This document shows positions 1-64,000 of a stretch of DNA of 64,000 nucleotides, in pieces. The DNA comes from an uncultured Candidatus Peribacteria bacterium. GTDB taxonomy: Bacteria; Patescibacteriota; Gracilibacteria; Peribacterales; Peribacteraceae. The notes beneath the pieces are model-generated. The model ran no database searches and was not told where the DNA came from. It was given only the letters and a program-made list of their open reading frames with translations. A program made the translations under genes and the position numbers. Each line of letters opens with the position of its first letter. Positions within the stretch are counted from its first letter, which is position 1. The stretch lies in contig CAZHON010000001.1 of the NCBI GenBank assembly GCA_964534565.1, positions 390,532-454,531 on the forward strand, written 5' to 3'.

Positions 1-11
1 TTATTGGCGCA

Positions 12-1361
12 ATGCTAGCGGTTTGCGTGATTCCAGCGATTGCCGCAACGACAACAACTCCGCCCCCAATTGTCAGCCGTGCAGAGGCCGTGAAGACCAT
101 TGTCGAAGGAAACTCTCTCTTGAAACAGCGAATGGAGTTTTATCGTGGTCACATGCCAAAGCTCCCGTTGTTCAGTGACGTGCCTCAACTCTCCGGTCTT
201 TCCCCGTACCTTGAAGCAGCATTTGAACAAGGAGTGATTACCGGAAACGACGATCGTATCTTCCGCCCGACGGAAGCCATTCGCCCTGAAGAGGAAATAA
301 CATTGCTCGCTCGCGCTCTCGCTCTTGGAAACGAAGATGCTGCTCGCGGTGTTGCCCAAGGTCCGTCTGCAGGTGAGGAGTGGTATGCACAGAGTTTGCG
401 CATTGTGCAGGCACAAGGAATTCCCGTTCCAGCCACGACAGCCTTTGGTCATCCGCTCGCTCGTGCGTCGTTCAACGAAATGAATCAGAAGGCGATTGCA
501 CTGATGAAGGTGAATCAACCGGTGCAGGTCGCAAGCTCTGCGTTGCCGACAACTCCTGTGCAGCCACAGCCGACTGTTTCCGCACCGAATGTTCCACAAT
601 TCTTGCCCATTAAGAAAATTCAGCCACTCACAGCGCCTACCACAGGACAGACCATCAACTCTCCCGGAACCTCTATTGTCGCGAATGCAGGAGGAACGGA
701 TATCACTGGAGCGAGTGCAAACGTCAATGCAGGTCAGGGAACACTCTCACCTTCTATGGGAGGAACAGTTCAAGTTGCTCAAGCGCAAGGTGTAGAGATT
801 AGTGCAGGCAACGGAGGAGGTGCATCGATCTCCGCTGGAGGTGGTGGTTCGACTTTCACCGACGTTCTCAGTAATCCGCAGGGGATTGGAGGCGAGATCA
901 ATGCGGGTGGTGGTGACGTGGGAGCGACGGGATCTGCCACATCCTTCACGATCAACATTCCAAGCCTTGGAATCGGTCCCCTCTATGTCAGCAACCCCGA
1001 AGATCCATTCACACATGACGGATTGCTCCAGCCTCTGAAGAACGGTGTTGGCCACTTGTTTGGAAACCCAGGTGGAGGTGGAAAGATTCTGGTGTACGGT
1101 CACTCCAGCTCCTACCCATGGGATCTCTCGCCTTATACGAAAATCTTCCGCCAGATCAACAAGGCGAACATCGGCGATACCGTCTCCATCGATTACATGG
1201 GCCAGACGTACAACTACCGTGTCAGCTTCAAGGAGACCGTTCCTGCCAATGACATGACGGCGTATCAGGATTCCGGTTCCGGTGAGGACTTGATCCTCTA
1301 CACCTGTTGGCCACCAGATAGCATCACGCAGCGCTACTTGGTGCATGCGACGCCGATTTAA
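12..1361 (+). CDS. Secreted SLH-like module fused to a C-terminal sortase-fold transpeptidase; the frame is open to the window edge, so the true N-terminus may lie upstream
   Basis: 449-aa ORF. SLH-like 'FSDVPQLSGLSPYLEAAFEQGVITGNDDRIFRPTEAIRPEE'; Gly/Ala/Ser-rich linker; sortase-type His 'LVYGHSS', Cys 'LILYTCWP', Arg 'TQRYLV'. Confidence 0.75.
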   Translation: MLAVCVIPAIAATTTTPPPIVSRAEAVKTIVEGNSLLKQRMEFYRGHMPKLPLFSDVPQLSGLSPYLEAAFEQGVITGNDDRIFRPTEAIRPEEEITLLARALALGNEDAARGVAQGPSAGEEWYAQSLRIVQAQGIPVPATTAFGHPLARASFNEMNQKAIALMKVNQPVQVASSALPTTPVQPQPTVSAPNVPQFLPIKKIQPLTAPTTGQTINSPGTSIVANAGGTDITGASANVNAGQGTLSPSMGGTVQVAQAQGVEISAGNGGGASISAGGGGSTFTDVLSNPQGIGGEINAGGGDVGATGSATSFTINIPSLGIGPLYVSNPEDPFTHDGLLQPLKNGVGHLFGNPGGGGKILVYGHSSSYPWDLSPYTKIFRQINKANIGDTVSIDYMGQTYNYRVSFKETVPANDMTAYQDSGSGEDLILYTCWPPDSITQRYLVHATPI

Positions 1362-1399
1362 ATCATTCAGTGTCATGCACAGTGGAGCATGTTCCGTGG

Positions 1400-1427
1400 G
1401 CACACAGAACAAGGTGTGTGTGTTTTT
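1400..1427 (+). terminator. Weak rho-independent terminator candidate after the sortase gene
   Basis: CACACA(1401-1406)/TGTGTG(1415-1420) stem, 8-nt loop, then TGTTTTT. Confidence 0.35.
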
Positions 1428-1438
1428 GATGTGGTATT

Positions 1439-1472
1439 CCCTCTCCCCTTGGGAGAGGGCTAGGGAGAGGGA
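1439..1472. repeat. CCCTCTCCC-ctt-GGGAGAGGG-cta-GGGAGAGGG palindromic motif cluster upstream of the DUF559 gene
   Basis: Perfect 9-bp stem 1439-1447/1451-1459 plus a third arm 1463-1471. CCCTCTCCC recurs at 1849-1857, followed by the hairpin CCCTCCCC-cacaa-GGGGAGGG (1861-1881). Confidence 0.6.
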
Positions 1473-1496
1473 ATGAAAAACGAATAGATTGTTAGA

Positions 1497-1889
1497 ATGT
1501 TCACGAAACTATTACCTTCTAGCTCTTCTTTAATGCTTACCCGTGCGAGGTCGCTACGTGTACGTCAGGTATTTGTTGAGAGGAGACTTTGGCAACAACT
1601 GAGAGCAAAGCGATTTCATGGAATAAAATTCCGCAGACAAGTTCCGATTGGGCCATATATTGTAGATTTTCTCCAAGTAGATTCGAAGTTAGTCATTGAA
1701 CTCGATGGTAGCTCCCACTGGCAAGTCGGTGCCCAAGAATATGATGCAATTCGAGATGACTATTTACGATGCAAAGGGTTTCGGGTTATCAGATTCCAAA
1801 ATCATGAAGTGATCTTTTCTTTTGAAAATGTACTCAGTCGCATAAAAGCCCTCTCCCTGACCCTCCCCCACAAGGGGAGGGAAGACTGA
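1497..1889 (+). CDS. DUF559 (Vsr/endonuclease-like fold) domain protein
   Basis: 130 aa. 'RQLRAKRFHGIKFRRQVPIGPYIVDFLQVDSKLVIELDGSSHW...DAIRDDYLRCKGFRVIRFQNHEV' is the typical DUF559 core. Ends in TGA. Confidence 0.85.
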   Translation: MFTKLLPSSSSLMLTRARSLRVRQVFVERRLWQQLRAKRFHGIKFRRQVPIGPYIVDFLQVDSKLVIELDGSSHWQVGAQEYDAIRDDYLRCKGFRVIRFQNHEVIFSFENVLSRIKALSLTLPHKGRED

Positions 1890-1906
1890 AAGAGTCTTCC
1901 TTTTTT
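1880..1906 (+). terminator. Rho-independent terminator overlapping the DUF559 stop codon and abutting the convergent ATPase gene end
   Basis: GGAAGACT(1880-1887)-gaaag-AGTCTTCC(1893-1900) followed by TTTTTT(1901-1906). Confidence 0.75.
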
Positions 1907-4406
1907 ATGCACCAATTCTCCTTAAGATTTCCCTGTTCACGAAGTCCTTCGCACGACCGTACTTCAATCGCGAGAGCTGCTTGTAGGCTTCTGCAGCTTG
2001 ATCATCCTTTGCGTAGGATTTGTCGAGCCATGGGCGAGGAACTTCAATCGTGAATGGTCGGCTTGGCTGACCGTCGATACAGAGTTTCATCGCACCCTTG
2101 AAGGCATCCATGTTCACAAGATCCTGCTCGCTGAAGGTTGGAGCCATTTCTTTGCCACCGACTTCCGCATCCTGAGGACCGATCTTATAGAACATCATGG
2201 AACCGACGTTTCCGAAGATTGCACCCTTCAAACTCACAGCACCTGCAAGCTTGCTGTCCTTCTCCAGCTGATCGATATACTGGTGAGCGAGCACGAGTCC
2301 CAGGCGGTACTTACGCGCTTCGGACAAAATGGATTCAATGGAAGGCGTCACGAAGTTCTGGAATTCATCGATGTAGAGGAAGAAGTCTTTGCGTTCTCCA
2401 GCCGCTTGGCGCTGACGACGCATCGCTGCGACCTGAATCTTGTTCACCATGATCATACCAAGCAGGGTCGAGTTGATGTCTCCGATGAGACCCTTCGACA
2501 GGTTCATGAGGATGATCTTGTTGCTGTTCATACACTCGCCGATGTCGAAGCTGCTCTTCGTTTGACCGACGATGTTGCGGATCAAGGTGTTGGTTACGAA
2601 CTGTCCGAACTTCGCTGCGAAGTAGGGGATCATTTCCTGCTTTTCGCGCTGACCTGTCTTGGCCATCTGGTTTTCCCAGAAGCTGCGAACGATCGGGTTC
2701 TTCACCTTGGCAACCTTGTACTTCTGCCATTCGTCATCGGTGAACAGACGGACCATGTCCGTGATGGCGCCTCCTTCCTCCTGGTCTTCCATGAGCGTAA
2801 GACAACCGTTGCGGAAGTAGTCCTGAATGCGTGGTCCGAAGATTTCTTCACCGAACATTTTCACCATCATGTTCATAGCATCGAGAGCGATGAGGTCACG
2901 TTCTTCCTCCGTTTTTCCTTCCAACATGTTGAGTCCAAGCGGACGCTCCGTATCGGCAGGGTTGAAGTAGATCACATCATCGGCACGTTCGCGTGGAATG
3001 TACGGGATGAGATCTTCAATCAATGATCCGTGTGGATCGACGATGCACATGCCTTTTCCGTTGTGAAAGTCCTGACGAGCCATCAGTTGCAGAATCGAGG
3101 ACTTACCCGTTCCCGTTTGTCCGATGATATAGAAGTGACGGAAGCGGTCATCCGGCTTCATGTAGACCGGCTTCTTTTCGCCACGATAACTGTTGTATCC
3201 AAGGAAGAGTCCTTCCTCTGGAACGTTCTTTGGAGCGGGAGCAATTTTGAAGTTCTGCCACTTGATCATTTCCGCCTTGTTGTAGCGTGTATGAGGAAGA
3301 TGGAAGAAGCTTGCGAGTTCACCGGTACCGAGGAGCAAGCTGTGTCCCTGCAACTTCGTCAGAAGACTCATGCGGGGGAGGCGCTGAATGAATTGGCGGA
3401 TCGTGGCTTTTCGGTTTTCCAACTTTGGTTTCTTGAAATGATTTCCACGAACATCGTTGTACTGTCCAAAACTTGCAAGCACCGTATCCAAAATCATTTG
3501 TGAGCGAGCACTGTTCGTTCCCGAGGCGATCACGCGAATGACGGCGTTGAATCCCGGGTTGCCCGCTTTTTCATCGACGGCCTTGCTGTACTCCTCCACC
3601 ATCTGCGACACGCGATCATGTCCGCCTCCATCTTTATGATCAGTGAGATCACTTGGAGAAGACAGAAGAGAGAACAATGCTTGCAGCCAGGAAAGGGGAT
3701 TGAACAACGAGGCGCTGTGGTGTTTCTTTGCGGGGTTCAAAAGATCGGCTGCCTCCTTCTGCAGTTTCGTCTGCCAACCCGGTTTTGCTGGACTGAGAAT
3801 GTACTGAATTGCGGCACCTTCGTCTTTATTGAGCTTGGAGAACGCGTTTGTTACTCCATTGAGCGGATCGCTCTTCAATTGCTGGTAGGTGCGGAAGACG
3901 GACGTGAAGGGCTTGTGCGCGACAATCGTCTGCGCAGTCACAACGGAGTGCGGTGTGAAGATGTTGTAATCTTCCACTTCATCCATCACCAGTTCCGGGT
4001 AGAACGATGTGAATTGTTTTTCGACCAAGTGTGCAATGGAGCGAGGGCACACGACGAAGAAGAGAATCTCGCCGGCAAGTGCCGCGTACTCTACGGAGAA
4101 GAACGGTTGTCCGTGGAAGACGCCGCTCATGTGTTCGTCGTAGATGCTGTGGAGGGACGCGAACAAGTGATCCATCACACCGATCACTTCTTTGAAATCT
4201 TTTCCGAACTGATCACTCTCCACTTCTTTCTCTTCACGCGACTCTTTCTTCTGAACGAGGATCTGTAAGAATACCAAATCCTCCGTGCGATGACGTTCGG
4301 CACTGCGTCGTGACCAGAGAACGTACAGTCCCGCGAGACCGACGGTCAGACAGAGCCAAAGGAAGATCGAAACGAGAGGCATGATGAAATCGTACCATTG
4401 TACCAC
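1905..4406 (-). CDS. TraD/VirD4-family (T4SS coupling-protein-like) membrane P-loop ATPase, paralogue 1
   Basis: 833 aa. N-terminal TM 'PLVSIFLWLCLTVGLAGLYVLW'; Walker A 'IIGQTGTGKSS'; 'VDPHGSLIEDL'; Walker B 'FFLYIDEFQNF'; 'LVLAHQYIDQL'. Alignable over its full length with the ORF at 35091-37700. Confidence 0.75.
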   Translation of the reverse strand: MVQWYDFIMPLVSIFLWLCLTVGLAGLYVLWSRRSAERHRTEDLVFLQILVQKKESREEKEVESDQFGKDFKEVIGVMDHLFASLHSIYDEHMSGVFHGQPFFSVEYAALAGEILFFVVCPRSIAHLVEKQFTSFYPELVMDEVEDYNIFTPHSVVTAQTIVAHKPFTSVFRTYQQLKSDPLNGVTNAFSKLNKDEGAAIQYILSPAKPGWQTKLQKEAADLLNPAKKHHSASLFNPLSWLQALFSLLSSPSDLTDHKDGGGHDRVSQMVEEYSKAVDEKAGNPGFNAVIRVIASGTNSARSQMILDTVLASFGQYNDVRGNHFKKPKLENRKATIRQFIQRLPRMSLLTKLQGHSLLLGTGELASFFHLPHTRYNKAEMIKWQNFKIAPAPKNVPEEGLFLGYNSYRGEKKPVYMKPDDRFRHFYIIGQTGTGKSSILQLMARQDFHNGKGMCIVDPHGSLIEDLIPYIPRERADDVIYFNPADTERPLGLNMLEGKTEEERDLIALDAMNMMVKMFGEEIFGPRIQDYFRNGCLTLMEDQEEGGAITDMVRLFTDDEWQKYKVAKVKNPIVRSFWENQMAKTGQREKQEMIPYFAAKFGQFVTNTLIRNIVGQTKSSFDIGECMNSNKIILMNLSKGLIGDINSTLLGMIMVNKIQVAAMRRQRQAAGERKDFFLYIDEFQNFVTPSIESILSEARKYRLGLVLAHQYIDQLEKDSKLAGAVSLKGAIFGNVGSMMFYKIGPQDAEVGGKEMAPTFSEQDLVNMDAFKGAMKLCIDGQPSRPFTIEVPRPWLDKSYAKDDQAAEAYKQLSRLKYGRAKDFVNREILRRIGA

Positions 4407-4422
4407 GAAAAACGCTCATCCC

Positions 4423-4800
4423 CTAGCCCCCGTGGCGAATTTTTATCAGACGCTCCACCATCTCCAAAAGCGACTTGATGGTCATATCTTTCTTCACGAA
4501 GTAATCGTCAGCTCCCAACTCCTGTGCTTTTCGCTTGTTTTCACTGTCATCGAAGTTGCTGAGCATGATCACAGGGAACGGACGCTCCTTCGTCAAACTG
4601 GACAATACCTGCAGTCCGTCGACGATCGGCATATGGATATCCAAAATAAGCACATCGGGTGCTTGCTGGGCCAATTGATTGAGCGCTTCTTGCCCATTCT
4701 CTGCGGTGCGGATGTCGTAACCGGAGAGCGTAAACTTCTTCACGTAGAGATTTCTGAGAACAGAATCGTCTTCTGCAATGAGGATTGTTCCTTTTGCCAT
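4423..4800 (-). CDS. Stand-alone CheY-like response-regulator receiver domain
   Basis: 'ILIAEDDSVLR', phospho-acceptor context 'DVLILDIHMPIVDG', 'VIMLSNF', 'DDYFVKK'. ATG at 4800 is preferred over 4818. 16 nt upstream of ATPase paralogue 1 on the same strand. Confidence 0.85.
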   Translation of the reverse strand: MAKGTILIAEDDSVLRNLYVKKFTLSGYDIRTAENGQEALNQLAQQAPDVLILDIHMPIVDGLQVLSSLTKERPFPVIMLSNFDDSENKRKAQELGADDYFVKKDMTIKSLLEMVERLIKIRHGG

Positions 4801-4894
4801 GGCAACATTGTAGCACATTTTGTCCCCTTCTGGAATGGGCTGGATTGGGACTGGCGCACGGACACGAAAAAGTGTATACTGTAAAGATTTGCGC

Positions 4895-6772
4895 GTGACC
4901 TCACGTCCTCATCGGCTTCTCTTGCTCCTCACTGTTCTCATTGCGTTGGGAACAGGCGTTGAGCATTTGATGCTTCCCGCTCAGCTTTCTGACTGTATCG
5001 GAAAGCCCTACGGGACGCCGGGATGTCCCACGAAGCGCACGGAAACAGAAACCATTCGTCCTCCACATTGTGGTGATGGAGTCCTGCAAGCTGAGGAGGG
5101 TGAACAGTGTGATGCCGGTCGCAGCAACGGAGTGAGCAGCTGTACCGACTCTTGTACGCAGCTCTTCTGTGGAGATGAAATTGTCAGCCCTGCAATCGGC
5201 GAAGAATGTGAACCGACGGTGCAGGAGGTGTATGTCCAAGACCCGGTGACCGGAACCCTGACAACGCAGTTGAAATTCATGGAAAAGGCCTGTGGTGTGA
5301 TTTGCACCGTTCCTACCTGCGATGACGCAAGTCACTGCACGGGTGGATGTACACGCCGCTTCCTTCCTTCTTGTGCGACAACGCCAACATTCGGCGGTGT
5401 GACCACGGTTGTGACTTCTTCCACTGCTTCGACTACGAGTTCAAAGTCTTCCGAGGCAGCCGCTCCATCGTCCGCCGCTGCAGCTCCTCCTGTACAGGTA
5501 ATGTTCGTACAGCAGCCAGCCACGACCCCGACACAACCGACTCAACAGCCTACGACGCCCGTTGCTCCGCAGGCTCCTGTTTCTTCGGCCCCTGCAAAAC
5601 CGGTCTGTGGAAACGGCACCCTTGAAGTTGGCGAACAGTGTGACGACGGAAACCATATCGATACCGATACGTGCTCCAACAATTGCACAACGGCACGCTG
5701 CGGAGACGCAGTTGTTCAGTTGTGGGAACAGTGCGATGACGGAAACCAGGTCAACACCGACGCCTGTACGAACACCTGCAAACTTCCTTCTTGTGGCGAT
5801 GGGTTCGTCGGAGTGGGTGAGCAGTGTGACGATGGAAACCAGGTCAACACTGACGCTTGCACCAACCTTTGCAAAACGCCGATCTGCGGTGATGCAATCA
5901 TGCAACCAGGGGAAGAGTGCGACGATGGAAACAGCAATAACGGAGATAACTGTTCCAATGAATGTAAGCACCCACGTTGCGGTGACAATATCGTCCAGCA
6001 AACGGAACAGTGTGATGACGGGAATCAGACCGATACCGACACATGCTCCAACAAATGTACGACCGCTCGTTGCGGAGATAACATTATTCAGTTGTGGGAA
6101 CAGTGTGACGACGGCAACACGAACAATAACGATGGTTGCACAAACACCTGCAAACTCGCTTCCTGCGGTGATGGCATTGTGAACGCCGGCGAGCAGTGTG
6201 ATGACGGCAATTCCTCAAACACGGACGAATGTACGAATGCATGCAAGCTCCCTGTGTGTGGAGACGGCTCCGTACAGAACAGTGAAGAATGTGACGATGG
6301 AAACACTCGCGATGGAGACAACTGCTCCAGCACGTGTAAGTCCCCACTGTGTGGCAACGGAATCAAGGAAGGAAGCGAACAGTGCGACGAAGGTGCCCGC
6401 AACGGTGACCTTCCAAACATTTGCCGCAAGACATGCAAATTGCCTTCCTGCGGAGACGACGTGGTTGATGCAGGCGAACAGTGTGACGGTACGGCCGATT
6501 GCACAACAAGCTGCAAGACGATTGCGGCTGCCTTCCATGAAGCAGCACCAACCGTTCCTGTGACTCCACAGCAGGCAGCAAGTGACAACCGCACGGCATT
6601 CATTGTTGGCGGAGTCTTGATCGCTCTCTCCCTGACTTTCTTCCTTCTCTACAGCGCTCGCACTCGTTTGCGCAAGTTGGTGAGTTTCGGAAGCAAGAGT
6701 GGTACCGCCGGCGGAACAGAAATTGACGATGTGCCTCTCGATGAACTCGAGATGCCATGGCATCAGTGGTAA
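4895..6772 (+). CDS. Type-I membrane-anchored surface protein with Cys-rich 'CGDG..GEQCDDGN..N.D.C...C' repeats (Myxococcus-type cysteine-rich repeat/DUF4215-like)
   Basis: In-frame GTG at 4895 gives the signal-like N-terminus 'VTSRPHRLLLLLTVLIALG' (the ORF track starts at 4820). Two N-terminal plus ten tandem repeats; S/T/A/P linker; C-terminal TM 'AFIVGGVLIALSLTFFLLY' plus a basic/acidic tail. Confidence 0.8.
   Translation: MTSRPHRLLLLLTVLIALGTGVEHLMLPAQLSDCIGKPYGTPGCPTKRTETETIRPPHCGDGVLQAEEGEQCDAGRSNGVSSCTDSCTQLFCGDEIVSPAIGEECEPTVQEVYVQDPVTGTLTTQLKFMEKACGVICTVPTCDDASHCTGGCTRRFLPSCATTPTFGGVTTVVTSSTASTTSSKSSEAAAPSSAAAAPPVQVMFVQQPATTPTQPTQQPTTPVAPQAPVSSAPAKPVCGNGTLEVGEQCDDGNHIDTDTCSNNCTTARCGDAVVQLWEQCDDGNQVNTDACTNTCKLPSCGDGFVGVGEQCDDGNQVNTDACTNLCKTPICGDAIMQPGEECDDGNSNNGDNCSNECKHPRCGDNIVQQTEQCDDGNQTDTDTCSNKCTTARCGDNIIQLWEQCDDGNTNNNDGCTNTCKLASCGDGIVNAGEQCDDGNSSNTDECTNACKLPVCGDGSVQNSEECDDGNTRDGDNCSSTCKSPLCGNGIKEGSEQCDEGARNGDLPNICRKTCKLPSCGDDVVDAGEQCDGTADCTTSCKTIAAAFHEAAPTVPVTPQQAASDNRTAFIVGGVLIALSLTFFLLYSARTRLRKLVSFGSKSGTAGGTEIDDVPLDELEMPWHQW
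5606..6517 (+). repeat. Ten tandem 31-codon (93-bp) coding repeats with a higher-order 4-unit duplication
   Basis: Units start CG(N/D)G/A/N... Units 1-4 pair with units 5-8, e.g. '..VVQLWEQCDDGNQVNTDACTNTCKLPS' with '..IIQLWEQCDDGNTNNNDGCTNTCKLAS'. Confidence 0.9.
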
Positions 6773-6787
6773 AAGTCGATCGTGGAA

Positions 6788-6880
6788 GAGAAACCTACGG
6801 TTTCCCTCCCACGGACCCTCCTTTCCCTCAAAGGAGTCCTTCAGCGTCGGGGCCCACGAGACCCAACGCTTCGGACTGTT
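6788..6880 (+). repeat. Copy A of an approximately 95-nt multi-hairpin intergenic element (copy B at 23711-23807)
   Basis: About 90% identical by eye to copy B in the same orientation. Hairpins GAAACC-tac-GGTTTC, CTCCTTT-ccctc-AAAGGAG, AGCGTCGGGG...CCCAACGCT. Confidence 0.8.
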
Positions 6881-6906
6881 TATTTATTGTCAGCGGACGA
6901 TATTTG

Positions 6907-6934
6907 AAAAACCCGGCGTAGGCCGGGTTTTCTT
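6907..6934 (+). terminator. Rho-independent terminator (A-tract upstream, possibly bidirectional)
   Basis: AACCCGGC(6910-6917)-gtag-GCCGGGTT(6922-6929), then TTTCTT; preceded by GAAAAA. Confidence 0.6.
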
Positions 6935-6996
6935 CTAACTTGTTCCGAAGGCGAGCTTTGCTTGCCTGCAGGAACTCCGCTGCAGGGAAGGGAGAA

Positions 6997-7026
6997 CTGA
7001 GGGAAACCGTCGTAGGTTTCCCTCAG
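6997..7026 (-). terminator. 12-bp perfect hairpin 3 nt after the tsf stop codon (terminator candidate, weak U-tract)
   Basis: CTGAGGGAAACC(6997-7008)-gtcgta-GGTTTCCCTCAG(7015-7026). Shares the GGAAACC/GGTTTCC core with the repeat element. Confidence 0.5.
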
Positions 7027-7028
7027 AA

Positions 7029-7805
7029 TTATGCGACGGACACACGGACATATGCCGTGACGTTGTTTCCTGCAAGGTACTGTTCGACAGTCTTGCTTGG
7101 GTCCTTTGCGAATGCCTGTGTAAGGAGAGCTGTCTCTTCGCGGAACTTCTTTTCCTTACCCATCATGATCTTCTGCTTGATATCCTCAGGCTTTGGATCG
7201 TTGGCCATCTGAGCGGTCCAAATTTCCTTCTCCTTTGCGACGACGTCGTCGAGCACTTCCTTTGGAGATACGACCGTTGGGTTGAAGGCTGCAGCGTGCA
7301 TACCGACATCACGAGCGTGTTCGACCGTTCCGCCATCGAGACCGATGACGACACCGATCTTTGCATTGCTGTGCAGGTAGGAACCGATGACCGGTGCCGA
7401 GACAACGTAGATGTTGCCCAGCGTGATGTTCTCACCAAGCTTCTGGACGATTTCAGGAAGGAGTTTCTCAGCGACAGTCTTTCCTGCTGCTTCACCGTTG
7501 TTGAGCGCCTCTTCTGCGATTGCCTTTCCAGCTTCCTGGAAGTTCGTGTCGCGAGCGACGAAGTCTGTCTCACAGCGGATCAACACGATTGCTGCCTTGC
7601 CGGCTGCTTCCTTGATGAAGACGAGGCCTTCCTTCTGGTCGCGGTCTGCCTTTTTGGCAGCCTGCGCCATTCCGCGCTTGCGGAGGAACTCGATTGCTTT
7701 TTCTTCGTCACCATCTGTTGCTTCCAATGCTTCTTTGCAGGCCATCATGGAGACGCCTGTGCGAGCGCGAAGGCTGGCGACTGCTGCTGCGGTTATTGCG
7801 GACAT
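7029..7805 (-). CDS. tsf: Translation elongation factor Ts
   Basis: 'ITAAAVASLRARTGVSMMACKEALEATDGDEEKAIEFLRKRGMAQAAKKADR' UBA-like N-terminus; downstream of rpsB. Confidence 0.95.
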   Translation of the reverse strand: MSAITAAAVASLRARTGVSMMACKEALEATDGDEEKAIEFLRKRGMAQAAKKADRDQKEGLVFIKEAAGKAAIVLIRCETDFVARDTNFQEAGKAIAEEALNNGEAAGKTVAEKLLPEIVQKLGENITLGNIYVVSAPVIGSYLHSNAKIGVVIGLDGGTVEHARDVGMHAAAFNPTVVSPKEVLDDVVAKEKEIWTAQMANDPKPEDIKQKIMMGKEKKFREETALLTQAFAKDPSKTVEQYLAGNNVTAYVRVSVA

Positions 7806-7869
7806 AGATTGTGGGGTAGGGGATACGAGTATGGAGGATCAAAGCGGAATCAAGAATTGCGGAGAACAA

Positions 7870-8574
7870 TTATTCCTTGTCCTCAGCATCTTGCTTGGAA
7901 CCGACGGAGAGCATTGCTTCACCGACGGTGTTCAGGATGACCTGGATGGATTTTACAGCGTCGTCGTTTGCTGGGACGAACTCTGTGAATTCATCGGGGT
8001 TTGCATTGCTGTCGCAGATTCCGAACACAGGGATGCTCATCTTCTTTGCTTCCAACACCGCAACGTGGTCGCGGACTGCGTCGATCACGAAGATTGCGTT
8101 TGGCATTCCGTGCAAGTCGGCAACACCGGAGAATCCGATTTCCAACTTTGCGAGAGATTTGCGGAGCACGGTCTGTTCCTTCTTTGTGTACTTCTCGATT
8201 TCTCCTGTCTGGAAAGACTTTTTGAGATCGAGGTAGTACTGGATGCGGCGCTTGAGTGTTGGCCAGTTTGTCACCAAACCGGGGATCCAACGCTTGGTCA
8301 CCATTGGCTGGTGGAGCTGACGAGCGAGTTTTTCCATCAATGGAACTGCCTGCTGCTTTGTGGAGACGAAGAGAATCACTTTTCCTTCTGCCTGGAGCGC
8401 CTTGAGGGCGTCCGTCATCTTTGCGAGGTGCTCGCGTGTCTTTGCAAGATCGAAGATGTGAATACCTTTGTGTACACCGTAGATGTACTTGGACATTTTA
8501 GGATTCCACTTCTGCTTTGGGTGACCGAAGTGGCACGCCGCAGCGAGTAACTGTTGTTCTGTTGGCATTGCCAT
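7870..8574 (-). CDS. rpsB: 30S ribosomal protein S2
   Basis: 'LLAAACHFGHPKQKWNPKMSKYIYGVHKGIHIFDLAKT', 'VLFVSTKQQA', 'IFVIDAVRDHVAVLEAKKMSIPVFGICDSNANPD'. Confidence 0.95.
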   Translation of the reverse strand: MAMPTEQQLLAAACHFGHPKQKWNPKMSKYIYGVHKGIHIFDLAKTREHLAKMTDALKALQAEGKVILFVSTKQQAVPLMEKLARQLHQPMVTKRWIPGLVTNWPTLKRRIQYYLDLKKSFQTGEIEKYTKKEQTVLRKSLAKLEIGFSGVADLHGMPNAIFVIDAVRDHVAVLEAKKMSIPVFGICDSNANPDEFTEFVPANDDAVKSIQVILNTVGEAMLSVGSKQDAEDKE

Positions 8575-8851
8575 ACAAGAATTGGGGGAGAACTCTGTGC
8601 CCTACAGAGAAGAGATGATGAAGATCCTTGGGGCTACCCTGTCTCGTCGTTTCGCCGGTGCGGAGGATTCCCTTTGGGGGCCAGGACCGCAGCGATCAGA
8701 AACAGGTGATGGGGGGATTGTACGGATTTTGAGTTTGGACGCAATAGAAACACCCCAATCGAGAAATCAGTCGTTTTGAGATGTATTCCTCAAAAATGGC
8801 CAAATCTGCGTAAAGTACCTCTGTAGGCCTCATGGAGGGTGTATAGTCCAA

Positions 8852-8879
8852 TTGACAAATATTAAAAATAGTGTATTTT
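8852..8879 (+). promoter_or_regulatory. Sigma-70-type promoter candidate for the 8949 gene
   Basis: TTGACA (8852-8857), 16-nt spacer, TATTTT (8874-8879). Confidence 0.35.
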
Positions 8880-8884
8880 AACAA

Positions 8885-8908
8885 GTATTCGACAACTGTG
8901 TCGAATAC
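8885..8908 (+). promoter_or_regulatory. Perfect 10-bp inverted repeat (operator or 5'-UTR hairpin)
   Basis: GTATTCGACA(8885-8894)-actg-TGTCGAATAC(8899-8908), between the putative -10 and the ATG at 8949. Confidence 0.45.
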
Positions 8909-8948
8909 AACAATTTGGTTCGTCCTTTCACATTGTGGAGCACTACCC

Positions 8949-9401
8949 ATGCGGTACGTCATCAGTGTCTGCCTGTTCTTGTTTCTGGTTCCATCCGGCT
9001 TTGCGCAAGGTATTCAAGCAACTGACTACGATCGGTATCGAAAGAGTCAAAAAGAATTTCACTCCATCTCGGAGCACGAAATTCAAAAGCCCGATTGCGA
9101 CGTTCGCCTGATCGACAAGAAGGCCTGGAGCGCCTACGACGTTTCCAGTTCTATCTTCAGCGATCAAAATAGTCGCAGGCTATTCGCTCGACATGCCGAA
9201 CGATGTTACACACGAAGTCTCGAACGCTGGACGGAAATTCAGAAAGATCCCGATCATCCGTATTACTCTGAAGCCGCACTCGGGATTGCTCGATCGCATC
9301 ACATGATTGGTTGCGTGCTCTTGCAACAAGGATGTGGAATCGATGCCAAGAAGCACTTTGCAGAAGCGGAGAAGCACCCGCTCTTCAAAGGCAACAAGTA
9401 A
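8949..9401 (+). CDS. Hypothetical secreted protein
   Basis: Internal ATG at 8949 gives the signal peptide 'MRYVISVCLFLFLVPSGFAQG'. No recognisable family. Confidence 0.55.
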   Translation: MRYVISVCLFLFLVPSGFAQGIQATDYDRYRKSQKEFHSISEHEIQKPDCDVRLIDKKAWSAYDVSSSIFSDQNSRRLFARHAERCYTRSLERWTEIQKDPDHPYYSEAALGIARSHHMIGCVLLQQGCGIDAKKHFAEAEKHPLFKGNK

Positions 9402-9440
9402 TGCTCGGAGCCGTCACGTTACGCCTCCTGAAAAACAATC

Positions 9441-9470
9441 TAGCTGCCGTCTCGTACGGCAGCTATTTTT
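9441..9470. terminator. Bidirectional rho-independent terminator between convergent genes
   Basis: TAGCTGCCGT(9441-9450)-ctcgt-ACGGCAGCTA(9456-9465), then TTTTT; AAAAA at 9431-9435 upstream. Confidence 0.7.
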
Positions 9471-9526
9471 GTATGCTGCGATTTAGAGAGATGCGATGAG
9501 CCGACTGAGAGGCACGCGTCCCTCGG

Positions 9527-10942
9527 CTACGCTCGGGATGACAACTTTTCTACCAGCTGATCGATTGTCATGCGTTCTTGTTGAAGGGTGTCCCTATCGC
9601 GAATTGTTACAGTATTTACTTCACCCTGTGCCGCATCTTCGCCGATCGTTCCAAAGTCGACCGTAATGCACTTCGGTGTACCGATTTCATCCTGACGGCG
9701 GTAACGCTTTCCGATGGAACCGGTGAGATCGATATCGACGTTCAAGTTCGTTTCGTTCAAAAGCTTTTGGTGAATCTCATTTGCCTTTGCAATCAAGTGT
9801 TCCTTTTTGGAGAGAGGGAGAATCGCAACATCAACAGGGGAGAGCTTCTTGGTGAATTGCATCACCGTGCGCGTGTCGTCCTCAGCTAACTTCTCTTCGT
9901 TGTAGGCATCGAGAAGGATCGCGAGCGTGATGCGGTCTGCACCGAATGACGGTTCCATTACGTGAGGCACAATTTTTCGCGTTGGTTCATCAGGGTCCGT
10001 GTAATGCAGATCCTGTCCGCTGAACTTTTCGTGCTGATTCAAATCGAAGTCTGTGCGGTAGGCAGCTGCGGCGCAGAGTTCTCCCCAACCCCACGGGAAC
10101 TTGTATTCCACATCGGTTGTTCCGCGGCTGTAGTGTGACAGCTCATCTTTCTCATGATCGCGGAAGCGCAGGTTCTCGGCGCTAATTCCAAGCGTGACCG
10201 TGAGGAAGTCCCACGTGTCCTTCTTCCATTGAGCAAAGATGTCTTCCCACTTTGTAGCCTCGGGGTCGAAGAAGTACTCAATTTCCATCTGTTCGAATTC
10301 GCGTGTGCGGAAGGTGAAGTTTCCCGGAGTGATTTCGTTGCGGAACGCTTTTCCAATCTGCGCGACACCGAACGGCAAACGAAGACGCATCGTCTGTTGT
10401 ACGTTCTTGAAGTTTACGAAAATTCCCTGCGCAGTTTCCGGACGAAGGTAAATGTCGTTTCCCTCTCCTTCGATCACACCCTGCTGTGTTTTGAACATCA
10501 GGTTGAAGCGCTTTGCCTCCGTCCAATCGACCTTGCCGCAGTTGGCACAGGCGATTTTTTCAGCCATGAGCATCGGCTGCACTTGTTCCAATTTCAAAAC
10601 TGCCACCGCTTCAACTCCCAATTTATCTTCGAGAAGTTTGTCTCCGCGGAAACGTTGCTTGCAGGCTTTGCAGTCGACCAACGGATCGGCGAAGTTACCG
10701 ACGTGACCGGAGGCTTCCCACACTTTCGGGTTCATCAAGATTGCAGCGTCGAGTCCCACCATGTCCGTCCTGCGGCGAACGAACGTATCGAGCCACAGTT
10801 TTTTGACGCGATTTTTCAATTCCACTCCCAGTGGTCCGTAATCCCACGTATTGGCGAGTCCTCCGTAAATATCCGAGCCCGGGAAGATGAATCCGCGGCG
10901 CTTGCAGAGGCTGACGACTTGATCGAGGGTGGTTGCGGGCAT
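9527..10942 (-). CDS. glyQS: Glycine--tRNA ligase (dimeric class II type)
   Basis: 'LCKRRGFIFPGSDIYGGLANTWDYGPLGVELKNRVKKLW', 'YLRPETAQGIFVNF', 'GKAFRNEITPGNFTFRTREFEQMEIEYF'. Confidence 0.95.
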   Translation of the reverse strand: MPATTLDQVVSLCKRRGFIFPGSDIYGGLANTWDYGPLGVELKNRVKKLWLDTFVRRRTDMVGLDAAILMNPKVWEASGHVGNFADPLVDCKACKQRFRGDKLLEDKLGVEAVAVLKLEQVQPMLMAEKIACANCGKVDWTEAKRFNLMFKTQQGVIEGEGNDIYLRPETAQGIFVNFKNVQQTMRLRLPFGVAQIGKAFRNEITPGNFTFRTREFEQMEIEYFFDPEATKWEDIFAQWKKDTWDFLTVTLGISAENLRFRDHEKDELSHYSRGTTDVEYKFPWGWGELCAAAAYRTDFDLNQHEKFSGQDLHYTDPDEPTRKIVPHVMEPSFGADRITLAILLDAYNEEKLAEDDTRTVMQFTKKLSPVDVAILPLSKKEHLIAKANEIHQKLLNETNLNVDIDLTGSIGKRYRRQDEIGTPKCITVDFGTIGEDAAQGEVNTVTIRDRDTLQQERMTIDQLVEKLSSRA

Positions 10943-11001
10943 GGGGCGACAGAATAGCAGACCTGAGCCCCAAGCAAAGCATTGTTACGGGTTTTTAGGG
11001 C

Positions 11002-12792
11002 TTAGGAAGAGTAGTTGGACTGCGCCAAGAAGATCACCAGCATGGTACAGAGCGCAATGACATTCCACGTGAACGCGATGGCCACCGAGCGAACAGAGGC
11101 AGGCAGCAGTTCCAGGCCCCGGATGAGCCCGTAGGCGACAGGAGCCGCGAGCAGCGGGATGAATCGATAGTCCTGATTGCAACCATAGGGATAATCAAAA
11201 CGATAGAAGAATGCCGACCCCAGAAGTGCCCCGAGTGTCAGGAGGTAGGGGAGTCGTTCTTCCAGATGTCGATAGAGATCGTTCCAAAAACCAAGCGCAC
11301 TCACCGCAAGGAGGACGAGGCTGCAAGACTCCAGAAGAACCGTGAACGAGAACATCCGTGGTCCCAATTGCCACTGACCGACGAAGACAGATTTGAAGAG
11401 GTATTCCCAGAAGAATTGTCGGCGTTCACCGTCGGCCCAATCGTTGTTGTAAGGGTGCGCAACAATTTGCAGAGGATTGAATACCGTGAGGTGAGAGAAG
11501 GTGTTCACTACCGCAAGGCCCGAGTTCAGACCGCTGTTGATGAGCGAAGATTCTCCTTCAATAATGAAGCGCAAAAAGAAGTACCAGCCTGTGAGAATGG
11601 AAAGCATCAAGAAAGCCCACACACCGGCAAGTACTTTCTGCGGCATCTTCCAGCGCGGATGAAATACGAGACAGAGAGCGATCAGCATTACAAACGGGAG
11701 AGCGCTCGTCTTCGTCAAAATTGCCAACGCGAGAATGAATGTTGAAAGCAACCAATCGCGCATTGTTCCCAGCTGCCACCAACGAATGAGGAATGCGAGG
11801 AATAGGAACGAAAGGAAGGAGAGTAACGTGTCATTCGTAATGCGAGATGCGAAGAAGATGAGCCCCGGGAAGACGGCAATCACCGCAAGGAAGAGGGACT
11901 GTTGCCATAACTGCTTCCCTTTGAAGAGCATGTGTCCGATCCATCCGGCGACGAGCAATGTTCCAATAGAGAGGAGCAGCGAAGACCATTGCACGATGGG
12001 CCAAATGTTCGGAGGAACGATGGTGAGCATCTTCCCCACCATCACAATCGGCGCCATCAGGAAATAGTAGAGAGGCGGTTGGTTGTACTCCCATCCTTCG
12101 CTCGATTTCGGAATGAGCAGATGATCGACGACGTACTGGATGTATTCCAAATGTCCGTCGACGTCGTACGCACGCACCGGGTATGGAGTCCACAGAACGT
12201 AAATCACGCGCAGCAGAACACCGAAGAGGAAAATCCATGCAAGCGTGGATTCGACATGGAAATGTCGTCGTGCACTGAGCACGATGTGCGACACGCCGAA
12301 TGCGATGAATAGAATGAGGAGGACGTGGAGTGTGCGCTGGAGAGGGTCCGACGGATCGAGACCAAACATGAACCCACCCTTTCCTCCCTGATCTTTCACC
12401 GTTGCGCTGATGCGGTGATCTCCGGGCGTCAAAAATTCATGCAAGTTGATGGTGCGACCTTTGTCGTAATCACAGAAAGGAATGAGTTCGTCCTCGACCG
12501 GTCGACCGTCGATGCTCAATCGAGAAAGACAATCGTCGGGTTTGATGCGGTAGAGAGACGGAGCGAACGAAGGAACGCTGACCGCGAATGTCACTTCCAT
12601 CATTTCTCCTTCACTCTCCACCAAAAAGGGAAGAACAGCTTCATGCGCCTCTTTGGATTGATATTGATATACCGCCTTTCCCACCGATGGCGTGATCATG
12701 CGGGTCATTCCCCAAATAAAGAGTGACCCAAACAGGAGCACGAAAATCCCCGTGGTCATGCTGCCCGTCATTGAAAATGAGAAACGCTTCAT
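11002..12792 (-). CDS. Polytopic GT-C-type (ArnT/PMT-like) membrane glycosyltransferase with an N-terminal extracytoplasmic beta-rich domain
   Basis: ATG at 12792 ('MKRFSFSMTGSM') is preferred over 12876. One TM, then an approximately 120-aa soluble domain, then at least 10 TM helices with 'YDVDGHLEYIQYV' in the first loop. Divergent from the GT2 gene. Confidence 0.55.
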   Translation of the reverse strand: MKRFSFSMTGSMTTGIFVLLFGSLFIWGMTRMITPSVGKAVYQYQSKEAHEAVLPFLVESEGEMMEVTFAVSVPSFAPSLYRIKPDDCLSRLSIDGRPVEDELIPFCDYDKGRTINLHEFLTPGDHRISATVKDQGGKGGFMFGLDPSDPLQRTLHVLLILFIAFGVSHIVLSARRHFHVESTLAWIFLFGVLLRVIYVLWTPYPVRAYDVDGHLEYIQYVVDHLLIPKSSEGWEYNQPPLYYFLMAPIVMVGKMLTIVPPNIWPIVQWSSLLLSIGTLLVAGWIGHMLFKGKQLWQQSLFLAVIAVFPGLIFFASRITNDTLLSFLSFLFLAFLIRWWQLGTMRDWLLSTFILALAILTKTSALPFVMLIALCLVFHPRWKMPQKVLAGVWAFLMLSILTGWYFFLRFIIEGESSLINSGLNSGLAVVNTFSHLTVFNPLQIVAHPYNNDWADGERRQFFWEYLFKSVFVGQWQLGPRMFSFTVLLESCSLVLLAVSALGFWNDLYRHLEERLPYLLTLGALLGSAFFYRFDYPYGCNQDYRFIPLLAAPVAYGLIRGLELLPASVRSVAIAFTWNVIALCTMLVIFLAQSNYSS

Positions 12793-12834
12793 AGGTGTGT
12801 CTGGAACGGGATCGTACCAGCGTTTTTCTCTTTC

Positions 12835-13605
12835 GTGAAACAAGGCATTGGCACGACGCAGAGGGGCGGATACCATTCACGGGTGTCAAATACCTCTTTC
12901 TCCCTCGTCATTCCGTGCTTCAACGAAGCGCCGAACCTTGCTGCCGTGTTGCAGGAGATCGATGCCTGGCGCACCGACAAAGGAATCGATTTAGAATTGA
13001 TTGCCGTCAACGATGGATCACGCGATAACACAGGAGAAGTGTTGGAGTCACTACAGAAGACGTATCCATGGATGGTTGTCTTACATCACGAAAAAAATCA
13101 GGGCTACGGCTGGGCCGTGCGCTCCGGGTTGGATAAAGCGACGAAAGACATAATCGGGTTTATGGACAGTGATCGTCAGTTCGATCCGCAGGATCTTTCC
13201 AAATTGATTCCCTATTTGAAGAACGCAGACTTCGTATCCGGTCGTCGCCGCCACCGAGCCGATCCGTTGGTGCGTGATCTGTTTGGAAAAACACTCGGCA
13301 TTCTCATGTTCGTCGTGTTCGGTCTGTGGGTTCGCGACCTCAACTGCGGCATGAAGATCATGCATCGAAACATTTGGAAGAAGATTCGTCCTGAACATGG
13401 TGTTGAAAAACTCTTCAATACGGAACTGTTCCTTCGCTTGAAGCGCAATCAATTGAAGTGGGTCCTCGTCGATGTTCCTCACTATCCGCGCCGAGCAGGC
13501 AGCCCGACAGGGGCGTCTTTGAAAGTGATTGTCCGCATGTTTCGAGAAATCGCCGATCTGAAGAAGGCTATGAATCGCGAAGATGCCGAGGCAAAATCAC
13601 GCTAA
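12835..13605 (+). CDS. GT2 polyprenyl-phosphate glycosyl (mannose/glucose) synthase-like glycosyltransferase
   Basis: GTG start. 'FSLVIPCFNEAPNL', 'LIAVNDGSRDNT', 'FMDSDRQFDP'; basic C-terminus. Confidence 0.8.
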   Translation: MKQGIGTTQRGGYHSRVSNTSFSLVIPCFNEAPNLAAVLQEIDAWRTDKGIDLELIAVNDGSRDNTGEVLESLQKTYPWMVVLHHEKNQGYGWAVRSGLDKATKDIIGFMDSDRQFDPQDLSKLIPYLKNADFVSGRRRHRADPLVRDLFGKTLGILMFVVFGLWVRDLNCGMKIMHRNIWKKIRPEHGVEKLFNTELFLRLKRNQLKWVLVDVPHYPRRAGSPTGASLKVIVRMFREIADLKKAMNREDAEAKSR

Positions 13606-13609
13606 GCGC

Positions 13610-15118
13610 TTAGTTTGTAGGCGCCGGTCGAACGACGATCGGGCTTTCGAGTGTGCAGCGTGCGCAGTGCAGTTCCCACACCTTCAGCAGGTTTCGCTCT
13701 TTCACCTGTGCGTCGGCCAACGGCTCGTAGTAGGCGAGAGGGCGATAGGATTGGAATGCAAGGAACACGATTGCCGCCATGATGACGAGCGCATACGTCT
13801 TGCGGGCTTCCGTTAAAACGAATGAACCGATGCGATCGATCTCGAGGAAGAAGAGTCCCACCAAAATGCACGCGAACGAGAGGGGCAAGAAGTAGTGGTA
13901 CAAATACATCACACGAGTGATCTGTGAAACGGCGATGAAGAAACACACGTACAGCATGAAGAACGTCAACAGAGCAGTCGGTTCTTTCAACGGCGTTCCT
14001 CCGCGCAGAATTTGTGCAGCTGCAAGCCCTCCACACAGCACCACAGCAAACAGTGCAAACAACCACGTTGCAGGGTTCGATTGCAATGTGAGATAGCGGT
14101 AGTAGCCGCCTCCGTCCGTTGCCCAGCGATAGTTGATCGTTCGACCGCCGACGGGCCACAGGAACCATGGGCTTCCGTTCTCGTCTGCTTTGCAAAGGTC
14201 GAGGCGGGGCACTCCTTGTTGGTAGTGACCGACGAAGTGAATCGAGTCACGAATCATCGTCGGGAACGAGAGGAGCGATGTGTTGCGGTGCTCAGACAAG
14301 ATTGTTTTGTACTGCTCTGATGCCTGGTAGTACCCGTTGTCGGGCAATGCCGGGTTGATGTTCGAACCGAGGGCAAAGTGAATCTGCCAAATGGTGACGT
14401 ATGGAATGAGGAAGAATACCAAACTGAGCGTAAGGAACAGAAGTGTCTTCAGCGGATTGGGCCACAGGTAGACGAAGATTGCTGGAAGCAGCAGAACCAA
14501 AATCAATGCGAATGCCTTCGTCGCAAGGGCACACCCGAATCCGAATCCGAACAGAACAGCCGCCCATACGAACACGCTGTTCTTCAGGGGCTTCGTGCGA
14601 AGCAGTAACACACCGATAATCGAGAGCAGAGAGAAGAAGAGCATCGTCGTCTCCAACATTGCGCCGCGTCCGTGGACAATTTGTGCGGTGTCAAAAATGT
14701 AGAGAGACGACAGCAGCATCGCCCACACGGGTTTTTTCGTCACCAAAAAGAAGATCCAGAAAAACAGTCCCGCTGTCAGCCATCCAAGGAGAGCGGGGAA
14801 CAGGCGATACCCCGTGAAGGAAAATCCGTCTGGAGGATTCTGTGCGTAGTCCGTGTTGATGAATTGATTGTCGATCGCATTTGCATTCACGATTTTTTCA
14901 CCGAGAGCGATGAGGAGCTTTCCGAGGGGAGGGTGCGGTTCCATGAAGTACACCCCGTTTAAATATTTCTGTGCACTTGCAACGTGATAGTTTTCGTCCC
15001 AAAAGAACGCTTGTGGGTTCTGATAATTGTAGAAGTACGTCCAAAACGACGTGACCAGCACGAGGGCCAGACAGATTTCGAGTGGATAGCGTTTCAGCCA
15101 GGCGACAGTTTGTTGCAT
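13610..15118 (-). CDS. GT39 (PMT-type) phospholipid-carrier-dependent protein mannosyltransferase-like enzyme
   Basis: 'FFWDENYHVASAQKYLNGVYFMEPHPPLGKLLIALGE' (loop-1 DE motif plus HPPLGK); multiple TM helices. Confidence 0.8.
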   Translation of the reverse strand: MQQTVAWLKRYPLEICLALVLVTSFWTYFYNYQNPQAFFWDENYHVASAQKYLNGVYFMEPHPPLGKLLIALGEKIVNANAIDNQFINTDYAQNPPDGFSFTGYRLFPALLGWLTAGLFFWIFFLVTKKPVWAMLLSSLYIFDTAQIVHGRGAMLETTMLFFSLLSIIGVLLLRTKPLKNSVFVWAAVLFGFGFGCALATKAFALILVLLLPAIFVYLWPNPLKTLLFLTLSLVFFLIPYVTIWQIHFALGSNINPALPDNGYYQASEQYKTILSEHRNTSLLSFPTMIRDSIHFVGHYQQGVPRLDLCKADENGSPWFLWPVGGRTINYRWATDGGGYYRYLTLQSNPATWLFALFAVVLCGGLAAAQILRGGTPLKEPTALLTFFMLYVCFFIAVSQITRVMYLYHYFLPLSFACILVGLFFLEIDRIGSFVLTEARKTYALVIMAAIVFLAFQSYRPLAYYEPLADAQVKERNLLKVWELHCARCTLESPIVVRPAPTN

Positions 15119-15223
15119 GGCCGGCAGTGTAGCGGTCCGCCGTCCCTTCTCACAAATTGCCTTTTGCTCCTCCTGAGTAGTGGTCCTTCCCCCTTCTGTT
15201 TTAATGCAAAATGTGGTAGAATA

Positions 15224-16603
15224 ATGGGATTGTCACTCTTTGATTTTCAGCACGGGCTAGCGCTTCCTCCTCTTGGGTCGGCAACGGCGGTTCTTGCGGC
15301 TGTGCTCCTGCTTGCAGCGCTCGACATTTCTCAGCGACTGCACCACAAAACGACCCATCTTATTTTTGCGTGCGTTGTGGGAACGGTGCTCTCCGTCATT
15401 CTCCTCAAAGTGGGAGATGTCGTCACGTTGCCGGGCTGGAAAGAGAATGCCTACCTCATGGCGCTCCTTGTGGTGTGTCTGTGGATCAGTTGGAAAGCGC
15501 TCTTCGGTCCATGGGACGAACAGACGAAGGCAGCCATGCTCGGGACCTTCCTCTTCTGGATCGCGCTTCGCATCATCATGCGCGACGACCCTGCCGAACG
15601 AACGGCGCGGTTGATCGCGAGTGTGACGGCACTCATTCCCGCCTGCATTTGGTGTCGTCTCTTCCTGGAGTATCACCGTGAACGTCTGACGCGCGTTCTC
15701 CTCATGTTCTTCGCGGGCATGCTCTCGACGGCGCCTGTTCTCTTCTACGACGCTCTCGTTACACGCAACATCGAATTGCAATTCTTCCTGTTCCGCATCG
15801 TGCCGGAAAGCTTCCATGAGTACTCTCAGGGATTTGTCGCTTCGGCGCTTCATGCTGCGGAAAACAGCAATAAGGTCGTGTTGGTCAGCTTGATCTCGTT
15901 CGTGCTCGTCGGAGTGTTGGAAGAGATCAGCAAGTTCTGGGTTCTCAAGCGAAGTTGTCAGGATCTCGCATCGAGCATCGATGATGTGATGGAGCTTTCC
16001 ATCATTGTCGCGATCGGTTTTGCATTTGCAGAAAACATCATCAACCCAACGTACTTCACGGGGTTCGTACAACAGTACCTGCTGTTACCGGAGTCTCCCG
16101 ACATTCTTGGATTCCTCAGCAATGTGCTGGGCCGTTCGGTGCTCACCACGATGGTGCACGTCGTCTCGACGGGAATCCTTGGCTACTTCCTGGGACTCGC
16201 GATGTTCGCAGGCCCCGTTCTTGCAGAACAGAAAGCGGCGGGACGCTTCTCGATGATTGTCGCCTCGGTCCATCGTTTGCTTGGACTTTCGGAGACATCG
16301 GTCTTCCGCACACAAATGCTCACGACAGGAATTGTCGTTGCGATTTGCTGCCACGGGCTCTTCAACTTCCTGGTGACGCTCCCCGACATTCTTCCGAATA
16401 ATCCAAAGACGATTGCCGATATTTTGGGAGTGCAGTCCTATGGGCTGCAGTACATTCCATTCTTGCTCATTCCTGCATTGACGTACGTGGTGGGGGGATT
16501 CTGGCTTTTGACATCGTTATTTGCCCGCAAAGAGGCAATGAAGGAACGCGGGTGTATCGTCAAACAGGAGGTCTTTGTAGACCCGGAAACGCAACGCTCA
16601 TAA
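15224..16603 (+). CDS. PrsW-family intramembrane metalloprotease-like protein
   Basis: ATG at 15224 (the upstream part of ORF 14984 overlaps the GT39 gene). Motifs 'LEEISKFWVLK', 'GFAFAENIINP', 'TMVHVVSTGILGYFLG'. Confidence 0.7.
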   Translation: MGLSLFDFQHGLALPPLGSATAVLAAVLLLAALDISQRLHHKTTHLIFACVVGTVLSVILLKVGDVVTLPGWKENAYLMALLVVCLWISWKALFGPWDEQTKAAMLGTFLFWIALRIIMRDDPAERTARLIASVTALIPACIWCRLFLEYHRERLTRVLLMFFAGMLSTAPVLFYDALVTRNIELQFFLFRIVPESFHEYSQGFVASALHAAENSNKVVLVSLISFVLVGVLEEISKFWVLKRSCQDLASSIDDVMELSIIVAIGFAFAENIINPTYFTGFVQQYLLLPESPDILGFLSNVLGRSVLTTMVHVVSTGILGYFLGLAMFAGPVLAEQKAAGRFSMIVASVHRLLGLSETSVFRTQMLTTGIVVAICCHGLFNFLVTLPDILPNNPKTIADILGVQSYGLQYIPFLLIPALTYVVGGFWLLTSLFARKEAMKERGCIVKQEVFVDPETQRS

Positions 16604-16604
16604 C

Positions 16605-16633
16605 TTGAGAAAAAGGCGTTTTTAGGCTATAAT
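16605..16633 (+). promoter_or_regulatory. Near-consensus sigma-70 promoter of the 82-aa/1597-aa operon
   Basis: TTGAGA (16605-16610), 17-nt spacer, TATAAT (16628-16633). Confidence 0.6.
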
Positions 16634-16635
16634 TA

Positions 16636-16655
16636 GGGGAATATTCCAATTCCCC
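16636..16655 (+). promoter_or_regulatory. Perfect 7-bp inverted repeat abutting the start codon (operator or 5' hairpin)
   Basis: GGGGAAT(16636-16642)-attcca-ATTCCCC(16649-16655); ATG at 16656. Confidence 0.5.
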
Positions 16656-16904
16656 ATGGTTTCATTTTCTACACCTTCGGAGTCCCTGGAATCACAGCGT
16701 GACGAGGTGATCGATGGCCTGCGTTTAGACTCTCGTAGTCGTTTTGGAAAAGCGGTCGGTGGCGTTGTGAAATTCGGAATGGACGGAGCGGATCTAGGAA
16801 TCCAAGTGACTGCCTATGCTGGAGGACGTGTCGTGAATTCGGCAGTAGGTGGTGTTCAAAAACTCTACCGAGGTATTACAAATAAATCCTTCTCGAACAA
16901 TTAA
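16656..16904 (+). CDS. Small Gly-rich hypothetical protein, first gene of the giant-protein operon
   Basis: 82 aa, directly behind the promoter and palindrome, 15 nt upstream of the 1597-aa ORF. No family recognised. Confidence 0.5.
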   Translation: MVSFSTPSESLESQRDEVIDGLRLDSRSRFGKAVGGVVKFGMDGADLGIQVTAYAGGRVVNSAVGGVQKLYRGITNKSFSNN

Positions 16905-16919
16905 TCCTTCTTCTTTTTT

Positions 16920-19900
16920 ATGCCAACACCAGAAACAAACAACGAACAAAAGAAGCAGGCAACTCCCGAAGTCGCACCAAAAATCCAAACGTTGGATGCC
17001 CTTCGTAAGAGTATTGAGGATCAGCAGAAGACAACGCCTGAAAAAAAGATGGAAGAGATCGTTGCCGATAAGTTGAAGGGGCTGGACGAAGCAAGTCGTG
17101 ACTTGATTCATGACGAAACGAAGGCACTTGAAAAGAAGGATGGAGTGCTCGCGGAGAAATCGATTGAGAAAGAGCTCCTCAAGCAGTTGAATGCTGAGAA
17201 ATTGAATGCAGTGAAAAAGCAATTTGAAGACAGTACAAAGAAGCCCGTCGACGCCGAGAAGAAAGGCATGCTCGATCGTGCGGTCACGTCTTTCCAGGAA
17301 GCAACGAAAGGATACATCCCACAAACAACCGATATGTCCAAGTGGACCGACAAAGAAAAAGTAACAATGGCAACGGTCACATTGGGAATCGCAAGCCTCG
17401 CAGCACTTTGGTATTTCAACCGAAAGGGCGACAAATCAGAAGGGGCAGCAGCAGAAGAGAAAGCTGAAAAGAAGAGTGGCTGGAAGAAACTGTTATGGAT
17501 TCCGGTGATTGGTGCTGCACTCTACTACTTCAAGGACTCAGCACTGTTGTCCGGTATTCAAAACAAACTGAAGGGATGGTTCGGAATGGGGAAAGAGAAG
17601 ATCAAAGAAAAAGCAAAAGATGCGAAGGACGCTGCGAAAGATTTGATCAACGGAAAAGGAGAAGAGTATGGGATTTCGAATGAGGCATATGAAGACGCCG
17701 AGAATCAGTACAGAACTCACGGTCTGAACGCGAAAGATAAGATTGCTTCTATTTTTGGTTTGAAACCCGGAGAAACGAATCCGCAGTTTGAAAAATTCAT
17801 GGAGAAAATGAAAAAGCATGATGCAGAAACTTCTGAAGGTATCAATCGCGTTCCGGCGTCCGTTGCTCTTCGTAACTACGAAAGTCAGTTACAAGACGCC
17901 TTAACAGAGATGGAGAGTTGGGCTGAGGGTCATATATTCGAAATCGGAGTAGCAACCCTTCTTGCTGCTCGATTAGGAATTTTGCAAGCAGTTTTAAGAG
18001 GTGCAGGAACCGTTATTTCTAAATCAGCTCAAATTGGAAAGTTAATGCTTCAATGGGGAATTAAGCATCCGTTTAAATCTTTGTTCTTAGCAGGAGGTGC
18101 ATTCATCGCTTTGAAAGGAATTAAAGACAATGTCTCTTTGCCTGAAAACTTACAGCAATTTTCCAAGGCATGTAAAAACAATCAACCAATTGCAAAGGGA
18201 TCTGCTGATCAATATCAGCAAGCATCGCTCATTTCTCTCAAGGGACATATTGAGGCGTTAGGTGAAATTGGAGATGAATGGGGTCCTTGGATTGGTCAGC
18301 AGTTAGAAAATATATTAGGAGAAGTAGGCAATCAATTGCCCGACATTGTTGGACTTACGCCAGAGGAATTGATTCAAAAAAATAATGCAGAAGGTATTGA
18401 TCAATTGCGCAAAGCATTAACAATGGGAATTGAATCAGTTCGAAGAGATACTGAAAAACGCGACAACGGAGACGGAAAAAAATTCGAGAAGGCAATGGAA
18501 TTACTTGATGCATTTGAAATTGCATTCGTGAATGCACGATGCATCGAACCACCTGACAAAGATGAATCAGATGCAGTATTTGCTGAGCTCACAAAGGCAC
18601 TGGAAGAAGTCGGTATTTCAGTTACTGTGAAAGATGGAATCGTAAAATGGGGAACTGCTTTAGGTGAATGGGATCTTTGTATTGATCCTTCGATTAAAGA
18701 TAAAAATGAGCAGAAAAAATTATCTGAAAAAATCCGTGAGAAAGGAGAAAGTTTTGCCACGCATCTTTTATTTAATGCCATTGATCAAGCACGGGAACGC
18801 CAGCAGCAAGGCATGGAAAAGATCCCCGGCAACAGAGCGCTTGCAATGATTATTGGAAACCTCGTTTATATTGTTGAGGATTGGGATATAAAAGAAGCGG
18901 GAGCAAAAACAATAAATTATATTTGTGTCCCTCTGAATCTTTTTACAGACGCAGTGGGGATTGGTCCTGTAGTCGGAAATGATATGGATAAATCAAACAA
19001 TGCCGTTGAATGGGGTACAAATCTCACAACCGGTTTTTTGACAAGTGCTCTCTTTACGATTAATGCCGCGTGGCTTGCTGCGGCAAAACGTCTTGCTATT
19101 GGTGGAGGACCTCTCCACGCAGGGTGGAAGATGCGTGTTGCAATGAATGTTATTCCAGGATTCTCCCAATACACATTCCTTCGCAGTGCTTACGAAGGAG
19201 CGCAAGATTTCAAAATGATTCAAAAATTCGGACCTTTGTGGGGACGACGTTTGAATAATGCCTTAGCCGCAGCTCACATTCGTCCAGAATGGATTGCACT
19301 CGTAGAAACAGGAACAGAAGCTCAGGTTCTAGATGTTGCTAATAAGTCAGGTGCAAAACTAAGTTTGAATGCAGACTTGCCAACAAAACGTGCGCAATTG
19401 AGAAAGTTCCTTCAGGATTCCATGAAGGTTACAGAAAAACGTTTAGCGGATTTCAAGACATATAAAATCTGGAAATGGGGTAAGGCATGGAGAGGTGGAG
19501 AGATTGCATACCAAAAGGAACTGTATGACATGGTTCTGGCTCACTATGGAAATGCGAAAGAAATTTTAAAGGGAAATGTATTCACAATTAAAGATCTTCA
19601 AAAAGCAGGAATGACAGTGGCAAAATTCTTAAAAGATGGAGTTCCAGTAGATGATTTGTTGAAAGCGGGGATTTCATTAGATGATCTCGTCAAAGCAGGT
19701 GCCAAGATCGATGATCTCCTCAAAGCAGGGAAAACACTTCAAGAAATCATTGCTTCCGGTGCCGGCATTGATGATCTCCTTCGTGCAGGTGTAAAGGAAG
19801 CAGACCTCCTCGCTGCCGGTAAAACTCCGGAAGAAATTGCCAAGGCAATGAAGTCGGTGAAAACCAAAGTCGACGTTGCAAAGACTGTCGATGCCGGAGT

Positions 19901-21713
19901 TGATGTTGCAAAGAATCTCGACGAAGTCGAACGACTGCTTGCAAAAGCAGAAGAGCTTAGAAAGGCGGGAAATCTCGTTGAGGCTGAGAAATTGGCCGCA
20001 CAAGCACACGAAGCTGCAGAGGGAACGCATCGTTCCATTCAGGCCGCACGTGCAGGCGGAAAGGTCGTCGCTCCCGGCGAAATCTCTCGTTTCGGAAAAT
20101 GTGTGAAGGGTTTGAAGGTACTGGCAAAGGCATTCGGATGGGCGCTCAGTCTTGTCGATGTCTACTTTGCATGGGACTACCTCTACAACGAACGCCCTGC
20201 GTTGATGGCGCAGATGGAGCGCGAAACCGACAAGTCAAAGAAAGATCTCATCGAAAGACGTATCACATCGAAAGACGTTGCAACCGGAGTGGATATCGTC
20301 GGTGCGGGGTTGTCAGTCAGTCCACTGTGGCCGGCCGGGTTGATTATCATGGTTGGAAATGCAGGCTACAAGCATTCGATCGGTGCAGTGCACGATGCGG
20401 AGGAGTATCTCACGCAAACGGAAAGCGATTTCAAGAAAATGCCATCAGGCAGAATTTTGAATAGCGTCAGTACGACAACGGCATTGACCGGCCGCAGCTG
20501 GACGAGTGACAAGCTTTTCCAGCTGTACGGGGGTAAACAGGAAATCTTGAACGGAAACACTGCCATTCGCAGTATTGGCTATAGAGGTTACTTCTACCAG
20601 TATGCCGGTGAGAATCTTCCTGTCGCCGTTCCCCAGGATCTGTCAGACGATTTGAAATCCAATCCTGATATTAAAAATCTCCTGAAAAATTTCAACGATT
20701 CACAACGTGCGTATTTCATGACTCTGGCGACTTGCTACATCAGTGAAGTGACGAAGGGCCAATACACACTCGTCACTCCAGAAGTTCTTGAACGAGCAAC
20801 ACGCTATGCATCCGGCATTTGTGCCGAACATCGTCGAGCAATTGCAGCCGGCCGCATTGAGAATGGGGAATTGATTCCTGTTGGATTGAATTATCCATAC
20901 CAGACACTCCCTGTAAATTCCGGGGGAGGTCATGGGGACCTCGTCCGCGACATCGATGCAAAAACACACGAGCAATCCAATAGAGATTGGTCTGTCACGA
21001 AGACGCGATTGGAGATGTTGCAAACGGAACCTGAATTGTTCCAGGCAGAATTCGTCTATCGCATGGTCAATCGAGTTCGCCATAACATTTCCTTGGCTGA
21101 CCAAGCCGCACTGAAGTTAGAAGGAGCCTCTGCGACCAACGCGCGTTATGGTTACGCGAAGGCAGTGAGTGAAACACTGCAGCGTGAACTGAATGCATCC
21201 AAAACAACGCCGTTGACCCAAAGTGATTTCGATCGAATCGTGTCCACGTTGCAGGGAATTCTTAGTGAAAGTGCACAGGTGGTCGCCGAACGTGTTGAAG
21301 GCAGCGTCAATGAAAATGATGCCTATACAATTCGCCGAATCGGAGGCAATGATCTTTTGCTCAGCAGCATGGGAATCTACGAATTCATGAAAAATATTCA
21401 GCCCGAAAAGAGCGAGCAGATGTCTGTGAATGAAAAGAGACAGAAACTCGGGGAGCAGTATCTCCATGGTCTCAATGTGAATGACAATGGCAGCTATTTC
21501 ACGAAGCAATATGGCTTTGTTGGGAACAAATTCATGTACATTCAGTTTGATGAGGCCGCTGGAAAATGGATGGCGCAGTTGGGCGGAAGGGACGCGATGA
21601 AAGATCCTTCCACTTGGCATGTCACAAACTGGGGATGGATTCCTGGTGCAGGAGGAGCAGACAAATATAACGACCTCTTGAGGAATTTGGATGCAATCAA
21701 TAAGAAATCCTAA
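16920..21713 (+). CDS. Giant (1597 aa) multi-pass membrane/surface protein of unknown function
   Basis: K/E-rich coiled-coil-like N-terminus. Hydrophobic segments 'VTLGIASLAALWYF', 'LLWIPVIGAALYYF', 'IGVATLLAARLGILQAVL', 'LTTGFLTSALFTINAAWLAAA', 'FGWALSLVDVYFAWDYL', 'LWPAGLIIMVGNAGY'. Decapeptide repeat block. No recognisable catalytic motif. Confidence 0.8.
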   Translation: MPTPETNNEQKKQATPEVAPKIQTLDALRKSIEDQQKTTPEKKMEEIVADKLKGLDEASRDLIHDETKALEKKDGVLAEKSIEKELLKQLNAEKLNAVKKQFEDSTKKPVDAEKKGMLDRAVTSFQEATKGYIPQTTDMSKWTDKEKVTMATVTLGIASLAALWYFNRKGDKSEGAAAEEKAEKKSGWKKLLWIPVIGAALYYFKDSALLSGIQNKLKGWFGMGKEKIKEKAKDAKDAAKDLINGKGEEYGISNEAYEDAENQYRTHGLNAKDKIASIFGLKPGETNPQFEKFMEKMKKHDAETSEGINRVPASVALRNYESQLQDALTEMESWAEGHIFEIGVATLLAARLGILQAVLRGAGTVISKSAQIGKLMLQWGIKHPFKSLFLAGGAFIALKGIKDNVSLPENLQQFSKACKNNQPIAKGSADQYQQASLISLKGHIEALGEIGDEWGPWIGQQLENILGEVGNQLPDIVGLTPEELIQKNNAEGIDQLRKALTMGIESVRRDTEKRDNGDGKKFEKAMELLDAFEIAFVNARCIEPPDKDESDAVFAELTKALEEVGISVTVKDGIVKWGTALGEWDLCIDPSIKDKNEQKKLSEKIREKGESFATHLLFNAIDQARERQQQGMEKIPGNRALAMIIGNLVYIVEDWDIKEAGAKTINYICVPLNLFTDAVGIGPVVGNDMDKSNNAVEWGTNLTTGFLTSALFTINAAWLAAAKRLAIGGGPLHAGWKMRVAMNVIPGFSQYTFLRSAYEGAQDFKMIQKFGPLWGRRLNNALAAAHIRPEWIALVETGTEAQVLDVANKSGAKLSLNADLPTKRAQLRKFLQDSMKVTEKRLADFKTYKIWKWGKAWRGGEIAYQKELYDMVLAHYGNAKEILKGNVFTIKDLQKAGMTVAKFLKDGVPVDDLLKAGISLDDLVKAGAKIDDLLKAGKTLQEIIASGAGIDDLLRAGVKEADLLAAGKTPEEIAKAMKSVKTKVDVAKTVDAGVDVAKNLDEVERLLAKAEELRKAGNLVEAEKLAAQAHEAAEGTHRSIQAARAGGKVVAPGEISRFGKCVKGLKVLAKAFGWALSLVDVYFAWDYLYNERPALMAQMERETDKSKKDLIERRITSKDVATGVDIVGAGLSVSPLWPAGLIIMVGNAGYKHSIGAVHDAEEYLTQTESDFKKMPSGRILNSVSTTTALTGRSWTSDKLFQLYGGKQEILNGNTAIRSIGYRGYFYQYAGENLPVAVPQDLSDDLKSNPDIKNLLKNFNDSQRAYFMTLATCYISEVTKGQYTLVTPEVLERATRYASGICAEHRRAIAAGRIENGELIPVGLNYPYQTLPVNSGGGHGDLVRDIDAKTHEQSNRDWSVTKTRLEMLQTEPELFQAEFVYRMVNRVRHNISLADQAALKLEGASATNARYGYAKAVSETLQRELNASKTTPLTQSDFDRIVSTLQGILSESAQVVAERVEGSVNENDAYTIRRIGGNDLLLSSMGIYEFMKNIQPEKSEQMSVNEKRQKLGEQYLHGLNVNDNGSYFTKQYGFVGNKFMYIQFDEAAGKWMAQLGGRDAMKDPSTWHVTNWGWIPGAGGADKYNDLLRNLDAINKKS
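19587..19850 (+). repeat. About 8-9 tandem 10-codon repeats, consensus xxxDDLLKAG, inside the giant ORF
   Basis: 'IKDLQKAG MTVAKFLKDG VPVDDLLKAG ISLDDLVKAG AKIDDLLKAG KTLQEIIASG AGIDDLLRAG VKEADLLAAG KTPEEIAKAM'. Confidence 0.9.
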
Positions 21714-21808
21714 TCACCCTGACCACTATTAGGAACTTCGTCTACGTCCTCCTCGTGACTCAGTTGCGGGGAGGCGTAGAATAGATGGGTATTTTTTGAC
21801 CCATCTTC

Positions 21809-23404
21809 ATGTTTTCCACTTCGTCATTTCGTTCATTTGCCGTCAGCGCCGTTTGTGTGCTGACACTTGCTCCCGTCTCTGCTTTTGCAGCGCAAGAAGA
21901 GGGGATCACGCGCGGAGCGTTCCTTCAAGGTGCAGTCAGTGCGTTCGACATCATGTCGACGGAAGGAAAGTTGCCGTACAAGCGTGTTCCCGCAGGCATT
22001 CGTCCTGCGGTACAGGCCGCGTATGACGAAGGAGCAATGGGGGCGTTCAAAGAGAAGGAAGTGCAGTTTGGCCGCACAATCACTCGTGGAGAAGCAGCGT
22101 ACGTCATCGCCGCTCTTTCCCTCACACCTGCCCCAAGCGACAACATCAAAACATTCACCGATGTGAAAGAGGGGAGTGACATGTCGAAGGCGGTGAATAT
22201 CGTGCTGCAGAAAAACTGGATGCGTGCACTGCGTCCGAAGTTATTCGGAGTGAATCAACCGCTCACCACATCGGAAGCGACTCTTCTCTTCAAGCGTATT
22301 CGTCAAAGTCGCGGAATCGATTCCTCCACACCGACCGTTAAAATTCGTTTGAACCCCAAGACCAGTACGGGAACGGTCCAGAACCAAGTCCTTGATGCGG
22401 TTTGGAATTTGATGAATCGAGAGTACCTCTACAAGGATCGTCTCAAGGATTCCAAGGAGAACTTCCCCGCAACCGATGCTCTCGTGAAGAGCGTAAAAGA
22501 CCCCTACACCGTGTACATGCCTCCATCGGAAGCGAAGCAGTTCCACGATCAAATCCAGGGTGAAGTGACGGGAATCGGCGTGCAAGTGGAAGCAAACGAA
22601 GCGGGACTTCTTATTATGGCGCCTCTCCCGGGCTCTCCTGCAGAAGGAGCCGGCTTGAAGGCGGGAGACATCATCACCCAGGTGAACGATGACTCCTTGA
22701 AAGGAGTGTCCTACCAAGATGCCGTCATGAAAGTCCGCGGGCCCAAAGGTTCGACGGTGAAGCTCCGCGTGCTTCGCAATGGAAATGAGATGCTGTTCAC
22801 GGTCACGCGCGACACGGTGAAGGTTCCCGAGATTTCTCTCACCATGACCGACCGCAACGTTGCGATTTTGAAGGTGAGTCAGTTCGGAGATGCGACAGAC
22901 AAGCAGATTCGTGCAAAGTTGCAGGAAGCGAAGGATAAATCCCCCAAGGGAGTGATCATCGATCTTCGCAACAACCCGGGTGGACTCCTCCATGCTGCAG
23001 ATGAAATGGTCAGCGCGTTCGTCCCCAACGGCTCTGTGGTGGCAAATATTCACACACGAGAAAGCGCGTACACCGAGGTCACCACCGAAGAACCGATCTT
23101 CGATTCCCTCACTCCTCTCTACATTCTGGTGAACAAGGGGTCCGCCAGCGCCTCCGAAATCGTGGCCGGAGCACTCCAAGATTACAAGCGTGCGACGCTG
23201 ATCGGGACGACGACATTCGGAAAAGGAACGGTCCAGCAAGTCATCGAATTCAAGGATGGTTCCAGTCTTAAAATGACGATTGCTGAGTGGAAAACGCCTC
23301 AGGATCGCAAAATTGACGGCATTGGAGTCATTCCGGACACGCCGGTCGACAGTACGAATAATCCCGATGCCGCCCTGCAGCGAGCGCTGGATCTGCTGCA
23401 CTAG
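21809..23404 (+). CDS. S41 carboxy-terminal processing peptidase with N-terminal SLH-like modules and a PDZ domain
   Basis: Signal peptide 'FAVSAVCVLTLAPVSAFA'; SLH-like 'FTDVKEGSDMSKAVNIVLQKNWM'; PDZ 'GSPAEGAGLKAGDIITQVND'; 'IIDLRNNPGGLL', 'LVNKGSASASEIVAGALQD'. Confidence 0.9.
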   Translation: MFSTSSFRSFAVSAVCVLTLAPVSAFAAQEEGITRGAFLQGAVSAFDIMSTEGKLPYKRVPAGIRPAVQAAYDEGAMGAFKEKEVQFGRTITRGEAAYVIAALSLTPAPSDNIKTFTDVKEGSDMSKAVNIVLQKNWMRALRPKLFGVNQPLTTSEATLLFKRIRQSRGIDSSTPTVKIRLNPKTSTGTVQNQVLDAVWNLMNREYLYKDRLKDSKENFPATDALVKSVKDPYTVYMPPSEAKQFHDQIQGEVTGIGVQVEANEAGLLIMAPLPGSPAEGAGLKAGDIITQVNDDSLKGVSYQDAVMKVRGPKGSTVKLRVLRNGNEMLFTVTRDTVKVPEISLTMTDRNVAILKVSQFGDATDKQIRAKLQEAKDKSPKGVIIDLRNNPGGLLHAADEMVSAFVPNGSVVANIHTRESAYTEVTTEEPIFDSLTPLYILVNKGSASASEIVAGALQDYKRATLIGTTTFGKGTVQQVIEFKDGSSLKMTIAEWKTPQDRKIDGIGVIPDTPVDSTNNPDAALQRALDLLH

Positions 23405-23455
23405 GATGAATTCACTTGCAATCAGGCTTTTCCTCACTTACTCTGCCCCGGCTCT

Positions 23456-23671
23456 ATGGCTATTCACGCCCACCGCAAACCCGAAGAAAGCAACGATCGC
23501 CTTCAACAGCGATTCAAGCAACAGGTCCAGAAGTCTGGACTGGTAAAGATGATGCGTGAGCGTTCCATTCGCCAGAAGAAGATGAACACACGTCTGCAGC
23601 GCAAGCGCGCATTGCACCGTGAAGAGATGCGCACCGCCAACCGCAAGAAGCGGTTCTACTCCAACATGTAA
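23456..23671 (+). CDS. rpsU: 30S ribosomal protein S21
   Basis: 71 aa, highly basic. 'ESNDRLQQRFKQQVQKSGLVKMMRERSIRQKKMNTRLQRKRA'. Confidence 0.85.
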   Translation: MAIHAHRKPEESNDRLQQRFKQQVQKSGLVKMMRERSIRQKKMNTRLQRKRALHREEMRTANRKKRFYSNM

Positions 23672-23675
23672 TTAG

Positions 23676-23702
23676 AAGGGACCCGAAAGGGTCCCTTTTT
23701 TG
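23676..23702 (+). terminator. Rho-independent terminator of rpsU
   Basis: GGGACCC(23678-23684)-gaaa-GGGTCCC(23689-23695) followed by TTTTTTG. Confidence 0.8.
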
Positions 23703-23710
23703 TTTCGTGA

Positions 23711-23807
23711 AAGGAAACCTACGGTTTCCTCTCACGTACTCTCCTTCCCTTCAAAGGAGTCCTCCAGCGTCGGGGCCCGCGAGACCCAACGCTTCGGACG
23801 GTTTTTT
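23711..23807 (+). repeat. Copy B of the approximately 95-nt multi-hairpin intergenic element (copy A at 6788-6880)
   Basis: Same three hairpins in the same order and orientation. Ends in GGACGGTTTTTTT. Confidence 0.8.
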
Positions 23808-23933
23808 TGCTTCAGCACGGTTTATAAGCGGTGCTTCATTTGTCAGTTCGAGCGGAGCGAGAACTTTCTGCAATAGTAAAGGTATCCCTCTCGACAGTGT
23901 GGAGAGGGATGGATTGTTCGATCATGCTCCGTA

Positions 23934-24236
23934 TTAGGAGGCTTTTAGTGTCGGAATTGGCAGAATATGTTTTCGAACGTATTTTTCTACCTTTTCTCGA
24001 ACGCGTATCCATTTTTCATTTTTGCTGACTCGTATCAGCTTGAACCGTTCAAGCCCTAAGATGAACTGCACTCCGGCTACATCGTCATTTGGAAAATACT
24101 TTTCTGCAACGTCGTCCAACTTTCCTTTTGTTTGACCGGGTTCTGAATCTTGAATCCATAGAAAGAACGATCGGTTGAACGAGGCATTAAAGTTGATCTT
24201 CATAGACAACAAGAGTTTTCGTTTCTTCTTTTTCAC
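23934..24236 (-). CDS. Hypothetical small basic protein (orphan)
   Basis: 100-aa ORF filling the gap, divergent from gyrB across an AT-rich spacer. No family recognised. Confidence 0.4.
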   Translation of the reverse strand: MKKKKRKLLLSMKINFNASFNRSFFLWIQDSEPGQTKGKLDDVAEKYFPNDDVAGVQFILGLERFKLIRVSKNEKWIRVREKVEKYVRKHILPIPTLKAS

Positions 24237-24374
24237 ACGTTTCCCTTTCGAAGAATTGTTTAAGGAGCATCAGAAAATCGAACAGTCTAAATCTATATAT
24301 TTAGTGAATTCTGTCAAATACAATGTACAGTTTTGGCTTCAATAAGCAGTGGAAAATGACAGAGAAGTCAGTAA

Positions 24375-26431
<2,057 letters not shown>

Positions 26432-26432
<1 letters not shown>

Positions 26433-26617
26433 TGTCAGGCGAGCGAAGCGAAACCACGTCTGAAGATGTTTCGGTCCCTACGCGCGACAAACTTCCTGTC
26501 GAATTGCGAGAGGGGATTTTGAAAATGGCTCGATGTGTATTGCATGGAGGAGCGGATCCAAACGAACAACAAACCGTCTCGCCGTTTCTCGCAAGATCGC
26601 AAATAATCGAACAGTAA
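26432..26617 (+). CDS. Possible 61-aa ORF translationally coupled (TAATG) to gyrB
   Basis: The ATG overlaps the gyrB stop by 1 nt. The ORF exactly fills the 186-bp gap up to the convergent hisS stop. No homology recognised. Confidence 0.3.
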
Positions 26618-26618
26618 T

Positions 26619-27956
26619 TTACTCGTCTCCGAGGTGATCCTTGAGCACGTAGGTGTCGAGGTTCTTCGAACCAAGGAGCTTGATGACCGTTGGCACAACG
26701 CTCTTGAGAGGCATTTCCTTCTGCTTTCCTGCCTTCATGTCGCGCAGGATGATCTTGTCCTTCAAGACCTCCATCTTTCCAAGGAGCAATGTGTAGCGAG
26801 CCTCGAATTTATCTGCCAAGCGCATCTGGCTCTTCAAACTTGCTTCGCCGAGTGCTCCGACAGTGTGCACTCCTTTATTGCGCAAATCGGTGATGAGCTG
26901 GAGACAGGTCTTCTTTGCCTCTGGGCCAAGCTGTGCCACGAAGACATCGATTTGATCCTTGTTTGGAGCCACAATTCCAGCCTCCTTCATGTGCCAAATG
27001 ATGCGCTCGATACCGAATGCGCAACCGACTCCTGGGGTTGGGTGACCGCCCAATTTCTCAACGAGAGCGTCGTAGCGACCTCCTCCTCCGACCGCATTCT
27101 GTGCGCCTGCACTCTTGTCCCAGAACTCGAACACTGTCTGCGTGTAGTAGTCGAGTCCGCGGATGAGTCCCGTGTTCTCCACGAAGGAAATGTTCAGCGT
27201 GTTGAGGTAGTCGAGCAACGTCTCGTGGTACTGCTTGCTCTCGTCGTTCACGAACTGTGCGAGTGTTGGCGCCTGCTTGAGGAGAATTTGCGTGTCTTCT
27301 TCTTTACTGTCGAGAAGGCGAAGGGGATTCGTTTCCAAGCGACGACGATCGAGTTCGGGAAGGTGACGTTCCTTTCCTGTGAAGTGGTCCTTCAGCGCAA
27401 CAACGAATGCAGCGCGATTCTCTGCCGTTCCGATGTTATTGATCTGCAATGTGAGGCGATCGAGAATATGCAAATCGTGCAGAATGTTCGTAACTACCTG
27501 AATCATCTGCACATCCAAACTCGGATCTTTGAGACCAATCACTTCAAAGTCGAACTGGTGGAATTGACGATAACGTCCTTTCTGCGGGCGGTCGTGACGG
27601 AAACATGGACCGATGGCATACAGCTCCACAGGTTGAGGAAGCAGGTGCATGCCGTGTTCGATGTACGAACGGCAAATTCCTGCAGTCAACTCTGGGCGAA
27701 GAGCGAATTCAGATTCATCTTCTGCAGCTGCAGCTTTTGATTGTACGAGATAGAGTTCCTTCTCCACGATATCGGTGTGGTCTCCTATGCCACGCTCAAA
27801 AATGGAACGCTGTTCAAAGATTGGCGTATCGATGCGCTTATAGCCCGCCTGACGTGCACGGTGACGTACGGCTTTTTTGATATACGTGTGATATTGATGG
27901 TCTTCAGGAAGAACATCGTGCGTGCCTTTGGGTGTGCGGTATTGGGCTTCGGACAT
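26619..27956 (-). CDS. hisS: Histidine--tRNA ligase
   Basis: 'PKGTHDVLPED', 'YKRIDTPIFEQRSIFERGIG', 'ALRPELTAGICRSY', 'GPCFRHDRPQKGRYRQFHQFDFEV', 'GGGRYDALV'. Confidence 0.95.
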   Translation of the reverse strand: MSEAQYRTPKGTHDVLPEDHQYHTYIKKAVRHRARQAGYKRIDTPIFEQRSIFERGIGDHTDIVEKELYLVQSKAAAAEDESEFALRPELTAGICRSYIEHGMHLLPQPVELYAIGPCFRHDRPQKGRYRQFHQFDFEVIGLKDPSLDVQMIQVVTNILHDLHILDRLTLQINNIGTAENRAAFVVALKDHFTGKERHLPELDRRRLETNPLRLLDSKEEDTQILLKQAPTLAQFVNDESKQYHETLLDYLNTLNISFVENTGLIRGLDYYTQTVFEFWDKSAGAQNAVGGGGRYDALVEKLGGHPTPGVGCAFGIERIIWHMKEAGIVAPNKDQIDVFVAQLGPEAKKTCLQLITDLRNKGVHTVGALGEASLKSQMRLADKFEARYTLLLGKMEVLKDKIILRDMKAGKQKEMPLKSVVPTVIKLLGSKNLDTYVLKDHLGDE

Positions 27957-28030
27957 ACAAAAGACGTGTGTGGGCTTGATAGTACCACTGGCTAATCAAA
28001 GCCGCAAAGCTCGATTATGTATCAATTTGA

Positions 28031-28108
28031 TGGGGCGATCGATGGGACTCGAACCCACGACCCTCTGGACCACAACCAGATGCTCTAACCAACTGAGCTA
28101 CGATCGCC
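28031..28108 (-). tRNA. tRNA-His: tRNA-His (anticodon GUG) with encoded G-1:C73 pair and encoded CCA
   Basis: The reverse complement folds as a cloverleaf: g(-1) GCGATCG ta GCTC agttggtta GAGC a TCTGG ttGTGgt CCAGA gggtc GTGGG ttcgagt CCCAT CGATCGC c cca. Confidence 0.9.
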
Positions 28109-28166
28109 ATGCAAAACAGCAGTGCACGGGATTCTAACGATGTGCGTTCCTCAGCACCAGCCTTTC

Positions 28167-30512
28167 TCAGGCCTTTGGAGGCGTATTTGCGTCTCCTTGA
28201 GGCCCAATATTATCGGCGCGGATGAACGCAACGGGCTTATCGTCGACAATGGGAGGAACGGGATTCTGCGGTAGGACAGGCGCTTCCTTCACCGGTGTTG
28301 CAGGCGCAGGAGCTGCAGGCGTCTCAGCAGCGGGCTTGGGAGTTGGCGTTGGTGTCGGTGTCTGCGTTGGAGAAACCGGAGCAGAGGAAGGAGCTGGATT
28401 CGTTGGACTTGCGACAGGAGCAACGGCAGGTGCAGGTGTTGGTTCCACGGTTGGTGCTGCCGGCGTAATTTTTGCAGGTGCTGGAGATGGAGCTGCTACT
28501 GGTGCGCTTGGCTGAGTAGGAGTTGCAGCAGTCGGCGCTTTTGATTCTGCAACTACGGGAGCGGGAGCGATGGGCGTTGCAGCTGGTGTTGGGGTCGGAG
28601 TGCTTTGGACTGGTGCTGCAGGAGCAGACACAATCGGAGCCGCAGCGGCAGGCTTTGGCTCAACTGTTGGAGAGGGACTGACCTTCAGCCAGGACGGTGT
28701 GCTCGAAGCGGCAACAGGGCCCGGAGTAGTTGTCTTCAGCCAGGAAGGAGTGCTTGGGGAAGCAGGCTTTGGTGCAGGTGCTGGAGCAGCGGCAGGCTCA
28801 GGTGCGGCAGGGGTCGGAGCAGGAGCTGGTGCAGGCGTCTGTGGCTTTGGCGGAGTGACCGGCACAGGTGCGGGCTGAGGAACTGGCGTAGGTTTTGCCG
28901 CAACAACAGGAGCTGCCGTCACGGGTGTTGGTGCAGGAGTCGGTTTGGGAGCCGGTGCCGTTGGCTTCGGAGCAGGCGTGGAGAGATCGGGCTTGCCCTG
29001 CAATCCTTGCTTGAGCCAGCTCGGAGCATTCTCTGCCTGAATTGTTGGAGTCGGAGAAGGGACCGTCGTGGTTTGTTTTTCTTCACGCTCTGCAACGGCT
29101 GCAGGAGGTGTTTGTCGAACGACCGGTGCAGCAGCAACCACCGTTGGTGTCACCACTTGTGGTTTTTGCACCAACTTCGCCTCCATTTGCTCAAAGTGTT
29201 TCTGCAACGATGAGCTTTGTTCCGTGCCGCCGGCGCGACGACGGATGCGAGAGAGGAGGAAGACCAAGATCAAGCCTGCAACAATGCATCCCAAGAAAAT
29301 CAAAATGTATCCAATGTAATTTCCGCTCATGAGACCGATGATTTTGTCGGCGATGGCGCTTGTTCCTGCAACCGTACTTGATGCAGCTGAAGAGGCCGAG
29401 GCGACACTCGCGCCAGAGGAGACTGCCCCGGAACCAGTGATGGGAAGATCGTCCGTGACCGTAAGATCTTTGGTCGCTTCATCGATGATCTTTCCAGATG
29501 CCAGATCCTTGACGGTCAAATGAACTGTGAAGGTGCTGCCCGATCCGAATGTGTGACTGGGTTGAGTCGTCAGACTTGTTTCACCGTCGCCGAAATCCCA
29601 CTGATAGAGAAGAGAAGTATCGGGTTCTGCATTCTTTTGAAAGACACTCTTGAATTGATAGGAACGATTTCCCAAGGCGGCAGCTTCGATGGAAAGGACA
29701 CCCTGGAGCGTTCCTTCCTGCTTCGCCGTATTGAACGATGTCACGGTAAACGGTTGTCGGGCGGGAGATCCGTCCGGAAGAACCATCGACACGCGCATGG
29801 ATTTCTTCGTGATCTCGTTTGCAAACCACAAGACGAGCGGATTGCCGTCTGTCTTGAAGAGTGTTCCGTCGTTATCAATATCGTCGTCGGCAATTCCGTT
29901 GCCGTTCGTGTCGAGAGCAGTATCTGTATCGAGCATGATTCCATGCAGTCCCGCCTTGTTCAGACGAAGAACGATCGTATTCTGCCCGTTATCCAAAATT
30001 GCATTGCCGTTCTCATCGAGAGACGGAGTGGTGTGGATGATCGATCCCGACCCGACCGTTCCTTCATTCAACTCCACATCCCCTGGCATACGTGCCTCCA
30101 CCGCGATCGTGAACACCTTTCGAATGCGTGTCAGTTTGTCGCCGGAAGTGATTTCTGTCGTGAGCGTGTAGTTGCCCGGCGTGATGGGACGAGTTTCAAA
30201 GACGGCCGTGCGGTCAGCCTGAAGGAAGTGGCGATCTTTCGTCAAAATCCAGGCGTACGTTGCGTCCTTCAATGTGGTCACCGGCAAGAACCCGATGATT
30301 TCACCAACCTGAATGGTGATCAGGTCCGGGTCGCTGATTGCAGAGGAGACGCTGAACGAAGATGCACTGCTGACGGAACTGACGGTGTCGGTTGTCGGCA
30401 CATCGGGAAGTCCGGCCGAGATTTCTGCCTCCTCTGCGAAGATATGTCCCGATGTTCCCGCCAAGAGAGACAGGATCAAAAGACCGCAGAGAGGGGTGAG
30501 AAATTTCTTCAT
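28167..30512 (-). CDS. Surface protein: signal peptide, beta-rich ectodomain with a PKD-like domain, one TM, long Pro/Ala/Thr-rich tail
   Basis: 'MKKFLTPLCGLLILSLLAGTSG'; PKD-like 'YQWDFGDGETSLTTQPSHTFGSGSTFTVHLTVKD'; TM 'YIGYILIFLGCIVAGLILVFLLS' followed by 'RIRRR'; approximately 360-aa P/A/T tail with three 'PSWLK' motifs. Confidence 0.8.
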   Translation of the reverse strand: MKKFLTPLCGLLILSLLAGTSGHIFAEEAEISAGLPDVPTTDTVSSVSSASSFSVSSAISDPDLITIQVGEIIGFLPVTTLKDATYAWILTKDRHFLQADRTAVFETRPITPGNYTLTTEITSGDKLTRIRKVFTIAVEARMPGDVELNEGTVGSGSIIHTTPSLDENGNAILDNGQNTIVLRLNKAGLHGIMLDTDTALDTNGNGIADDDIDNDGTLFKTDGNPLVLWFANEITKKSMRVSMVLPDGSPARQPFTVTSFNTAKQEGTLQGVLSIEAAALGNRSYQFKSVFQKNAEPDTSLLYQWDFGDGETSLTTQPSHTFGSGSTFTVHLTVKDLASGKIIDEATKDLTVTDDLPITGSGAVSSGASVASASSAASSTVAGTSAIADKIIGLMSGNYIGYILIFLGCIVAGLILVFLLSRIRRRAGGTEQSSSLQKHFEQMEAKLVQKPQVVTPTVVAAAPVVRQTPPAAVAEREEKQTTTVPSPTPTIQAENAPSWLKQGLQGKPDLSTPAPKPTAPAPKPTPAPTPVTAAPVVAAKPTPVPQPAPVPVTPPKPQTPAPAPAPTPAAPEPAAAPAPAPKPASPSTPSWLKTTTPGPVAASSTPSWLKVSPSPTVEPKPAAAAPIVSAPAAPVQSTPTPTPAATPIAPAPVVAESKAPTAATPTQPSAPVAAPSPAPAKITPAAPTVEPTPAPAVAPVASPTNPAPSSAPVSPTQTPTPTPTPKPAAETPAAPAPATPVKEAPVLPQNPVPPIVDDKPVAFIRADNIGPQGDANTPPKA

Positions 30513-31468
30513 ACGTTCGTATTAATGGAAGAACCCAAATTCAAGAAGAACGACACAATCACGCGAGCGAAGACAATGACGAGCAATCCGAGAATTGTAT
30601 AGAGGATGATGTTCTTTGCGCGCTCACGAGAACTCTCGCTTCCAAACCCAACGATCAGGATGATACCTGCGACAATGATGGCAACGACTGCAAACAGTGC
30701 GAGGAAGCCGATCGCGATATCGAGAAGATTGAGGATCGTGGACGTGAAGGTGTTGATTCCGTTCGAGACGTTGATCGCACCTCCACCAAAACCGATCAAT
30801 CCCAAGTTGCACTGTACGGCGCCGCCCGTTCCCGATCCTCCGGAGATATTCGAGACGAATCCAACAATCACCGCTGCGAATGAAATAACAAGAATACCGG
30901 CGATTGTGTAGAGAATGATTCTCTTCGCCGTGTCCTTTGCGCTTTCGCTTCCAAATCCAAGGAGAAGGAAGAAGCCGGCAATGATGATGGCGACCGTTCC
31001 GATCAATGCGACGTATCCCAATGCTGCAATCACAATGCTGCAGATGATATCTGGCAACGTAACGTCGATGGTTCCACGACTGAGACCCATGAATAGTCGA
31101 ACGATTGCTCGTGCGAGGTTGATGATGATGAGACCGACGAGAGTGTAGATGATAATGCGTTTCGCGCGGTCCTTTGCTCCTTCATCTCCAAATCCAAGGA
31201 GAAGGAAGAAGCCTGCGATCACAATTGCGAGCACTGCGAGAATGTTTGCGATGTTCACGAGCGCATTTGTGAGCGACACGATGTAGGTGAAAAGATCTGT
31301 CTGACCTCCACCCAAAAGTTCTCGTTCCGCTTTGCTCAAACCTTCCTGAAACGATCCACCTTGATAGACGGATGCTTCAACAGGAACAGCGTAGGTCATA
31401 CACCAAGCGGCAGTGCATCCAAGGATCACTGCGACAAACACGGAGAGGAGGTGAGAGGATCTCGGCAT
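30509..31468 (-). CDS. Signal-peptide protein built of three tandem VirB2/TrbC-like (T4SS pilin-like) helix-loop-helix modules
   Basis: Three copies of the hydrophobic helix-'GFG(D/S)E(G/S)xK/R(D/E)xAKxII(I/L)YT'-hydrophobic helix module. ATGA overlap with the downstream PKD gene. Confidence 0.6.
   Translation of the reverse strand: MPRSSHLLSVFVAVILGCTAAWCMTYAVPVEASVYQGGSFQEGLSKAERELLGGGQTDLFTYIVSLTNALVNIANILAVLAIVIAGFFLLLGFGDEGAKDRAKRIIIYTLVGLIIINLARAIVRLFMGLSRGTIDVTLPDIICSIVIAALGYVALIGTVAIIIAGFFLLLGFGSESAKDTAKRIILYTIAGILVISFAAVIVGFVSNISGGSGTGGAVQCNLGLIGFGGGAINVSNGINTFTSTILNLLDIAIGFLALFAVVAIIVAGIILIVGFGSESSRERAKNIILYTILGLLVIVFARVIVSFFLNLGSSINTNV
30554..31246 (-). repeat. Three intragenic tandem pilin-like coding modules
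   Basis: Modules 1 and 2 retain an identical 26-nt stretch (30951-30976 = 31188-31213). Module 3 is more diverged. Confidence 0.8.
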
Positions 31469-31515
31469 TTCTTCCCACTATAGCACAGAACGACTGAAAA
31501 CGCTACCCTTCCTTC

Positions 31516-32511
31516 ATGCTTCCAACCCCTCGGGCATTGCTCAAAATAGCCAAATTGCCAGCAATTCTCATTTCCGATCCGATCAACATTCGTTACCTCA
31601 CAGAATCTTTGGTCAGTGAGGGACTGGTGCTAGTCGATGCAAAGGGGTTTCGACTCTTCGTCGACAGCCGTTACACGGAAGAAACAACGAGCACTGCACG
31701 AAAAGGAGTGAAGGTGGTTTCGCTGACGGATTTGCCCTCTGTATTGTCGAAGCAGAAGCGTTGTGGCGTGGAGGCTGCGCACCTCACGGTTGCTCGGATG
31801 GAGCGATGGAAGAAGGCGTTTCAACACACGACGTTCGTTCCGACGAAAGGCCTTGTCGAAGAGTTCCGTCGCTCCAAGGAACCGGACGAAATCAAACAGT
31901 TGCGGCGCGCACGACTTCTCACGAAACAACTTCTCAACAAGGTTCCTTCCCTCCTTCACGTGGGAATAACCGAGCAGGAACTTGCCTGGCAATTGGAAGT
32001 GATGGCACATGAGATCGGTGGAGAAGGACTTTCGTTCCCGTCGATTGTTGCGTTCGGTTCCAACACGAGTCAGCCCCATCATCACACGACCTCTCGTGCA
32101 CTGAAGAAAGGAGAGTTGGTACAGATCGATATGGGGGTGCGGGTGAATGGCTACTGTGGTGACTTGAGCGAGGTGTTCTTCACGGGTCCCAAAACACCTG
32201 AACAGGAAAAAGCACACAAAGCCCTTCTCAAAGCCAAGAAAAAGGCAACCGATCTTGTGAAACCAGGTGTGTCTTCCCGTTCATTGGATGCCGCAGCACG
32301 TGCAGTTTTACAGGAGTATGGAATCGATCAGGCATTCACACATGCACTCGGTCATGGGGTTGGGTTGGATGTTCACGAGGGGGCCACGCTCAGCAAGAAC
32401 GGCCCGGACACGCCTCTCCTTCGACATGAAGTTGTCACGATTGAGCCGGGTGTCTATTTCCCGGGCAAATTCGGCATGCGCCTGGAAGACATGGTTTTCG
32501 TTGAAGCCTGA
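31516..32511 (+). CDS. M24 family metallopeptidase (Xaa-Pro aminopeptidase-like)
   Basis: 'PSIVAFGSNTSQPHH', 'VQIDMGVRVNGYCGDLS', 'HALGHGVGLDVHEG', 'VVTIEPGVYFPGKFGMRLEDMV'. Confidence 0.9.
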   Translation: MLPTPRALLKIAKLPAILISDPINIRYLTESLVSEGLVLVDAKGFRLFVDSRYTEETTSTARKGVKVVSLTDLPSVLSKQKRCGVEAAHLTVARMERWKKAFQHTTFVPTKGLVEEFRRSKEPDEIKQLRRARLLTKQLLNKVPSLLHVGITEQELAWQLEVMAHEIGGEGLSFPSIVAFGSNTSQPHHHTTSRALKKGELVQIDMGVRVNGYCGDLSEVFFTGPKTPEQEKAHKALLKAKKKATDLVKPGVSSRSLDAAARAVLQEYGIDQAFTHALGHGVGLDVHEGATLSKNGPDTPLLRHEVVTIEPGVYFPGKFGMRLEDMVFVEA

Positions 32512-32563
32512 AAGAACTCTGTTCGGAGGGTGAGCCTTCTCCGAAATTGTTTTTTGTGGTAGA

Positions 32564-33925
32564 ATGTTTCGAATGCAACACACACACCGACTCTACGCAA
32601 CAATACTGTTTCTCTGTATAGCGACGCCCTTTGTGTCGACTGCGACAGACGACACCACTCCACGTGAGCAGGATTTCGTCCTCACTGCGTACTATTCTCC
32701 AAAACCGAATCAGTGTTGCTACGTCACAGGGTCCGAACAATCGGACAAAGACCTGAACGGAAACGGAACGAACGGTGCGGATGGAACGAAGGTCTACCCT
32801 GGCATGATCGCCGCTCCTCCAAGTTACGCATTTGGAACGCGCATTGTGCTTCCTGGACTGGGAATTGGTACCGTGCACGATCGTGGCGGAGCCATTCAAG
32901 AACAAGGGAAAGTTCATCGACTCGATGTGTGGGTGGGAAGCGGTGAAGAAGGATTGGCACGTGCTCTCGCCTTTGGCGTGAAGCATGTGCGCGGAACGAT
33001 CTACCCTGTCGGCTCCAAACAGCCCGCGGAGAAACTGGCTCTCGAAACATTGCCCGCACCGCTGACCAGCTTGTCGCCGTACATGAGTGTGGGGCTGCTT
33101 GATGTGAAAGCACGCTTCGGTGAAAGCGGCCTGGGTATTCGCTTGCTTCAGACAGCACTGAAAAATGGAGGATCGTTTGATCATGCAATTACAGGAACGT
33201 TCGGAGAGGTTACGAAAACGGCACTCGCAGCATTCATCAGCCGCATGAAACTTACCGAACCGACCGATCAATTGACGGAAAAAACAGCGGCGTATTTGCA
33301 GGCGACTGCCGATACGGCAAGTCGCGTTCTCCCCTTCGGTCTCATCGATGCAAAATCTTCCTCAACCGATATTCAAAGTGCAAAGCGTCTGCTTCGCGGA
33401 ATGGATTTGTACAAAGGTCGTACAGACGGTGTCTACAGCGATGATTTGAAAAAGGCGATTACCGCGTTCCAGATTCAGAAAAAATTGATTGCAGATGCAA
33501 ATGAAACAGGTGCCGGTCGTATCGGTCCGAAGACGCATGCCGCACTGGAGCAGGAATGGAAGCTTGTGGTTGTTGCACGTCAGGCACAGAACGTGCTCTT
33601 CATTCACTCTGTACAAATGGCGTTGGAGAAGAAAGGAATGATTCCCCAGTCGAAGATGAAAGTGGGCAGCAACGGAGCAGATGTGAAACGCTTGCAGTCG
33701 TTCCTTGCGAGCAAAGGATTTTTCCCGAAGGACAAGATCAACGGAAACTTTGGCGAGGTGACGAAAGCATCTTTGCTTGCGTATCAAAAAGCTCGTGGTC
33801 TCGTGAAAAACGATAAGGATACGGGCGCTGGAACAGTCGGTCCTTTTACGCTTCAAACGATGAAAACAGAGCTGGTTGCAACGGCAACGAAACGTGTTAA
33901 AGAGCACGGTTGGGACGCGCTCTAA
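32564..33925 (+). CDS. Secreted 3D-domain (MltA/RlpA-like barrel) protein with several peptidoglycan-binding (PG_binding_1-like) repeats
   Basis: 'FVLTAYYSPKPNQ...NGTNGADGTKVYPGMIAAPPSYAFGTRIVLPGLGIGTVHDRGGAI...RLDVWV'. Repeats 'GVYSDDLKKAITAFQ', 'NGNFGEVTKASLLAYQKARGL'. Confidence 0.75.
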   Translation: MFRMQHTHRLYATILFLCIATPFVSTATDDTTPREQDFVLTAYYSPKPNQCCYVTGSEQSDKDLNGNGTNGADGTKVYPGMIAAPPSYAFGTRIVLPGLGIGTVHDRGGAIQEQGKVHRLDVWVGSGEEGLARALAFGVKHVRGTIYPVGSKQPAEKLALETLPAPLTSLSPYMSVGLLDVKARFGESGLGIRLLQTALKNGGSFDHAITGTFGEVTKTALAAFISRMKLTEPTDQLTEKTAAYLQATADTASRVLPFGLIDAKSSSTDIQSAKRLLRGMDLYKGRTDGVYSDDLKKAITAFQIQKKLIADANETGAGRIGPKTHAALEQEWKLVVVARQAQNVLFIHSVQMALEKKGMIPQSKMKVGSNGADVKRLQSFLASKGFFPKDKINGNFGEVTKASLLAYQKARGLVKNDKDTGAGTVGPFTLQTMKTELVATATKRVKEHGWDAL

Positions 33926-33964
33926 GGCCATGAAAATCGGTGCGTGTTCTGGTAGACTGCCTCG

Positions 33965-35017
33965 GTGCGTTTTCTCCTGCTCACCATCGTCTTTCTTTCG
34001 AGTGTTGTCCCTGCGTATGCAAAAGATACGACCGGCATTTCGCGTCGTGACGGATTCATGATGATTTGGCAGAGCATTCTGCGTCCAATCGAAGAGACCA
34101 ATGAAAAACCATTCACCGATGTTCCCGAAGGAAGCCCAAATGCCGATGCGATTACCTATGCGAAATATCGTGGAATCATTGATGACGAAGACAAAGAATT
34201 TCATCCGACGGCACCGCTTACAATGACCGATGCGCTTCTGTGGCTGTTCCGCACCCGCAGTGTTTCCGACATCAAAGAAACGACCGTGAAGGAGTTGCCG
34301 GACATCCTCACGCGCTATCCCATTGTCAATTTAACGGGTCACGAAAGCCAAATTTTGACCCAAGATGATCTTCTGACTCTCATGCGTTCGCTCGATGCGA
34401 AGTTGCGCGATGAGGTGCACGAGATCAGTAACTATTCCGAATTTTTCCAGGGAGCCGGAACGGCGTTCGGAGAAAAATTCAATATGTATGCCATGACTGC
34501 GGCACATCGAACATTCCCTTACAACACACTCGTGAAAGTCACGAATCTCGATACGGGAAAGAGTGTGACTGTGCGCATCAACGATCGTGGCCCCTACGTG
34601 AAGGGCCGTGATATGGATTTAAGTTCAGGAGCATTCGGACAGATTGCAGATCCGGATGCCGGAGTGATTTATCACGCGACGTTCCAGCGACTGGGAGACG
34701 CAACGCTCGCGAACGGTTGTGGGGAATCGACACCCTATCAGCAACGCATCACGAAGGACGTCCATCTTTCGCCCGGCGTTCCCTGGTTCGTCCCACTCGG
34801 AAAAACAGTCTCATGGACAGCCAACGCTCCCTACGTTGTCCTGGGTCAAACCTATCCCGATGGAAACAAGGTGAAGATGCAAAACTGGCTTCTTCCAAAC
34901 GAAACATTCTCGTTTACACCCTCGGTTTCCGGTCAGTATTCGTTCCTGCTGGGGGCCAAAGACGGTCGAAAGCGCGAGCTGACCATGACGGTGGTGGACT
35001 GTCCGACGGCAAATTAG
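33965..35017 (+). CDS. SLH-like module plus RlpA-like double-psi beta-barrel (lytic transglycosylase-like) protein
   Basis: GTG start; signal '[19 protein letters not shown]'; SLH-like '[23 protein letters not shown]'; '[48 protein letters not shown]'. Confidence 0.8.
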
Positions 35018-35061
35018 AGCCCCGGAACCGTATTTAAGGCCTACCGTTCAGGGCCGTTTTT

Positions 35062-35070
35062 TGGTATAAT
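35062..35070 (+). promoter_or_regulatory. Extended -10 promoter element upstream of ATPase paralogue 2
   Basis: TGGTATAAT, 20 nt before the GTG start at 35091; preceded by a T-tract. Confidence 0.45.
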
Positions 35071-35090
35071 CAAGAGATTTCTTTTCATAC

Positions 35091-37700
35091 GTGGTCTTCT
35101 TCCTCCGCTTCCTCTTCTGGCCGATTATAGGTGCTCTCACCTTCCTCGTTGGGGCTATTTTCCATTCCAACGTGTGGTCCATTCTGTGGACGTGGTGGTA
35201 TGCCGATCCTTGGAACGGCACACTGACCATTCTCGGAATCTATTTGGGTGCACGTCTTGCGCTCTCGTTGATGCGTGAGGCTTATGAACTTTCTCAGTCG
35301 AGCAAACTCGTCTGCATGAAGGTGTTGCTTCCACGCAGTGATTCCAAGTTGGATCAAGAGAAGCGCACGGAGAAAGATTTCAAAGAGAAGATTGCGATTA
35401 TGGAACAGTTGTATCGCGGTTTGTGGGAAGTGCGAAACCTGACCTTCTGGCAGTTCCTCCATTTCTGGATTTTCCGTTACATGACGATCAGTTTCGAAAT
35501 GATCGCCGAGAAAAACGAATTCATGTTCTACGTGGTGACGGATCCAAAATACGTTTCCATCATTGAGAAGCAGATCACGTCGTACTACTCCGATGCCGAA
35601 GTGACGATTCAGAAGAAACCTGAAATTTGGGATCCGGGTCAAAAGCTTGTTGCCTACGCAATGACGCTCAAGAAGAAATACTTCTTCCCCATCCGCTACT
35701 ACGAGCAGATGCAGGATGATCCTCTCAATGAACTGAGCAACGTGCTCAGCAAATTGGACGAAGGGGAGAAGGCAGCGATTCAGCTTGTGATCAAGCCGTC
35801 GTTCTCCAACAAGTGGGGACCACGTGCAAAGGACTATGCATCGTCCAAATTTAAGGGAAAGAAAGAAGGATGGTTCGCGCACATTCCCGTACTCTCGACG
35901 ATCGTGACTATTTTCAACGGAGTCGCAAGCGGCGGAAAGACGCTCGCTCCGGGTGCCTCCAGCGGCGACAGTTTCGTCCGTATGATTCAGCCGGAGGAAG
36001 AACTCTACAAGCGCATGGGAGAGAAGGCCGGCGGAAGCTGGTTCCACTGTTCGATTCGTGTGATGGGTTCTGCAAAGACCTGGAATCGCGCACTGGATAT
36101 TACGAACAACATGCAGATCGCGTTCAACACATTCCGCGATACGTACGGCAACTCCTTCGTGAACCGCCGCATGTTCGTCGACTTCTTCCCGCTCGCATGG
36201 AACGCACCGCTCATGCACTTCCTTTGGAAGCACCGCATGAACGGAACAGGCCACAAGGATTGTTTGCTCGTCGAAAAGGAATTGGCCGGTCTGTACCACT
36301 TCCCGGACAGCCGCTACAACAAAATTCCGCTCATCCAGTGGATTGCGTACCGTGTGCTTCCTCCTCCACCAGATATTCCAAAGGAGGGAATTGTTCTCGG
36401 TATCAACCATTACCGCGCCGTGGATACGGAGATTCGTTTCCTCGAGAAAGATCGTTCACGTCACCAGTATCTGATTGGAAAATCCGGTTGCGGAAAATCC
36501 TCTCTCCTCTCGTGGCAAATCCGTCAGGATATCGCGAATGGAAAGGGACTCTGCGTGGTGGATCCTCACGGTGACCTCATCGAAGATGCGCTTGCACACG
36601 TTCCAAAGGAGCGTGCGAAGGACATCATCGTCTTTGACCCTGCCGATACGGAACGCCCGATGGGTATGAACATGCTGGAAGCGAAGACATCTGAAGAGAA
36701 GGATCGCGCCTCTCTCGATGCGATGGAAATCTTCATCAAGATGTACGGAAACGAAATCTTCGGACCGCGCATTCAGCACTACTTCCGCAACGGTTGTCTC
36801 ACGCTCATGGATGACGAAGAGGAAGGAGCAACATTGATCGATGTGCCACGTCTGTTCGTCGATGACGAGTTCCAGCGCTACAAGGTCAGCAAGTGCAAGA
36901 ACGTCGTCGTGCGCAGCTTCTGGGAAAATGAAATTGCGAAGACGGGTGCACGCGAGAAGGAAGAAATGATCCCGTACTTCTCCGCAAAATTCGGACCGTT
37001 CATCACGAACACCACCATCCGCAATATCATCGGTCAGCCGAAGAGCGCCTTCAATATCCGCGAAGTGATGGATGAAGGAAAGGTTCTGCTCGTGAACCTC
37101 AGCAAGGGAAAGATCGGAGACATTAACGCGCAGCTGCTCGGTCTCATCTTCGTGAACAAGATCAACATGGCCGCCATGGCTCGCGCAGATGTTCCACAGG
37201 AACAGCGCCGCCGTTTCTACCTGTACGTCGATGAGTTCCAGAACTTCATTACGGACGCATTCGCGTCAATTCTCTCCGAAGCACGTAAGTATGAACTTGG
37301 TCTCATCATGGCTCACCAGTACATCTCGCAGCTCACGGCAAAGTCCGGGGAGGGTGGAGGCCAGGACAACAAAGTCCGCGATGCCGTGTTCGGTAACGTT
37401 GGAACCATCCTCAGCTTCAAGATCGGTGCGGAAGACGCTGAATATATGGCAAAGGAATTCGCGCCAACGCTCAGTGAACAGGATGTGATCGGAATCCCGA
37501 ACTTCAACTGTTACTGCAAGCTGAACATCAACAACACAAGCTCACGTCCGTTCTCCATGGGAACGATCTACGATGAGTCCAAGCGTAACGAGAAGCTCTC
37601 CGGCCTCATTAAGGAATACAGCCGTATGAAGTATGGTCGTAAGAAGGTCTTCGTCGACCAGGAAATCGAGGATCGCATTGGAATTAACCGTCCGCAGTAA
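35091..37700 (+). CDS. TraD/VirD4-family (T4SS coupling-protein-like) membrane P-loop ATPase, paralogue 2
   Basis: 869 aa. N-terminal TMs; Walker A 'LIGKSGCGKSS'; 'VDPHGDLIEDA'; Walker B 'FYLYVDEFQNF'; 'LIMAHQYISQL'. Long blocks shared with ORF 1905-4406 ('EIFGPRIQ.YFRNGCLTLM', 'VRSFWEN..AKTG.REK.EMIPYF'). Confidence 0.75.
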   Translation: MVFFLRFLFWPIIGALTFLVGAIFHSNVWSILWTWWYADPWNGTLTILGIYLGARLALSLMREAYELSQSSKLVCMKVLLPRSDSKLDQEKRTEKDFKEKIAIMEQLYRGLWEVRNLTFWQFLHFWIFRYMTISFEMIAEKNEFMFYVVTDPKYVSIIEKQITSYYSDAEVTIQKKPEIWDPGQKLVAYAMTLKKKYFFPIRYYEQMQDDPLNELSNVLSKLDEGEKAAIQLVIKPSFSNKWGPRAKDYASSKFKGKKEGWFAHIPVLSTIVTIFNGVASGGKTLAPGASSGDSFVRMIQPEEELYKRMGEKAGGSWFHCSIRVMGSAKTWNRALDITNNMQIAFNTFRDTYGNSFVNRRMFVDFFPLAWNAPLMHFLWKHRMNGTGHKDCLLVEKELAGLYHFPDSRYNKIPLIQWIAYRVLPPPPDIPKEGIVLGINHYRAVDTEIRFLEKDRSRHQYLIGKSGCGKSSLLSWQIRQDIANGKGLCVVDPHGDLIEDALAHVPKERAKDIIVFDPADTERPMGMNMLEAKTSEEKDRASLDAMEIFIKMYGNEIFGPRIQHYFRNGCLTLMDDEEEGATLIDVPRLFVDDEFQRYKVSKCKNVVVRSFWENEIAKTGAREKEEMIPYFSAKFGPFITNTTIRNIIGQPKSAFNIREVMDEGKVLLVNLSKGKIGDINAQLLGLIFVNKINMAAMARADVPQEQRRRFYLYVDEFQNFITDAFASILSEARKYELGLIMAHQYISQLTAKSGEGGGQDNKVRDAVFGNVGTILSFKIGAEDAEYMAKEFAPTLSEQDVIGIPNFNCYCKLNINNTSSRPFSMGTIYDESKRNEKLSGLIKEYSRMKYGRKKVFVDQEIEDRIGINRPQ

Positions 37701-37745
37701 CAAACGGGCGGTGACTTTTGTTCCGGCGGCTTTCTGGTACCCTGT

Positions 37746-38045
37746 TTGCCTATGCCATCATTCTCTCAAATGCGAGACATGTACCGGCTCCAGCGTGATG
37801 CAAAGCGCATTAAGAAGGAGTTGAAACTGATTCATGTCGAAGCCGAAGCACAGGGTGTTCTTGTGGTTGTGAGCGCTGAGCAGGAAATTGTCAGCATCAC
37901 GATCGCTCCCGAAGTTCCTCGCGAAAAAATTCCGGCTCTTGTTCAAGATGCAATCAACCGTGCAATGAAGAAGGCGCAGGTTATTGCTGCAGAGAAAATG
38001 CAGAGCGTCATGGGTCAGATGGGTCTTTCTGCACCGACCGAATAA
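37746..38045 (+). CDS. ybaB: YbaB/EbfC-family nucleoid-associated DNA-binding protein
   Basis: 99 aa. 'MRDMYRLQRDAKRIKKELKLIHVEAEAQGVLVVVSAEQEIVSITIAPEV...LVQDAINRAMKKAQ'. Confidence 0.8.
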   Translation: MPMPSFSQMRDMYRLQRDAKRIKKELKLIHVEAEAQGVLVVVSAEQEIVSITIAPEVPREKIPALVQDAINRAMKKAQVIAAEKMQSVMGQMGLSAPTE

Positions 38046-39094
38046 TGCGACGAACGCGCTTCGATCAAACTGCATCTAGAAAACGCCATCCTGTCGCATT
38101 CCTTCTTCTTGCGGCACTTGGAGTGCTTCTTTTGATGTGGTTGTGGTATGGCCATGCACTCAAGCCCATGTCATCCGACACTGTGACTGCGATTTCCATA
38201 ACGGTGAATCAAGGGATGTCCGCGTCCCAAGTGGCCAGTGAACTCAAAGAGAAGGATCTCATTCGTTCCACGACAGCATTTTCATTCTTTGCGAAGCGAC
38301 ATGGCTATGCCACACGCCTCAAGGCCGGTGCCTACGTGTTACACCCTTCACAGAGCGTTGAAGAGATGTTGGAGGTGTTAGTCGGAGGAAGCCAAAGCCA
38401 AATCGTTGTCACGATTCCCGAGGGGTACACCGTCGAAGATATCGACGCGTTGCTGGTGAAGAAGGGGCTGATCAAACCGGGAGAATTGCAGGAATGTGCC
38501 CGAACATGTTCGTTCGATGCATTCAATTTCCTTCCTCCCGCTGCGGGTTTGGCCAAGCGCGGAGGTCGAGTGGAAGGGTATCTGTTTGCGGATACCTACT
38601 TCGTCGATCCTTCTTCCTTCAAGGTTCAAACGTTCTTGGAACGTTTGCTGAAAACATTCCAGGAACGTGTGATCGACAAATACACGTCCGAGCAATTGCG
38701 TTCGAAGAAGTCATGGAATCAAATCATCACGATGGCGTCTATCATTGAAGAAGAGACACGCACAGGCGTAGAGCGACCGATCGTCTCTGGAATCCTCTGG
38801 AAGCGATTTGAAGAGAATATGGGCCTCGCTGTCGATGCCTCCGTTCGCTACATCATCGATAAACCTGCCGATGCTCTGACGAAAAAGGATCTGGAAATCG
38901 ATTCCCCGTACAACACGCGAAAATATCGCGGCCTCCCCCCCGGCCCCATCGCAAATCCAAGCCTCAGCAGCATCGAAGCTGCGCTCAACCCTCAATCCTC
39001 ACCGTACTATTACTATTTGCATGGCAATGACGGACAAATTCACTATGCGACGACGAACGACGAGCACAACGTCAATCGTGCGAAGTTTCTGTAG
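38045..39094 (+). CDS. mltG: Endolytic murein transglycosylase MltG (YceG-like)
   Basis: TAATG overlap with ybaB. N-terminal TM; 'ITMASIIEEETRTGVERPIVSGILWKRF', 'SPYNTRKYRGLPPGPIANPS', 'YYYYLHGNDGQIHY'. Confidence 0.9.
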   Translation: MRRTRFDQTASRKRHPVAFLLLAALGVLLLMWLWYGHALKPMSSDTVTAISITVNQGMSASQVASELKEKDLIRSTTAFSFFAKRHGYATRLKAGAYVLHPSQSVEEMLEVLVGGSQSQIVVTIPEGYTVEDIDALLVKKGLIKPGELQECARTCSFDAFNFLPPAAGLAKRGGRVEGYLFADTYFVDPSSFKVQTFLERLLKTFQERVIDKYTSEQLRSKKSWNQIITMASIIEEETRTGVERPIVSGILWKRFEENMGLAVDASVRYIIDKPADALTKKDLEIDSPYNTRKYRGLPPGPIANPSLSSIEAALNPQSSPYYYYLHGNDGQIHYATTNDEHNVNRAKFL

Positions 39095-39406
39095 TCGCAC
39101 AAACTCGTAAGCAATCCTCAATCAGATTTCGTATTTTTTGAATAAATGGTGCATGCATTGGTGAGCAGCCATTCGTAACATGTTCATTTAAGAATGTGTG
39201 CATTTTTTGAGCAATTTCACCGTGTACTTTTCGCAGCTGTCTTGCACCGAAATACAGACTCTGAATACTGCCGACAATATTTTTTTGACCCCACAGCTTT
39301 ACCGATGCTTCAAAGTGCGGTTCCGGTTCGCCGAGTGATGGTGAGGAATTGCCCATGGATGCGTTTCAAGCGAAGTATAGAGGACATGGCAAGAATGAGC
39401 TCTTTC

Positions 39407-39415
39407 TGCTATAAT
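39407..39415 (+). promoter_or_regulatory. Extended -10 promoter element
   Basis: TGCTATAAT, 17 nt before the ATG at 39433. Confidence 0.45.
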
Positions 39416-39432
39416 AAAGAAGAAACACACCT

Positions 39433-40068
39433 ATGAGTACTTCCGCTCCAGAAACAGCAAAAAGCCACTTTCACCGCTTGAAAATCGGGGTGATGGGTTC
39501 GGCGAGCGGTCCGCAGACCGAAGACCCTGTTGCACGAGAAAAGTGCCGTCAGGTCGGTTTTGAAATCGGCAAGCGCGGGTACATCTTCATCAATGGTGCC
39601 TGTCCGGGACTTCCTCACGATGCACTCTTGGGTGCGAAGGAAGCCGGTGGTTTTACACTCGGCGTCTCTCCTGCATTCTCGGAGTACGAACACATTCACG
39701 AATACCTCTCTCCACACGATCACGACATGCTCCTCTACACGGGCATGGGATTCATGGAACGCGATATCATCAACATCCGCAGCTCGGATGGAATCATCAT
39801 CGTCGGGGGAGGAATCGGAACGCTCAACGAACTCACGATCGCCTACGACGAAGGTCGCCCGATCGGCATTCTCACAAACAGTGGAGGAATCAGTAACTCG
39901 ATTCCCTACGTCATTCAAGAGCTCTGCAAGCGCGAGATCCCACCGAATATGGTGTTCGATGACGATCCAGCAAAATTGCTGAGCAAATTGGAAATCGTCA
40001 TTCAGGCATTCCCACTTCCTGTGCGTGAGGATTCCCGCGTGAAAGACTCTCGCAAGGGACGAGGATAA
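39433..40068 (+). CDS. LOG/TIGR00725-type Rossmann-fold (SLOG superfamily) protein
   Basis: 'KIGVMGSASGP', 'INGACPGLPHDALLGAKEAGGFTLGVSP', 'IIIVGGGIGTLNELTIAY'. Confidence 0.7.
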   Translation: MSTSAPETAKSHFHRLKIGVMGSASGPQTEDPVAREKCRQVGFEIGKRGYIFINGACPGLPHDALLGAKEAGGFTLGVSPAFSEYEHIHEYLSPHDHDMLLYTGMGFMERDIINIRSSDGIIIVGGGIGTLNELTIAYDEGRPIGILTNSGGISNSIPYVIQELCKREIPPNMVFDDDPAKLLSKLEIVIQAFPLPVREDSRVKDSRKGRG

Positions 40069-42036
40069 TTAGGTACTCTTCACAAGACCTCGTCGCAGAA
40101 GATCTTCGAGAAGCGCACGCGTCTCTTTCTGCTGCGGGTTCTTCTGCAAAATGGTACGTACTCCCGTCAGCACTTCCTGCAAAAACTCCGCATTTCCTGC
40201 ATCGCGATCGATTCCTTGTTGAAAGATCTTCACTGCTTTCGTCGGTTGATCGAGCGAGACATAGAGAGGTCCCATGTGACTGAGGAGATTCATGCTGGGA
40301 GTCTGCAGAGCGTATGCATGCTCAAAAGCATCCAGTGCTTCGGCGTTCTTCGCTTGTTTCTCCAACGCCAATCCGAGGTTGTAGTACGCCACGTAGAAAT
40401 CCGAATCATACGCGATGATCGCTTTGTATTGTTCGATGGCTTCATCTGTTCTTCCCTGGTCCAAATAGGAGGAGGCCAAGTTATTGCGTGCAGGAGTGTG
40501 ACGAGGAACGAGGAAAATCGTTTGGCGATAGTACGGTTCGGCTTCCGCTGTGCGCCCCGCCTTTGCGAGCATCACCGCGGTTCCGAATGATGCATCGGCT
40601 TCGCGCGGGTCCATACGGAAGGCATCTTTCATCGACGCAATGGCCTCGTCGGTTCGACCCTGGGACGAGGCAAGTGCTCCCAGTGCGATGTGGATGATCG
40701 GGTGATCTTTGATCAGCAGTGCCCGCTGCAGTTCTTGTTGAGACTTGTCGTAGCGTCCCAACTCGCGGTACGACACCGCTGCATTGATGTGTGCCGCTAG
40801 TGCGTTCGGATAAAACTTCATGGTTTGTGTGAAGAGAGTTTCCGTACTCTTCCATGTTGCTGCTTGTACAGCTGCCTTTCCTGCGAGAAATACAAGGAGG
40901 ATTGCTGTGATGCTCACAAGTAAATAGTGACGCTGCTCAGACAATCGTTGCCATAACATTTCCCACAAAACAGCGATGAGTAGAATGATGCCAATGCCAG
41001 CGATGTACGCGTATCGATCAGATGCAAAATACAGAACACCACCCTTCATCACGTTTGAAAAACTGGGCAGAAGCAAAAGAAAAGAGAAAGCGAACGCGAC
41101 AAAAAGAACGCGGGTCCAGCGCAAACTCACAAGCGCAAGCAGAGAAAGGACGCTCAGCACCCCCCATGAGAGGAGAATATCCGGATGTGTCAGGCTCACC
41201 GTTCCTGCAAAGGGGTAGAGCACCGAGAGCCCCGTCGGCCAGAAGAATTTTTGTAGATAGAATGCCGTACTTTTTGCCGACAGGAGGATCAGGCTCGTAG
41301 TATCGATGAGCCCTGTCGCTTCCTGTTTTCCAACAAGTGCAATCAGTCCAAAAATACCCGATAGCAAGAAGAAAGGAATTTTTTCAAGGATCACCTGACG
41401 ATCGAACCGTCGATGTTCCAAGAAATCGAAGAGAAAAAGCACCAGCGGAAGCAGCACGACAGATACTTTCGAAAGTAACGCACACGCAAAGGCACCCACG
41501 GCAACGTAGTACAATCGTGTGTTCTGTTCTTCTTTGTATCGCAGGTAACTGATCATCGACAGAAGAACGAAGAATCCCGACAGCAAATCTTTTCGTGCAC
41601 TCGCCCACGCAACCGTTTCGACATTGAGAGGATGAACGGCGAAGAGTAGTCCGCCCACAATTGCAGCCGACCGCTTTCCTGTAAGCAGGAAGAGAAGCCA
41701 AATCACCAACAGGGCATTCGCGCTGTGCAGCACGATGTTCGTGGCATGGAACATGCCCGATGCCAATCCGGCGATGCTGTAATCAAGTTGGTACGAAAGG
41801 AAGGTGAGAGGGGTGTAGAGTTCGGGGTCGAATGTTCGAAATGCCGTGAGAATATTATGAGGCGTCAGTCCCTGAATGGTCGGGTTTCCGGTAATGAGAA
41901 TATTGTCATCGAACAGAACGAACTGACTGAACAACGTGACGCCGAACACCGCACATACCACACCAATAACGCACAGCACCGTCCACAGAAGGTCTGTGTC
42001 CGAGAATTGATCGGTATCGGAAAAAAGGCGACGCAT
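40069..42036 (-). CDS. TMTC-like polytopic glycosyltransferase (PMT_2/DUF1736-like) with C-terminal TPR repeats
   Basis: 'DDNILITGNPTIQGL', 'FDPELYTPLTFLSYQLDY', 'FHATNIVLHSANALLVIWL'; about 10 TM helices; about 7 TPR units in the C-terminal 250 aa. Confidence 0.75.
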   Translation of the reverse strand: MRRLFSDTDQFSDTDLLWTVLCVIGVVCAVFGVTLFSQFVLFDDNILITGNPTIQGLTPHNILTAFRTFDPELYTPLTFLSYQLDYSIAGLASGMFHATNIVLHSANALLVIWLLFLLTGKRSAAIVGGLLFAVHPLNVETVAWASARKDLLSGFFVLLSMISYLRYKEEQNTRLYYVAVGAFACALLSKVSVVLLPLVLFLFDFLEHRRFDRQVILEKIPFFLLSGIFGLIALVGKQEATGLIDTTSLILLSAKSTAFYLQKFFWPTGLSVLYPFAGTVSLTHPDILLSWGVLSVLSLLALVSLRWTRVLFVAFAFSFLLLLPSFSNVMKGGVLYFASDRYAYIAGIGIILLIAVLWEMLWQRLSEQRHYLLVSITAILLVFLAGKAAVQAATWKSTETLFTQTMKFYPNALAAHINAAVSYRELGRYDKSQQELQRALLIKDHPIIHIALGALASSQGRTDEAIASMKDAFRMDPREADASFGTAVMLAKAGRTAEAEPYYRQTIFLVPRHTPARNNLASSYLDQGRTDEAIEQYKAIIAYDSDFYVAYYNLGLALEKQAKNAEALDAFEHAYALQTPSMNLLSHMGPLYVSLDQPTKAVKIFQQGIDRDAGNAEFLQEVLTGVRTILQKNPQQKETRALLEDLLRRGLVKST

Positions 42037-42076
42037 GGGTCTATCCTAGCCCTTCCTTTCCTTCAGGAGGAGGGGA

Positions 42077-43411
42077 TTACTTGGTAATCCAGCGAACGGG
42101 AGCGCCCTCGAATGCGAAGGTTTCACGCAACGTACGTTCCAAATAACGGAGCTGGTTTTTCTGAATGAGGCGTGGATTTTTCACGAAGACCACAAAGGTC
42201 GGTGGAATATCCTTCGCCTGCATGACGTGTTTCCCTTGGGACAGTGCGCGTGCCGGGAGGCGCTGTACGCAACCGCTGTACCAACGGCGCAGGTCCCCGG
42301 TGCTGATACGACGATGGAGATTTCGATGCACGCTTTCAATCAGCGGGAATAATTTCAGCAGTCCGTCGCGAGTCTCTGCAGAGCAGCACAGCACGGGTGC
42401 GAAGCTGCAGAATGCAAGTTGGGTCGACAGTTCCTTCATGCGTTCTGCCTTCTTCTCTGTCGTGAGCAAATCGATTTTGTTGAGAATGATGATCATTCCT
42501 TTTCCTTCTTCCATCGTTGTTGCTGCAATGCGCTTCTCCTGTTGGCTGGTCGGTTGCGTTGCGTCGAGCACCAAGACGACGATGTCGCTCGAAGCGATCG
42601 ATTGCATGGTTTTCAGGTGAGCGATGCTCTCAATATCCTCTTCCACACGCGCTTTACGGCGCAATCCTGCCGTGTCGACGAAGATGTAATCAATCCCGTC
42701 AAAGCGGACCGTGGTATCGGACGGGTCGCGTGTCGTTCCTGCAATGTCCGAGACGAGACGTGGAGTTTCCGCGCGCTGCGGATCGCTCATGAGCGCGTTG
42801 ATGAGCGAGCTCTTTCCCACGTTCGGTTTGCCCACAATCGCAATGCGAGGAGCATCGCGTTCCGTTCGTTCGGGTTGCTTCATGAAGTGCATCTCCAAAA
42901 GAATTTCTACAATTTTGTCCTGCAATGCCTGAATCCCCGCACGATGCACCGCACTCACCATCATCAAGTTTTCACTGATTCCCAGTTCATAGAACTGTGG
43001 CATGCGCATCTCGGTGTCTTCGGGGTTATCGCACTTCGTAAGAGCAAGAATGATCGGCACGTGCTTGCGTTTCTTCTTTCGCAAAATTTCCACGACTGCA
43101 AAGTCTGCACTCGTGAGTTCCTCGCGACTGTTCACGGTAAAGACGATGAGATCGGCGTGCTCCACGGCGATGACGGACTGTGTCGAGACGTCTTCTTCCA
43201 AGTCATGATCCTCGGAACCGCCTCCAATTCCTCCCGTATCGACCAATAAGTAGTCCATTTTCTCCTCGTGCACCTCGCTCACTACGTGGTCGCGCGTCGT
43301 TCCTGCGATGTCATTCACAATCGCACGGCGTGTGCCGCTGAGTGCGTTAAACAGCGTAGATTTGCCTGCATTGGGCTTCCCGATAATGGCTACAGTAGGC
43401 AATTTGGACAT
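42077..43411 (-). CDS. der: Ribosome-biogenesis GTPase Der (EngA), tandem GTPase domains
   Basis: ATG at 43411 ('MSKLPTVAIIGKPNAGKSTLFN'); second G-domain 'IAIVGKPNVGKSSLIN'; 'DTGGI', 'DTAGLR'; KH-like C-terminus. Confidence 0.93.
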   Translation of the reverse strand: MSKLPTVAIIGKPNAGKSTLFNALSGTRRAIVNDIAGTTRDHVVSEVHEEKMDYLLVDTGGIGGGSEDHDLEEDVSTQSVIAVEHADLIVFTVNSREELTSADFAVVEILRKKKRKHVPIILALTKCDNPEDTEMRMPQFYELGISENLMMVSAVHRAGIQALQDKIVEILLEMHFMKQPERTERDAPRIAIVGKPNVGKSSLINALMSDPQRAETPRLVSDIAGTTRDPSDTTVRFDGIDYIFVDTAGLRRKARVEEDIESIAHLKTMQSIASSDIVVLVLDATQPTSQQEKRIAATTMEEGKGMIIILNKIDLLTTEKKAERMKELSTQLAFCSFAPVLCCSAETRDGLLKLFPLIESVHRNLHRRISTGDLRRWYSGCVQRLPARALSQGKHVMQAKDIPPTFVVFVKNPRLIQKNQLRYLERTLRETFAFEGAPVRWITK

Positions 43412-43528
43412 AAATACGGGCACCTGCCCGGCGTAGCTCGAATGAGCGAAGACGGGTTGAGCGCGCAGTGTAGCACAGAAAACCCGTCTTTGTGTGTGAA
43501 AATGGCTTTCGTCCGCTATCATGTCGAC

Positions 43529-45943
43529 ATGGCACGGTCCTATGACCCATCACAGGTGGAAGCTAAGTGGCAGAAAGAGTGGGAAGATGCGAAACTCTTC
43601 CAAACCGACCTGAAGGCAGCAAAGAAGCCGTTTTACAGCATGGTGATGTTTCCGTATCCAAGTGGAGACAAGCTGCACGTCGGTCACTGGTACAACTTCG
43701 CACCGGCCGACAGCTACAGCCGCTACATGCGCATGAAGGGGTATGACGTCTTCGAGCCCATGGGGTTTGATGCGTTCGGACTCCCTGCCGAGAACTATGC
43801 CATCAAGACGGGTGTGCCTCCCGCAGTCTCCATCAAGAAGAATGTCGAGACGATGATCGAGCAGCTCAAGAAGATTGGATGTATGTACGACTGGAGTCGC
43901 ACGTTGAATACGACAGATCCTTCGTACTATCGATGGACGCAGTGGTTATTCCTTCAAATGTTCAAACATGGGTTGGCCTATAAGAAAGATGGAAACGTCA
44001 ACTGGTGTCCGAAGGATCAAACCGTTCTTGCGCGTGAGCAGTGTCAGGATGGTGTGTGTGAACGTTGCGGAACTGCGGTCATTCAACTCCCATTGGCACA
44101 GTGGTACTGGAATATCACGAAGTATTCTCAACAATTGATTGATGGCCTCGATGGCTTAGATTGGCCAGAAAAAACAAAATTGATGCAACGAAACTGGATC
44201 GGGAAAAGTGAGGGAACGGAAGTGCATTTTGCAATCGATGGTTCAAAAGAAATCCTCAAAATTTTCACGACCCGAGTCGATACGCTCTACGGATGCACAT
44301 TTGTTGTCCTCGCTCCGGAAAATCCTCTCGTCGATATCATTACAACCAAAGAACATCGTTCATCCGTTGATGCCTATATTTCTCAAACACGAAAGAAGAC
44401 TGAATTGCAGAGAACAGATTTGAATAAAGATAAGACAGGTTCTTTCACCGGCGCATACGCAATCAATCCTGCAAATGGACACAAAGTACCGATTTGGATT
44501 GCAGACTTCGTTCTCGCCCACTACGGAACGGGTGCTGTGTTTGCCGATGCGCACGATGAACGTGATTTTGTATTCGCAAAGAAATATGGAATTCCATTGA
44601 AGCCCACGCTCAAGCCTGCAGACGGAAGAGACGACGCGGCGATTCGTGCATTGGAAGAATGTTTTACGGGAGATGGAATCCTGTACGACTCCGATCATTT
44701 CAGCGGTCTGCATTCTGCAGAGGCGCGAAAAAAGATTGCTGCTTGGCTCGAAGACAAAGAGGCTGGTCGGTTGGTGACTCAATACCGTCTCAAGGATTGG
44801 CTCATTTCACGCCAGCGCTACTGGGGCGCACCGATTCCGATCGTCTATGATCCAGAAGGAAAGGCACATCCCATTCCCGAGGAGCATCTTCCCTGGGTAC
44901 TTCCGACAGATGTAGAGTTTGCTCCAACAGGGGAAAGTCCTCTCAAGAAGAGTAAGGAATTCATTGAACGAACGGAGAAGATCTTTGGAAAGGGTTGGAC
45001 GCCTGAGTTCGATACAATGGATACATTTGTTTGTAGTAGCTTCTATTACCTTCGCTATCTCGCTGCAGGTGACGAGAAGCACCTCATCGATCCTACGATC
45101 AGCAAAAATTGGATGCCCGTCGATATGTACATCGGCGGTCCAGAGCACGCTTGCATGCACTTAATCTATGCACGTTTCGTCATGAAGGCACTTAAAGATT
45201 TTGGCTTCGTACAGGGCTCCGAGCCATTCCAGAAACTCATTCACCAAGGGCTCATTACCAATCAGGGTGCCAAGATGAGTAAGAGTAAAGGAAATGTGGT
45301 GAGCCCCGATAACTTTGTGACTCGCCATGGGTCCGATGTATTCCGCATGTATTTGATGTTCATGGGTCCATTCACCGATGGAGGGGATTGGAATGACACC
45401 GGAATCAAGGGTGTCGACCGTTTCGTGGAGAGGGTCTACAAGTTGATGACCGAAAAAGTGAATACCAAAGTAGTTCAAAGTAAATCGCTTCAGCAAGGGC
45501 TCCATAGAAGTATAAAGTCAGTTACTTCAAGCTTGGAAGCTCTTCATTTCAATACGGCGATCAGTGCGCTCATGGAGCTTCTCAACTTGATGGAAAAAGA
45601 GGAGGGGATTGATCCGGAAAGCGCCAAGACGTTCGTGCTCTTGCTCTCTCCACTCGCTCCGCACCTTTCCGAAGAGTTGTGGCATCAATTGGGAGGAGAA
45701 GGATTTGTAGTGACACAGTCGTGGCCTCTGTTCGATGAATCTCTCACCGTGTCCGATACAATGACGATTGCCGTTCAGGTGAATGGAAAGGTTCGTGCAG
45801 ACTTCAGCGTGTCTTCATCAGCAACAAAGGAAGACATTATTGCGCAGGCCAAAACACAGGAGAACGTCGTGAAATACCTGGAAGGGCAGACGATTAAGAA
45901 GGAGGTGTATGTACCGGGCAAACTTGTGAGCATCGTTTTATAA
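43529..45943 (+). CDS. leuS: Leucine--tRNA ligase
   Basis: ATG at 43529 ('MARSYDPSQVEAKWQKEW'); 'FPYPSGDKLHVGH'; 'KMSKSKGNVV'. Confidence 0.95.
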   Translation: MARSYDPSQVEAKWQKEWEDAKLFQTDLKAAKKPFYSMVMFPYPSGDKLHVGHWYNFAPADSYSRYMRMKGYDVFEPMGFDAFGLPAENYAIKTGVPPAVSIKKNVETMIEQLKKIGCMYDWSRTLNTTDPSYYRWTQWLFLQMFKHGLAYKKDGNVNWCPKDQTVLAREQCQDGVCERCGTAVIQLPLAQWYWNITKYSQQLIDGLDGLDWPEKTKLMQRNWIGKSEGTEVHFAIDGSKEILKIFTTRVDTLYGCTFVVLAPENPLVDIITTKEHRSSVDAYISQTRKKTELQRTDLNKDKTGSFTGAYAINPANGHKVPIWIADFVLAHYGTGAVFADAHDERDFVFAKKYGIPLKPTLKPADGRDDAAIRALEECFTGDGILYDSDHFSGLHSAEARKKIAAWLEDKEAGRLVTQYRLKDWLISRQRYWGAPIPIVYDPEGKAHPIPEEHLPWVLPTDVEFAPTGESPLKKSKEFIERTEKIFGKGWTPEFDTMDTFVCSSFYYLRYLAAGDEKHLIDPTISKNWMPVDMYIGGPEHACMHLIYARFVMKALKDFGFVQGSEPFQKLIHQGLITNQGAKMSKSKGNVVSPDNFVTRHGSDVFRMYLMFMGPFTDGGDWNDTGIKGVDRFVERVYKLMTEKVNTKVVQSKSLQQGLHRSIKSVTSSLEALHFNTAISALMELLNLMEKEEGIDPESAKTFVLLLSPLAPHLSEELWHQLGGEGFVVTQSWPLFDESLTVSDTMTIAVQVNGKVRADFSVSSSATKEDIIAQAKTQENVVKYLEGQTIKKEVYVPGKLVSIVL

Positions 45944-46339
45944 CTGTCCCAAGTCGTGCTTTTTATCCGTAATGATTTCTCGCAAGAAGGGAAGATTTTT
46001 GTGGGCATTGAATCCCGCCTTTCGTAAAGCCTCTTCGATCGCTTCAAATACCTTAAATCCGTTGCCGTTTGGATCTTTTGCAATACCTCCTGCAAGGGAT
46101 TCTGCAAGCTCACGATCAAAATCTGCAGTGGCCATCAATCTCAACATGATATCCAAATTATGTTCATCACTTCGCAATAAGTATCGAATGAATCCGATAA
46201 TTTCCACAATGCGCATCCGGGCTTGGGACATCGCTTCTTTTAATTTTTCTTGATCCGTTTTTCTTCCTTCTTTCCACCCCGAAAGCATAATGTCGGGTGC
46301 AGTGAGAATTCTTGGTGATTCTGATTCGTGATTGGTCAT
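45938..46339 (-). CDS. Hypothetical protein (helical), co-oriented 8 nt after the hydrolase gene
   Basis: 133-aa ORF. No family recognised. 6-nt convergent overlap with the leuS end. Confidence 0.5.
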   Translation of the reverse strand: MTNHESESPRILTAPDIMLSGWKEGRKTDQEKLKEAMSQARMRIVEIIGFIRYLLRSDEHNLDIMLRLMATADFDRELAESLAGGIAKDPNGNGFKVFEAIEEALRKAGFNAHKNLPFLREIITDKKHDLGQL

Positions 46340-46347
46340 AGAGATTT

Positions 46348-47175
46348 TTAGAAGCCGTTCGATGACGGCTCTTTCTGTACGACAGCAGCCGTACTGCGAG
46401 GCGCTGGAGCATAGGTCGATTTCACTCGCCAGCGCTCAATCAGCTCTGCCAATTTTTCGGTATGTGACAAATGAGTCCAATGGCCCGCACCGGGAAAGGT
46501 GTGCAGTGTTTTCTTTCGATCGGTAAGGATGGGACTGTTCCAAGGATCTTTGTCTCCTGCGACGGCAAAAATATCCGCTGCCGATTTGTCCTCAATTTCA
46601 GTCAACTTCGATTGCACAGCCTCCGGCTTTACTCCGCGCAGATCGTATTTCAAGATTCCGACTAAACGCAGACGACTGCTTGCATACGACTGGCTATGTC
46701 GTTTCAAAAAATCCGCATACATCTCATCGGTGAGTCCCGCACTTGTTTGTGCAACGAGGACATCTAACATTGCCAATTCATCCTTTGCACTCGGCACGCG
46801 GCGGATATCGTCGCGCTGAGGACACTGTCCGACGGGTGGATGAAGGAGAATCAACCGTTGAATTTGCGAATGAATTCCTTGTGCATTCAACTCAATCGCC
46901 AAGTTTCCTGCATGCAAAGTTCCGACCGAATGAGCAAGTACCTCTTCACATCCGTACTTCTTCGCGACATCTCCATACATTCCTCTCAACTCAGCTTCCC
47001 AGTTCTCGGGACGCTCTCTTGTTGCATGGAAAGGATTATTCACAATAATATTCGTTCCCTCGATCGAATTCGCAAGCGGAAGATAATCGTTCGGATAATC
47101 AAACATCGAACCTCCAATCATCAAACGAGTGGTTGTGTCGCCATTCTCGACAATGGTCGTTTCCACGCGATTCAT
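46348..47175 (-). CDS. Alpha/beta-fold hydrolase
   Basis: Nucleophile elbow 'LAHSVGT'; 'LILLHPP'; C-terminal 'GAGHWTHL'. Confidence 0.7.
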   Translation of the reverse strand: MNRVETTIVENGDTTTRLMIGGSMFDYPNDYLPLANSIEGTNIIVNNPFHATRERPENWEAELRGMYGDVAKKYGCEEVLAHSVGTLHAGNLAIELNAQGIHSQIQRLILLHPPVGQCPQRDDIRRVPSAKDELAMLDVLVAQTSAGLTDEMYADFLKRHSQSYASSRLRLVGILKYDLRGVKPEAVQSKLTEIEDKSAADIFAVAGDKDPWNSPILTDRKKTLHTFPGAGHWTHLSHTEKLAELIERWRVKSTYAPAPRSTAAVVQKEPSSNGF

Positions 47176-47242
47176 AGAGCATATTATAGAAATTTTTTAA
47201 AATTGGTCAATCTATGGCTTTCGAGAGCGCTACACACAACGT

Positions 47243-48679
47243 ATGCTTAGAAGGATGAACCAGGAACACCCCTTCGACCGGTACCGCGATTTTACGGACC
47301 TTTCTGCTCTCCTTGAAGCGAGTGGCAAACCGTTGCGTAAGTGTTTACGTGTTAACACGCTAAAGACAAGCATTGAGAAGGTTCAAAAGTGGGGAAAGGA
47401 GAGGGGATGGCAATTAACGGAGGTACCCTGGTGTCGAGAAGGATTCTTCGTTGAACGAGAGGATCGATCTCAGGCATTGGGCAAGGATCTCCTCCATTTG
47501 CTGGGCCACTTCTACATTCAGGAGGCCAGTTCCATGCTTCCGGTAAGTCTCCTCGATCCCAAACCCTGGGAAGTGGTGATGGATATGAGCGCTGCCCCAG
47601 GAAGTAAAACATCGCAGATGGCGGCGTGTATGGGCAACACAGGAATCATTGTGGCCAATGACATTCAGGAACATCGTCTCTGGACTCTCAAGACAGCTCT
47701 CCATCGCTTGGGTGTCATCAATACCATCATGACCAAGAAGGTGGGCCAGTGGTTTGCTCGTCACATGACAGAGAGGTTCGATGCCGTTCTGTGCGATGCT
47801 CCGTGCACTGCCCAAGGAACCATTCGAAAAGACAGCGATGCACTGAAGTATTGCTCCATGGACAACATCGAAAAAATGGCGCGACTGCAGGTACAGTTAC
47901 TGGAGTCCGCAATTCATTCCGCAAAAGTCGGAGGACGTATTGTGTACTCCACTTGCACGCTGACTCCGGAAGAAAATGAGGGCGTGGTATGGCAGATATT
48001 GAATACATTTTCAGATCAAGTTGAAGTAATAGAATCAGGGCTCTATGAAAAAGAGACATTTCAAAAAATGATTCAAGATTCCAAAGTAGTTCAGGCCTCG
48101 ATCGGCGTTCCGGAAGAGAAGATGTTCCCGTCCCTACGCGTCTGGCCACAGACGGCTGACAGCGAAGGGTTCTTTTCTGTCCTCTTCCGAAAGAAAGCCC
48201 CGACAAAAGATGTTATTTCGATGGAGCCCATCAGTTACCAGGAAACTCGACTTCCCGTTGCTCGTCAGAAGGATGTCGTTGCGAGTATGGAGCGTCAGTT
48301 CGGGACCTCATTTTTACAAGAAGGCGAAGTCTTGTTCCTGAAAGAAGATCAGTTGCTCGTCGCCCCACCTCAAATTGCAGATATTTTGCTTCCTCTCCAG
48401 GATTATTCGCTCGGATTGCCGTATGCCAAACAGCTTCCAGACAAGCGAGTGCGCATCACTCATGAGGTTTTGACCCTGCGTGGAGAGATGGCCACCAAGG
48501 CAAGGCACGATGTGAATCAGGAAAAAGTCGATAACCTATTGAAAGCCCAGGATATCGCGTGCGATCCATCACTGGACGGAGAGATGCTTTTGTATTTTGA
48601 AGGTATTTGTATTGGAAGGGGATTGGCTCGTCATGGAAAAATGAAAAATAATTTACCACGCACGATGATTCTTCAGTAG
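47243..48679 (+). CDS. RsmB/RsmF (NOL1/NOP2/Sun) family rRNA m5C methyltransferase
   Basis: 'VMDMSAAPGSKTSQMA', 'FDAVLCDAPCTAQGTIRKD', 'GGRIVYSTCTLTPEENE'. Confidence 0.9.
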   Translation: MLRRMNQEHPFDRYRDFTDLSALLEASGKPLRKCLRVNTLKTSIEKVQKWGKERGWQLTEVPWCREGFFVEREDRSQALGKDLLHLLGHFYIQEASSMLPVSLLDPKPWEVVMDMSAAPGSKTSQMAACMGNTGIIVANDIQEHRLWTLKTALHRLGVINTIMTKKVGQWFARHMTERFDAVLCDAPCTAQGTIRKDSDALKYCSMDNIEKMARLQVQLLESAIHSAKVGGRIVYSTCTLTPEENEGVVWQILNTFSDQVEVIESGLYEKETFQKMIQDSKVVQASIGVPEEKMFPSLRVWPQTADSEGFFSVLFRKKAPTKDVISMEPISYQETRLPVARQKDVVASMERQFGTSFLQEGEVLFLKEDQLLVAPPQIADILLPLQDYSLGLPYAKQLPDKRVRITHEVLTLRGEMATKARHDVNQEKVDNLLKAQDIACDPSLDGEMLLYFEGICIGRGLARHGKMKNNLPRTMILQ

Positions 48680-48698
48680 GTGTATACTGACGCACCCC

Positions 48699-50441
48699 AT
48701 GGACGAAGTATCTGAAATCAAAGCGCGCCTGCCCATTGAACAATTGGTCGGTCAGTACTGTCAATTGCAAAAGAAAGGCAGGTCTTTCGTCTGTCTGTGC
48801 CCGTTCCACAACGACAAGAAGCCCAGTTTGCTCGTGTCACCCGACAAAGGAATTGCGTACTGTTTTGCGTGCAGCAGCGGAGGAGATATTTTCAGTTTCT
48901 ACCAGAAAATTGAGCGTGTTGATTTCCCCCAAGCTTTGAAAGATTTGGCAGAACGAACCGGAGTGCAATTGCCGGATCGTCCCAAGGAGGAAATTCATAC
49001 GCGCGATGAAAAAGAGCGAGCGCGATTGTGTTTGGAAAAAGCGGTGACGTTCTATGCCAAGCAATTGCAAAGTTCGAAACCGATTCTCGATTACCTGCAA
49101 AAGAGGGGAGTGACGGACGAAGAAATTCAGACGTTCTCCATCGGCTTTGCGCCCGATTCATTCAGTGCGACGTACGATTATCTTTTGAAGAAGGGATTCA
49201 GCAGGTCGGACATTGTGTCTGCAGGACTCGCTATTCAAAAAGATTTGAAAGAGGAGCGTGCGTATGACCGTTTCCGTAATCGATTGATGTTCCCGATTCA
49301 CGATGCGCAAGGACGCATTGTCGGGTTCGGGGGACGCACCATGGGCAATGACGATGCCAAGTACATCAACTCTCCGGACGATGTTCTGTTTCATAAATCC
49401 CAAGTGCTCTTCAACGCGCACCGTGCCAAGGAAGCAATGCGTACAACGGAATCGGCAATGGTGGTCGAAGGATATTTCGATGTTCTTGCGGCAAGGAGAG
49501 TGGGGATCGAACAGGTCGTGGCAACATGCGGAACGGCGCTCACTCCCGATCACGCGAGACTGCTCAAGCGTGCAGTGAACCGTGTGCTCCTGTGTTTGGA
49601 TTCCGATCGTGCCGGTCGCGATGCCGCTGAGAGAGCATTCCTGCTCCTTGCTCCCGAAGGACTGGAAGTGCATGGAGTGGTGCTGCCAGATAAAGATCCT
49701 GCCGATATGGCTCAAACACAGCCTGAACTGTTGAAACAGATGTTGAATGATGGGGGAATTCCGTACATCGATCTCGTGCTTGAAGAATTGAAAGCCATGG
49801 ACTTGAGCAACAGTGCAGGCAAACGAAAGGCACTTGAGCGACTGCGTCCTTTACTGCAAGCACTCTCCACATCGGTGGAACGTGCTCACTATGTACGTAG
49901 CTCTGCAAGCGCTCTGCAGGTCACGGAAACCCAATTGGAAGATGATTTGCGAAGTGCCCTGCCACCGCGTCCCGTTGCACAACAGCCTGCGCCCGGTCTC
50001 AAGCCACATCCGTTTTCTCCCTGTGAAATCACGCTTGGAATTTTTCTCCTCTACCCGCAATTGAATTCTCTTCTGAGTGAACTCATTGCACCAGAAGAAG
50101 AATTCGCAGTTGCTCTGTACACAGCGCTGAAAAATTTGCCCGTAACCGCTGCGGGAGATGATGTGCTTTCCAAGCTCGACCTCAGTCAACCGCATCGTGA
50201 GCGAGCATCCATTTTACAGCTGTTCTGTGAGGAACACGGCTTTGGAACATGGTCAGAGTTAATGGCTCCGCGAGAAATTCGCAGCAACATCATTACGGCG
50301 AATCGTGAATTCCTTCACAAAAAGCAGTTGGACATTACGCAGAAGCTGCTGACCGCACAGCGCAGCGGCAAGAAAGCGGATGAAGAATTGCTTCGGACGC
50401 AGTACCAGCAGTTGCTCAAGCTCAGCGCCATGGCCAGGTAA
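48699..50441 (+). CDS. dnaG: DNA primase
   Basis: CHC2 zinc finger 'CLCPFHNDKKPSLLVSPDKGIAYCFACSSGGD'; 'FRNRLMFPIHDAQGRIVGFGGR'; Toprim 'VVEGYFDVL...CLDSDRAG'. Confidence 0.95.
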   Translation: MDEVSEIKARLPIEQLVGQYCQLQKKGRSFVCLCPFHNDKKPSLLVSPDKGIAYCFACSSGGDIFSFYQKIERVDFPQALKDLAERTGVQLPDRPKEEIHTRDEKERARLCLEKAVTFYAKQLQSSKPILDYLQKRGVTDEEIQTFSIGFAPDSFSATYDYLLKKGFSRSDIVSAGLAIQKDLKEERAYDRFRNRLMFPIHDAQGRIVGFGGRTMGNDDAKYINSPDDVLFHKSQVLFNAHRAKEAMRTTESAMVVEGYFDVLAARRVGIEQVVATCGTALTPDHARLLKRAVNRVLLCLDSDRAGRDAAERAFLLLAPEGLEVHGVVLPDKDPADMAQTQPELLKQMLNDGGIPYIDLVLEELKAMDLSNSAGKRKALERLRPLLQALSTSVERAHYVRSSASALQVTETQLEDDLRSALPPRPVAQQPAPGLKPHPFSPCEITLGIFLLYPQLNSLLSELIAPEEEFAVALYTALKNLPVTAAGDDVLSKLDLSQPHRERASILQLFCEEHGFGTWSELMAPREIRSNIITANREFLHKKQLDITQKLLTAQRSGKKADEELLRTQYQQLLKLSAMAR

Positions 50442-50518
50442 TGCCCTATTCTTCTCATATTTTTTGCTCTACTCTATGCACCTAGCGGGAGTAGAATATA
50501 CTCTCCAAACGTTTCCCT

Positions 50519-52009
50519 ATGGCTTCACACCCTCGAAAATTCATCGCGCAGCCTACCGACGACGACCTCAAGAAGTTTCCGGAGGCTGTAAAACATCTCA
50601 TTAAGAAAGGTCGCGAACAACGTTACGTGACCCACCAGGAAATCATCGCTGCCGTTCCGAACGCCGAAGAAGATGTCGATCTCCTCGACGAAATTTATAC
50701 ATTGTTCGTCGATCTTGGAATCGAAGTCATCGATGTGAAAGACGCTCTCATTTGGGAGAAGCGCGGACGCACCGCTTTGACCGTTCCTGAACCAACCGAA
50801 GATCTTACGGAAATCATTTCCGATGTTCCAGATTTGCCAGAAGGAGAAGACGATACGGGTGATGAGGCAGAAGAGAGTGTGGCAGAAACCCTCGATACCG
50901 AAGATGATGGAGAATTGATGCAGATGGTTGCGACGGCCGGTATTGCAAAAGACGAAACAGAAACCGCTCCAGGCGAAGAAGATAAGAAGAAGAAAAAGAA
51001 GGAGCGCGAAGTCGATCTTCTCGAAATCAGCAACGACTCCGTGCGCATGTACCTGTCTGAAATTGGACGCGTGCCATTGATCGATGCTCGCAAAGAAGTG
51101 GAGCTCGCTCGCCGTATTCGCAAGGGTGACGCAGGAGCCAAGCAACAGCTTGCCGAAGCGAACCTTCGTCTCGTCGTGTCCATCGCAAAGAAATATATCG
51201 GTCGCGGACTTTCATTCCTCGATTTGATTCAGGAAGGAAACATCGGTCTCTTCCGCGCCGTTGAAAAGTTCGACCCTGAACGCGGTTTCAAATTCTCCAC
51301 CTACGCAACGTGGTGGATCCGTCAGGCGATCACACGCGCTATCGCGGACCAGGCTCGCACCATCCGTATTCCTGTGCACATGGTCGAAACAATCAACAAA
51401 CTGACGCACACACAGCGCCGTTTGGTGCAGGAACTTGGTCGCGAACCAACGTTGGAAGAATTGGCAGTTGAAATGGAGATGGATATGAAGAAGGTGCAGC
51501 ACATTCAGAAAATCAGCCAAGATATCGTCTCTCTCGAGGCTCCTGTCGGTAGCGAAGAAGACAGCAAGCTGGGAGACTTCATCGAAGACGAAGAAGCAAT
51601 CAACCCATTCGAAGCGACCAACCGTCAGCTCAAGAAAGAGAACGTGCACGCAATGCTCGACTTCCTCACGCCACGTGAGCGCAAGATCATCGAAATGCGT
51701 TTCGGTTTGCGCGATGGAATCGGTCACACGCTCGAAGAGGTGGGAAAGGAATTCGGTGTCACACGCGAACGCATTCGTCAGATTGAAGCCAAGGTTTTGC
51801 AGAAAATGCGTGACCACCCCCGCTCGCTTACGATCCGCGAACACGGCAGTCTGCCAAAGCGTGTCGGATTCTCCTCCGCTTCATCGGGAGCATTTGTGCA
51901 GTCGAACATTTGTCCCAAGTGCCGTAAAGGAAAACTTGTCACACTCATGAAAGATGGTGTGAAGATGGATAAGTGCGATCGCTGCGCAGCAGAGTTCCGA
52001 AAGGAGTAA
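50519..52009 (+). CDS. rpoD: Primary RNA polymerase sigma-70 factor with a C-terminal zinc-ribbon-like extension
   Basis: '[14 protein letters not shown]', '[12 protein letters not shown]', '[54 protein letters not shown]', '[24 protein letters not shown]'. An extra tail carries 'CPKC...CDRC'. Confidence 0.93.
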
Positions 52010-52019
52010 ACTGCGGTCC

Positions 52020-55000
52020 ATGCAGTCCTTCCAAGAGGAGTACCAACGTCTCAACGAAGCCCAAAAGAAGGCGGTGGATTCGATTGAAGGTCCCGTGATG
52101 GTTGTTGCAGGGCCGGGAACCGGAAAGACACAGGTCATCGCAATGCGCGTGGCCAGCATTTTGCAGAAAACGCAGATGCGCCCAGGAAATATTCTGTGTC
52201 TCACATTCTCCGTCAGTGGTGCAACCGCGATGCGGGAGCGCCTTCGCACATTCATTGGAGGAGAAGCGTACGGAGTGACGATTCGAAACTTTCACGGGTT
52301 TTGCAATGACCTCATCGGAGCGTACCCGGGTGTGTTTGAAGATTGGGAGGCGCTGGAACAGGTGAGTGACTTGGAGCGCTATCGCATCGTGAATACGATT
52401 ATCGATGGCATCATTACGAATTCAGAACTCTTGAATCAAAAATCTCCCTACATGCGAAGCCGGGAGATTATCGGGAAAATCAGTGAGGTGAAACGTGAAG
52501 GAAAGACGGTAGCAGACTTGCTTGCTGCAGCAGACAAATTTGACGAAGAAATGGCTACAAAGAGCCGTGAAGGCACGAAGATCCATGAGAAGAATTTGGC
52601 GACAGCACGCAAATTCCGCGAATTCATCACGATTTTTGAGGGGTACCAAAAGGCACTCAAGGAAAGCAATCGCTACGACTACGAGGACATGATTCTCTAC
52701 GTTATTGAAGCGCTGCAGAAAGAGGAGTGGCTATTGCAGCAGTTGCAAGAACGATATCAGTACATCTTAGTCGATGAGTTCCAAGACACGAACGGATCAC
52801 AGTACAAATTGCTCCAGCTTCTCACGCAGTACATTGCAGTAGATCACGAACCGAACCTGTTTGTTGTGGGTGATGATGATCAGGCGATTTACCGTTTCCA
52901 GGGGGCAAATCTCCAGAACATTTTGCAATTCCATACACGCTTTCCGAAAGCGGAGGTCATTGTGCTCACCGAGAACTATCGTTCCACGCAGCCGATTTTG
53001 GATGCAGCGACGAGACTCATTTCTCAGAATGCAGAACGACTTGTGAATCGTATGCCGAATCTTCAAAAGATTTTGCACTCGAATTCCAAAGAGAAAAAAC
53101 CGGAGCCAACCCTCGTGCGACCCGTGAGCGATACGGCCGAGTCTTGGATGATTGCAGACATCATTGCCGATGAGCTGAAGAAAGGCGCAGAACCACAAGA
53201 GATCGCCATTCTTGTCCAGAAGAACAGCGAACTTCTGCCGGTCTACGATGTGCTTCGCGCACGGGAAATTCCCGTTCAAATGACAGGCAAATTGGATTTG
53301 CTCCATCATCCGCTTGTTGCTCAGGTGGTCGCAATTCTCAAGGCGATCTTGGAACCCGGTGATAACGGACTCTTTGCCGCAGCACTCGCGTGTACATGTT
53401 TCGAGTGTCATCCGGCAGATCTTGGGCGCATTTTCTCCTTACAACGCGAAGAGAAAAAATCGGTGCGTGAGATTCTTCTTTCGTTCGATGAACCGGAAAG
53501 TGCCGCTTCCAAACTTGTTCTCGTGAACAAGGAAGCCGTTTTGAACGCACGAAACACCTTATTGGACCTCCATCAGAAGATTGATACGAGGACTGTCGTA
53601 GAGACCCTGGAACAGGCCCTCAAAACGACGGGGCTCCTGAAGATGGGCAAGGAGCACCCAAGCTTCGATCCCGTCGATTTTGCGGCATTGCAGGCCTTTT
53701 TTGACCGTATGAAATACAGGGCTTATGAACAGCCGACGTTCTCGCTGCGACAACTGCTTTCCGATATCGATCTCTATGAACGTCCTGAGTATGGCGATCT
53801 CCGCCTGTCCTTCTCGCTCCCACACCTGACCGAAGAAGGAGTGCAGCTGATGACGGCGCATCAAAGTAAGGGGCTGGAGTTCGATATGGTCATTCTTCCG
53901 AATTTTCGTGAAGGGCACTGGGACAAGCGTCGCACGCCGTCATCGATTTCGATTCCGGAACACCTGCTCTACGGATGGGAGAAAGAGGACCAGGCATTCG
54001 CCTCTTCGCAAGACGAACGACGTATTGCATTCGTTGCGATGACACGTGCGCGCAAAACGCTCATCTTCAGTTGTCCGAAAGAAGTGACGAACGCAGATAA
54101 GGCCCGAGAAGTCTCACCGTCGGGATTCTTTGCAGAAGCGGGCCCACTGCCCGAAGAAGACCGTGAGCTGAAGAATCCGGAAGACTGTGCTTTGCTCCTC
54201 ATAGAGCCAAAAATTGACCTTGATGAGGCGATGCGAGCTTTTTTGAAAGAGCGCTTGGAGCAGTACGCACTGTCTGTCACGGCACTCAATCATTTTCTCG
54301 AAGATCCACAAAAATTCCTGGAGTTGGACTTGCTCCAGATTCCTCAGACGAAAGAGTCGTCCTTGGTCTATGGAAACGCAGTGCACTTCGCGCTCAAGAG
54401 CTGGAGTCGAAGTGTGCAGGAAAACCAGCCGCTTTCCGAAGGAAAGTTTATCGCTGAGTTTGATTCGTATTTGGATGAACGCGAAGTGCTGACGAGCAAA
54501 GAACGAGAACGTTTGCGCGCACTCGGACACACGACACTTCCTGTGTACTACAACGAGCGACTTCTCACAGCTCCGATCGTGTACAAGTACGAGTGGCCGA
54601 TCAGTTGTGCGCTGGAAGATCCGTCCGATACAACCGGAGCTCGTATTCCTCTTAAAGGAATGTTGGATCGAGTCGATAGTGAGTCGCCTGACAGTGCAAT
54701 TGTGTCTGTGGTGGATTACAAAACTGGCCGACCACAAACGGAAGCACAGATCCGAAGCGGGGATTACCACAGACAGTTGGTCTTCTACGGCCTCCTGTTA
54801 CGTGAAGCGCAGCCTGCCCTGAAGCCAAAAACCTATACGCTCGATTTCGTCGGGGAGCGCGGAGAAGAGCCGATCGAACGCGTGTTTCAAATCAGTGCAA
54901 AAGAAATCGAAGATCTTGCTGAGCTCGTTCGAAAGGTGTGGCACAAAATTCAGGCGCTCGATTTCACTCCAGTTGAATTACCGAAGATCGATGAAATCGT

Positions 55001-55040
55001 CTCCGACGAAAAGCCGAAGAAGAAGTCGAAGAAAGATTAG
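52020..55040 (+). CDS. UvrD/PcrA-type SF1 helicase fused to a C-terminal RecB-family PD-(D/E)xK nuclease domain
   Basis: 'VVAGPGTGKTQVI', 'ILVDEFQDTN', 'VVGDDDQAIYRFQGA', 'TAHQSKGLEFDMVILP', 'VAMTRARKTLIFS'. Nuclease 'GNAVHFAL', 'GMLDRVD', 'VVDYKTG', 'QLVFYGLL'. Confidence 0.88.
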   Translation: MQSFQEEYQRLNEAQKKAVDSIEGPVMVVAGPGTGKTQVIAMRVASILQKTQMRPGNILCLTFSVSGATAMRERLRTFIGGEAYGVTIRNFHGFCNDLIGAYPGVFEDWEALEQVSDLERYRIVNTIIDGIITNSELLNQKSPYMRSREIIGKISEVKREGKTVADLLAAADKFDEEMATKSREGTKIHEKNLATARKFREFITIFEGYQKALKESNRYDYEDMILYVIEALQKEEWLLQQLQERYQYILVDEFQDTNGSQYKLLQLLTQYIAVDHEPNLFVVGDDDQAIYRFQGANLQNILQFHTRFPKAEVIVLTENYRSTQPILDAATRLISQNAERLVNRMPNLQKILHSNSKEKKPEPTLVRPVSDTAESWMIADIIADELKKGAEPQEIAILVQKNSELLPVYDVLRAREIPVQMTGKLDLLHHPLVAQVVAILKAILEPGDNGLFAAALACTCFECHPADLGRIFSLQREEKKSVREILLSFDEPESAASKLVLVNKEAVLNARNTLLDLHQKIDTRTVVETLEQALKTTGLLKMGKEHPSFDPVDFAALQAFFDRMKYRAYEQPTFSLRQLLSDIDLYERPEYGDLRLSFSLPHLTEEGVQLMTAHQSKGLEFDMVILPNFREGHWDKRRTPSSISIPEHLLYGWEKEDQAFASSQDERRIAFVAMTRARKTLIFSCPKEVTNADKAREVSPSGFFAEAGPLPEEDRELKNPEDCALLLIEPKIDLDEAMRAFLKERLEQYALSVTALNHFLEDPQKFLELDLLQIPQTKESSLVYGNAVHFALKSWSRSVQENQPLSEGKFIAEFDSYLDEREVLTSKERERLRALGHTTLPVYYNERLLTAPIVYKYEWPISCALEDPSDTTGARIPLKGMLDRVDSESPDSAIVSVVDYKTGRPQTEAQIRSGDYHRQLVFYGLLLREAQPALKPKTYTLDFVGERGEEPIERVFQISAKEIEDLAELVRKVWHKIQALDFTPVELPKIDEIVSDEKPKKKSKKD

Positions 55041-55474
55041 GAAAGCAAATGGAGTCCGCACGCTTCATCGTGTGAACGTGTCATTGTTTCTGGCAGCACG
55101 GTGAATACGAGTTCGCAGGTTGGATGTGCAATCACTTGTGTGATGTGGCCACCTTTGACGTTGAGTTCCCTGTCTCCAAAGCATCCGTGCGCATGCATGT
55201 ACATTTTCCCTTCTTTCAGCGACGCATTCCCTGTCATGCTTGCAATCTCCAATTTTCCACTGAGTTCCAAGTGCTCGTAAGATTTTGTGTCCGTGTCGTA
55301 CCATGACAGCTTCACGTATGACGCTGCACCGATCGCTTGGAACGCTCCCGCGAAAATATTGTGGGAAGCACAGTGCTCCGTGAGGATTGCGAGCACGTCA
55401 TCGCCTGCATCGAAACGCAGGACGTGGTGCTTGCTGGAGTGTTGAATCACTTTCATTAACGGTGAGTGTACCAC
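55037..55474 (-). CDS. PPC (DUF296) domain protein
   Basis: 145 aa. 'AFQAIGAASYVKLSWYD...LEIASMTGNASL..GKMYMHAHGCFGD....GGHI'. Confidence 0.7.
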   Translation of the reverse strand: MVHSPLMKVIQHSSKHHVLRFDAGDDVLAILTEHCASHNIFAGAFQAIGAASYVKLSWYDTDTKSYEHLELSGKLEIASMTGNASLKEGKMYMHAHGCFGDRELNVKGGHITQVIAHPTCELVFTVLPETMTRSHDEACGLHLLS

Positions 55475-55477
55475 AGC

Positions 55478-56077
55478 TCACTTTTCCTGACCACCGTGCA
55501 TAAATTTTTCGAACGCATGCAGGGCCTTTCCACGGTGGCTGATAGCGTTCTTTTCCTCAAGAGATAGCGCCGTATAGACATTCGTAAGCCCGCTCGGAAT
55601 GAAGCAGGAAGAGAGAGGAAGCCCCGGGAGATACGGTGCCATCACGGCATGCGTAATGGTTCCATTGCAACTGCCTTCGAAGAAATGTTCTGTGCCATTC
55701 TCATCGATGTAACAGAGTACGCACATGAATCGTGCACGTTTGTTTTCTTCGCGAGACATACGCTCCAAGAAAAACGAAATCCACTCTTCATCGGTTGCAT
55801 CCTTCCCCGCTCCCCAACGTCGTGTGTGAATACCCAACTCTCCTTCCAGTGCTTCGATCATAATTCCTGAATCGTCTGCGAGAGTCGGCACATTGCTTCG
55901 TTCAAAATAGAATCGAGCTTTCTGCCGGGCGTTTCCTTCGAATGTATTTTCTTCTTCCACGGGAACATCCGTGATTCGAAGATCAAGAGGCGTGATGATC
56001 GACAAAGGGAGAGAGGACAATGCAGAACTCATCTCGAGGATCTTTCCCTTGTTTGCAGTCCCAAGCAGGAGCTTCAT
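55478..56077 (-). CDS. rdgB: Non-canonical purine NTP pyrophosphatase (RdgB/HAM1)
   Basis: 'LLGTANKGKILEM', 'ENTFEGNARQKA', 'LADDSGIMIEAL', 'FEGSCNGTI', 'ISHRGKAL'. Confidence 0.9.
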   Translation of the reverse strand: MKLLLGTANKGKILEMSSALSSLPLSIITPLDLRITDVPVEEENTFEGNARQKARFYFERSNVPTLADDSGIMIEALEGELGIHTRRWGAGKDATDEEWISFFLERMSREENKRARFMCVLCYIDENGTEHFFEGSCNGTITHAVMAPYLPGLPLSSCFIPSGLTNVYTALSLEEKNAISHRGKALHAFEKFMHGGQEK

Positions 56078-58350
56078 TACATTTCTTGGGTACCGACGGG
56101 CTCTTCACGACTGATGTAGATCTTTCGAGCTTTGGCGCCGTCTGCAGGGCCGATGAGACCCTTCTCCTCCATGATATCGAGCAGGCGAGCCGCACGTGCG
56201 TAACCCACCTTCAGAGCGCGCTGTAAGAGGCTTGCAGAAGCCTTTCCGCTCGATTGCACCACGCGGACAGCCTCGAAGAACATCTCATCACCTCCGTTGT
56301 CATCGGCCTCCAGGTCGATGTGCTGATGCATGTGGCCCCCCGGCGTCAGGTCGCTCTCATCTTGCGGGGTGTTTTCGTCATCTTCGGAAAGACCAATCTG
56401 TTCGGTAATCTTTCCTCCTCCTGCGATCTTCACAGCGTTGATGACGCGTTCGATTTCTTTCGTCGAAATGTAGATACCCTGAATGCGCACAGGCTTTGCC
56501 GTGTTGGCCGTCATGAGGAGCATATCTCCTTTGCCAAGCAAATCTTCGGCTCCGATGGAGTCGATGATCGTGCGGCTGTCGACTGCACTCACGACGCGGA
56601 AGGCGATACGTGTTGGGATGTTCGCCTTGATGAGACCCGTGATCACGTCGACGGATGGACGCTGCGTTGCAATGATGAGGTGCATACCGACGGCACGCGC
56701 CATCTGAGAAATACGTACGATCATCGTTTCTGTGTCACGGCGGTACTGACGCATCATGAGGTCGGCGAGCTCATCGATGACGACCACGATGCGCGGAAGC
56801 ATCATCGCTTCGTCCGTTTGCTTCTCATTGAATTCGTCGATGTTACGAACACCCTGTTCGGAGAATCGGTGGAGGCGACGACCCATCTCTGCAACGGCCC
56901 AGCGAAGCGCCTGAAGTGCCTTATCTGCCTCTGTAATGACCGGTGTGAGCAAATGGGGGATTCCGTTGTAGGGCATCAATTCGACGCGTTTAGGATCGAT
57001 AAGGATGAGTTTGAGTTCGTGTGGAGCATTCTGGTAGAGCATCGACGACAAGAACACGTTCATACAGACGGACTTTCCAGAACCGGTTGCTCCTGCGATG
57101 AGCAAGTGCGGCATGTCTTCCAGACTTGCGACCATCGCTTCACCCGACACATCGCGCCCGAGAGGAAGCGTGAGAGACGATGTATTTTCGTTGAAGGACG
57201 GACTCTCCAAAATTTCGCGCATGTGTACGGTCGTGCGAATGGAGTTTGGCATTTCGATACCAACGAGCGACTTTCCCGGAATCGGTGCCTCGATACGAAG
57301 ACTCTGTGCAGCCAGTGCGAGTGCGAGGTCGTCTTTCAGTGCGGCAATCTTGCTCAACTTCACTCCTTCCGATGGCTGCAAGGTGAACTGTGTCACCGTT
57401 GGTCCTGGTCGAGCATCGCGAACCGTCACATCAATTTCAAATTCGCTCAATTTCTCTTCGATCAATTTTGCTTGGCTCTTCAACTCCTCGTCGTCTACTG
57501 CAAGCACGCTCTGTGATTGATCTAATAAATCGAGAGAGGGGAATGTCCATTCTTCGAAACGCGTGTCCTTCATTTCCAGCGCATTCGGATCATGAAGGGC
57601 ATTCTTGATCTTCTGCTGAGCAAGCTCTTTTGCTTTAGCCTTCGCGATATTCTGGGCAAAGGCAGGACGGACGATGTTGAGTTCAGGAGCGTCGATATCT
57701 TCCTCAATCAAGTCTTCATCGTCTTCTTCGATCTCTTCTTCCTCTTCATCCTCCTCTTCTTCTTTCCTTGCACTCACAGTACGAGGTGCGGTTTGTCGTG
57801 CAGAACGAAGCATCGTCATGTCCTCTTCTTCTCCCTTTAGAATTCGACCGATGAGACCAGCAAGATCCGGTTCGAATGCGACGAAGACCCCGATCATGAA
57901 GGAAGCGGTGAGGACGATGTAGGCAACCACAGGCGTCGTCCACATGACAAACGGCAAACTCACCATGAATCCGATCGCGCCTGCAAATTCATCGCGGCGT
58001 GCGCCGATTTGATCGATGGGACCAATGTGCATGAGTCCCAAGAAAGAGAAGAGTGACAGAACGAGACCGAGCGTGCGCTTGAGTTCCATACTGCTGCCCA
58101 TGGCGAGCCACTGCAGCGTTCCGGAAAGGATAAGGGCGAGCGGAATCAAAATGCCCCACGAACCGACAAGGAAGCGCATTCCAGCCTGCAGACCGTTGCC
58201 CAAGCTGCCGGCCGCTCCTTCAATGGAGAGGAACAGCAAAATACCGAGAGCGATCTGTACGATGCCGTTGATTTGGCGTCGTGTGGATTCTTGGAGTAAC
58301 GGGGCCTCTCGTGTTTTTCGCACTTTTGTGCGGGTCCGCTTCTTTGGCAT
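56077..58350 (-). CDS. ftsK: DNA translocase FtsK
   Basis: N-terminal TM helices; acidic linker; 'HLLIAGATGSGKSVCMN', 'IVVVIDELADLMM', 'HLIIATQRPSVDVITG'; winged-helix gamma 'SASLLQRALKVGYARAARLLDIMEEKGLIG'. Confidence 0.95.
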   Translation of the reverse strand: MPKKRTRTKVRKTREAPLLQESTRRQINGIVQIALGILLFLSIEGAAGSLGNGLQAGMRFLVGSWGILIPLALILSGTLQWLAMGSSMELKRTLGLVLSLFSFLGLMHIGPIDQIGARRDEFAGAIGFMVSLPFVMWTTPVVAYIVLTASFMIGVFVAFEPDLAGLIGRILKGEEEDMTMLRSARQTAPRTVSARKEEEEDEEEEEIEEDDEDLIEEDIDAPELNIVRPAFAQNIAKAKAKELAQQKIKNALHDPNALEMKDTRFEEWTFPSLDLLDQSQSVLAVDDEELKSQAKLIEEKLSEFEIDVTVRDARPGPTVTQFTLQPSEGVKLSKIAALKDDLALALAAQSLRIEAPIPGKSLVGIEMPNSIRTTVHMREILESPSFNENTSSLTLPLGRDVSGEAMVASLEDMPHLLIAGATGSGKSVCMNVFLSSMLYQNAPHELKLILIDPKRVELMPYNGIPHLLTPVITEADKALQALRWAVAEMGRRLHRFSEQGVRNIDEFNEKQTDEAMMLPRIVVVIDELADLMMRQYRRDTETMIVRISQMARAVGMHLIIATQRPSVDVITGLIKANIPTRIAFRVVSAVDSRTIIDSIGAEDLLGKGDMLLMTANTAKPVRIQGIYISTKEIERVINAVKIAGGGKITEQIGLSEDDENTPQDESDLTPGGHMHQHIDLEADDNGGDEMFFEAVRVVQSSGKASASLLQRALKVGYARAARLLDIMEEKGLIGPADGAKARKIYISREEPVGTQEM

Positions 58351-58439
58351 GCGGCAGTCATGATACCAGAGAATCCTCCGTCACAGCACGTTTTCTTATG
58401 ATCGACAAACGGGGGCAAAACACAGTACAGTAGAGGCCT

Positions 58440-59264
58440 ATGCGCGTGGCTATTTTTGGCGGCAGGGGATACCTGGGACAGCAATTTCTCGGCCTCTATC
58501 CAGACGCTCTCACTCCATCGGTCGATATTACCGATGCGAAGGCGGTTGCCGACTTCTTGGACGCAGAGAAGCCGGATGTCGTCATCAACTGTGCTGGCAA
58601 AACCGGGCGCCCCAATGTTGATTGGTGTGAGGATCATAAAGAAGAAACGATTCAGGGGAATGTCACCGGTCCTCTCATTCTTCTTGAACAGTGTGGGAAA
58701 CGCGGCATCTACTGGGTGCAACTTGGATCGGGGTGCATTTACACAGGAGACAACGGAGGAAAGGGATTTTCCGAAACAGACAAACCGAATTTTACAGGGA
58801 GTTTCTATTCCAAGACCAAAGGATGGGTCGATCAGATGCTCGCAGAATTCCCGGTGCTACAGCTTCGTTTACGTATGCCGTTCGACGGCTCTACTGAGCC
58901 AAGAAACTTGATAATGAAATTGAGGAAGTATAACCGAGTGTTGGATGTGAAGAACTCTCTCACGTGTATTCCGGACTTATTGCAGGTTGCAAAAACATTG
59001 ATTGAAAAGAGGGTCACCGGAACCTTCAACGTGGTGAACCCGGGACCACTCTCTCCCTACGATGTCATGAAGAAATACACCGAGATAGTGGACTCGACGC
59101 ATGTATTTGAAAAACTGACGGAAGATCAACTTTCCGAAGTGACGAAAGCGGGACGCAGTAACTGCGTTCTTTCGGTTCAAACGTTGAACGATCTGGGCAT
59201 CGTTATTCGATCTTCTGACGAAGCGTTGACCGATTGTCTGCAACAAATTAAGTTCAAGAAATAG
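58440..59264 (+). CDS. NAD(P)-dependent sugar-nucleotide reductase/epimerase (RmlD substrate-binding-domain family)
   Basis: 'MRVAIFGGRGYLG', 'VVINCAGKTGRPNVDWCEDHKEET'; about 270 aa. Confidence 0.7.
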   Translation: MRVAIFGGRGYLGQQFLGLYPDALTPSVDITDAKAVADFLDAEKPDVVINCAGKTGRPNVDWCEDHKEETIQGNVTGPLILLEQCGKRGIYWVQLGSGCIYTGDNGGKGFSETDKPNFTGSFYSKTKGWVDQMLAEFPVLQLRLRMPFDGSTEPRNLIMKLRKYNRVLDVKNSLTCIPDLLQVAKTLIEKRVTGTFNVVNPGPLSPYDVMKKYTEIVDSTHVFEKLTEDQLSEVTKAGRSNCVLSVQTLNDLGIVIRSSDEALTDCLQQIKFKK

Positions 59265-59297
59265 GCTTTGAATAGGCAAAAGGAGTCAATTTGACTA

Positions 59298-59326
59298 TTG
59301 ACGATGAATGATTTTATTAATATAAT
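59298..59326 (+). promoter_or_regulatory. Consensus-like sigma-70 promoter of the marR-like/exporter operon
   Basis: TTGACG (59298-59303), 17-nt spacer, TATAAT (59321-59326). A second TTGACT lies at 59291-59296. Confidence 0.6.
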
Positions 59327-59328
59327 TA

Positions 59329-59351
59329 GCCTATCTAACCATTTGATAGGC
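59329..59351 (+). promoter_or_regulatory. Candidate MarR operator: 7-bp inverted repeat between the -10 and the start codon
   Basis: GCCTATC(59329-59335)-N9-GATAGGC(59345-59351); ATG at 59354. Confidence 0.5.
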
Positions 59352-59353
59352 AT

Positions 59354-59803
59354 ATGTCCGATCCAACCTCTCAAATTATTGCATCGATGTTTGACCTCAA
59401 TAGGGTCGTACGCCACCGTATGATGGCTATAGACGAGCCGGGAACGCTCAATATGCACCAAATGCATACATTGATCGTTATTCAGGAACACCCACGTATG
59501 ACGATGGGTGAACTTGCACAATCTCTGCGTATTTCCTTGCCATCTGCCACATCGCTCATCAATCGACTCGTAAGAATGAAGTTCATTGAACGTCGTATTG
59601 ATCGTACGAATCGCAAAATGGTGCGATTGAAGCTTTCTGCTTTGGGAGAGAAAGTTCTGAGTACCAAGATGCGCAGTTGCCATCGCGAGATGCACAAAAT
59701 CTTCTCTTTGATGCCCACAAAAGACCGCACGGAATTTGCACATATTCTTCAATCCCTTCTCATTGAACTCCGCGCTACTGAAAGCGCTTCTTCCCCCCAG
59801 TAA
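59354..59803 (+). CDS. MarR-family transcriptional regulator
   Basis: 'HQMHTLIVIQEHPRMTMGELAQSLRISLPSATSLINRLVRMKFIERRIDRTNRKMVRLKLSALGEK'. Confidence 0.88.
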   Translation: MSDPTSQIIASMFDLNRVVRHRMMAIDEPGTLNMHQMHTLIVIQEHPRMTMGELAQSLRISLPSATSLINRLVRMKFIERRIDRTNRKMVRLKLSALGEKVLSTKMRSCHREMHKIFSLMPTKDRTEFAHILQSLLIELRATESASSPQ

Positions 59804-59805
59804 TC

Positions 59806-61584
59806 ATGACCCTCTCTTCCATCCTCTCATCGGCATACTCCGGATTGAAACATGTTCTGTCCTTCCTGAAACGACATTGGAAGTGGACGCTTGCAGGGCT
59901 CCTCATCGGGCTCCCACTGCTTCTTATTCTGATGTTTATCTTCACGCCGACAAAGGTGAGTTACGTCACCGATACGGCAAAATTGGAGGATTTAGTGCAG
60001 ACCGTGGAGGCAAACGGAACCGTCACGTCCGAACGTGATATTGAATTGAAGTTCCCGGCCCTCTCCGGACTTGTGTCCGAAGTCTATGTGACCGAAGGAG
60101 ACACCGTGCAGGCAGGTCAGCGTTTGGCGCAATTACGTTCGAGCGGACTTGGCGCGGGAGTTGCCTCTGCCTCTGCTTCATTGCAGGCAGCTCAGGCCCA
60201 GCTTGATGCGATGGAACAAGGAAACCGCCCGGAAGACATTGCCGTCAGCCAAGCGGACTTGGAGAGCAAGCGCGCCTCTCTTCTCGTTGCACAGCAATCA
60301 TTGCAGACTGCCATTTCCAACGCAGCAAACTCTCAACAGAAGTTGGATGCATTGCGCCGCGAACTTGATGTATCGACCGCTGGCGATATTGCACAAGTTC
60401 CAAGTACGATTGGAAAAAATCTTGCAAGCGTACAAGGAGCATTGCAGTCGATCAGTTCCATCTTCGGACGCAACGATGTGCAGAATGCGATCAGCCACAG
60501 CAGTAACTCGAACGGATACTCTGTGGTATTGAATCTTCAGACGAATGCCATGACGGCCATTGGTGCTGCATTGCAGGCCCCTACTCCAACGACGAATGAA
60601 GCGGCTGTAGCATCTCTTCAGAATGCAAAGGCTGCCGCCCAACAGGCATCCACCGCTTTGCAGCAGGCATATATGATGATTTCCACCTTGTCTGAAAGCA
60701 GTGATTATCCGCATGCAGCGATTGAGACAGACAAGGCGACTCTCTCCACAAATCAGACAACGGTGCAGACAGGAGTGAGTGGTCTGGATACTGCAATCAG
60801 CAATTTGCGTGGAGCTGCTGCCGGAAACGATTCCCGAATCATTGCAGAGCAGTCGAACTTGGATGCTGCAAACAATGCAAAGGCAAAGGCTCAGGCGGAC
60901 ATTCTGACGTACCAAGCAGCGGTGAATATTTCGCAGGCTCAACTTGATTTGAAGCGCGCCGGTTCCCGCCCACAGGATATTGAGGCACAGCGTGCTCGTG
61001 TTCGTCAGGCAAGTGCGGAATTGGCTCGTGCCGCTTCAAGTTACAACGATACGGTGTTGGTTGCTCCGATGGACGGAACGGTGACTCAAGTAAACATTAA
61101 GCCGGGGGAATTCACTCCATCCGGTCCCGCGATGACGATGCTCGGATTTAGTCCGTATCGCATAGAAATGTTCGTCTCGGAAATTGATATTCCAAAAGTG
61201 CAGCTGACACAGTCTGGGTCCATTGAGTTGGATGCCTTCCGTGGAACGAACTTCAAGTTGCACGTGAGCGATATCGATCCTGCGGCAACAAACAAAGATG
61301 GTGTGTCGAAGTACCGCGTGAAGCTGGACTTCAACTACCCGCACGATGACCTCAAAATCGGCATGACCGGTGACGCGCAAATTATTACGGGTATTCGCCC
61401 GCAAGTTGTCACCGTTCCATTGCGTGCCGTGTTGGAAGATGCGACCGGAAAGAAAGTTGTTCGTATTCTCAATGGAACGAAAGTGGAGGAGCGCACCGTC
61501 ACAACGGGAATGGATGGCAGTAACGGAGAAGTCGAGGTGACCGGTGTGAAGGAAGGAGAAACGGTTATCGTTCTCCAGAAATAA
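59806..61584 (+). CDS. HlyD/MacA-type membrane-fusion (periplasmic adaptor) protein with an unusually long Q/A/S-rich helical insert
   Basis: N-terminal TM; lipoyl-like 'GLVSEVYVTEGDTVQAGQRLAQL' and 'VLVAPMDGTVTQVNIKPGE'; beta-barrel C-terminus. Confidence 0.8.
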   Translation: MTLSSILSSAYSGLKHVLSFLKRHWKWTLAGLLIGLPLLLILMFIFTPTKVSYVTDTAKLEDLVQTVEANGTVTSERDIELKFPALSGLVSEVYVTEGDTVQAGQRLAQLRSSGLGAGVASASASLQAAQAQLDAMEQGNRPEDIAVSQADLESKRASLLVAQQSLQTAISNAANSQQKLDALRRELDVSTAGDIAQVPSTIGKNLASVQGALQSISSIFGRNDVQNAISHSSNSNGYSVVLNLQTNAMTAIGAALQAPTPTTNEAAVASLQNAKAAAQQASTALQQAYMMISTLSESSDYPHAAIETDKATLSTNQTTVQTGVSGLDTAISNLRGAAAGNDSRIIAEQSNLDAANNAKAKAQADILTYQAAVNISQAQLDLKRAGSRPQDIEAQRARVRQASAELARAASSYNDTVLVAPMDGTVTQVNIKPGEFTPSGPAMTMLGFSPYRIEMFVSEIDIPKVQLTQSGSIELDAFRGTNFKLHVSDIDPAATNKDGVSKYRVKLDFNYPHDDLKIGMTGDAQIITGIRPQVVTVPLRAVLEDATGKKVVRILNGTKVEERTVTTGMDGSNGEVEVTGVKEGETVIVLQK

Positions 61585-61586
61585 CT

Positions 61587-62321
61587 ATGAATAAAACAGC
61601 TCCACTCATCGAGATACAGGATCTCTCCAAGTCGTACATGAATGACGACGTGGAGACTCCTGTGCTCTTCGATATCAATTTGAAAATTGAGAAAGGAGAG
61701 TTCGTCGCCATCATGGGACCATCCGGTTCCGGAAAGTCGACGTTGATGCATATCATCGGGTTCCTCGATTCCCAAACGAAAGGGCGTTACCTGTTCCAGG
61801 GACAACCGACGATGAATATGGAAGATGATGACCTCGCACGCATACGTGCGACCCGTGTGAGTTTCGTGTTCCAGGCATTCAACCTTTTGCCGCGAACCAC
61901 CGTTCTCGAAAACGTTCTCTTGCCCCTTTTGTACCACCCCACAATTCCTGCTTCCGAACGCATGCAGCGTGCACTGAAGGCGATTGAGACGGTGGGCTTG
62001 AAGGACCGAACGAACTACTTAAGCAGCCAACTTTCCGGAGGTCAGAAGCAGCGTGTGGCCATCGCCCGCGCTCTCGTGACGGACCCCGACGTCATCTTTG
62101 CCGATGAGCCGACGGGAAACCTCGATTCCGTTTCCGGTGTTGCCGTCATGCAGGCGCTCCAGAAATTGAACGAAGACGGACACACGATCATTCTTGTGAC
62201 ACACGAGCAAACCACAGCACAACACGCAAAGCGCATCATTCATATTCGTGACGGACACATTGAATCGGATAGCAGTGACTTTAAGCGCGTGATTGCAGGT
62301 CAGACGGACCGTTTGAAATAA
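61587..62321 (+). CDS. ABC transporter ATP-binding protein (MacB/LolD type)
   Basis: 'GPSGSGKSTLM', 'LSGGQKQRVAIARAL', 'IFADEPTGNLD', 'ILVTHE'. Confidence 0.93.
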   Translation: MNKTAPLIEIQDLSKSYMNDDVETPVLFDINLKIEKGEFVAIMGPSGSGKSTLMHIIGFLDSQTKGRYLFQGQPTMNMEDDDLARIRATRVSFVFQAFNLLPRTTVLENVLLPLLYHPTIPASERMQRALKAIETVGLKDRTNYLSSQLSGGQKQRVAIARALVTDPDVIFADEPTGNLDSVSGVAVMQALQKLNEDGHTIILVTHEQTTAQHAKRIIHIRDGHIESDSSDFKRVIAGQTDRLK

Positions 62322-62333
62322 CCCATCATCTTC

Positions 62334-63560
62334 ATGCTTCTCCGTGATACCTTTCAGACGGCGTTCAAAGGAGTGACGGCGAATGTCACGCGTTCTCTTT
62401 TAACGATGCTCGGCATCATCATCGGTGTGGGATCGGTCGTTCTCATGAGTTCGGTGGGGGGAAGCATGCAGGGAGTTATTTTGGGTCAAATCAGCAGTTT
62501 AGGAGCAAAAAGCATGGTCATTTTCCCAGGGACGGAAGAAGGAGGTCCTGCCCAGGCCATGGCAGGACACGACAGTTTGACCTTGGACGACGTCGATCAA
62601 CTCAAGAAGTTACCCACGATCGAAAAGATTGCGCCTGTCATTTTCATTCCGGGAAAGACGACGTACGGAACGCAAGAGGGATCCCCCCAGGTCTTTGGTA
62701 TCACGCAGGAATTCTTTGAGAATCAAAATATTTACGTAAAGGAAGGACGCCTGCTTGATCTATCAGATACGGAAGGAGGTCGTGATGTTGCCGTGCTTGC
62801 ACCTGATACGGTGGAGAAATTGTTCGGACAGCAAGACCCCATTGGCAAGCGACTGAAGATTGGAAATAATTTTTTCACCGTGATTGGAACCACGAAGGCG
62901 CTGGGGTCCCAATTCTTCCAGAATGCTGATGATCGTATTTATGTTCCGTTCAGCAAAGCTCGTGACATCACAGGTCAGCGCTATGTGAACTACGTCACGA
63001 TGATGGCGACCGACAGTTTCGATGTCGCTTTTGACGATGTGAAGTTCCTCCTTCGCAGACGTCATAACATTGATAATCCAAAGGATGACCCGAAGAAAGA
63101 CGACTTCGTGATTCACTCTTCCGAACAGGCGAGTGAAATCCTTGGAACGGTGTCACTTGGATTGACACTCTTCATCACAACGATCGCCGCAATCTCCCTC
63201 GTTGTCGGAGGAATCGGCATCATGAACATCATGCTCGTGTCGGTGACCGAACGAACACGAGAAATCGGACTTCGCAAAGCGGTTGGTGCACGGAGAGTCG
63301 ATATTCTTCTGCAATTCATGATTGAGTCCGTACTCCTCACCGTCATCGGCGGATTAATCGGTGTTGTGTTTGGGCTTGCAACTGCGTTCGTACTCTCGGC
63401 GATTGTGCAACGATTCCTGGATACCTACGTCTTCGTTGCGTCCATTCCCTCAATTGTCGTGGCGCTCATGATGGCGGGATTCACCGGAATGATTTTCGGT
63501 ATTTCTCCTGCACGCAGGGCCGCTGCTCTTCACCCTATGGAAGCCCTCCGCTACGAATAA
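62334..63560 (+). CDS. MacB-like ABC transporter permease (MacB_PCD plus FtsX domains)
   Basis: 'RSLLTMLGIIIGVGSVVLM', large extracytoplasmic domain, 'GGIGIMNIMLVSVTERTREIGLRKAVGA'. Confidence 0.88.
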   Translation: MLLRDTFQTAFKGVTANVTRSLLTMLGIIIGVGSVVLMSSVGGSMQGVILGQISSLGAKSMVIFPGTEEGGPAQAMAGHDSLTLDDVDQLKKLPTIEKIAPVIFIPGKTTYGTQEGSPQVFGITQEFFENQNIYVKEGRLLDLSDTEGGRDVAVLAPDTVEKLFGQQDPIGKRLKIGNNFFTVIGTTKALGSQFFQNADDRIYVPFSKARDITGQRYVNYVTMMATDSFDVAFDDVKFLLRRRHNIDNPKDDPKKDDFVIHSSEQASEILGTVSLGLTLFITTIAAISLVVGGIGIMNIMLVSVTERTREIGLRKAVGARRVDILLQFMIESVLLTVIGGLIGVVFGLATAFVLSAIVQRFLDTYVFVASIPSIVVALMMAGFTGMIFGISPARRAAALHPMEALRYE

Positions 63561-63562
63561 CC

Positions 63563-64000
63563 ATGCTGTACCAAGATCTCCTCAAGACGGCCACGACGGG
63601 AATAACGGTGAATAAAAGCCGTTCACTCCTCACCATGCTCGGCATCATCATCGGTGTCGGCTCGGTGGTGCTGATGGTGTCGCTGGGGAACAGTTTCCAA
63701 CGCTACGTGCTTGATCAAATCAGTTCGATCGGAACGAACACGATGGACGTCTTCCCGGTGGGTTTTGATAAATTCGGAGGGAATCTCGACAGTTTATCAT
63801 TCGAGGATTATTTGCGCATTGAAAAACTCTCTACCGTCGAAAAGTCCGCACCCGTGATCATTGTGAGCAAGCCCGTGACGTATGGAAAAGAAGAAGTGAC
63901 ACCGCTGGTGTTGGGAACGTATTCCGTCGTCATCGATAACTACGGATTGAAACTCGATCACGGACGACTGCTCGAAAAAAGCGATGATGATGGTGCGAAG
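63563..64000 (+). CDS. Second MacB-like ABC permease, 3'-truncated by the window edge
   Basis: My own translation: 'MLYQDLLKTATTGITVNKSRSLLTMLGIIIGVGSVVLMVSLG...', paralogous to the ORF at 62334. No stop before position 64000. Confidence 0.8.
   Translation, partial: MLYQDLLKTATTGITVNKSRSLLTMLGIIIGVGSVVLMVSLGNSFQRYVLDQISSIGTNTMDVFPVGFDKFGGNLDSLSFEDYLRIEKLSTVEKSAPVIIVSKPVTYGKEEVTPLVLGTYSVVIDNYGLKLDHGRLLEKSDDDGAK

Follow-up and report, generated by a model that had tools for sequence, protein, structure and literature searches.

A giant protein with two predicted membrane hairpins and a small glycine-rich partner form a fast-evolving gene pair of Peribacteria

The locus consists of two genes on the forward (+) strand of the window, the whole 64-kb stretch of DNA that was analysed. 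A small ORF (P0002, 16656..16904) encodes a protein of 82 aa and is followed after a gap of 15 nt by a giant ORF (P0001, 16920..21713) for a protein of 1597 aa, a member of a Peribacteria-restricted family. This layout agrees with the preliminary description of the locus. Both genes are real; hundreds of homologues keep open frames of more than 1100 codons. The frame of P0001 is uninterrupted and is the largest of the window, as had been stated, though the genome has longer ORFs of 1850, 1659 and 1647 aa.

Transcription may start at a promoter-like site ahead of the small ORF (TTGAGA, 17 nt, TATAAT; 16605..16633, + strand). It is sigma-70-like, matches the consensus in 11 of 12 positions and is the best-scoring site within 16300-22100 in a consensus scan. 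Position 16605 is the -35 hexamer of this site, with no ORF start. The scan detected no promoter- or terminator-like element between the two ORFs. A shared promoter, proposed earlier, is in line with these consensus matches. Between the promoter-like site and the small ORF, an RNA hairpin with a 7-bp stem and a 6-nt loop (16636..16655, +) abuts the ATG. The signal is weak: its folding energy is -10.9 kcal/mol (z = -1.69), 13 of 200 shuffled sequences fold as well, and an Rfam scan of the locus including the hairpin gave no match. On the 3' side of the giant gene, a hairpin (21783..21806, +) with a stem of 8 bp and a T-rich tail behind it is terminator-like by consensus match.

In this genome, the giant gene occupies a slot between genes for a PrsW protein and an S41 peptidase. 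The latter is encoded immediately downstream (Pfam). The window also encodes two T4CP/VirD4-like ATPases and a T4SS-pilin polyprotein. The PrsW and S41 proteases that flank P0001 and the PMT protein were considered as functionally linked to it and rejected, as they accompany the giant within the genus but not beyond it.

The giant protein starts with MPTPETNNEQKK, the beginning of a tail of about 147 residues (1-147; 16920..17360, +) that is K/E-rich in composition, as previously noticed, and lacks a signal peptide. The only other protein of this genome with the N-terminal tag has 577 aa. The tail leads into a first hydrophobic hairpin (residues 148-209; 17361..17546, +) of a TM1 segment, a basic loop and a TM2 segment with a W-I-P-x-x-G motif. 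In an alignment of P0001 with 23 relatives, this hairpin is kept in 24 of 24 members after the charged N-terminal tail, and the loop is consistently K/R-rich, with about 6 K/R versus 2 D/E in about 23 aa. The following N-module (residues 210-880; 17547..19559, +) is conserved, with 28-39% identity to about 20 relatives, and predicted to be all-alpha. Its AF2 model has a pLDDT of 65 and a pTM of 0.49 and contains mostly helices. A block of about nine decapeptide repeats LKAGxxxDDL (residues 884-973; 19569..19838, +) is of the DotG/IcmE type (Pfam PF25296). It separates the N-module from the family core.

The core (residues 1061-1310 of a module spanning about 1040-1310; 20100..20849, +) combines a second hairpin (1061-1085 and 1126-1144) with a helical domain after it. 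It is the most widely conserved part of the giant: about 200 of 260 representative relatives match the core only. The C-part was modelled by AF2 with a pLDDT of 76.8. An optional beta-rich domain of about 89 aa with the motif W-G-x-x-G-A-G-G-A-x-K-Y-N forms the C-terminus (residues 1506-1595; 21435..21704, +; alignment). It always ends 2-6 residues before the C-terminus of its carrier, and the 577-aa protein with the common N-terminal tag has two copies, being otherwise unrelated to the giant. A general secretion tag was considered for this domain and rejected, as it is present in 15 of 200 genomes with about one protein per genome.

The preliminary description viewed the giant as a multi-pass protein with at least six hydrophobic segments. 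A Kyte-Doolittle profile does show seven peaks, but the multi-pass description is overstated. On a Hessa-type insertion scale, residues 148-166 alone are clearly TM-like (1.3 kcal/mol), while 702-720 (3.0) and 1126-1144 (4.7) score as borderline. The PMT and PrsW proteins encoded nearby have numerous segments in the range from -1.6 to 2 on this scale. The second helix of the core hairpin is TM-like in homologues (dG 0.7-3), and only two hairpins occur family-wide. By prediction, the giant is alpha-helical along nearly its whole length, with two conserved hydrophobic hairpins (about 148-209 and about 1061-1144) in an otherwise soluble protein, and several of the marginal hydrophobic helices may lie buried inside a soluble bundle. 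P0001 has no cell-wall anchor motif. A search for adhesion-type domains (PKD, Ig, integrin and similar) in P0001 found none.

The decapeptide repeat was the only match when the giant, its partner, the proteins of a congener, the 'third' genes of other genera and 51 family members (24 and 27) were scanned with Pfam, NCBIfam, PHROGs and PADLOC. Queried with the giant alone and with two profiles, the PDB sequences gave the repeat of IcmE and otherwise noise: matches to a coil of SMC5 (E 0.01) and to the delivery region of a large clostridial toxin (E 0.9) were treated as chance. The N-module profile had no PDB match, and the N-module model reached a best E of 0.35 with Foldseek against PDB. For both AF2 models against PDB and the C-part against viral models (BFVD), best E values were 0.15-1.1 with TM-scores below 0.2. 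Sequences and models agree that the giant matches no known domain or fold apart from the optional decapeptide block. The earlier reader recognised no catalytic or domain signature in P0001, and none of the library and fold searches revealed a catalytic or characterised domain. Because neither half of the giant resembles a solved or viral-predicted fold, the structure is probably new.

The pair had been called an orphan. A word-indexed single-sequence search of 5.8 billion proteins with the giant returned the query itself only, and a search for related loci seeded with P0001 found none. Profiles corrected this view. The giant profile recovered 260 representative relatives from 1.84 billion proteins, nearly all 1100-2200 aa in length, and P0001 matches the family profile over positions 1-1110. 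In a profile search of Peribacterales genomes, P0001 scores 3.9e-160. Of the 200 genomes, at least 91 have members, in one to four copies each, and the family reaches 51 of the 84 genera of the order. Two hairpins, the core domain, optional end modules and a mosaic composition characterise the members. Together, they constitute an undescribed protein family that is almost confined to Peribacteria, which are ultra-small bacteria of groundwater.

The small protein has 12 Gly among 82 residues, which bears out its description as Gly-rich. Of 24 giant genes examined, 16 have an ORF of 64-117 aa, rich in G and A, immediately upstream, and P0002 aligns with the small upstream ORFs of 16 related loci. 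This small family is the same whatever C-terminal module the giant carries. A local HMM of the family has P0002 as sole match in this genome (E 2.5e-23), P0002 itself being part of the 16-locus alignment behind the HMM; an independent BLAST of P0002 against the G012 partner gave 1.2e-4. Among 5.8 billion proteins, its profile recovered only eight clusters, all unnamed Peribacteria proteins, and P0002 had no match in Pfam, NCBIfam, PHROGs or PADLOC. Since the small Gly-rich ORF is directly upstream of the giant at most loci examined, gene order identifies the two as a conserved unit. This strengthens the earlier proposal of a two-gene unit, as does the divergence rate of P0002, which is as fast as that of the giant in congeneric comparison. 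In other genera, a 'third' gene for a protein of 300-490 aa is located upstream. It was sought in this genome by tblastn and HMM and not found.

Divergence sets the pair apart from its surroundings. In the closest congeneric pair, giants are 60% and small ORFs 59% identical versus 93-99% for neighbours; in more distant congeners, giants share 31-37% versus 72-89% for neighbours. Another genome of the same genus has flanks of the PrsW-S41 slot that are 57-85% identical to this locus. The gene in its slot is not detectable by BLAST from P0001, but matches the C-part profile at 4.5e-48. It encodes a mosaic relative of the family with 800 N-terminal residues unrelated to P0001. The preliminary description had named clear homology to a characterised family and disruption or absence of the ORF in most close relatives as grounds for its rejection. 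Such homology was not seen, the DotG/IcmE match being limited to the repeat block, and the ORF was neither disrupted nor simply absent, its same-genus slot holding this highly divergent member. By these identities, the pair evolves several-fold faster than the genes around it, and it is replaced as a cassette from one congener to another. Genomic position is not conserved either: other genera have the canonical site between HPF and ProRS, which stands empty in this genome.

The evolutionary behaviour, with faster divergence than neighbours, module exchange, copy-number variation and relocation, resembles that of surface and interaction proteins. A role in host or partner interaction, as suggested in the preliminary description, would fit the extreme rate of divergence and the replacement in cassettes. 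Rapid evolution by itself is no proof of surface exposure. The preferred reading, which is tentative, takes the giant as an envelope or contact protein anchored by its hairpins, neither enzyme nor transporter, that co-evolves with a small subunit and is exposed to diversifying pressure. The hairpins would anchor the giant in the cytoplasmic membrane. The loop of hairpin 1 would face the cytoplasm, because it is consistently basic (positive-inside rule). TM2 may then act as an internal signal-anchor, exporting the subsequent helical domains into the cell envelope. Apart from the positive-inside rule, this topology proposal draws only on a simple scale of hydrophobicity. The small protein may be a stoichiometric subunit or an assembly factor that co-evolves with the giant, and the exposed parts could experience diversifying pressure from a partner, either a host cell or a phage. 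Several features argue against an envelope protein. Without a signal peptide, the charged N-tail of 147 aa must stay inside or be exported leaderless, and adhesion-type domains, a high Cys content and a cell-wall anchor motif are missing.

Cells of CPR/Patescibacteria depend on other organisms, and their contact molecules are largely unknown. The two-protein module is a concrete and testable candidate, with clear family boundaries and about 260 representatives, essentially all from Peribacteria. Giant membrane or surface proteins of related CPR lineages have been proposed to mediate host contact (PMC8080830, PMC4736985), including those of the episymbiotic Vampirococcus lugosii (PMC8080830). 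The P0001 family has in common with them the very large size, the lineage-specific occurrence in reduced CPR genomes, the variability between strains and species and the proposed surface role. It differs in architecture. The published surface giants are marked by a signal peptide, a high Cys content or domains of the adhesion type (PKD, integrin, DUF11, WD40; PMC8080830, PMC4736985). The P0001 family has none of these and is all-alpha and hairpin-anchored by prediction, with a dedicated small partner. The large Cys-rich exported proteins of Ca. Peribacter have a signal peptide and about 7% Cys (PMC4736985). By these criteria P0001 is not one of them, with its 147-aa K/E-rich start and 7 Cys in 1597 residues (0.4%).

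The missing signal peptide could also be explained by a secreted cargo or translocon, exported for example by the T4SS-like machinery that this genome encodes, which lacks a relaxase. The hairpins would stay buried until insertion into a host membrane, with the small protein as chaperone or targeting factor. This is unlikely, but has precedents. Transmembrane effectors, Inc proteins and alpha-helical pore-formers are soluble with buried hairpins before they insert into the host membrane, and T4SS transmembrane effectors and chlamydial Inc proteins have bilobed hydrophobic hairpins. Pairs of a chaperone or targeting factor with a large substrate are known from T7SSb LXG toxins with Lap partners and from T3SS translocators with class II chaperones. 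P0001 and P0002 share with such pairs the small upstream helper gene and a large protein with paired, moderately hydrophobic helices, no signal peptide, modular ends and fast evolution. Marginal hydrophobicity is expected of conditionally inserting proteins. Further support comes from the T4CP/VirD4-like ATPases and the pilin polyprotein in the window, the DotG/IcmE-type repeats and the unrelated 577-aa protein, which has the C-terminal domain of the giant as well as its N-terminal tag. However, P0001 has no sequence or fold similarity to secretion substrates, no immunity gene is present, and secretion chaperones are of the TPR or helical-hairpin type, whereas P0002 is Gly-rich. In other genera, the module is located between HPF and ProRS without secretion genes nearby, and no T4SS linkage was found in relatives. 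The C-terminal domain is too rare for a general export tag, the decapeptide block is optional, and matches to delivery regions of colicins and large toxins are at noise level (E ~1). An extended version appears quite improbable: the pair would act as a chaperoned cargo or translocon with conditional membrane insertion, possibly exported by relaxase-less T4SS-like machinery and planted in the host membrane as contact or conduit, with cassette swapping as host-range adaptation. Such a conduit would supply the contact that auxotrophic ultra-small bacteria need.

The absence of a signal peptide would also fit a membrane scaffold that faces the cytoplasm and has a cytoskeletal, division or shape role. 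The N-terminus would be inside, the hairpins would dip into and out of the membrane and the large helical domains would be cytoplasmic, conceptually comparable to EzrA and Mycoplasma HMW proteins. The TM helices are paired and even in number, so that all large domains come to lie on the same side as the N-terminus. The helical and coiled stretches rich in K/E are scaffold-like, and the best PDB match of a profile is the coiled-coil SMC5 fragment already mentioned as chance. The basic loop of hairpin 1 favours the opposite, loop-in topology. Housekeeping scaffolds are normally conserved and syntenic, but this gene is missing from about half of the genomes, reaches four copies elsewhere, changes its position and outpaces its neighbours in divergence. 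A scaffold is doubtful on these grounds; a cytoplasmic housekeeping function would make the giant a lineage-specific scaffold only.

A polymorphic toxin-like protein is very unlikely. It would combine a conserved delivery region with a C-terminal module that varies, and the small gene would encode an LXG/Lap-like helper or an immunity protein. Swappable C-termini, a small partner gene and a fast-evolving locus with cassette replacement would suit it, but LXG, PT-TG, RHS or toxin domains were not found among the 51 members scanned. At the loci of relatives, no immunity gene that varies with the giant is conserved immediately downstream; the downstream genes are conserved housekeeping types, PD-(D/E)XK-like and PAP2/DUF212-like, with 72-99% identity within a genus. 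The small gene lies on the upstream side, its family does not change with the C-terminal module of the giant, and the C-terminal domain itself is a small beta domain that does not look enzymatic.

A structural T4SS component, analogous to DotG/IcmE/VirB10 or VirB6-like, is suggested by the decapeptide repeat and the T4SS-like genes elsewhere in the window, but is largely refuted and highly improbable because the defining C-terminal domain is absent. TrbI/VirB10 and TrbL/VirB6 Pfam domains were not detected in P0001 at E <= 1. VirB6/TrbL proteins (PF04610) have at least five strong TM helices, and P0001 has just one to three TM-like segments and no match to this Pfam family. Foldseek comparison with solved Dot/Icm and VirB/T4SS structures gave no match, and a literature search provided nothing useful on DotG decapeptide repeats or on Peribacteria with type IV secretion. 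DotG/IcmE and P0001 are both large and membrane-anchored, P0001 by prediction, and in both a block of repeats of 10 residues follows one type of consensus. P0001 lacks the VirB10/TrbI C-terminal domain, the rest of the protein is unrelated and linkage to dot/icm-like genes is missing. The match to the NCBIfam model of DotG/IcmE (NF033900) is confined to residues 879-1011 and has 48.7 bits, far below the equivalog cut-off of 750 bits. PF25296 matches with 43.8 bits (E 2.4e-11), slightly below its gathering cut-off of 45 bits. The block occurs in 5 of 24 and 2 of 27 family members and is not a tandem repeat at the DNA level. In the protein, the repeats recognised in the preliminary description are visible as about nine units in register, and residues 640-735 of IcmE (PDB 7muc) match this block.

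The locus holds two plus-strand ORFs separated by 15 nt, an 82-aa Gly-rich protein (16656-16904) and a giant of 1597 aa (16920-21713), as the preliminary description had it. The start proposed there, 16605, is the -35 element of a putative promoter (TTGAGA-17-TATAAT, plus strand, 11/12 consensus match), the best promoter-like site of the region. Promoter- or terminator-like sites are absent between the two ORFs. A hairpin with the sequence pattern of a terminator lies 3' of the giant gene (21783-21806); a 7-bp hairpin adjoining the first ATG is statistically unremarkable (z = -1.69). No ORF in the window is longer than the giant, but the genome (1.096 Mb, 5 contigs, 99% complete) has longer ones of 1850, 1659 and 1647 aa. 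The largest of these (G000:C3:50852-56404, in the window's own genome) has a similarly K/E-rich N-terminus and was matched by none of the family HMMs. The giant gene has a GC content of 0.42-0.475 against ~0.51 around it, with values down to 0.42 at 18001-20000, and a strong purine skew (G over C, A over T). Low GC and skew fit a K/E/A-rich coding sequence and are also compatible with a foreign origin of the cassette.

Contrary to the preliminary description, the giant is no orphan. A word-indexed protein search returned the query alone. Six-frame searching with the giant alone detected uninterrupted relatives of 1100-1850 aa in 51 of 200 genomes of the order, the best with only 39% identity. 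A family profile built on residues 130-1310 yielded 260 matches with E <= 0.001 among 1.84 billion representative proteins, 159 of them with E <= 1e-30. About 45 span the whole profile and about 200 are limited to positions 700-1110, corresponding to residues 1040-1310 of the giant. The C-part profile placed the family in 91 of the 200 genomes and 51 of the 84 genera of the order; single genomes have as many as four copies. Beyond the home family, matches occurred in only 6 of ~255 genomes of the class, one of them strong. Among CPR giant proteins, the family represents a different kind that has not been described before. The large Peribacteria proteins published so far are rich in Cys and possess signal peptides (PMC4736985), whereas this family is neither Cys-rich nor equipped with a signal peptide. 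It also lacks the adhesion domains of the Vampirococcus giants (PMC8080830).

The protein begins with a K/E-rich tail without signal peptide (residues 1-147), followed by a hydrophobic hairpin (148-209) shared by all 24 aligned members. The hairpin loop is short and always basic in these members, with ~6 K/R versus 2 D/E. An all-alpha N-module (210-880; AF2 pLDDT 65, pTM 0.49), decapeptide repeats (884-973) and a helical linker (974-1060) lead to a second hairpin with the family core (1061-1310). Variable helices (1311-1505) and a beta-rich C-terminal domain of ~89 aa (1506-1595) complete the protein; the C-part was modelled with a pLDDT of 76.8 and a pTM of 0.61. On a Hessa-type scale, residues 148-166 alone are clearly TM-like and residues 702-720 and 1126-1144 are marginal, whereas the neighbouring PMT and PrsW proteins have many strong segments. 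The term 'multi-pass' was therefore an overstatement. The giant is predicted to be mostly soluble and helical, tethered by hairpins.

Two alternative N-terminal 'heads' occur in the family. Many giants have a short motif, approximately E-[HKR]-R-L-[LIV]-[FYC], at residues 10-25 (P0005, P0007, P0009, P0010, P0022, P0026, P0037, P0048 and others; loci L047, L048, L051-L053 and L057-L060). Others, including that of the window, begin with a T/P-rich tag (M-x-TPTP...). A GT39 protein-O-mannosyltransferase homologue is encoded two genes upstream of the giant (13610-15118, minus strand) and also in the congener. It is pure speculation that the tag (residues 1-20) might be of the kind modified by such enzymes in exported proteins.

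The small ORF is genuinely paired with the giant. Of the 24 giant genes examined, 16 have an ORF of 64-117 aa directly 5', with gaps of -13 to +85 nt, which upholds the proposed two-gene unit. Common to these ORFs are a polar N-terminus, a stretch resembling V-E-R-x-Q and a C-half that is rich in G/A and ends in G-L-x-x-K-P/S. The window's small protein matches the partner in another genome (G012) by BLAST and is the only match of the partner HMM in its own genome. Searched against 5.8 billion proteins, the partner profile found eight clusters only, all unnamed Peribacteria proteins. Elsewhere, a third gene of 300-490 aa is often located 5' of the pair; its product has a hairpin and an A/P-rich linker between a charged N-terminus and a beta-rich C-terminus. 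No such gene could be detected in the window's genome. In one relative (G013, L015:10901-11392), two ORFs of 74 and 86 aa directly 5' of the small partner ORF resemble a HicA/HicB toxin-antitoxin pair, as judged by eye from the sequences.

Both proteins diverge much faster than their surroundings. In the closest genome pair of one genus, neighbours are 93-99% identical versus 60% for the giant and 59% for the small partner. Giants of more distant congeners share 31-37% identity, versus 72-89% for neighbours. The module changes its genomic position. Its site in many genera is flanked by the hibernation factor gene (HPF) and proS. These two genes are ~1 kb apart in the window's genome, where the module is flanked by prsW and a gene for an S41 peptidase instead. 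The HPF-proS site (G000:C2:167145-169802) is 'empty' except for a K/E-rich, low-complexity ORF of 342 aa (C2:167460-168488). Its similarity to one relative's third gene is very weak (E 0.026 in a tiny search), and it may be a remnant. A role of the flanking PrsW and S41 proteases as system parts was rejected, as synteny support is absent beyond the genus.

The same-genus genome G001 has conserved flanks (ProRS-like 85%, PMT 64%, PrsW 68%, S41 57%, S21 77%). Its prsW-S41 slot (G001:C1, L067:8172-14773) lacks the small Gly-rich ORF and contains ORFs of 714 and 1484 aa, head-to-tail with a 2-nt gap. The 714-aa ORF encodes a charged N-terminus, a TM hairpin and a K/D/E-rich stretch. The 1484-aa protein has no BLAST similarity to the window's giant and matches the C-part profile (4.5e-48). 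Over the last 600 residues it shares 28-34% identity with other family members; for the first 800, the family set assembled here gave no match. This is a mosaic, cassette-like replacement within one family. Family frames nevertheless remain open beyond 1100 codons. Such a pattern is what proteins under diversifying pressure typically show.

The best-supported reading, still tentative, makes the giant an envelope or contact protein that is anchored by hairpins and has a small subunit co-evolving with it. The basic loop of hairpin 1 suggests a loop-in topology, and TM2 would serve as internal signal-anchor. The pattern of divergence points to exposure to a changing partner. Alternatively, the giant could be a cargo or translocon that is secreted and inserts conditionally, the small protein acting as its chaperone. 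The window encodes two paralogous T4CP/VirD4-like ATPases that have long extensions at the N-terminus (1905-4406, minus; 35091-37700, plus) and a T4SS-pilin polyprotein of three modules (30509-31468, minus), scattered among housekeeping genes. In other genera, however, T4SS-like genes are unlinked to the giant family, and this alternative is unlikely. A scaffold facing the cytoplasm has a similarly small chance. Pfam scans of 51 family members detected no domain besides the decapeptide block, itself present in seven, and a polymorphic-toxin-like protein is improbable. A DotG-like T4SS part is the least credible proposal: the NCBIfam DotG/IcmE equivalog reached 48.7 bits at residues 879-1011 versus a cut-off of 750, and among PDB sequences the IcmE repeat region alone matched (7muc, residues 640-735).

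Further searches brought little similarity to known proteins. The sole Pfam match of the giant is PF25296, the decapeptide repeat region, at residues 883-947; it scores 43.8 bits against a gathering score of 45. The block has ~nine units 'LKAGxxxDDL' in register and no tandem repeat at the DNA level. PHROGs, PADLOC and Rfam gave no matches and profile searches of PDB sequences were empty. Foldseek detected no like fold for either half in the PDB (best E 0.35 and 1.1) or for the C-part in BFVD (best E 0.15).

The ~89-aa C-terminal domain always ends 2-6 residues before the C-terminus of its carrier. Only 15 of 200 genomes have it, with about one occurrence each and for the most part on family members; this rarity disfavours a general export signal. 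In the window's genome, an unlinked 577-aa protein without Pfam match, encoded ~23 kb before the window begins (G000:C1:367302-369035; L021:7303-9036), has two copies of the domain. Its N-terminal tag is nearly identical to that of the giant (MATPTPEINNKNEK versus MPTPETNNEQKK). The 577-aa protein thus has both ends, and none of the membrane core, in common with the giant.

What the first reader, a model, noticed from the sequence alone, without database searches (positions are those of the whole stretch)
30509..31468. Three VirB2/TrbC-like pilin modules fused into one signal-peptide polyprotein
The 319-aa ORF starts with a signal-like segment (MPRSSHLLSVFVAVILGCTAAWC). It then repeats one module three times: hydrophobic helix, short charged loop, hydrophobic helix. 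The three modules are 'LAVLAIVIAGFFLLLGFGDEGAKDRAKRIIIYTLVGLIIINLARAIV', 'TVAIIIAGFFLLLGFGSESAKDTAKRIILYTIAGILVISFAAVIV' and 'AVVAIIVAGIILIVGFGSESSRERAKNIILYTILGLLVIVFARVIV'. Modules 1 and 2 still share 26 identical nucleotides (30951-30976 = 31188-31213), so the duplication is real. A signal peptide plus a helix-loop-helix of this size is the TrbC/VirB2 conjugative-pilin architecture. Those pilins are normally single-module proteins of about 100 aa. I do not know of a described triple-module pilin polyprotein. It could be cleaved into three pilins or act as a 6-TM scaffold.
Basis: partly seen in the sequence, partly recalled or inferred. Interest (0 to 1): 0.7.

Follow-up and report, generated by a model that had tools for sequence, protein, structure and literature searches.

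The report
Three secretion-pilus subunits fused in one gene
This gene from an ultra-small, uncultured (Peribacteria) bacterium joins three complete copies of a type IV secretion pilus subunit into one membrane protein; related genes carry 2 to 16 copies, and no paper we searched describes this.

Summary
Window 30509..31468 (minus strand) is a 319-aa ORF with a Sec-type signal peptide followed by three homologous helix-loop-helix modules. The modules match each other at BLASTP E 1e-21 to 1e-25. Pfam T4SS_pilin (PF18895) scores 74 bits and TrbC/VirB2 (PF04956) 31 bits, each in three stretches.

It is not an assembly artefact. The identical ORF occurs in an independent assembly, and 3-module orthologues of about 50-57% identity keep module-by-module orthology.

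The gene sits in a chromosomal locus conserved across Peribacteria/Peregrinibacteria:
- On one side: YceG, a VirD4-like ATPase, two peptidoglycan-remodelling proteins and an M24 peptidase.
- On the other side: pilin, a stop/start-overlapping PKD membrane protein, hisS and gyrB.

At this slot other genomes carry one pilin, 2-3 separate pilin genes, or in-frame fusions of 2, 3, 4, 5 or 10 modules. A profile search of 1.84 billion proteins found fusions of up to 16 modules, including one in an archaeon.

The searched literature describes arrays of separate VirB2-like genes in Patescibacteria, not fusions. My best reading is a head-to-tail concatenation of mature pilins that keep pilin topology and probably act as one covalent unit. 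Whether the linkers are cleaved is unresolved. I rate it a new variant of a known kind, of moderate interest.

The parts
30509..31468 (-). Whole ORF, 319 aa plus stop: signal peptide followed by three VirB2/TrbC-like pilin modules
   Evidence: ORF list and translation. Pfam PF18895 74.4 bits and PF04956 31.0 bits, three stretches each. Identical ORF in an independent Logan assembly.
31373..31468 (-). Predicted Sec signal peptide, aa 1-32 (MPRSSH / LLSVFVAVILGCTAAWC / MTYAVPVEA), with cleavage inferred before SVYQGGS
   Evidence: Hydropathy segment aa 4-30. All orthologues have a hydrophobic N-terminus ending in A-x-A followed by VY-x-GGS. The cleavage itself is inferred.
31304..31372 (-). Mature N-terminal segment, aa 33-55 (SVYQGGSFQEGLSKAERELLGGG), predicted outside the cell
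   Evidence: Conserved Y35, G37, G43 and A47 in alignment A1. Single-module orthologues carry the same segment after their signal peptide.
31079..31303 (-). Pilin module 1, aa 56-130: long helix, loop GDEGAKDRAKR, long helix
   Evidence: PF18895 40.8 bits alone, profile positions 4-71 of 71. AF2 of this module with 32 aligned modules gives pLDDT 91.6 and a two-helix hairpin.
30833..31078 (-). Linker 1 plus pilin module 2, aa 131-212, loop GSESAKDTAKR. Cys143 lies at the start of its first helix.
   Evidence: PF18895 25.9 bits alone, just under the 26.6 cut-off, profile positions 5-71. The family module HMM scores it 98 bits.
30773..30832 (-). Core of linker 2, aa 213-232. It is Gly/Ser/Thr-rich, has no charged residues and contains the conserved Cys220 (codon 30809-30811).
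   Evidence: AF2 pLDDT below 50 for aa 210-239. Length varies among orthologues but the Cys is kept in all of the close subfamily. K+R = 0.
30512..30772 (-). Pilin module 3, aa 233-319, loop GSESSRERAKN. This is the terminal module type.
   Evidence: PF18895 40.8 bits alone. Terminal modules of the different fused subfamilies and the single-module orthologues fall on the same side of the module tree.
30950..30976 (.). 27-nt tract in module 2 identical to 31187-31213 in module 1 (codons for GFFLLLGFG)
   Evidence: Exact match verified. Nine consecutive identical codons against 10 of 23 elsewhere. Read as a probable gene-conversion patch (inference).
31187..31213 (.). Partner 27-nt tract in module 1
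   Evidence: Same evidence as for 30950-30976.
28167..30512 (-). Downstream 781-aa gene whose ATG overlaps the pilin stop codon (ATGA). It encodes a signal peptide, a PKD-domain ectodomain, one TM helix and a long Pro/Ala/Thr-rich tail. Likely partner of the pilin.
   Evidence: PKD_4 E 2.6e-10 and PKD E 3.7e-8. The 4-nt overlap is seen in the sequence. It is the conserved next gene after the pilin in most Peribacteria loci. Pilin and PKD domains are fused in one protein, P0086.
35091..37700 (+). 869-aa VirD4/TraG-type coupling-protein-like ATPase in the same conserved locus
   Evidence: TrwB_AAD_bind 36.1 bits, T4SS-DNA_transf 34.4 bits and TraG-D_C 27.4 bits, all above cut-off. NCBIfam VirD4-like and TraD hits are below cut-off. 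It keeps the same position and is 61-73% identical in 20 or more Peribacteria loci.
33965..35017 (+). 350-aa RlpA-type DPBB lytic transglycosylase with an SLH domain. Conserved locus member and candidate cell-wall-opening enzyme.
   Evidence: DPBB_1 E 2.3e-23 and SLH E 1.2e-4. TIGR00413 rlpA 95.6 bits, above cut-off. Synteny. The role in T4SS is inferred.
32564..33925 (+). 453-aa secreted protein with three PG_binding_1 repeats. Conserved locus member.
   Evidence: PG_binding_1 E 5.9e-22, three stretches. Synteny.

Best explanation
The ORF is a genuine, expressed-as-one in-frame concatenation of three complete mature VirB2/TrbC-type type IV secretion pilin units (Pfam PF18895) behind one Sec signal peptide. 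It lies in the chromosome of a Peribacteria/Peregrinibacteria (Patescibacteria, CPR) bacterium.

How it most likely works:
- Shown by sequence: each unit is a hairpin of two long hydrophobic helices joined by a short Lys/Arg-rich loop.
- Inferred from the positive-inside rule and from the topology known for VirB2/TrbC pilins: after signal-peptide removal the N-terminus is outside, every loop faces the cytoplasm, and every inter-module linker lies outside. Because a unit has an even number of membrane passes, units can be strung head to tail without changing any unit's pilin topology.
- Inferred: the fusions arose by intragenic duplication of the mature unit. The linkers resemble the mature N-terminal segment, and no internal signal-peptide remnant is present.
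- Most likely but untested: the three units stay covalently linked. They would then be used by the Patescibacteria T4SS as a pre-assembled string of three neighbouring protomers of a VirB2-like filament or conduit. In solved conjugative pili both ends of each subunit lie on the outer surface, where short linkers could bridge neighbours. This would fix a 1:1:1 ratio and order of three diverged pilin variants.
- Inferred partner: the translationally coupled PKD-domain membrane protein, possibly an adhesin or anchor.

My confidence that this is a real fused triple VirB2-like pilin is about 0.9. My confidence in the 'remains uncleaved and polymerises' step is about 0.5.
For: Identity:
- PF18895 74.4 bits and PF04956 31.0 bits, three stretches each.
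- Each module alone matches PF18895 end to end.
- The single-module AF2 model is a confident two-helix hairpin, pLDDT 91.6.

Not an artefact:
- An identical ORF occurs in an independent assembly.
- Eight 3-module orthologues at 50-57% identity have modules that cluster by position.
- Every module keeps the same motif, AG-x7-G-x-[DE]-x2-[KR]-x2-A-x2-I-x2-Y.

Topology:
- Loops carry 3-4 K/R.
- Linker 2 and the C-tail carry none.

Locus:
- Synteny with a VirD4-like ATPase, two peptidoglycan-remodelling proteins and the PKD gene is conserved across Peribacteria genomes. The pilin slot holds 1 module, 2-3 separate genes each with its own signal peptide, or 2/3/4/5/10 fused modules.
- Pilin and PKD domains are fused in P0086.
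- A 2-module fusion sits inside a classical Saccharibacteria pilin array near a PrgI/VirB3-family gene.

Breadth:
- 25,425 family representatives were found. Most of the best 150 have 2-16 matched stretches.

Against obligatory cleavage:
- Linkers range from about 6 to about 45 residues with no shared motif.
- Residues at the only plausible signal-peptidase position after module 1 are incompatible in two orthologues: ELP|K in P0004 and GLK|D in P0007.
- Cys143 and Cys220, both predicted outside and flanking module 2, are conserved in the whole close subfamily. Cys pairs also recur in the linkers of the 10-16-module proteins. This suggests linkers are structured parts of the mature protein.

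Background:
- Essential VirB2-like pilins are encoded in the Patescibacteria T4SS cluster (PMC10633639). Arrays of 2-11 pilin genes are reported (PMC12102498).
- Conjugative pili are hairpin-pilin/lipid polymers whose lattices tolerate different helical symmetries (PMC9905601).
Against: - No VirB4, VirB3, VirB6 or VirB8 homologue was detected among the large ORFs of the 64-kb window. The link to a T4SS machine therefore rests on the pilin homology, a VirD4-like ATPase 4 kb away and comparison with other CPR loci.
- The Patescibacteria paper notes that VirD4-like genes may have been exapted for other functions.
- No pilus made of PF18895 proteins has been visualised. Reviews speak only of a 'potential to elaborate conjugative pili'.
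- Foldseek does not single out solved pilins. A two-helix hairpin matches many unrelated proteins, with E about 1. The profile search of PDB sequences finds nothing.
- The whole-chain AF2 model is of low confidence (pLDDT 63, pTM 0.47), so inter-module packing is not established.
- TrbC/VirB2 pilins are known, from my own knowledge of RP4 TrbC and Ti VirB2, to undergo several proteolytic steps and cyclisation.
- The second helix of each module is oriented like a signal peptide. Several relatives have A-x-A/G-like residues just after it, for example FFAGAG and FFASAG in L002. Cleavage therefore cannot be excluded.
Confidence: 0.6

Rival explanations
1. It is a true polyprotein. After membrane insertion the linkers are cut, by signal peptidase I or a dedicated protease, to release three separate pilins of about 8-10 kDa. 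These then behave like the products of a three-gene pilin array. The fusion would only save signal peptides and guarantee equal synthesis.
For: - The second helix of each module runs in-to-out like a signal peptide, which places the linker start at the outer membrane face (topology inferred).
- Small residues follow that helix in several relatives: GLS|R here, and FFAGAG, FFASAG and FFAGGG in the 10-module L002.
- At the same locus some genomes have separate genes, each with its own signal peptide. Separate pilins are therefore functional.
- Known TrbC/VirB2 maturation includes several cleavages (own knowledge).
Against: - No cleavage motif is conserved across linkers or orthologues.
- P0004 (ELP|K) and P0007 (GLK|D) have residues disfavoured at -1.
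- The helices are about 33-35 residues long, far longer than signal-peptide h-regions.
- The same small-residue motif also ends the last module, where nothing needs cutting.
- Conserved Cys residues in linkers suggest the linkers are retained.
Confidence: 0.2
2. It is not a filament subunit. It is a resident six-helix membrane protein built from pilin-derived hairpins, for example a platform, channel lining or membrane anchor working with the co-translated PKD-domain protein.
For: - Tight ATGA coupling with, and conserved adjacency to, the PKD membrane protein.
- Pilin-PKD fusion in P0086.
- No VirB4, VirB6 or VirB3 in the window.
- Very long fusions of 10-16 modules are hard to picture being extracted from the membrane.
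Against: - Each module keeps the complete pilin signature with no module-specific loss.
- Single-module orthologues occupy the same slot.
- A fused form sits in a classical T4SS pilin array next to PrgI/VirB3 in Saccharibacteria.
- No similarity to any known polytopic family.
Confidence: 0.15
3. It is an unrelated hairpin-repeat membrane protein, such as a multiplied ATP-synthase c-subunit (proteolipid) or a small transporter, that resembles pilins only through hydrophobic composition.
For: - The top Foldseek hits of the single module are E. coli ATP synthase subunit c (TM 0.62-0.69, E about 1).
- Weak sub-threshold Pfam hits to TMEM164, YrvL, TrbL and MatE.
- Multiplied c-subunit hairpins are a known precedent (own knowledge).
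Against: - No PF00137 hit was found, whereas PF18895 is 48 bits above its cut-off and PF04956 is also above its cut-off.
- The second helices have no mid-membrane carboxylate (sequence).
- Relatives hit TrbC at up to E 1e-42.
- The Foldseek E-values are non-significant.
Confidence: 0.03
4. It is an artefact: three adjacent pilin genes merged by sequencing, assembly or frameshift errors.
For: Tandem arrays of separate pilin genes are common in Patescibacteria and occur at this very locus in L010, L019 and L031.
Against: - An identical ORF occurs in an independent read-set assembly.
- Many independent MAGs carry fused orthologues.
- Internal modules have no signal peptide of their own, unlike the truly separate genes.
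Confidence: 0.01

Closest known systems
Patescibacteria VirB2-like T4SS pilins (Pfam PF18895 T4SS_pilin) and their tandem gene arrays (Wang et al. 2023, PMC10633639; Quinonero-Coronel et al. 2025, PMC12102498)
   Same: - Same protein family, above the curated threshold.
- Same phylum.
- Same signal-peptide plus helix-loop-helix unit.
- Same tendency to multiply and diverge. Arrays of 2-11 genes are reported. Modules here are 43-53% identical.
   Different: - The copies here are joined in frame in one polypeptide with one signal peptide. [quoted passage not shown]
- The locus is not next to virB4. It sits in a Peribacteria-specific conserved cluster with a VirD4-like ATPase, peptidoglycan enzymes and a PKD protein.
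Classical conjugative pilins TrbC (RP4) / VirB2 (Ti plasmid) / TraA (F), Pfam PF04956
   Same: - Significant PF04956 match (31.0 bits against a 27.9 cut-off; relatives up to E 1e-42).
- Signal peptide followed by two long hydrophobic helices around a basic loop.
- Solved pili are lipid-containing polymers of such hairpins.
   Different: - Those are single-module proteins of about 70-120 aa, encoded in mobile-element T4SS operons of diderm bacteria. Some are cyclised head to tail (own knowledge).
- This one is a chromosomal three-module protein of a monoderm-like CPR bacterium with no relaxase or VirB4 nearby.
- Structural similarity could not be demonstrated specifically.
Multiplied proteolipid (c/K) subunits of V-/A-type ATPases. 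Duplicated, triplicated and 13-hairpin forms are known from my own knowledge (e.g. Methanocaldococcus jannaschii, Methanopyrus kandleri). This is an analogy only.
   Same: A two-helix membrane hairpin that normally homo-oligomerises has been concatenated into 2, 3 or many copies in one chain, with topology preserved because each unit has two passes. The single-module model superposes on subunit c with TM about 0.6-0.7.
   Different: - No sequence relationship: no PF00137 hit.
- No ion-binding carboxylate.
- c-subunits form closed rings of fixed size, whereas module numbers here (2-16) follow no obvious symmetry.
Mycoplasma ICE pilin-like protein family Mbov_0395 / MMCAP2_0565 (NCBIfam NF045849)
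   Same: Weak similarity of each module (E 2.7e-7, three stretches). Both are small two-helix conjugation-associated proteins of wall-less or monoderm bacteria.
   Different: The score of 30.2 bits is below the 40-bit cut-off. That family is single-module and encoded on ICEs.

Membership tests
PF18895 T4SS_pilin (Patescibacteria-type VirB2-like pilin) | Sequence match to the family HMM above the curated gathering score | tested here: met
   The whole protein scores 74.4 bits against a 26.6 cut-off, E 7.5e-21, three stretches. Modules alone score 40.8, 25.9 and 40.8 bits and cover profile positions 4/5-71 of 71.
PF18895 T4SS_pilin (Patescibacteria-type VirB2-like pilin) | Single-module protein of about 100-150 aa with its own signal peptide | tested here: not met
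   319 aa, one signal peptide and three modules. Single-module orthologues of 118-142 aa exist at the same locus and in the library. This is the feature in which the ORF is a variant.
TrbC/VirB2 conjugative pilin (PF04956) | Sequence match above the gathering score | tested here: met
   31.0 bits against 27.9, E 3e-7, three stretches. No single module passes alone, at 24.7, 15.9 and 18.7 bits. Multi-module relatives reach E 1e-19 to 1e-42.
TrbC/VirB2 conjugative pilin (PF04956) | Sec signal peptide, then two hydrophobic helices separated by a short basic cytoplasmic loop, with both ends outside | tested here: met
   Hydropathy segments, K/R counts of loops against linkers, and AF2 hairpins. 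This is prediction only. Topology was not measured.
TrbC/VirB2 conjugative pilin (PF04956) | Fold equivalent to solved pilins (TraA, VirB2, CedA1/TedC) | tested here: inconclusive
   The single-module model (pLDDT 91.6) is a helical hairpin. Foldseek against PDB returns only generic hairpins at E about 1 or higher and no pilin in the top 50. The PDB sequence-profile search was empty.
TrbC/VirB2 conjugative pilin (PF04956) | Encoded with a T4SS machine (VirB4 with VirB3, VirB6 and VirB8, with or without a coupling protein) | tested here: inconclusive
   A VirD4/TraG-like ATPase lies 3.6 kb away in conserved synteny, and a second copy lies at 1905-4406. No VirB4, VirB3, VirB6 or VirB8 hit was found among the large ORFs of the window. 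The rest of the genome is not available. A fused relative lies near a PrgI/VirB3 gene in L025.
TrbC/VirB2 conjugative pilin (PF04956) | Polymerises with phospholipid into an extracellular pilus; proteolytic maturation or cyclisation | not testable with these tools
   This needs proteomics and cryo-EM. No PF18895 filament has been reported in the papers read.
   Only sub-threshold hits were found: TMEM164, YrvL, TrbL, MatE and MroQ. Whole-chain Foldseek against PDB gave best E 0.55, to 14-3-3 proteins.
ATP synthase c / proteolipid subunit | PF00137 match and a conserved carboxylate in the second helix | tested here: not met
   No PF00137 hit at E up to 1. The second helices (RIIIYTLVGLIIINLARAIV and the like) have no Asp or Glu. 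The structural resemblance is generic.

The most novel reading that the evidence does not exclude
Covalently concatenated VirB2-type pilins ('poly-pilins' of 2-16 units) would be a widespread, so far undescribed class in Patescibacteria and some archaea (Altiarchaeales). They would be incorporated uncleaved into T4SS filaments or conduits. The assembly machine would then extract and polymerise multi-hairpin strings. The filament would have a multi-module asymmetric unit, stapled by linker disulfides, and in Peribacteria it would work with a dedicated PKD-domain partner.
Probability: 0.35. Interest if true: 0.75.

Novelty: new variant of a known kind. Interest (0 to 1): 0.55.

Why it matters
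VirB2-like pilins are part of the one Patescibacteria T4SS that has been tested genetically, and that system is essential for epibiotic growth (PMC10633639). How a monoderm-like CPR cell would build or use such a pilus is unknown.

Natural head-to-tail fusions give structural constraints at no cost:
- They show which ends of neighbouring subunits must be close together.
- They show that a fixed order of diverged pilin variants is tolerated or favoured.
- They pose a clear mechanistic question for pilus biogenesis: can multi-hairpin units be extracted from the membrane?

The Peribacteria locus offers a natural comparison series. One orthologous slot holds 1, 2, 3, 4, 5 or 10 fused modules, or separate genes.

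The pilin-PKD coupling, seen both as an operon and as a fusion, nominates a candidate adhesin or partner.

For annotation, domain counts per protein matter. Gene-array censuses that count genes will miss fused arrays, and the public model of this gene is truncated at the N-terminus.

Tried and rejected
- Whole-chain AF2 on a 10-sequence alignment gave pLDDT 63 and pTM 0.47. That is enough for secondary structure but not for inter-module packing. Its Foldseek search returned only 14-3-3 and other generic helical proteins.
- The single-module AF2 model was confident, but Foldseek cannot discriminate a two-helix hairpin. The fold therefore adds no independent support for 'pilin'.
- A profile search of PDB sequences found no relatives.
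- An exact look-up of the NCBI 296-aa protein in the contig index failed. The neighbouring PKD protein retrieved the locus instead.
- The homologue search with the PKD protein gave only generic PKD hits beyond a few Peribacteria orthologues, with no functional clue.
- The promoter and terminator consensus scans were at or below shuffle expectation. The 47-bp divergent intergenic region has a TATAGT 8 nt upstream of the ATG, but I make no claim from it.
- I considered a lipoprotein signal (ILG|C18) and rejected it because the Cys is not conserved in orthologues.
- I considered symmetry matching, since five modules would equal one pentameric pilus layer. I rejected it as a general rule because 2, 3, 4, 7, 10, 11 and 16 modules also occur.
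- Literature searches for fused, tandem-domain or multi-domain VirB2/TrbC pilins found nothing relevant. Absence from this library does not prove that no description exists.

Full report
**1. The observation**

The ORF at window 30509..31468 lies on the minus strand and encodes 319 aa. It begins with a hydrophobic N-terminus, aa 4-30 by Kyte-Doolittle. Six further long hydrophobic segments follow, arranged as three pairs.

Taken as full units (aa 56-130, 131-212 and 233-319), the modules match each other at 43-53% identity over 67-72 residues. The BLASTP E-values are 1.5e-22, 1.5e-21 and 2.2e-25. An HMM built from family modules finds exactly three domains in this ORF, at 96-98 bits each, and nothing else in the six-frame translation of the 64-kb window.

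The claimed identical nucleotide run is real and is 27 nt long: 30950-30976 = 31187-31213. It consists of nine consecutive identical codons for GFFLLLGFG. Outside it only 10 of 23 identical residues of modules 1 and 2 use the same codon. The triplication is old (see section 3), so this tract is better read as a small gene-conversion patch than as a leftover of the duplication. That reading is an inference. The orthologues have FY where both window modules have FF, which fits it.

**2. What family it belongs to**

Pfam gives the following:
- T4SS_pilin (PF18895): E 7.5e-21, 74.4 bits against a cut-off of 26.6.
- TrbC/VirB2 (PF04956): E 3e-7, 31.0 bits against a cut-off of 27.9.
- Each match is in three stretches.

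Scanned separately, the modules match PF18895 across positions 4/5-71 of the 71-position profile. They score 40.8, 25.9 and 40.8 bits, so module 2 alone is just under the cut-off. NCBIfam gives only a sub-threshold hit to the Mycoplasma ICE pilin-like family NF045849. No transporter or other polytopic family passes its threshold.

AlphaFold2 results:
- Module 1 with 32 aligned modules gives a confident two-helix hairpin: pLDDT 91.6, helices 2-37 and 42-73.
- The whole chain gives three such hairpins, a disordered linker at 210-239 and low overall confidence: pLDDT 63, pTM 0.47.

Foldseek against the PDB is uninformative for both models. The best module hits are generic hairpins such as ATP synthase subunit c at E about 1. 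The PDB sequence-profile search is empty. Family membership therefore rests on the HMMs and not on fold comparison.

**3. It is real, conserved and old**

The same protein is in NCBI as a 296-aa model starting at Met24 (P0001). An independent Logan assembly (SRR14271372) contains the identical 960-nt ORF, and there it is called as 319 aa.

Seven other proteins of about 300 aa (P0002-P0008, 50-57% identity) have the same three modules. All begin with a signal peptide ending A-x-A, followed by VY-x-GGS. This supports the upstream ATG and a cleavage after aa 32.

In a neighbour-joining tree of modules, modules 1, 2 and 3 of these proteins each form their own clade. The triplication therefore predates the divergence of these organisms, and the three-module architecture has been maintained. 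Every module keeps the same core motif, AG-x7-G-x-[DE]-x2-[KR]-x2-A-x2-I-x2-Y (invariant columns).

Other subfamilies expanded independently:
- P0011 and P0012: three modules.
- P0013: two modules.
- P0009 and P0010: five modules.

In all of them the last module is the most conserved type, and single-module orthologues group with it.

**4. Genomic context**

The window is ordinary chromosome. It contains gyrB, hisS, tRNA-His, leuS, dnaG, rpoD, der, tsf, ftsK and others.

Around the pilin gene:
- The stop codon of the pilin ORF overlaps the ATG of the next gene (ATGA). That gene encodes a 781-aa protein with a signal peptide, a PKD domain, one TM helix and a Pro/Ala/Thr-rich tail.
- Upstream, transcribed divergently, lie an M24 aminopeptidase, a protein with three PG_binding_1 repeats, an RlpA-type DPBB lytic transglycosylase with an SLH domain, and an 869-aa VirD4/TraG-like ATPase.

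A scan of GTDB species genomes returned 38 loci, nearly all labelled Candidatus Peribacteria or Peregrinibacteria. In these the order is conserved: YceG, VirD4-like ATPase, DPBB, PG-binding and M24 on one side; pilin, PKD protein, hisS and gyrB on the other.

The content of the pilin slot varies among genomes:
- One module in most loci.
- Two or three separate genes, each with its own signal peptide (L010, L019, L031).
- Fusions of two modules (L007, L008, L009, L017).
- Fusions of three modules (L001, L003, L004).
- A fusion of four modules (L006).
- A fusion of five modules (L005).
- A fusion of ten modules (L002).

Internal modules of fused genes have no signal peptide. Their linkers resemble the mature N-terminal segment, for example IFGPVPSIG..GSDIR against FYHGPGIV..GGDIR in L007. 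Fusions therefore arise by intragenic duplication of the mature unit, not by read-through between complete genes. That is an inference.

No VirB4, VirB3, VirB6 or VirB8 homologue was seen among the large ORFs of the window. A second VirD4-like ATPase lies at 1905-4406. This fits the published finding of about two VirD4-like genes per Patescibacteria genome, mostly far from virB4 (PMC12102498).

**5. How widespread fusions are**

A single-module profile was searched against 1.84 billion cluster representatives. It found 25,425 proteins at E up to 1e-3. Of the best 150, most have 2-16 matched stretches, for example:
- P0127: 1775 aa, 16 stretches.
- P0040: 11 stretches.
- P0053 and P0084: 10 stretches each.
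- P0033: 8 stretches.
- P0018 and P0019: 7 stretches each.

Pfam confirms multiple T4SS_pilin and TrbC stretches in those I rescanned. The ranking favours multi-module proteins, so this does not give their frequency. It does show that they are numerous and diverse.

Source names are only 'hypothetical' or 'uncharacterized'. They include:
- A Peregrinibacteria protein (TSD00203.1).
- An Andersenbacteria protein (PIT98131.1).
- A 10-module protein from a Candidatus Altiarchaeales archaeon (OYT27652.1).

P0086 joins two pilin modules to five PKD domains in one chain. This Rosetta-stone fusion supports a functional link between the window's pilin and its PKD neighbour. In a Saccharibacteria locus (L025) a two-module fusion sits inside a classical array of single pilin genes near a PrgI/VirB3-family gene.

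**6. Mechanism**

Shown: each module is a hairpin whose loop carries 3-4 Lys/Arg. Linker 2 and the C-terminal tail carry none.

Inferred from the positive-inside rule and from the established topology of VirB2/TrbC pilins: the loops face the cytoplasm, and the N-terminus, both linkers and the C-terminus are outside. Because a unit has two membrane passes, units can be concatenated without altering the topology of any unit.

In solved conjugative pili the subunits are helical hairpins packed with lipid, and the lattices tolerate different helical symmetries (PMC9905601). From my own knowledge, both subunit termini lie at the outer surface and are even joined covalently in cyclic VirB2/TrbC. Short external linkers could therefore bridge neighbouring protomers.

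I consider a covalent three-protomer string the most likely mature form. The reasons are:
- Linkers vary from about 6 to about 45 residues with no common cleavage motif.
- Two orthologues have Pro or Lys at the only plausible -1 position after module 1.
- Cys143 (or a Cys three residues earlier) and Cys220 flank module 2 on the outside and are conserved throughout the close subfamily.
- The 10-16-module proteins have a Cys pair in nearly every linker. This suggests that linkers are structured, retained elements.

None of this excludes cleavage. The second helix of each module is oriented like a signal peptide, small residues often follow it, and classical pilins are heavily processed. A non-filament role as a membrane platform for the PKD protein also remains possible.

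**7. Comparison with what is known**

Two papers describe VirB2-like pilins as an unusual and, in Southlakia, essential part of the Patescibacteria T4SS (PMC10633639; PMC12102498). A review says the same (PMC12857230). They report arrays of 2-11 separate pilin genes.

In those papers and in seven full-text searches I found no description of in-frame multi-module pilins. The closest mechanistic analogy is the multiplication of proteolipid hairpins in A/V-type ATPase rotors (own knowledge). That is convergence and not homology: there is no PF00137 hit and no carboxylate.

**8. Verdict**

- The ORF is a member of PF18895/PF04956 by sequence, but it departs from the family's single-module architecture.
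- It is one instance of a large, unremarked class, so I rate it a new variant of a known kind.
- Interest is moderate (0.55). The fusion is a real oddity for T4SS specialists, with testable structural consequences. Its function, like that of all CPR VirB2-like pilins, is still inferred, and the phenomenon is already latent in domain databases.

Noticed in passing
window 31399-31468 (aa 1-23 of the ORF): The public NCBI protein model (P0001, 296 aa) starts at Met24 and omits the signal peptide. Orthologue alignment and an independent Logan gene call support the 319-aa start.
   Followed up: yes
window 28167-30512 (-): The 781-aa PKD-domain protein has one TM helix followed by a Pro/Ala/Thr-rich tail of about 370 aa. 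The tail contains three [AT]PSWLK motifs. The tail would be cytoplasmic by the positive-inside rule (RIRRR after the TM), which is odd for such a low-complexity region.
   Followed up: partly
window 1905-4406 (-) and 35091-37700 (+): There are two paralogous VirD4/TraG-like ATPases of 833 and 869 aa, each with a long N-terminal extension. Peribacteria orthologues of the 869-aa protein match the 833-aa protein at only about 29-44% identity. The first lies next to a sortase-domain protein (12-1361) and a 650-aa protein with eight DUF4215/Cys-rich repeats (4820-6772).
   Followed up: partly
window 16920-21713 (+): A 1597-aa ORF whose only hits are a decapeptide-repeat region (PF25296, below cut-off) and the repeat region of the type IVB secretion protein DotG/IcmE (NF033900, far below cut-off).
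   Followed up: no
P0053 (NCBI OYT27652.1, Candidatus Altiarchaeales archaeon); also P0040, P0084 and P0127: These are 10- to 16-module PF18895/TrbC proteins with a regularly spaced Cys pair in almost every inter-module linker. At least one is archaeal, so concatenated VirB2-like pilins are not confined to CPR bacteria.
   Followed up: partly
P0086 (1369 aa, IMG/NCBI metagenome protein): Two T4SS_pilin modules are fused to five PKD domains in one protein. This mirrors the pilin-then-PKD gene pair of the window.
   Followed up: yes
L002 1686-4121 (Candidatus Peribacteria MAG, CAZXIV010000025.1): A ten-module pilin sits at the orthologous slot. Its modules 5-8 are nearly identical to each other, which indicates very recent internal amplification or homogenisation.
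   Followed up: partly
window 28031-28107 (-): tRNA-His (GTG) lies between hisS and the end of the PKD gene. It is the only tRNA in the 64-kb window.
   Followed up: no
window 31469-31515: Only 47 bp separate the divergently transcribed pilin and M24 peptidase genes. A TATAGT lies 8 nt upstream of the pilin ATG, which could mean a very short leader or a leaderless transcript. The consensus scan found no promoter there.
   Followed up: no
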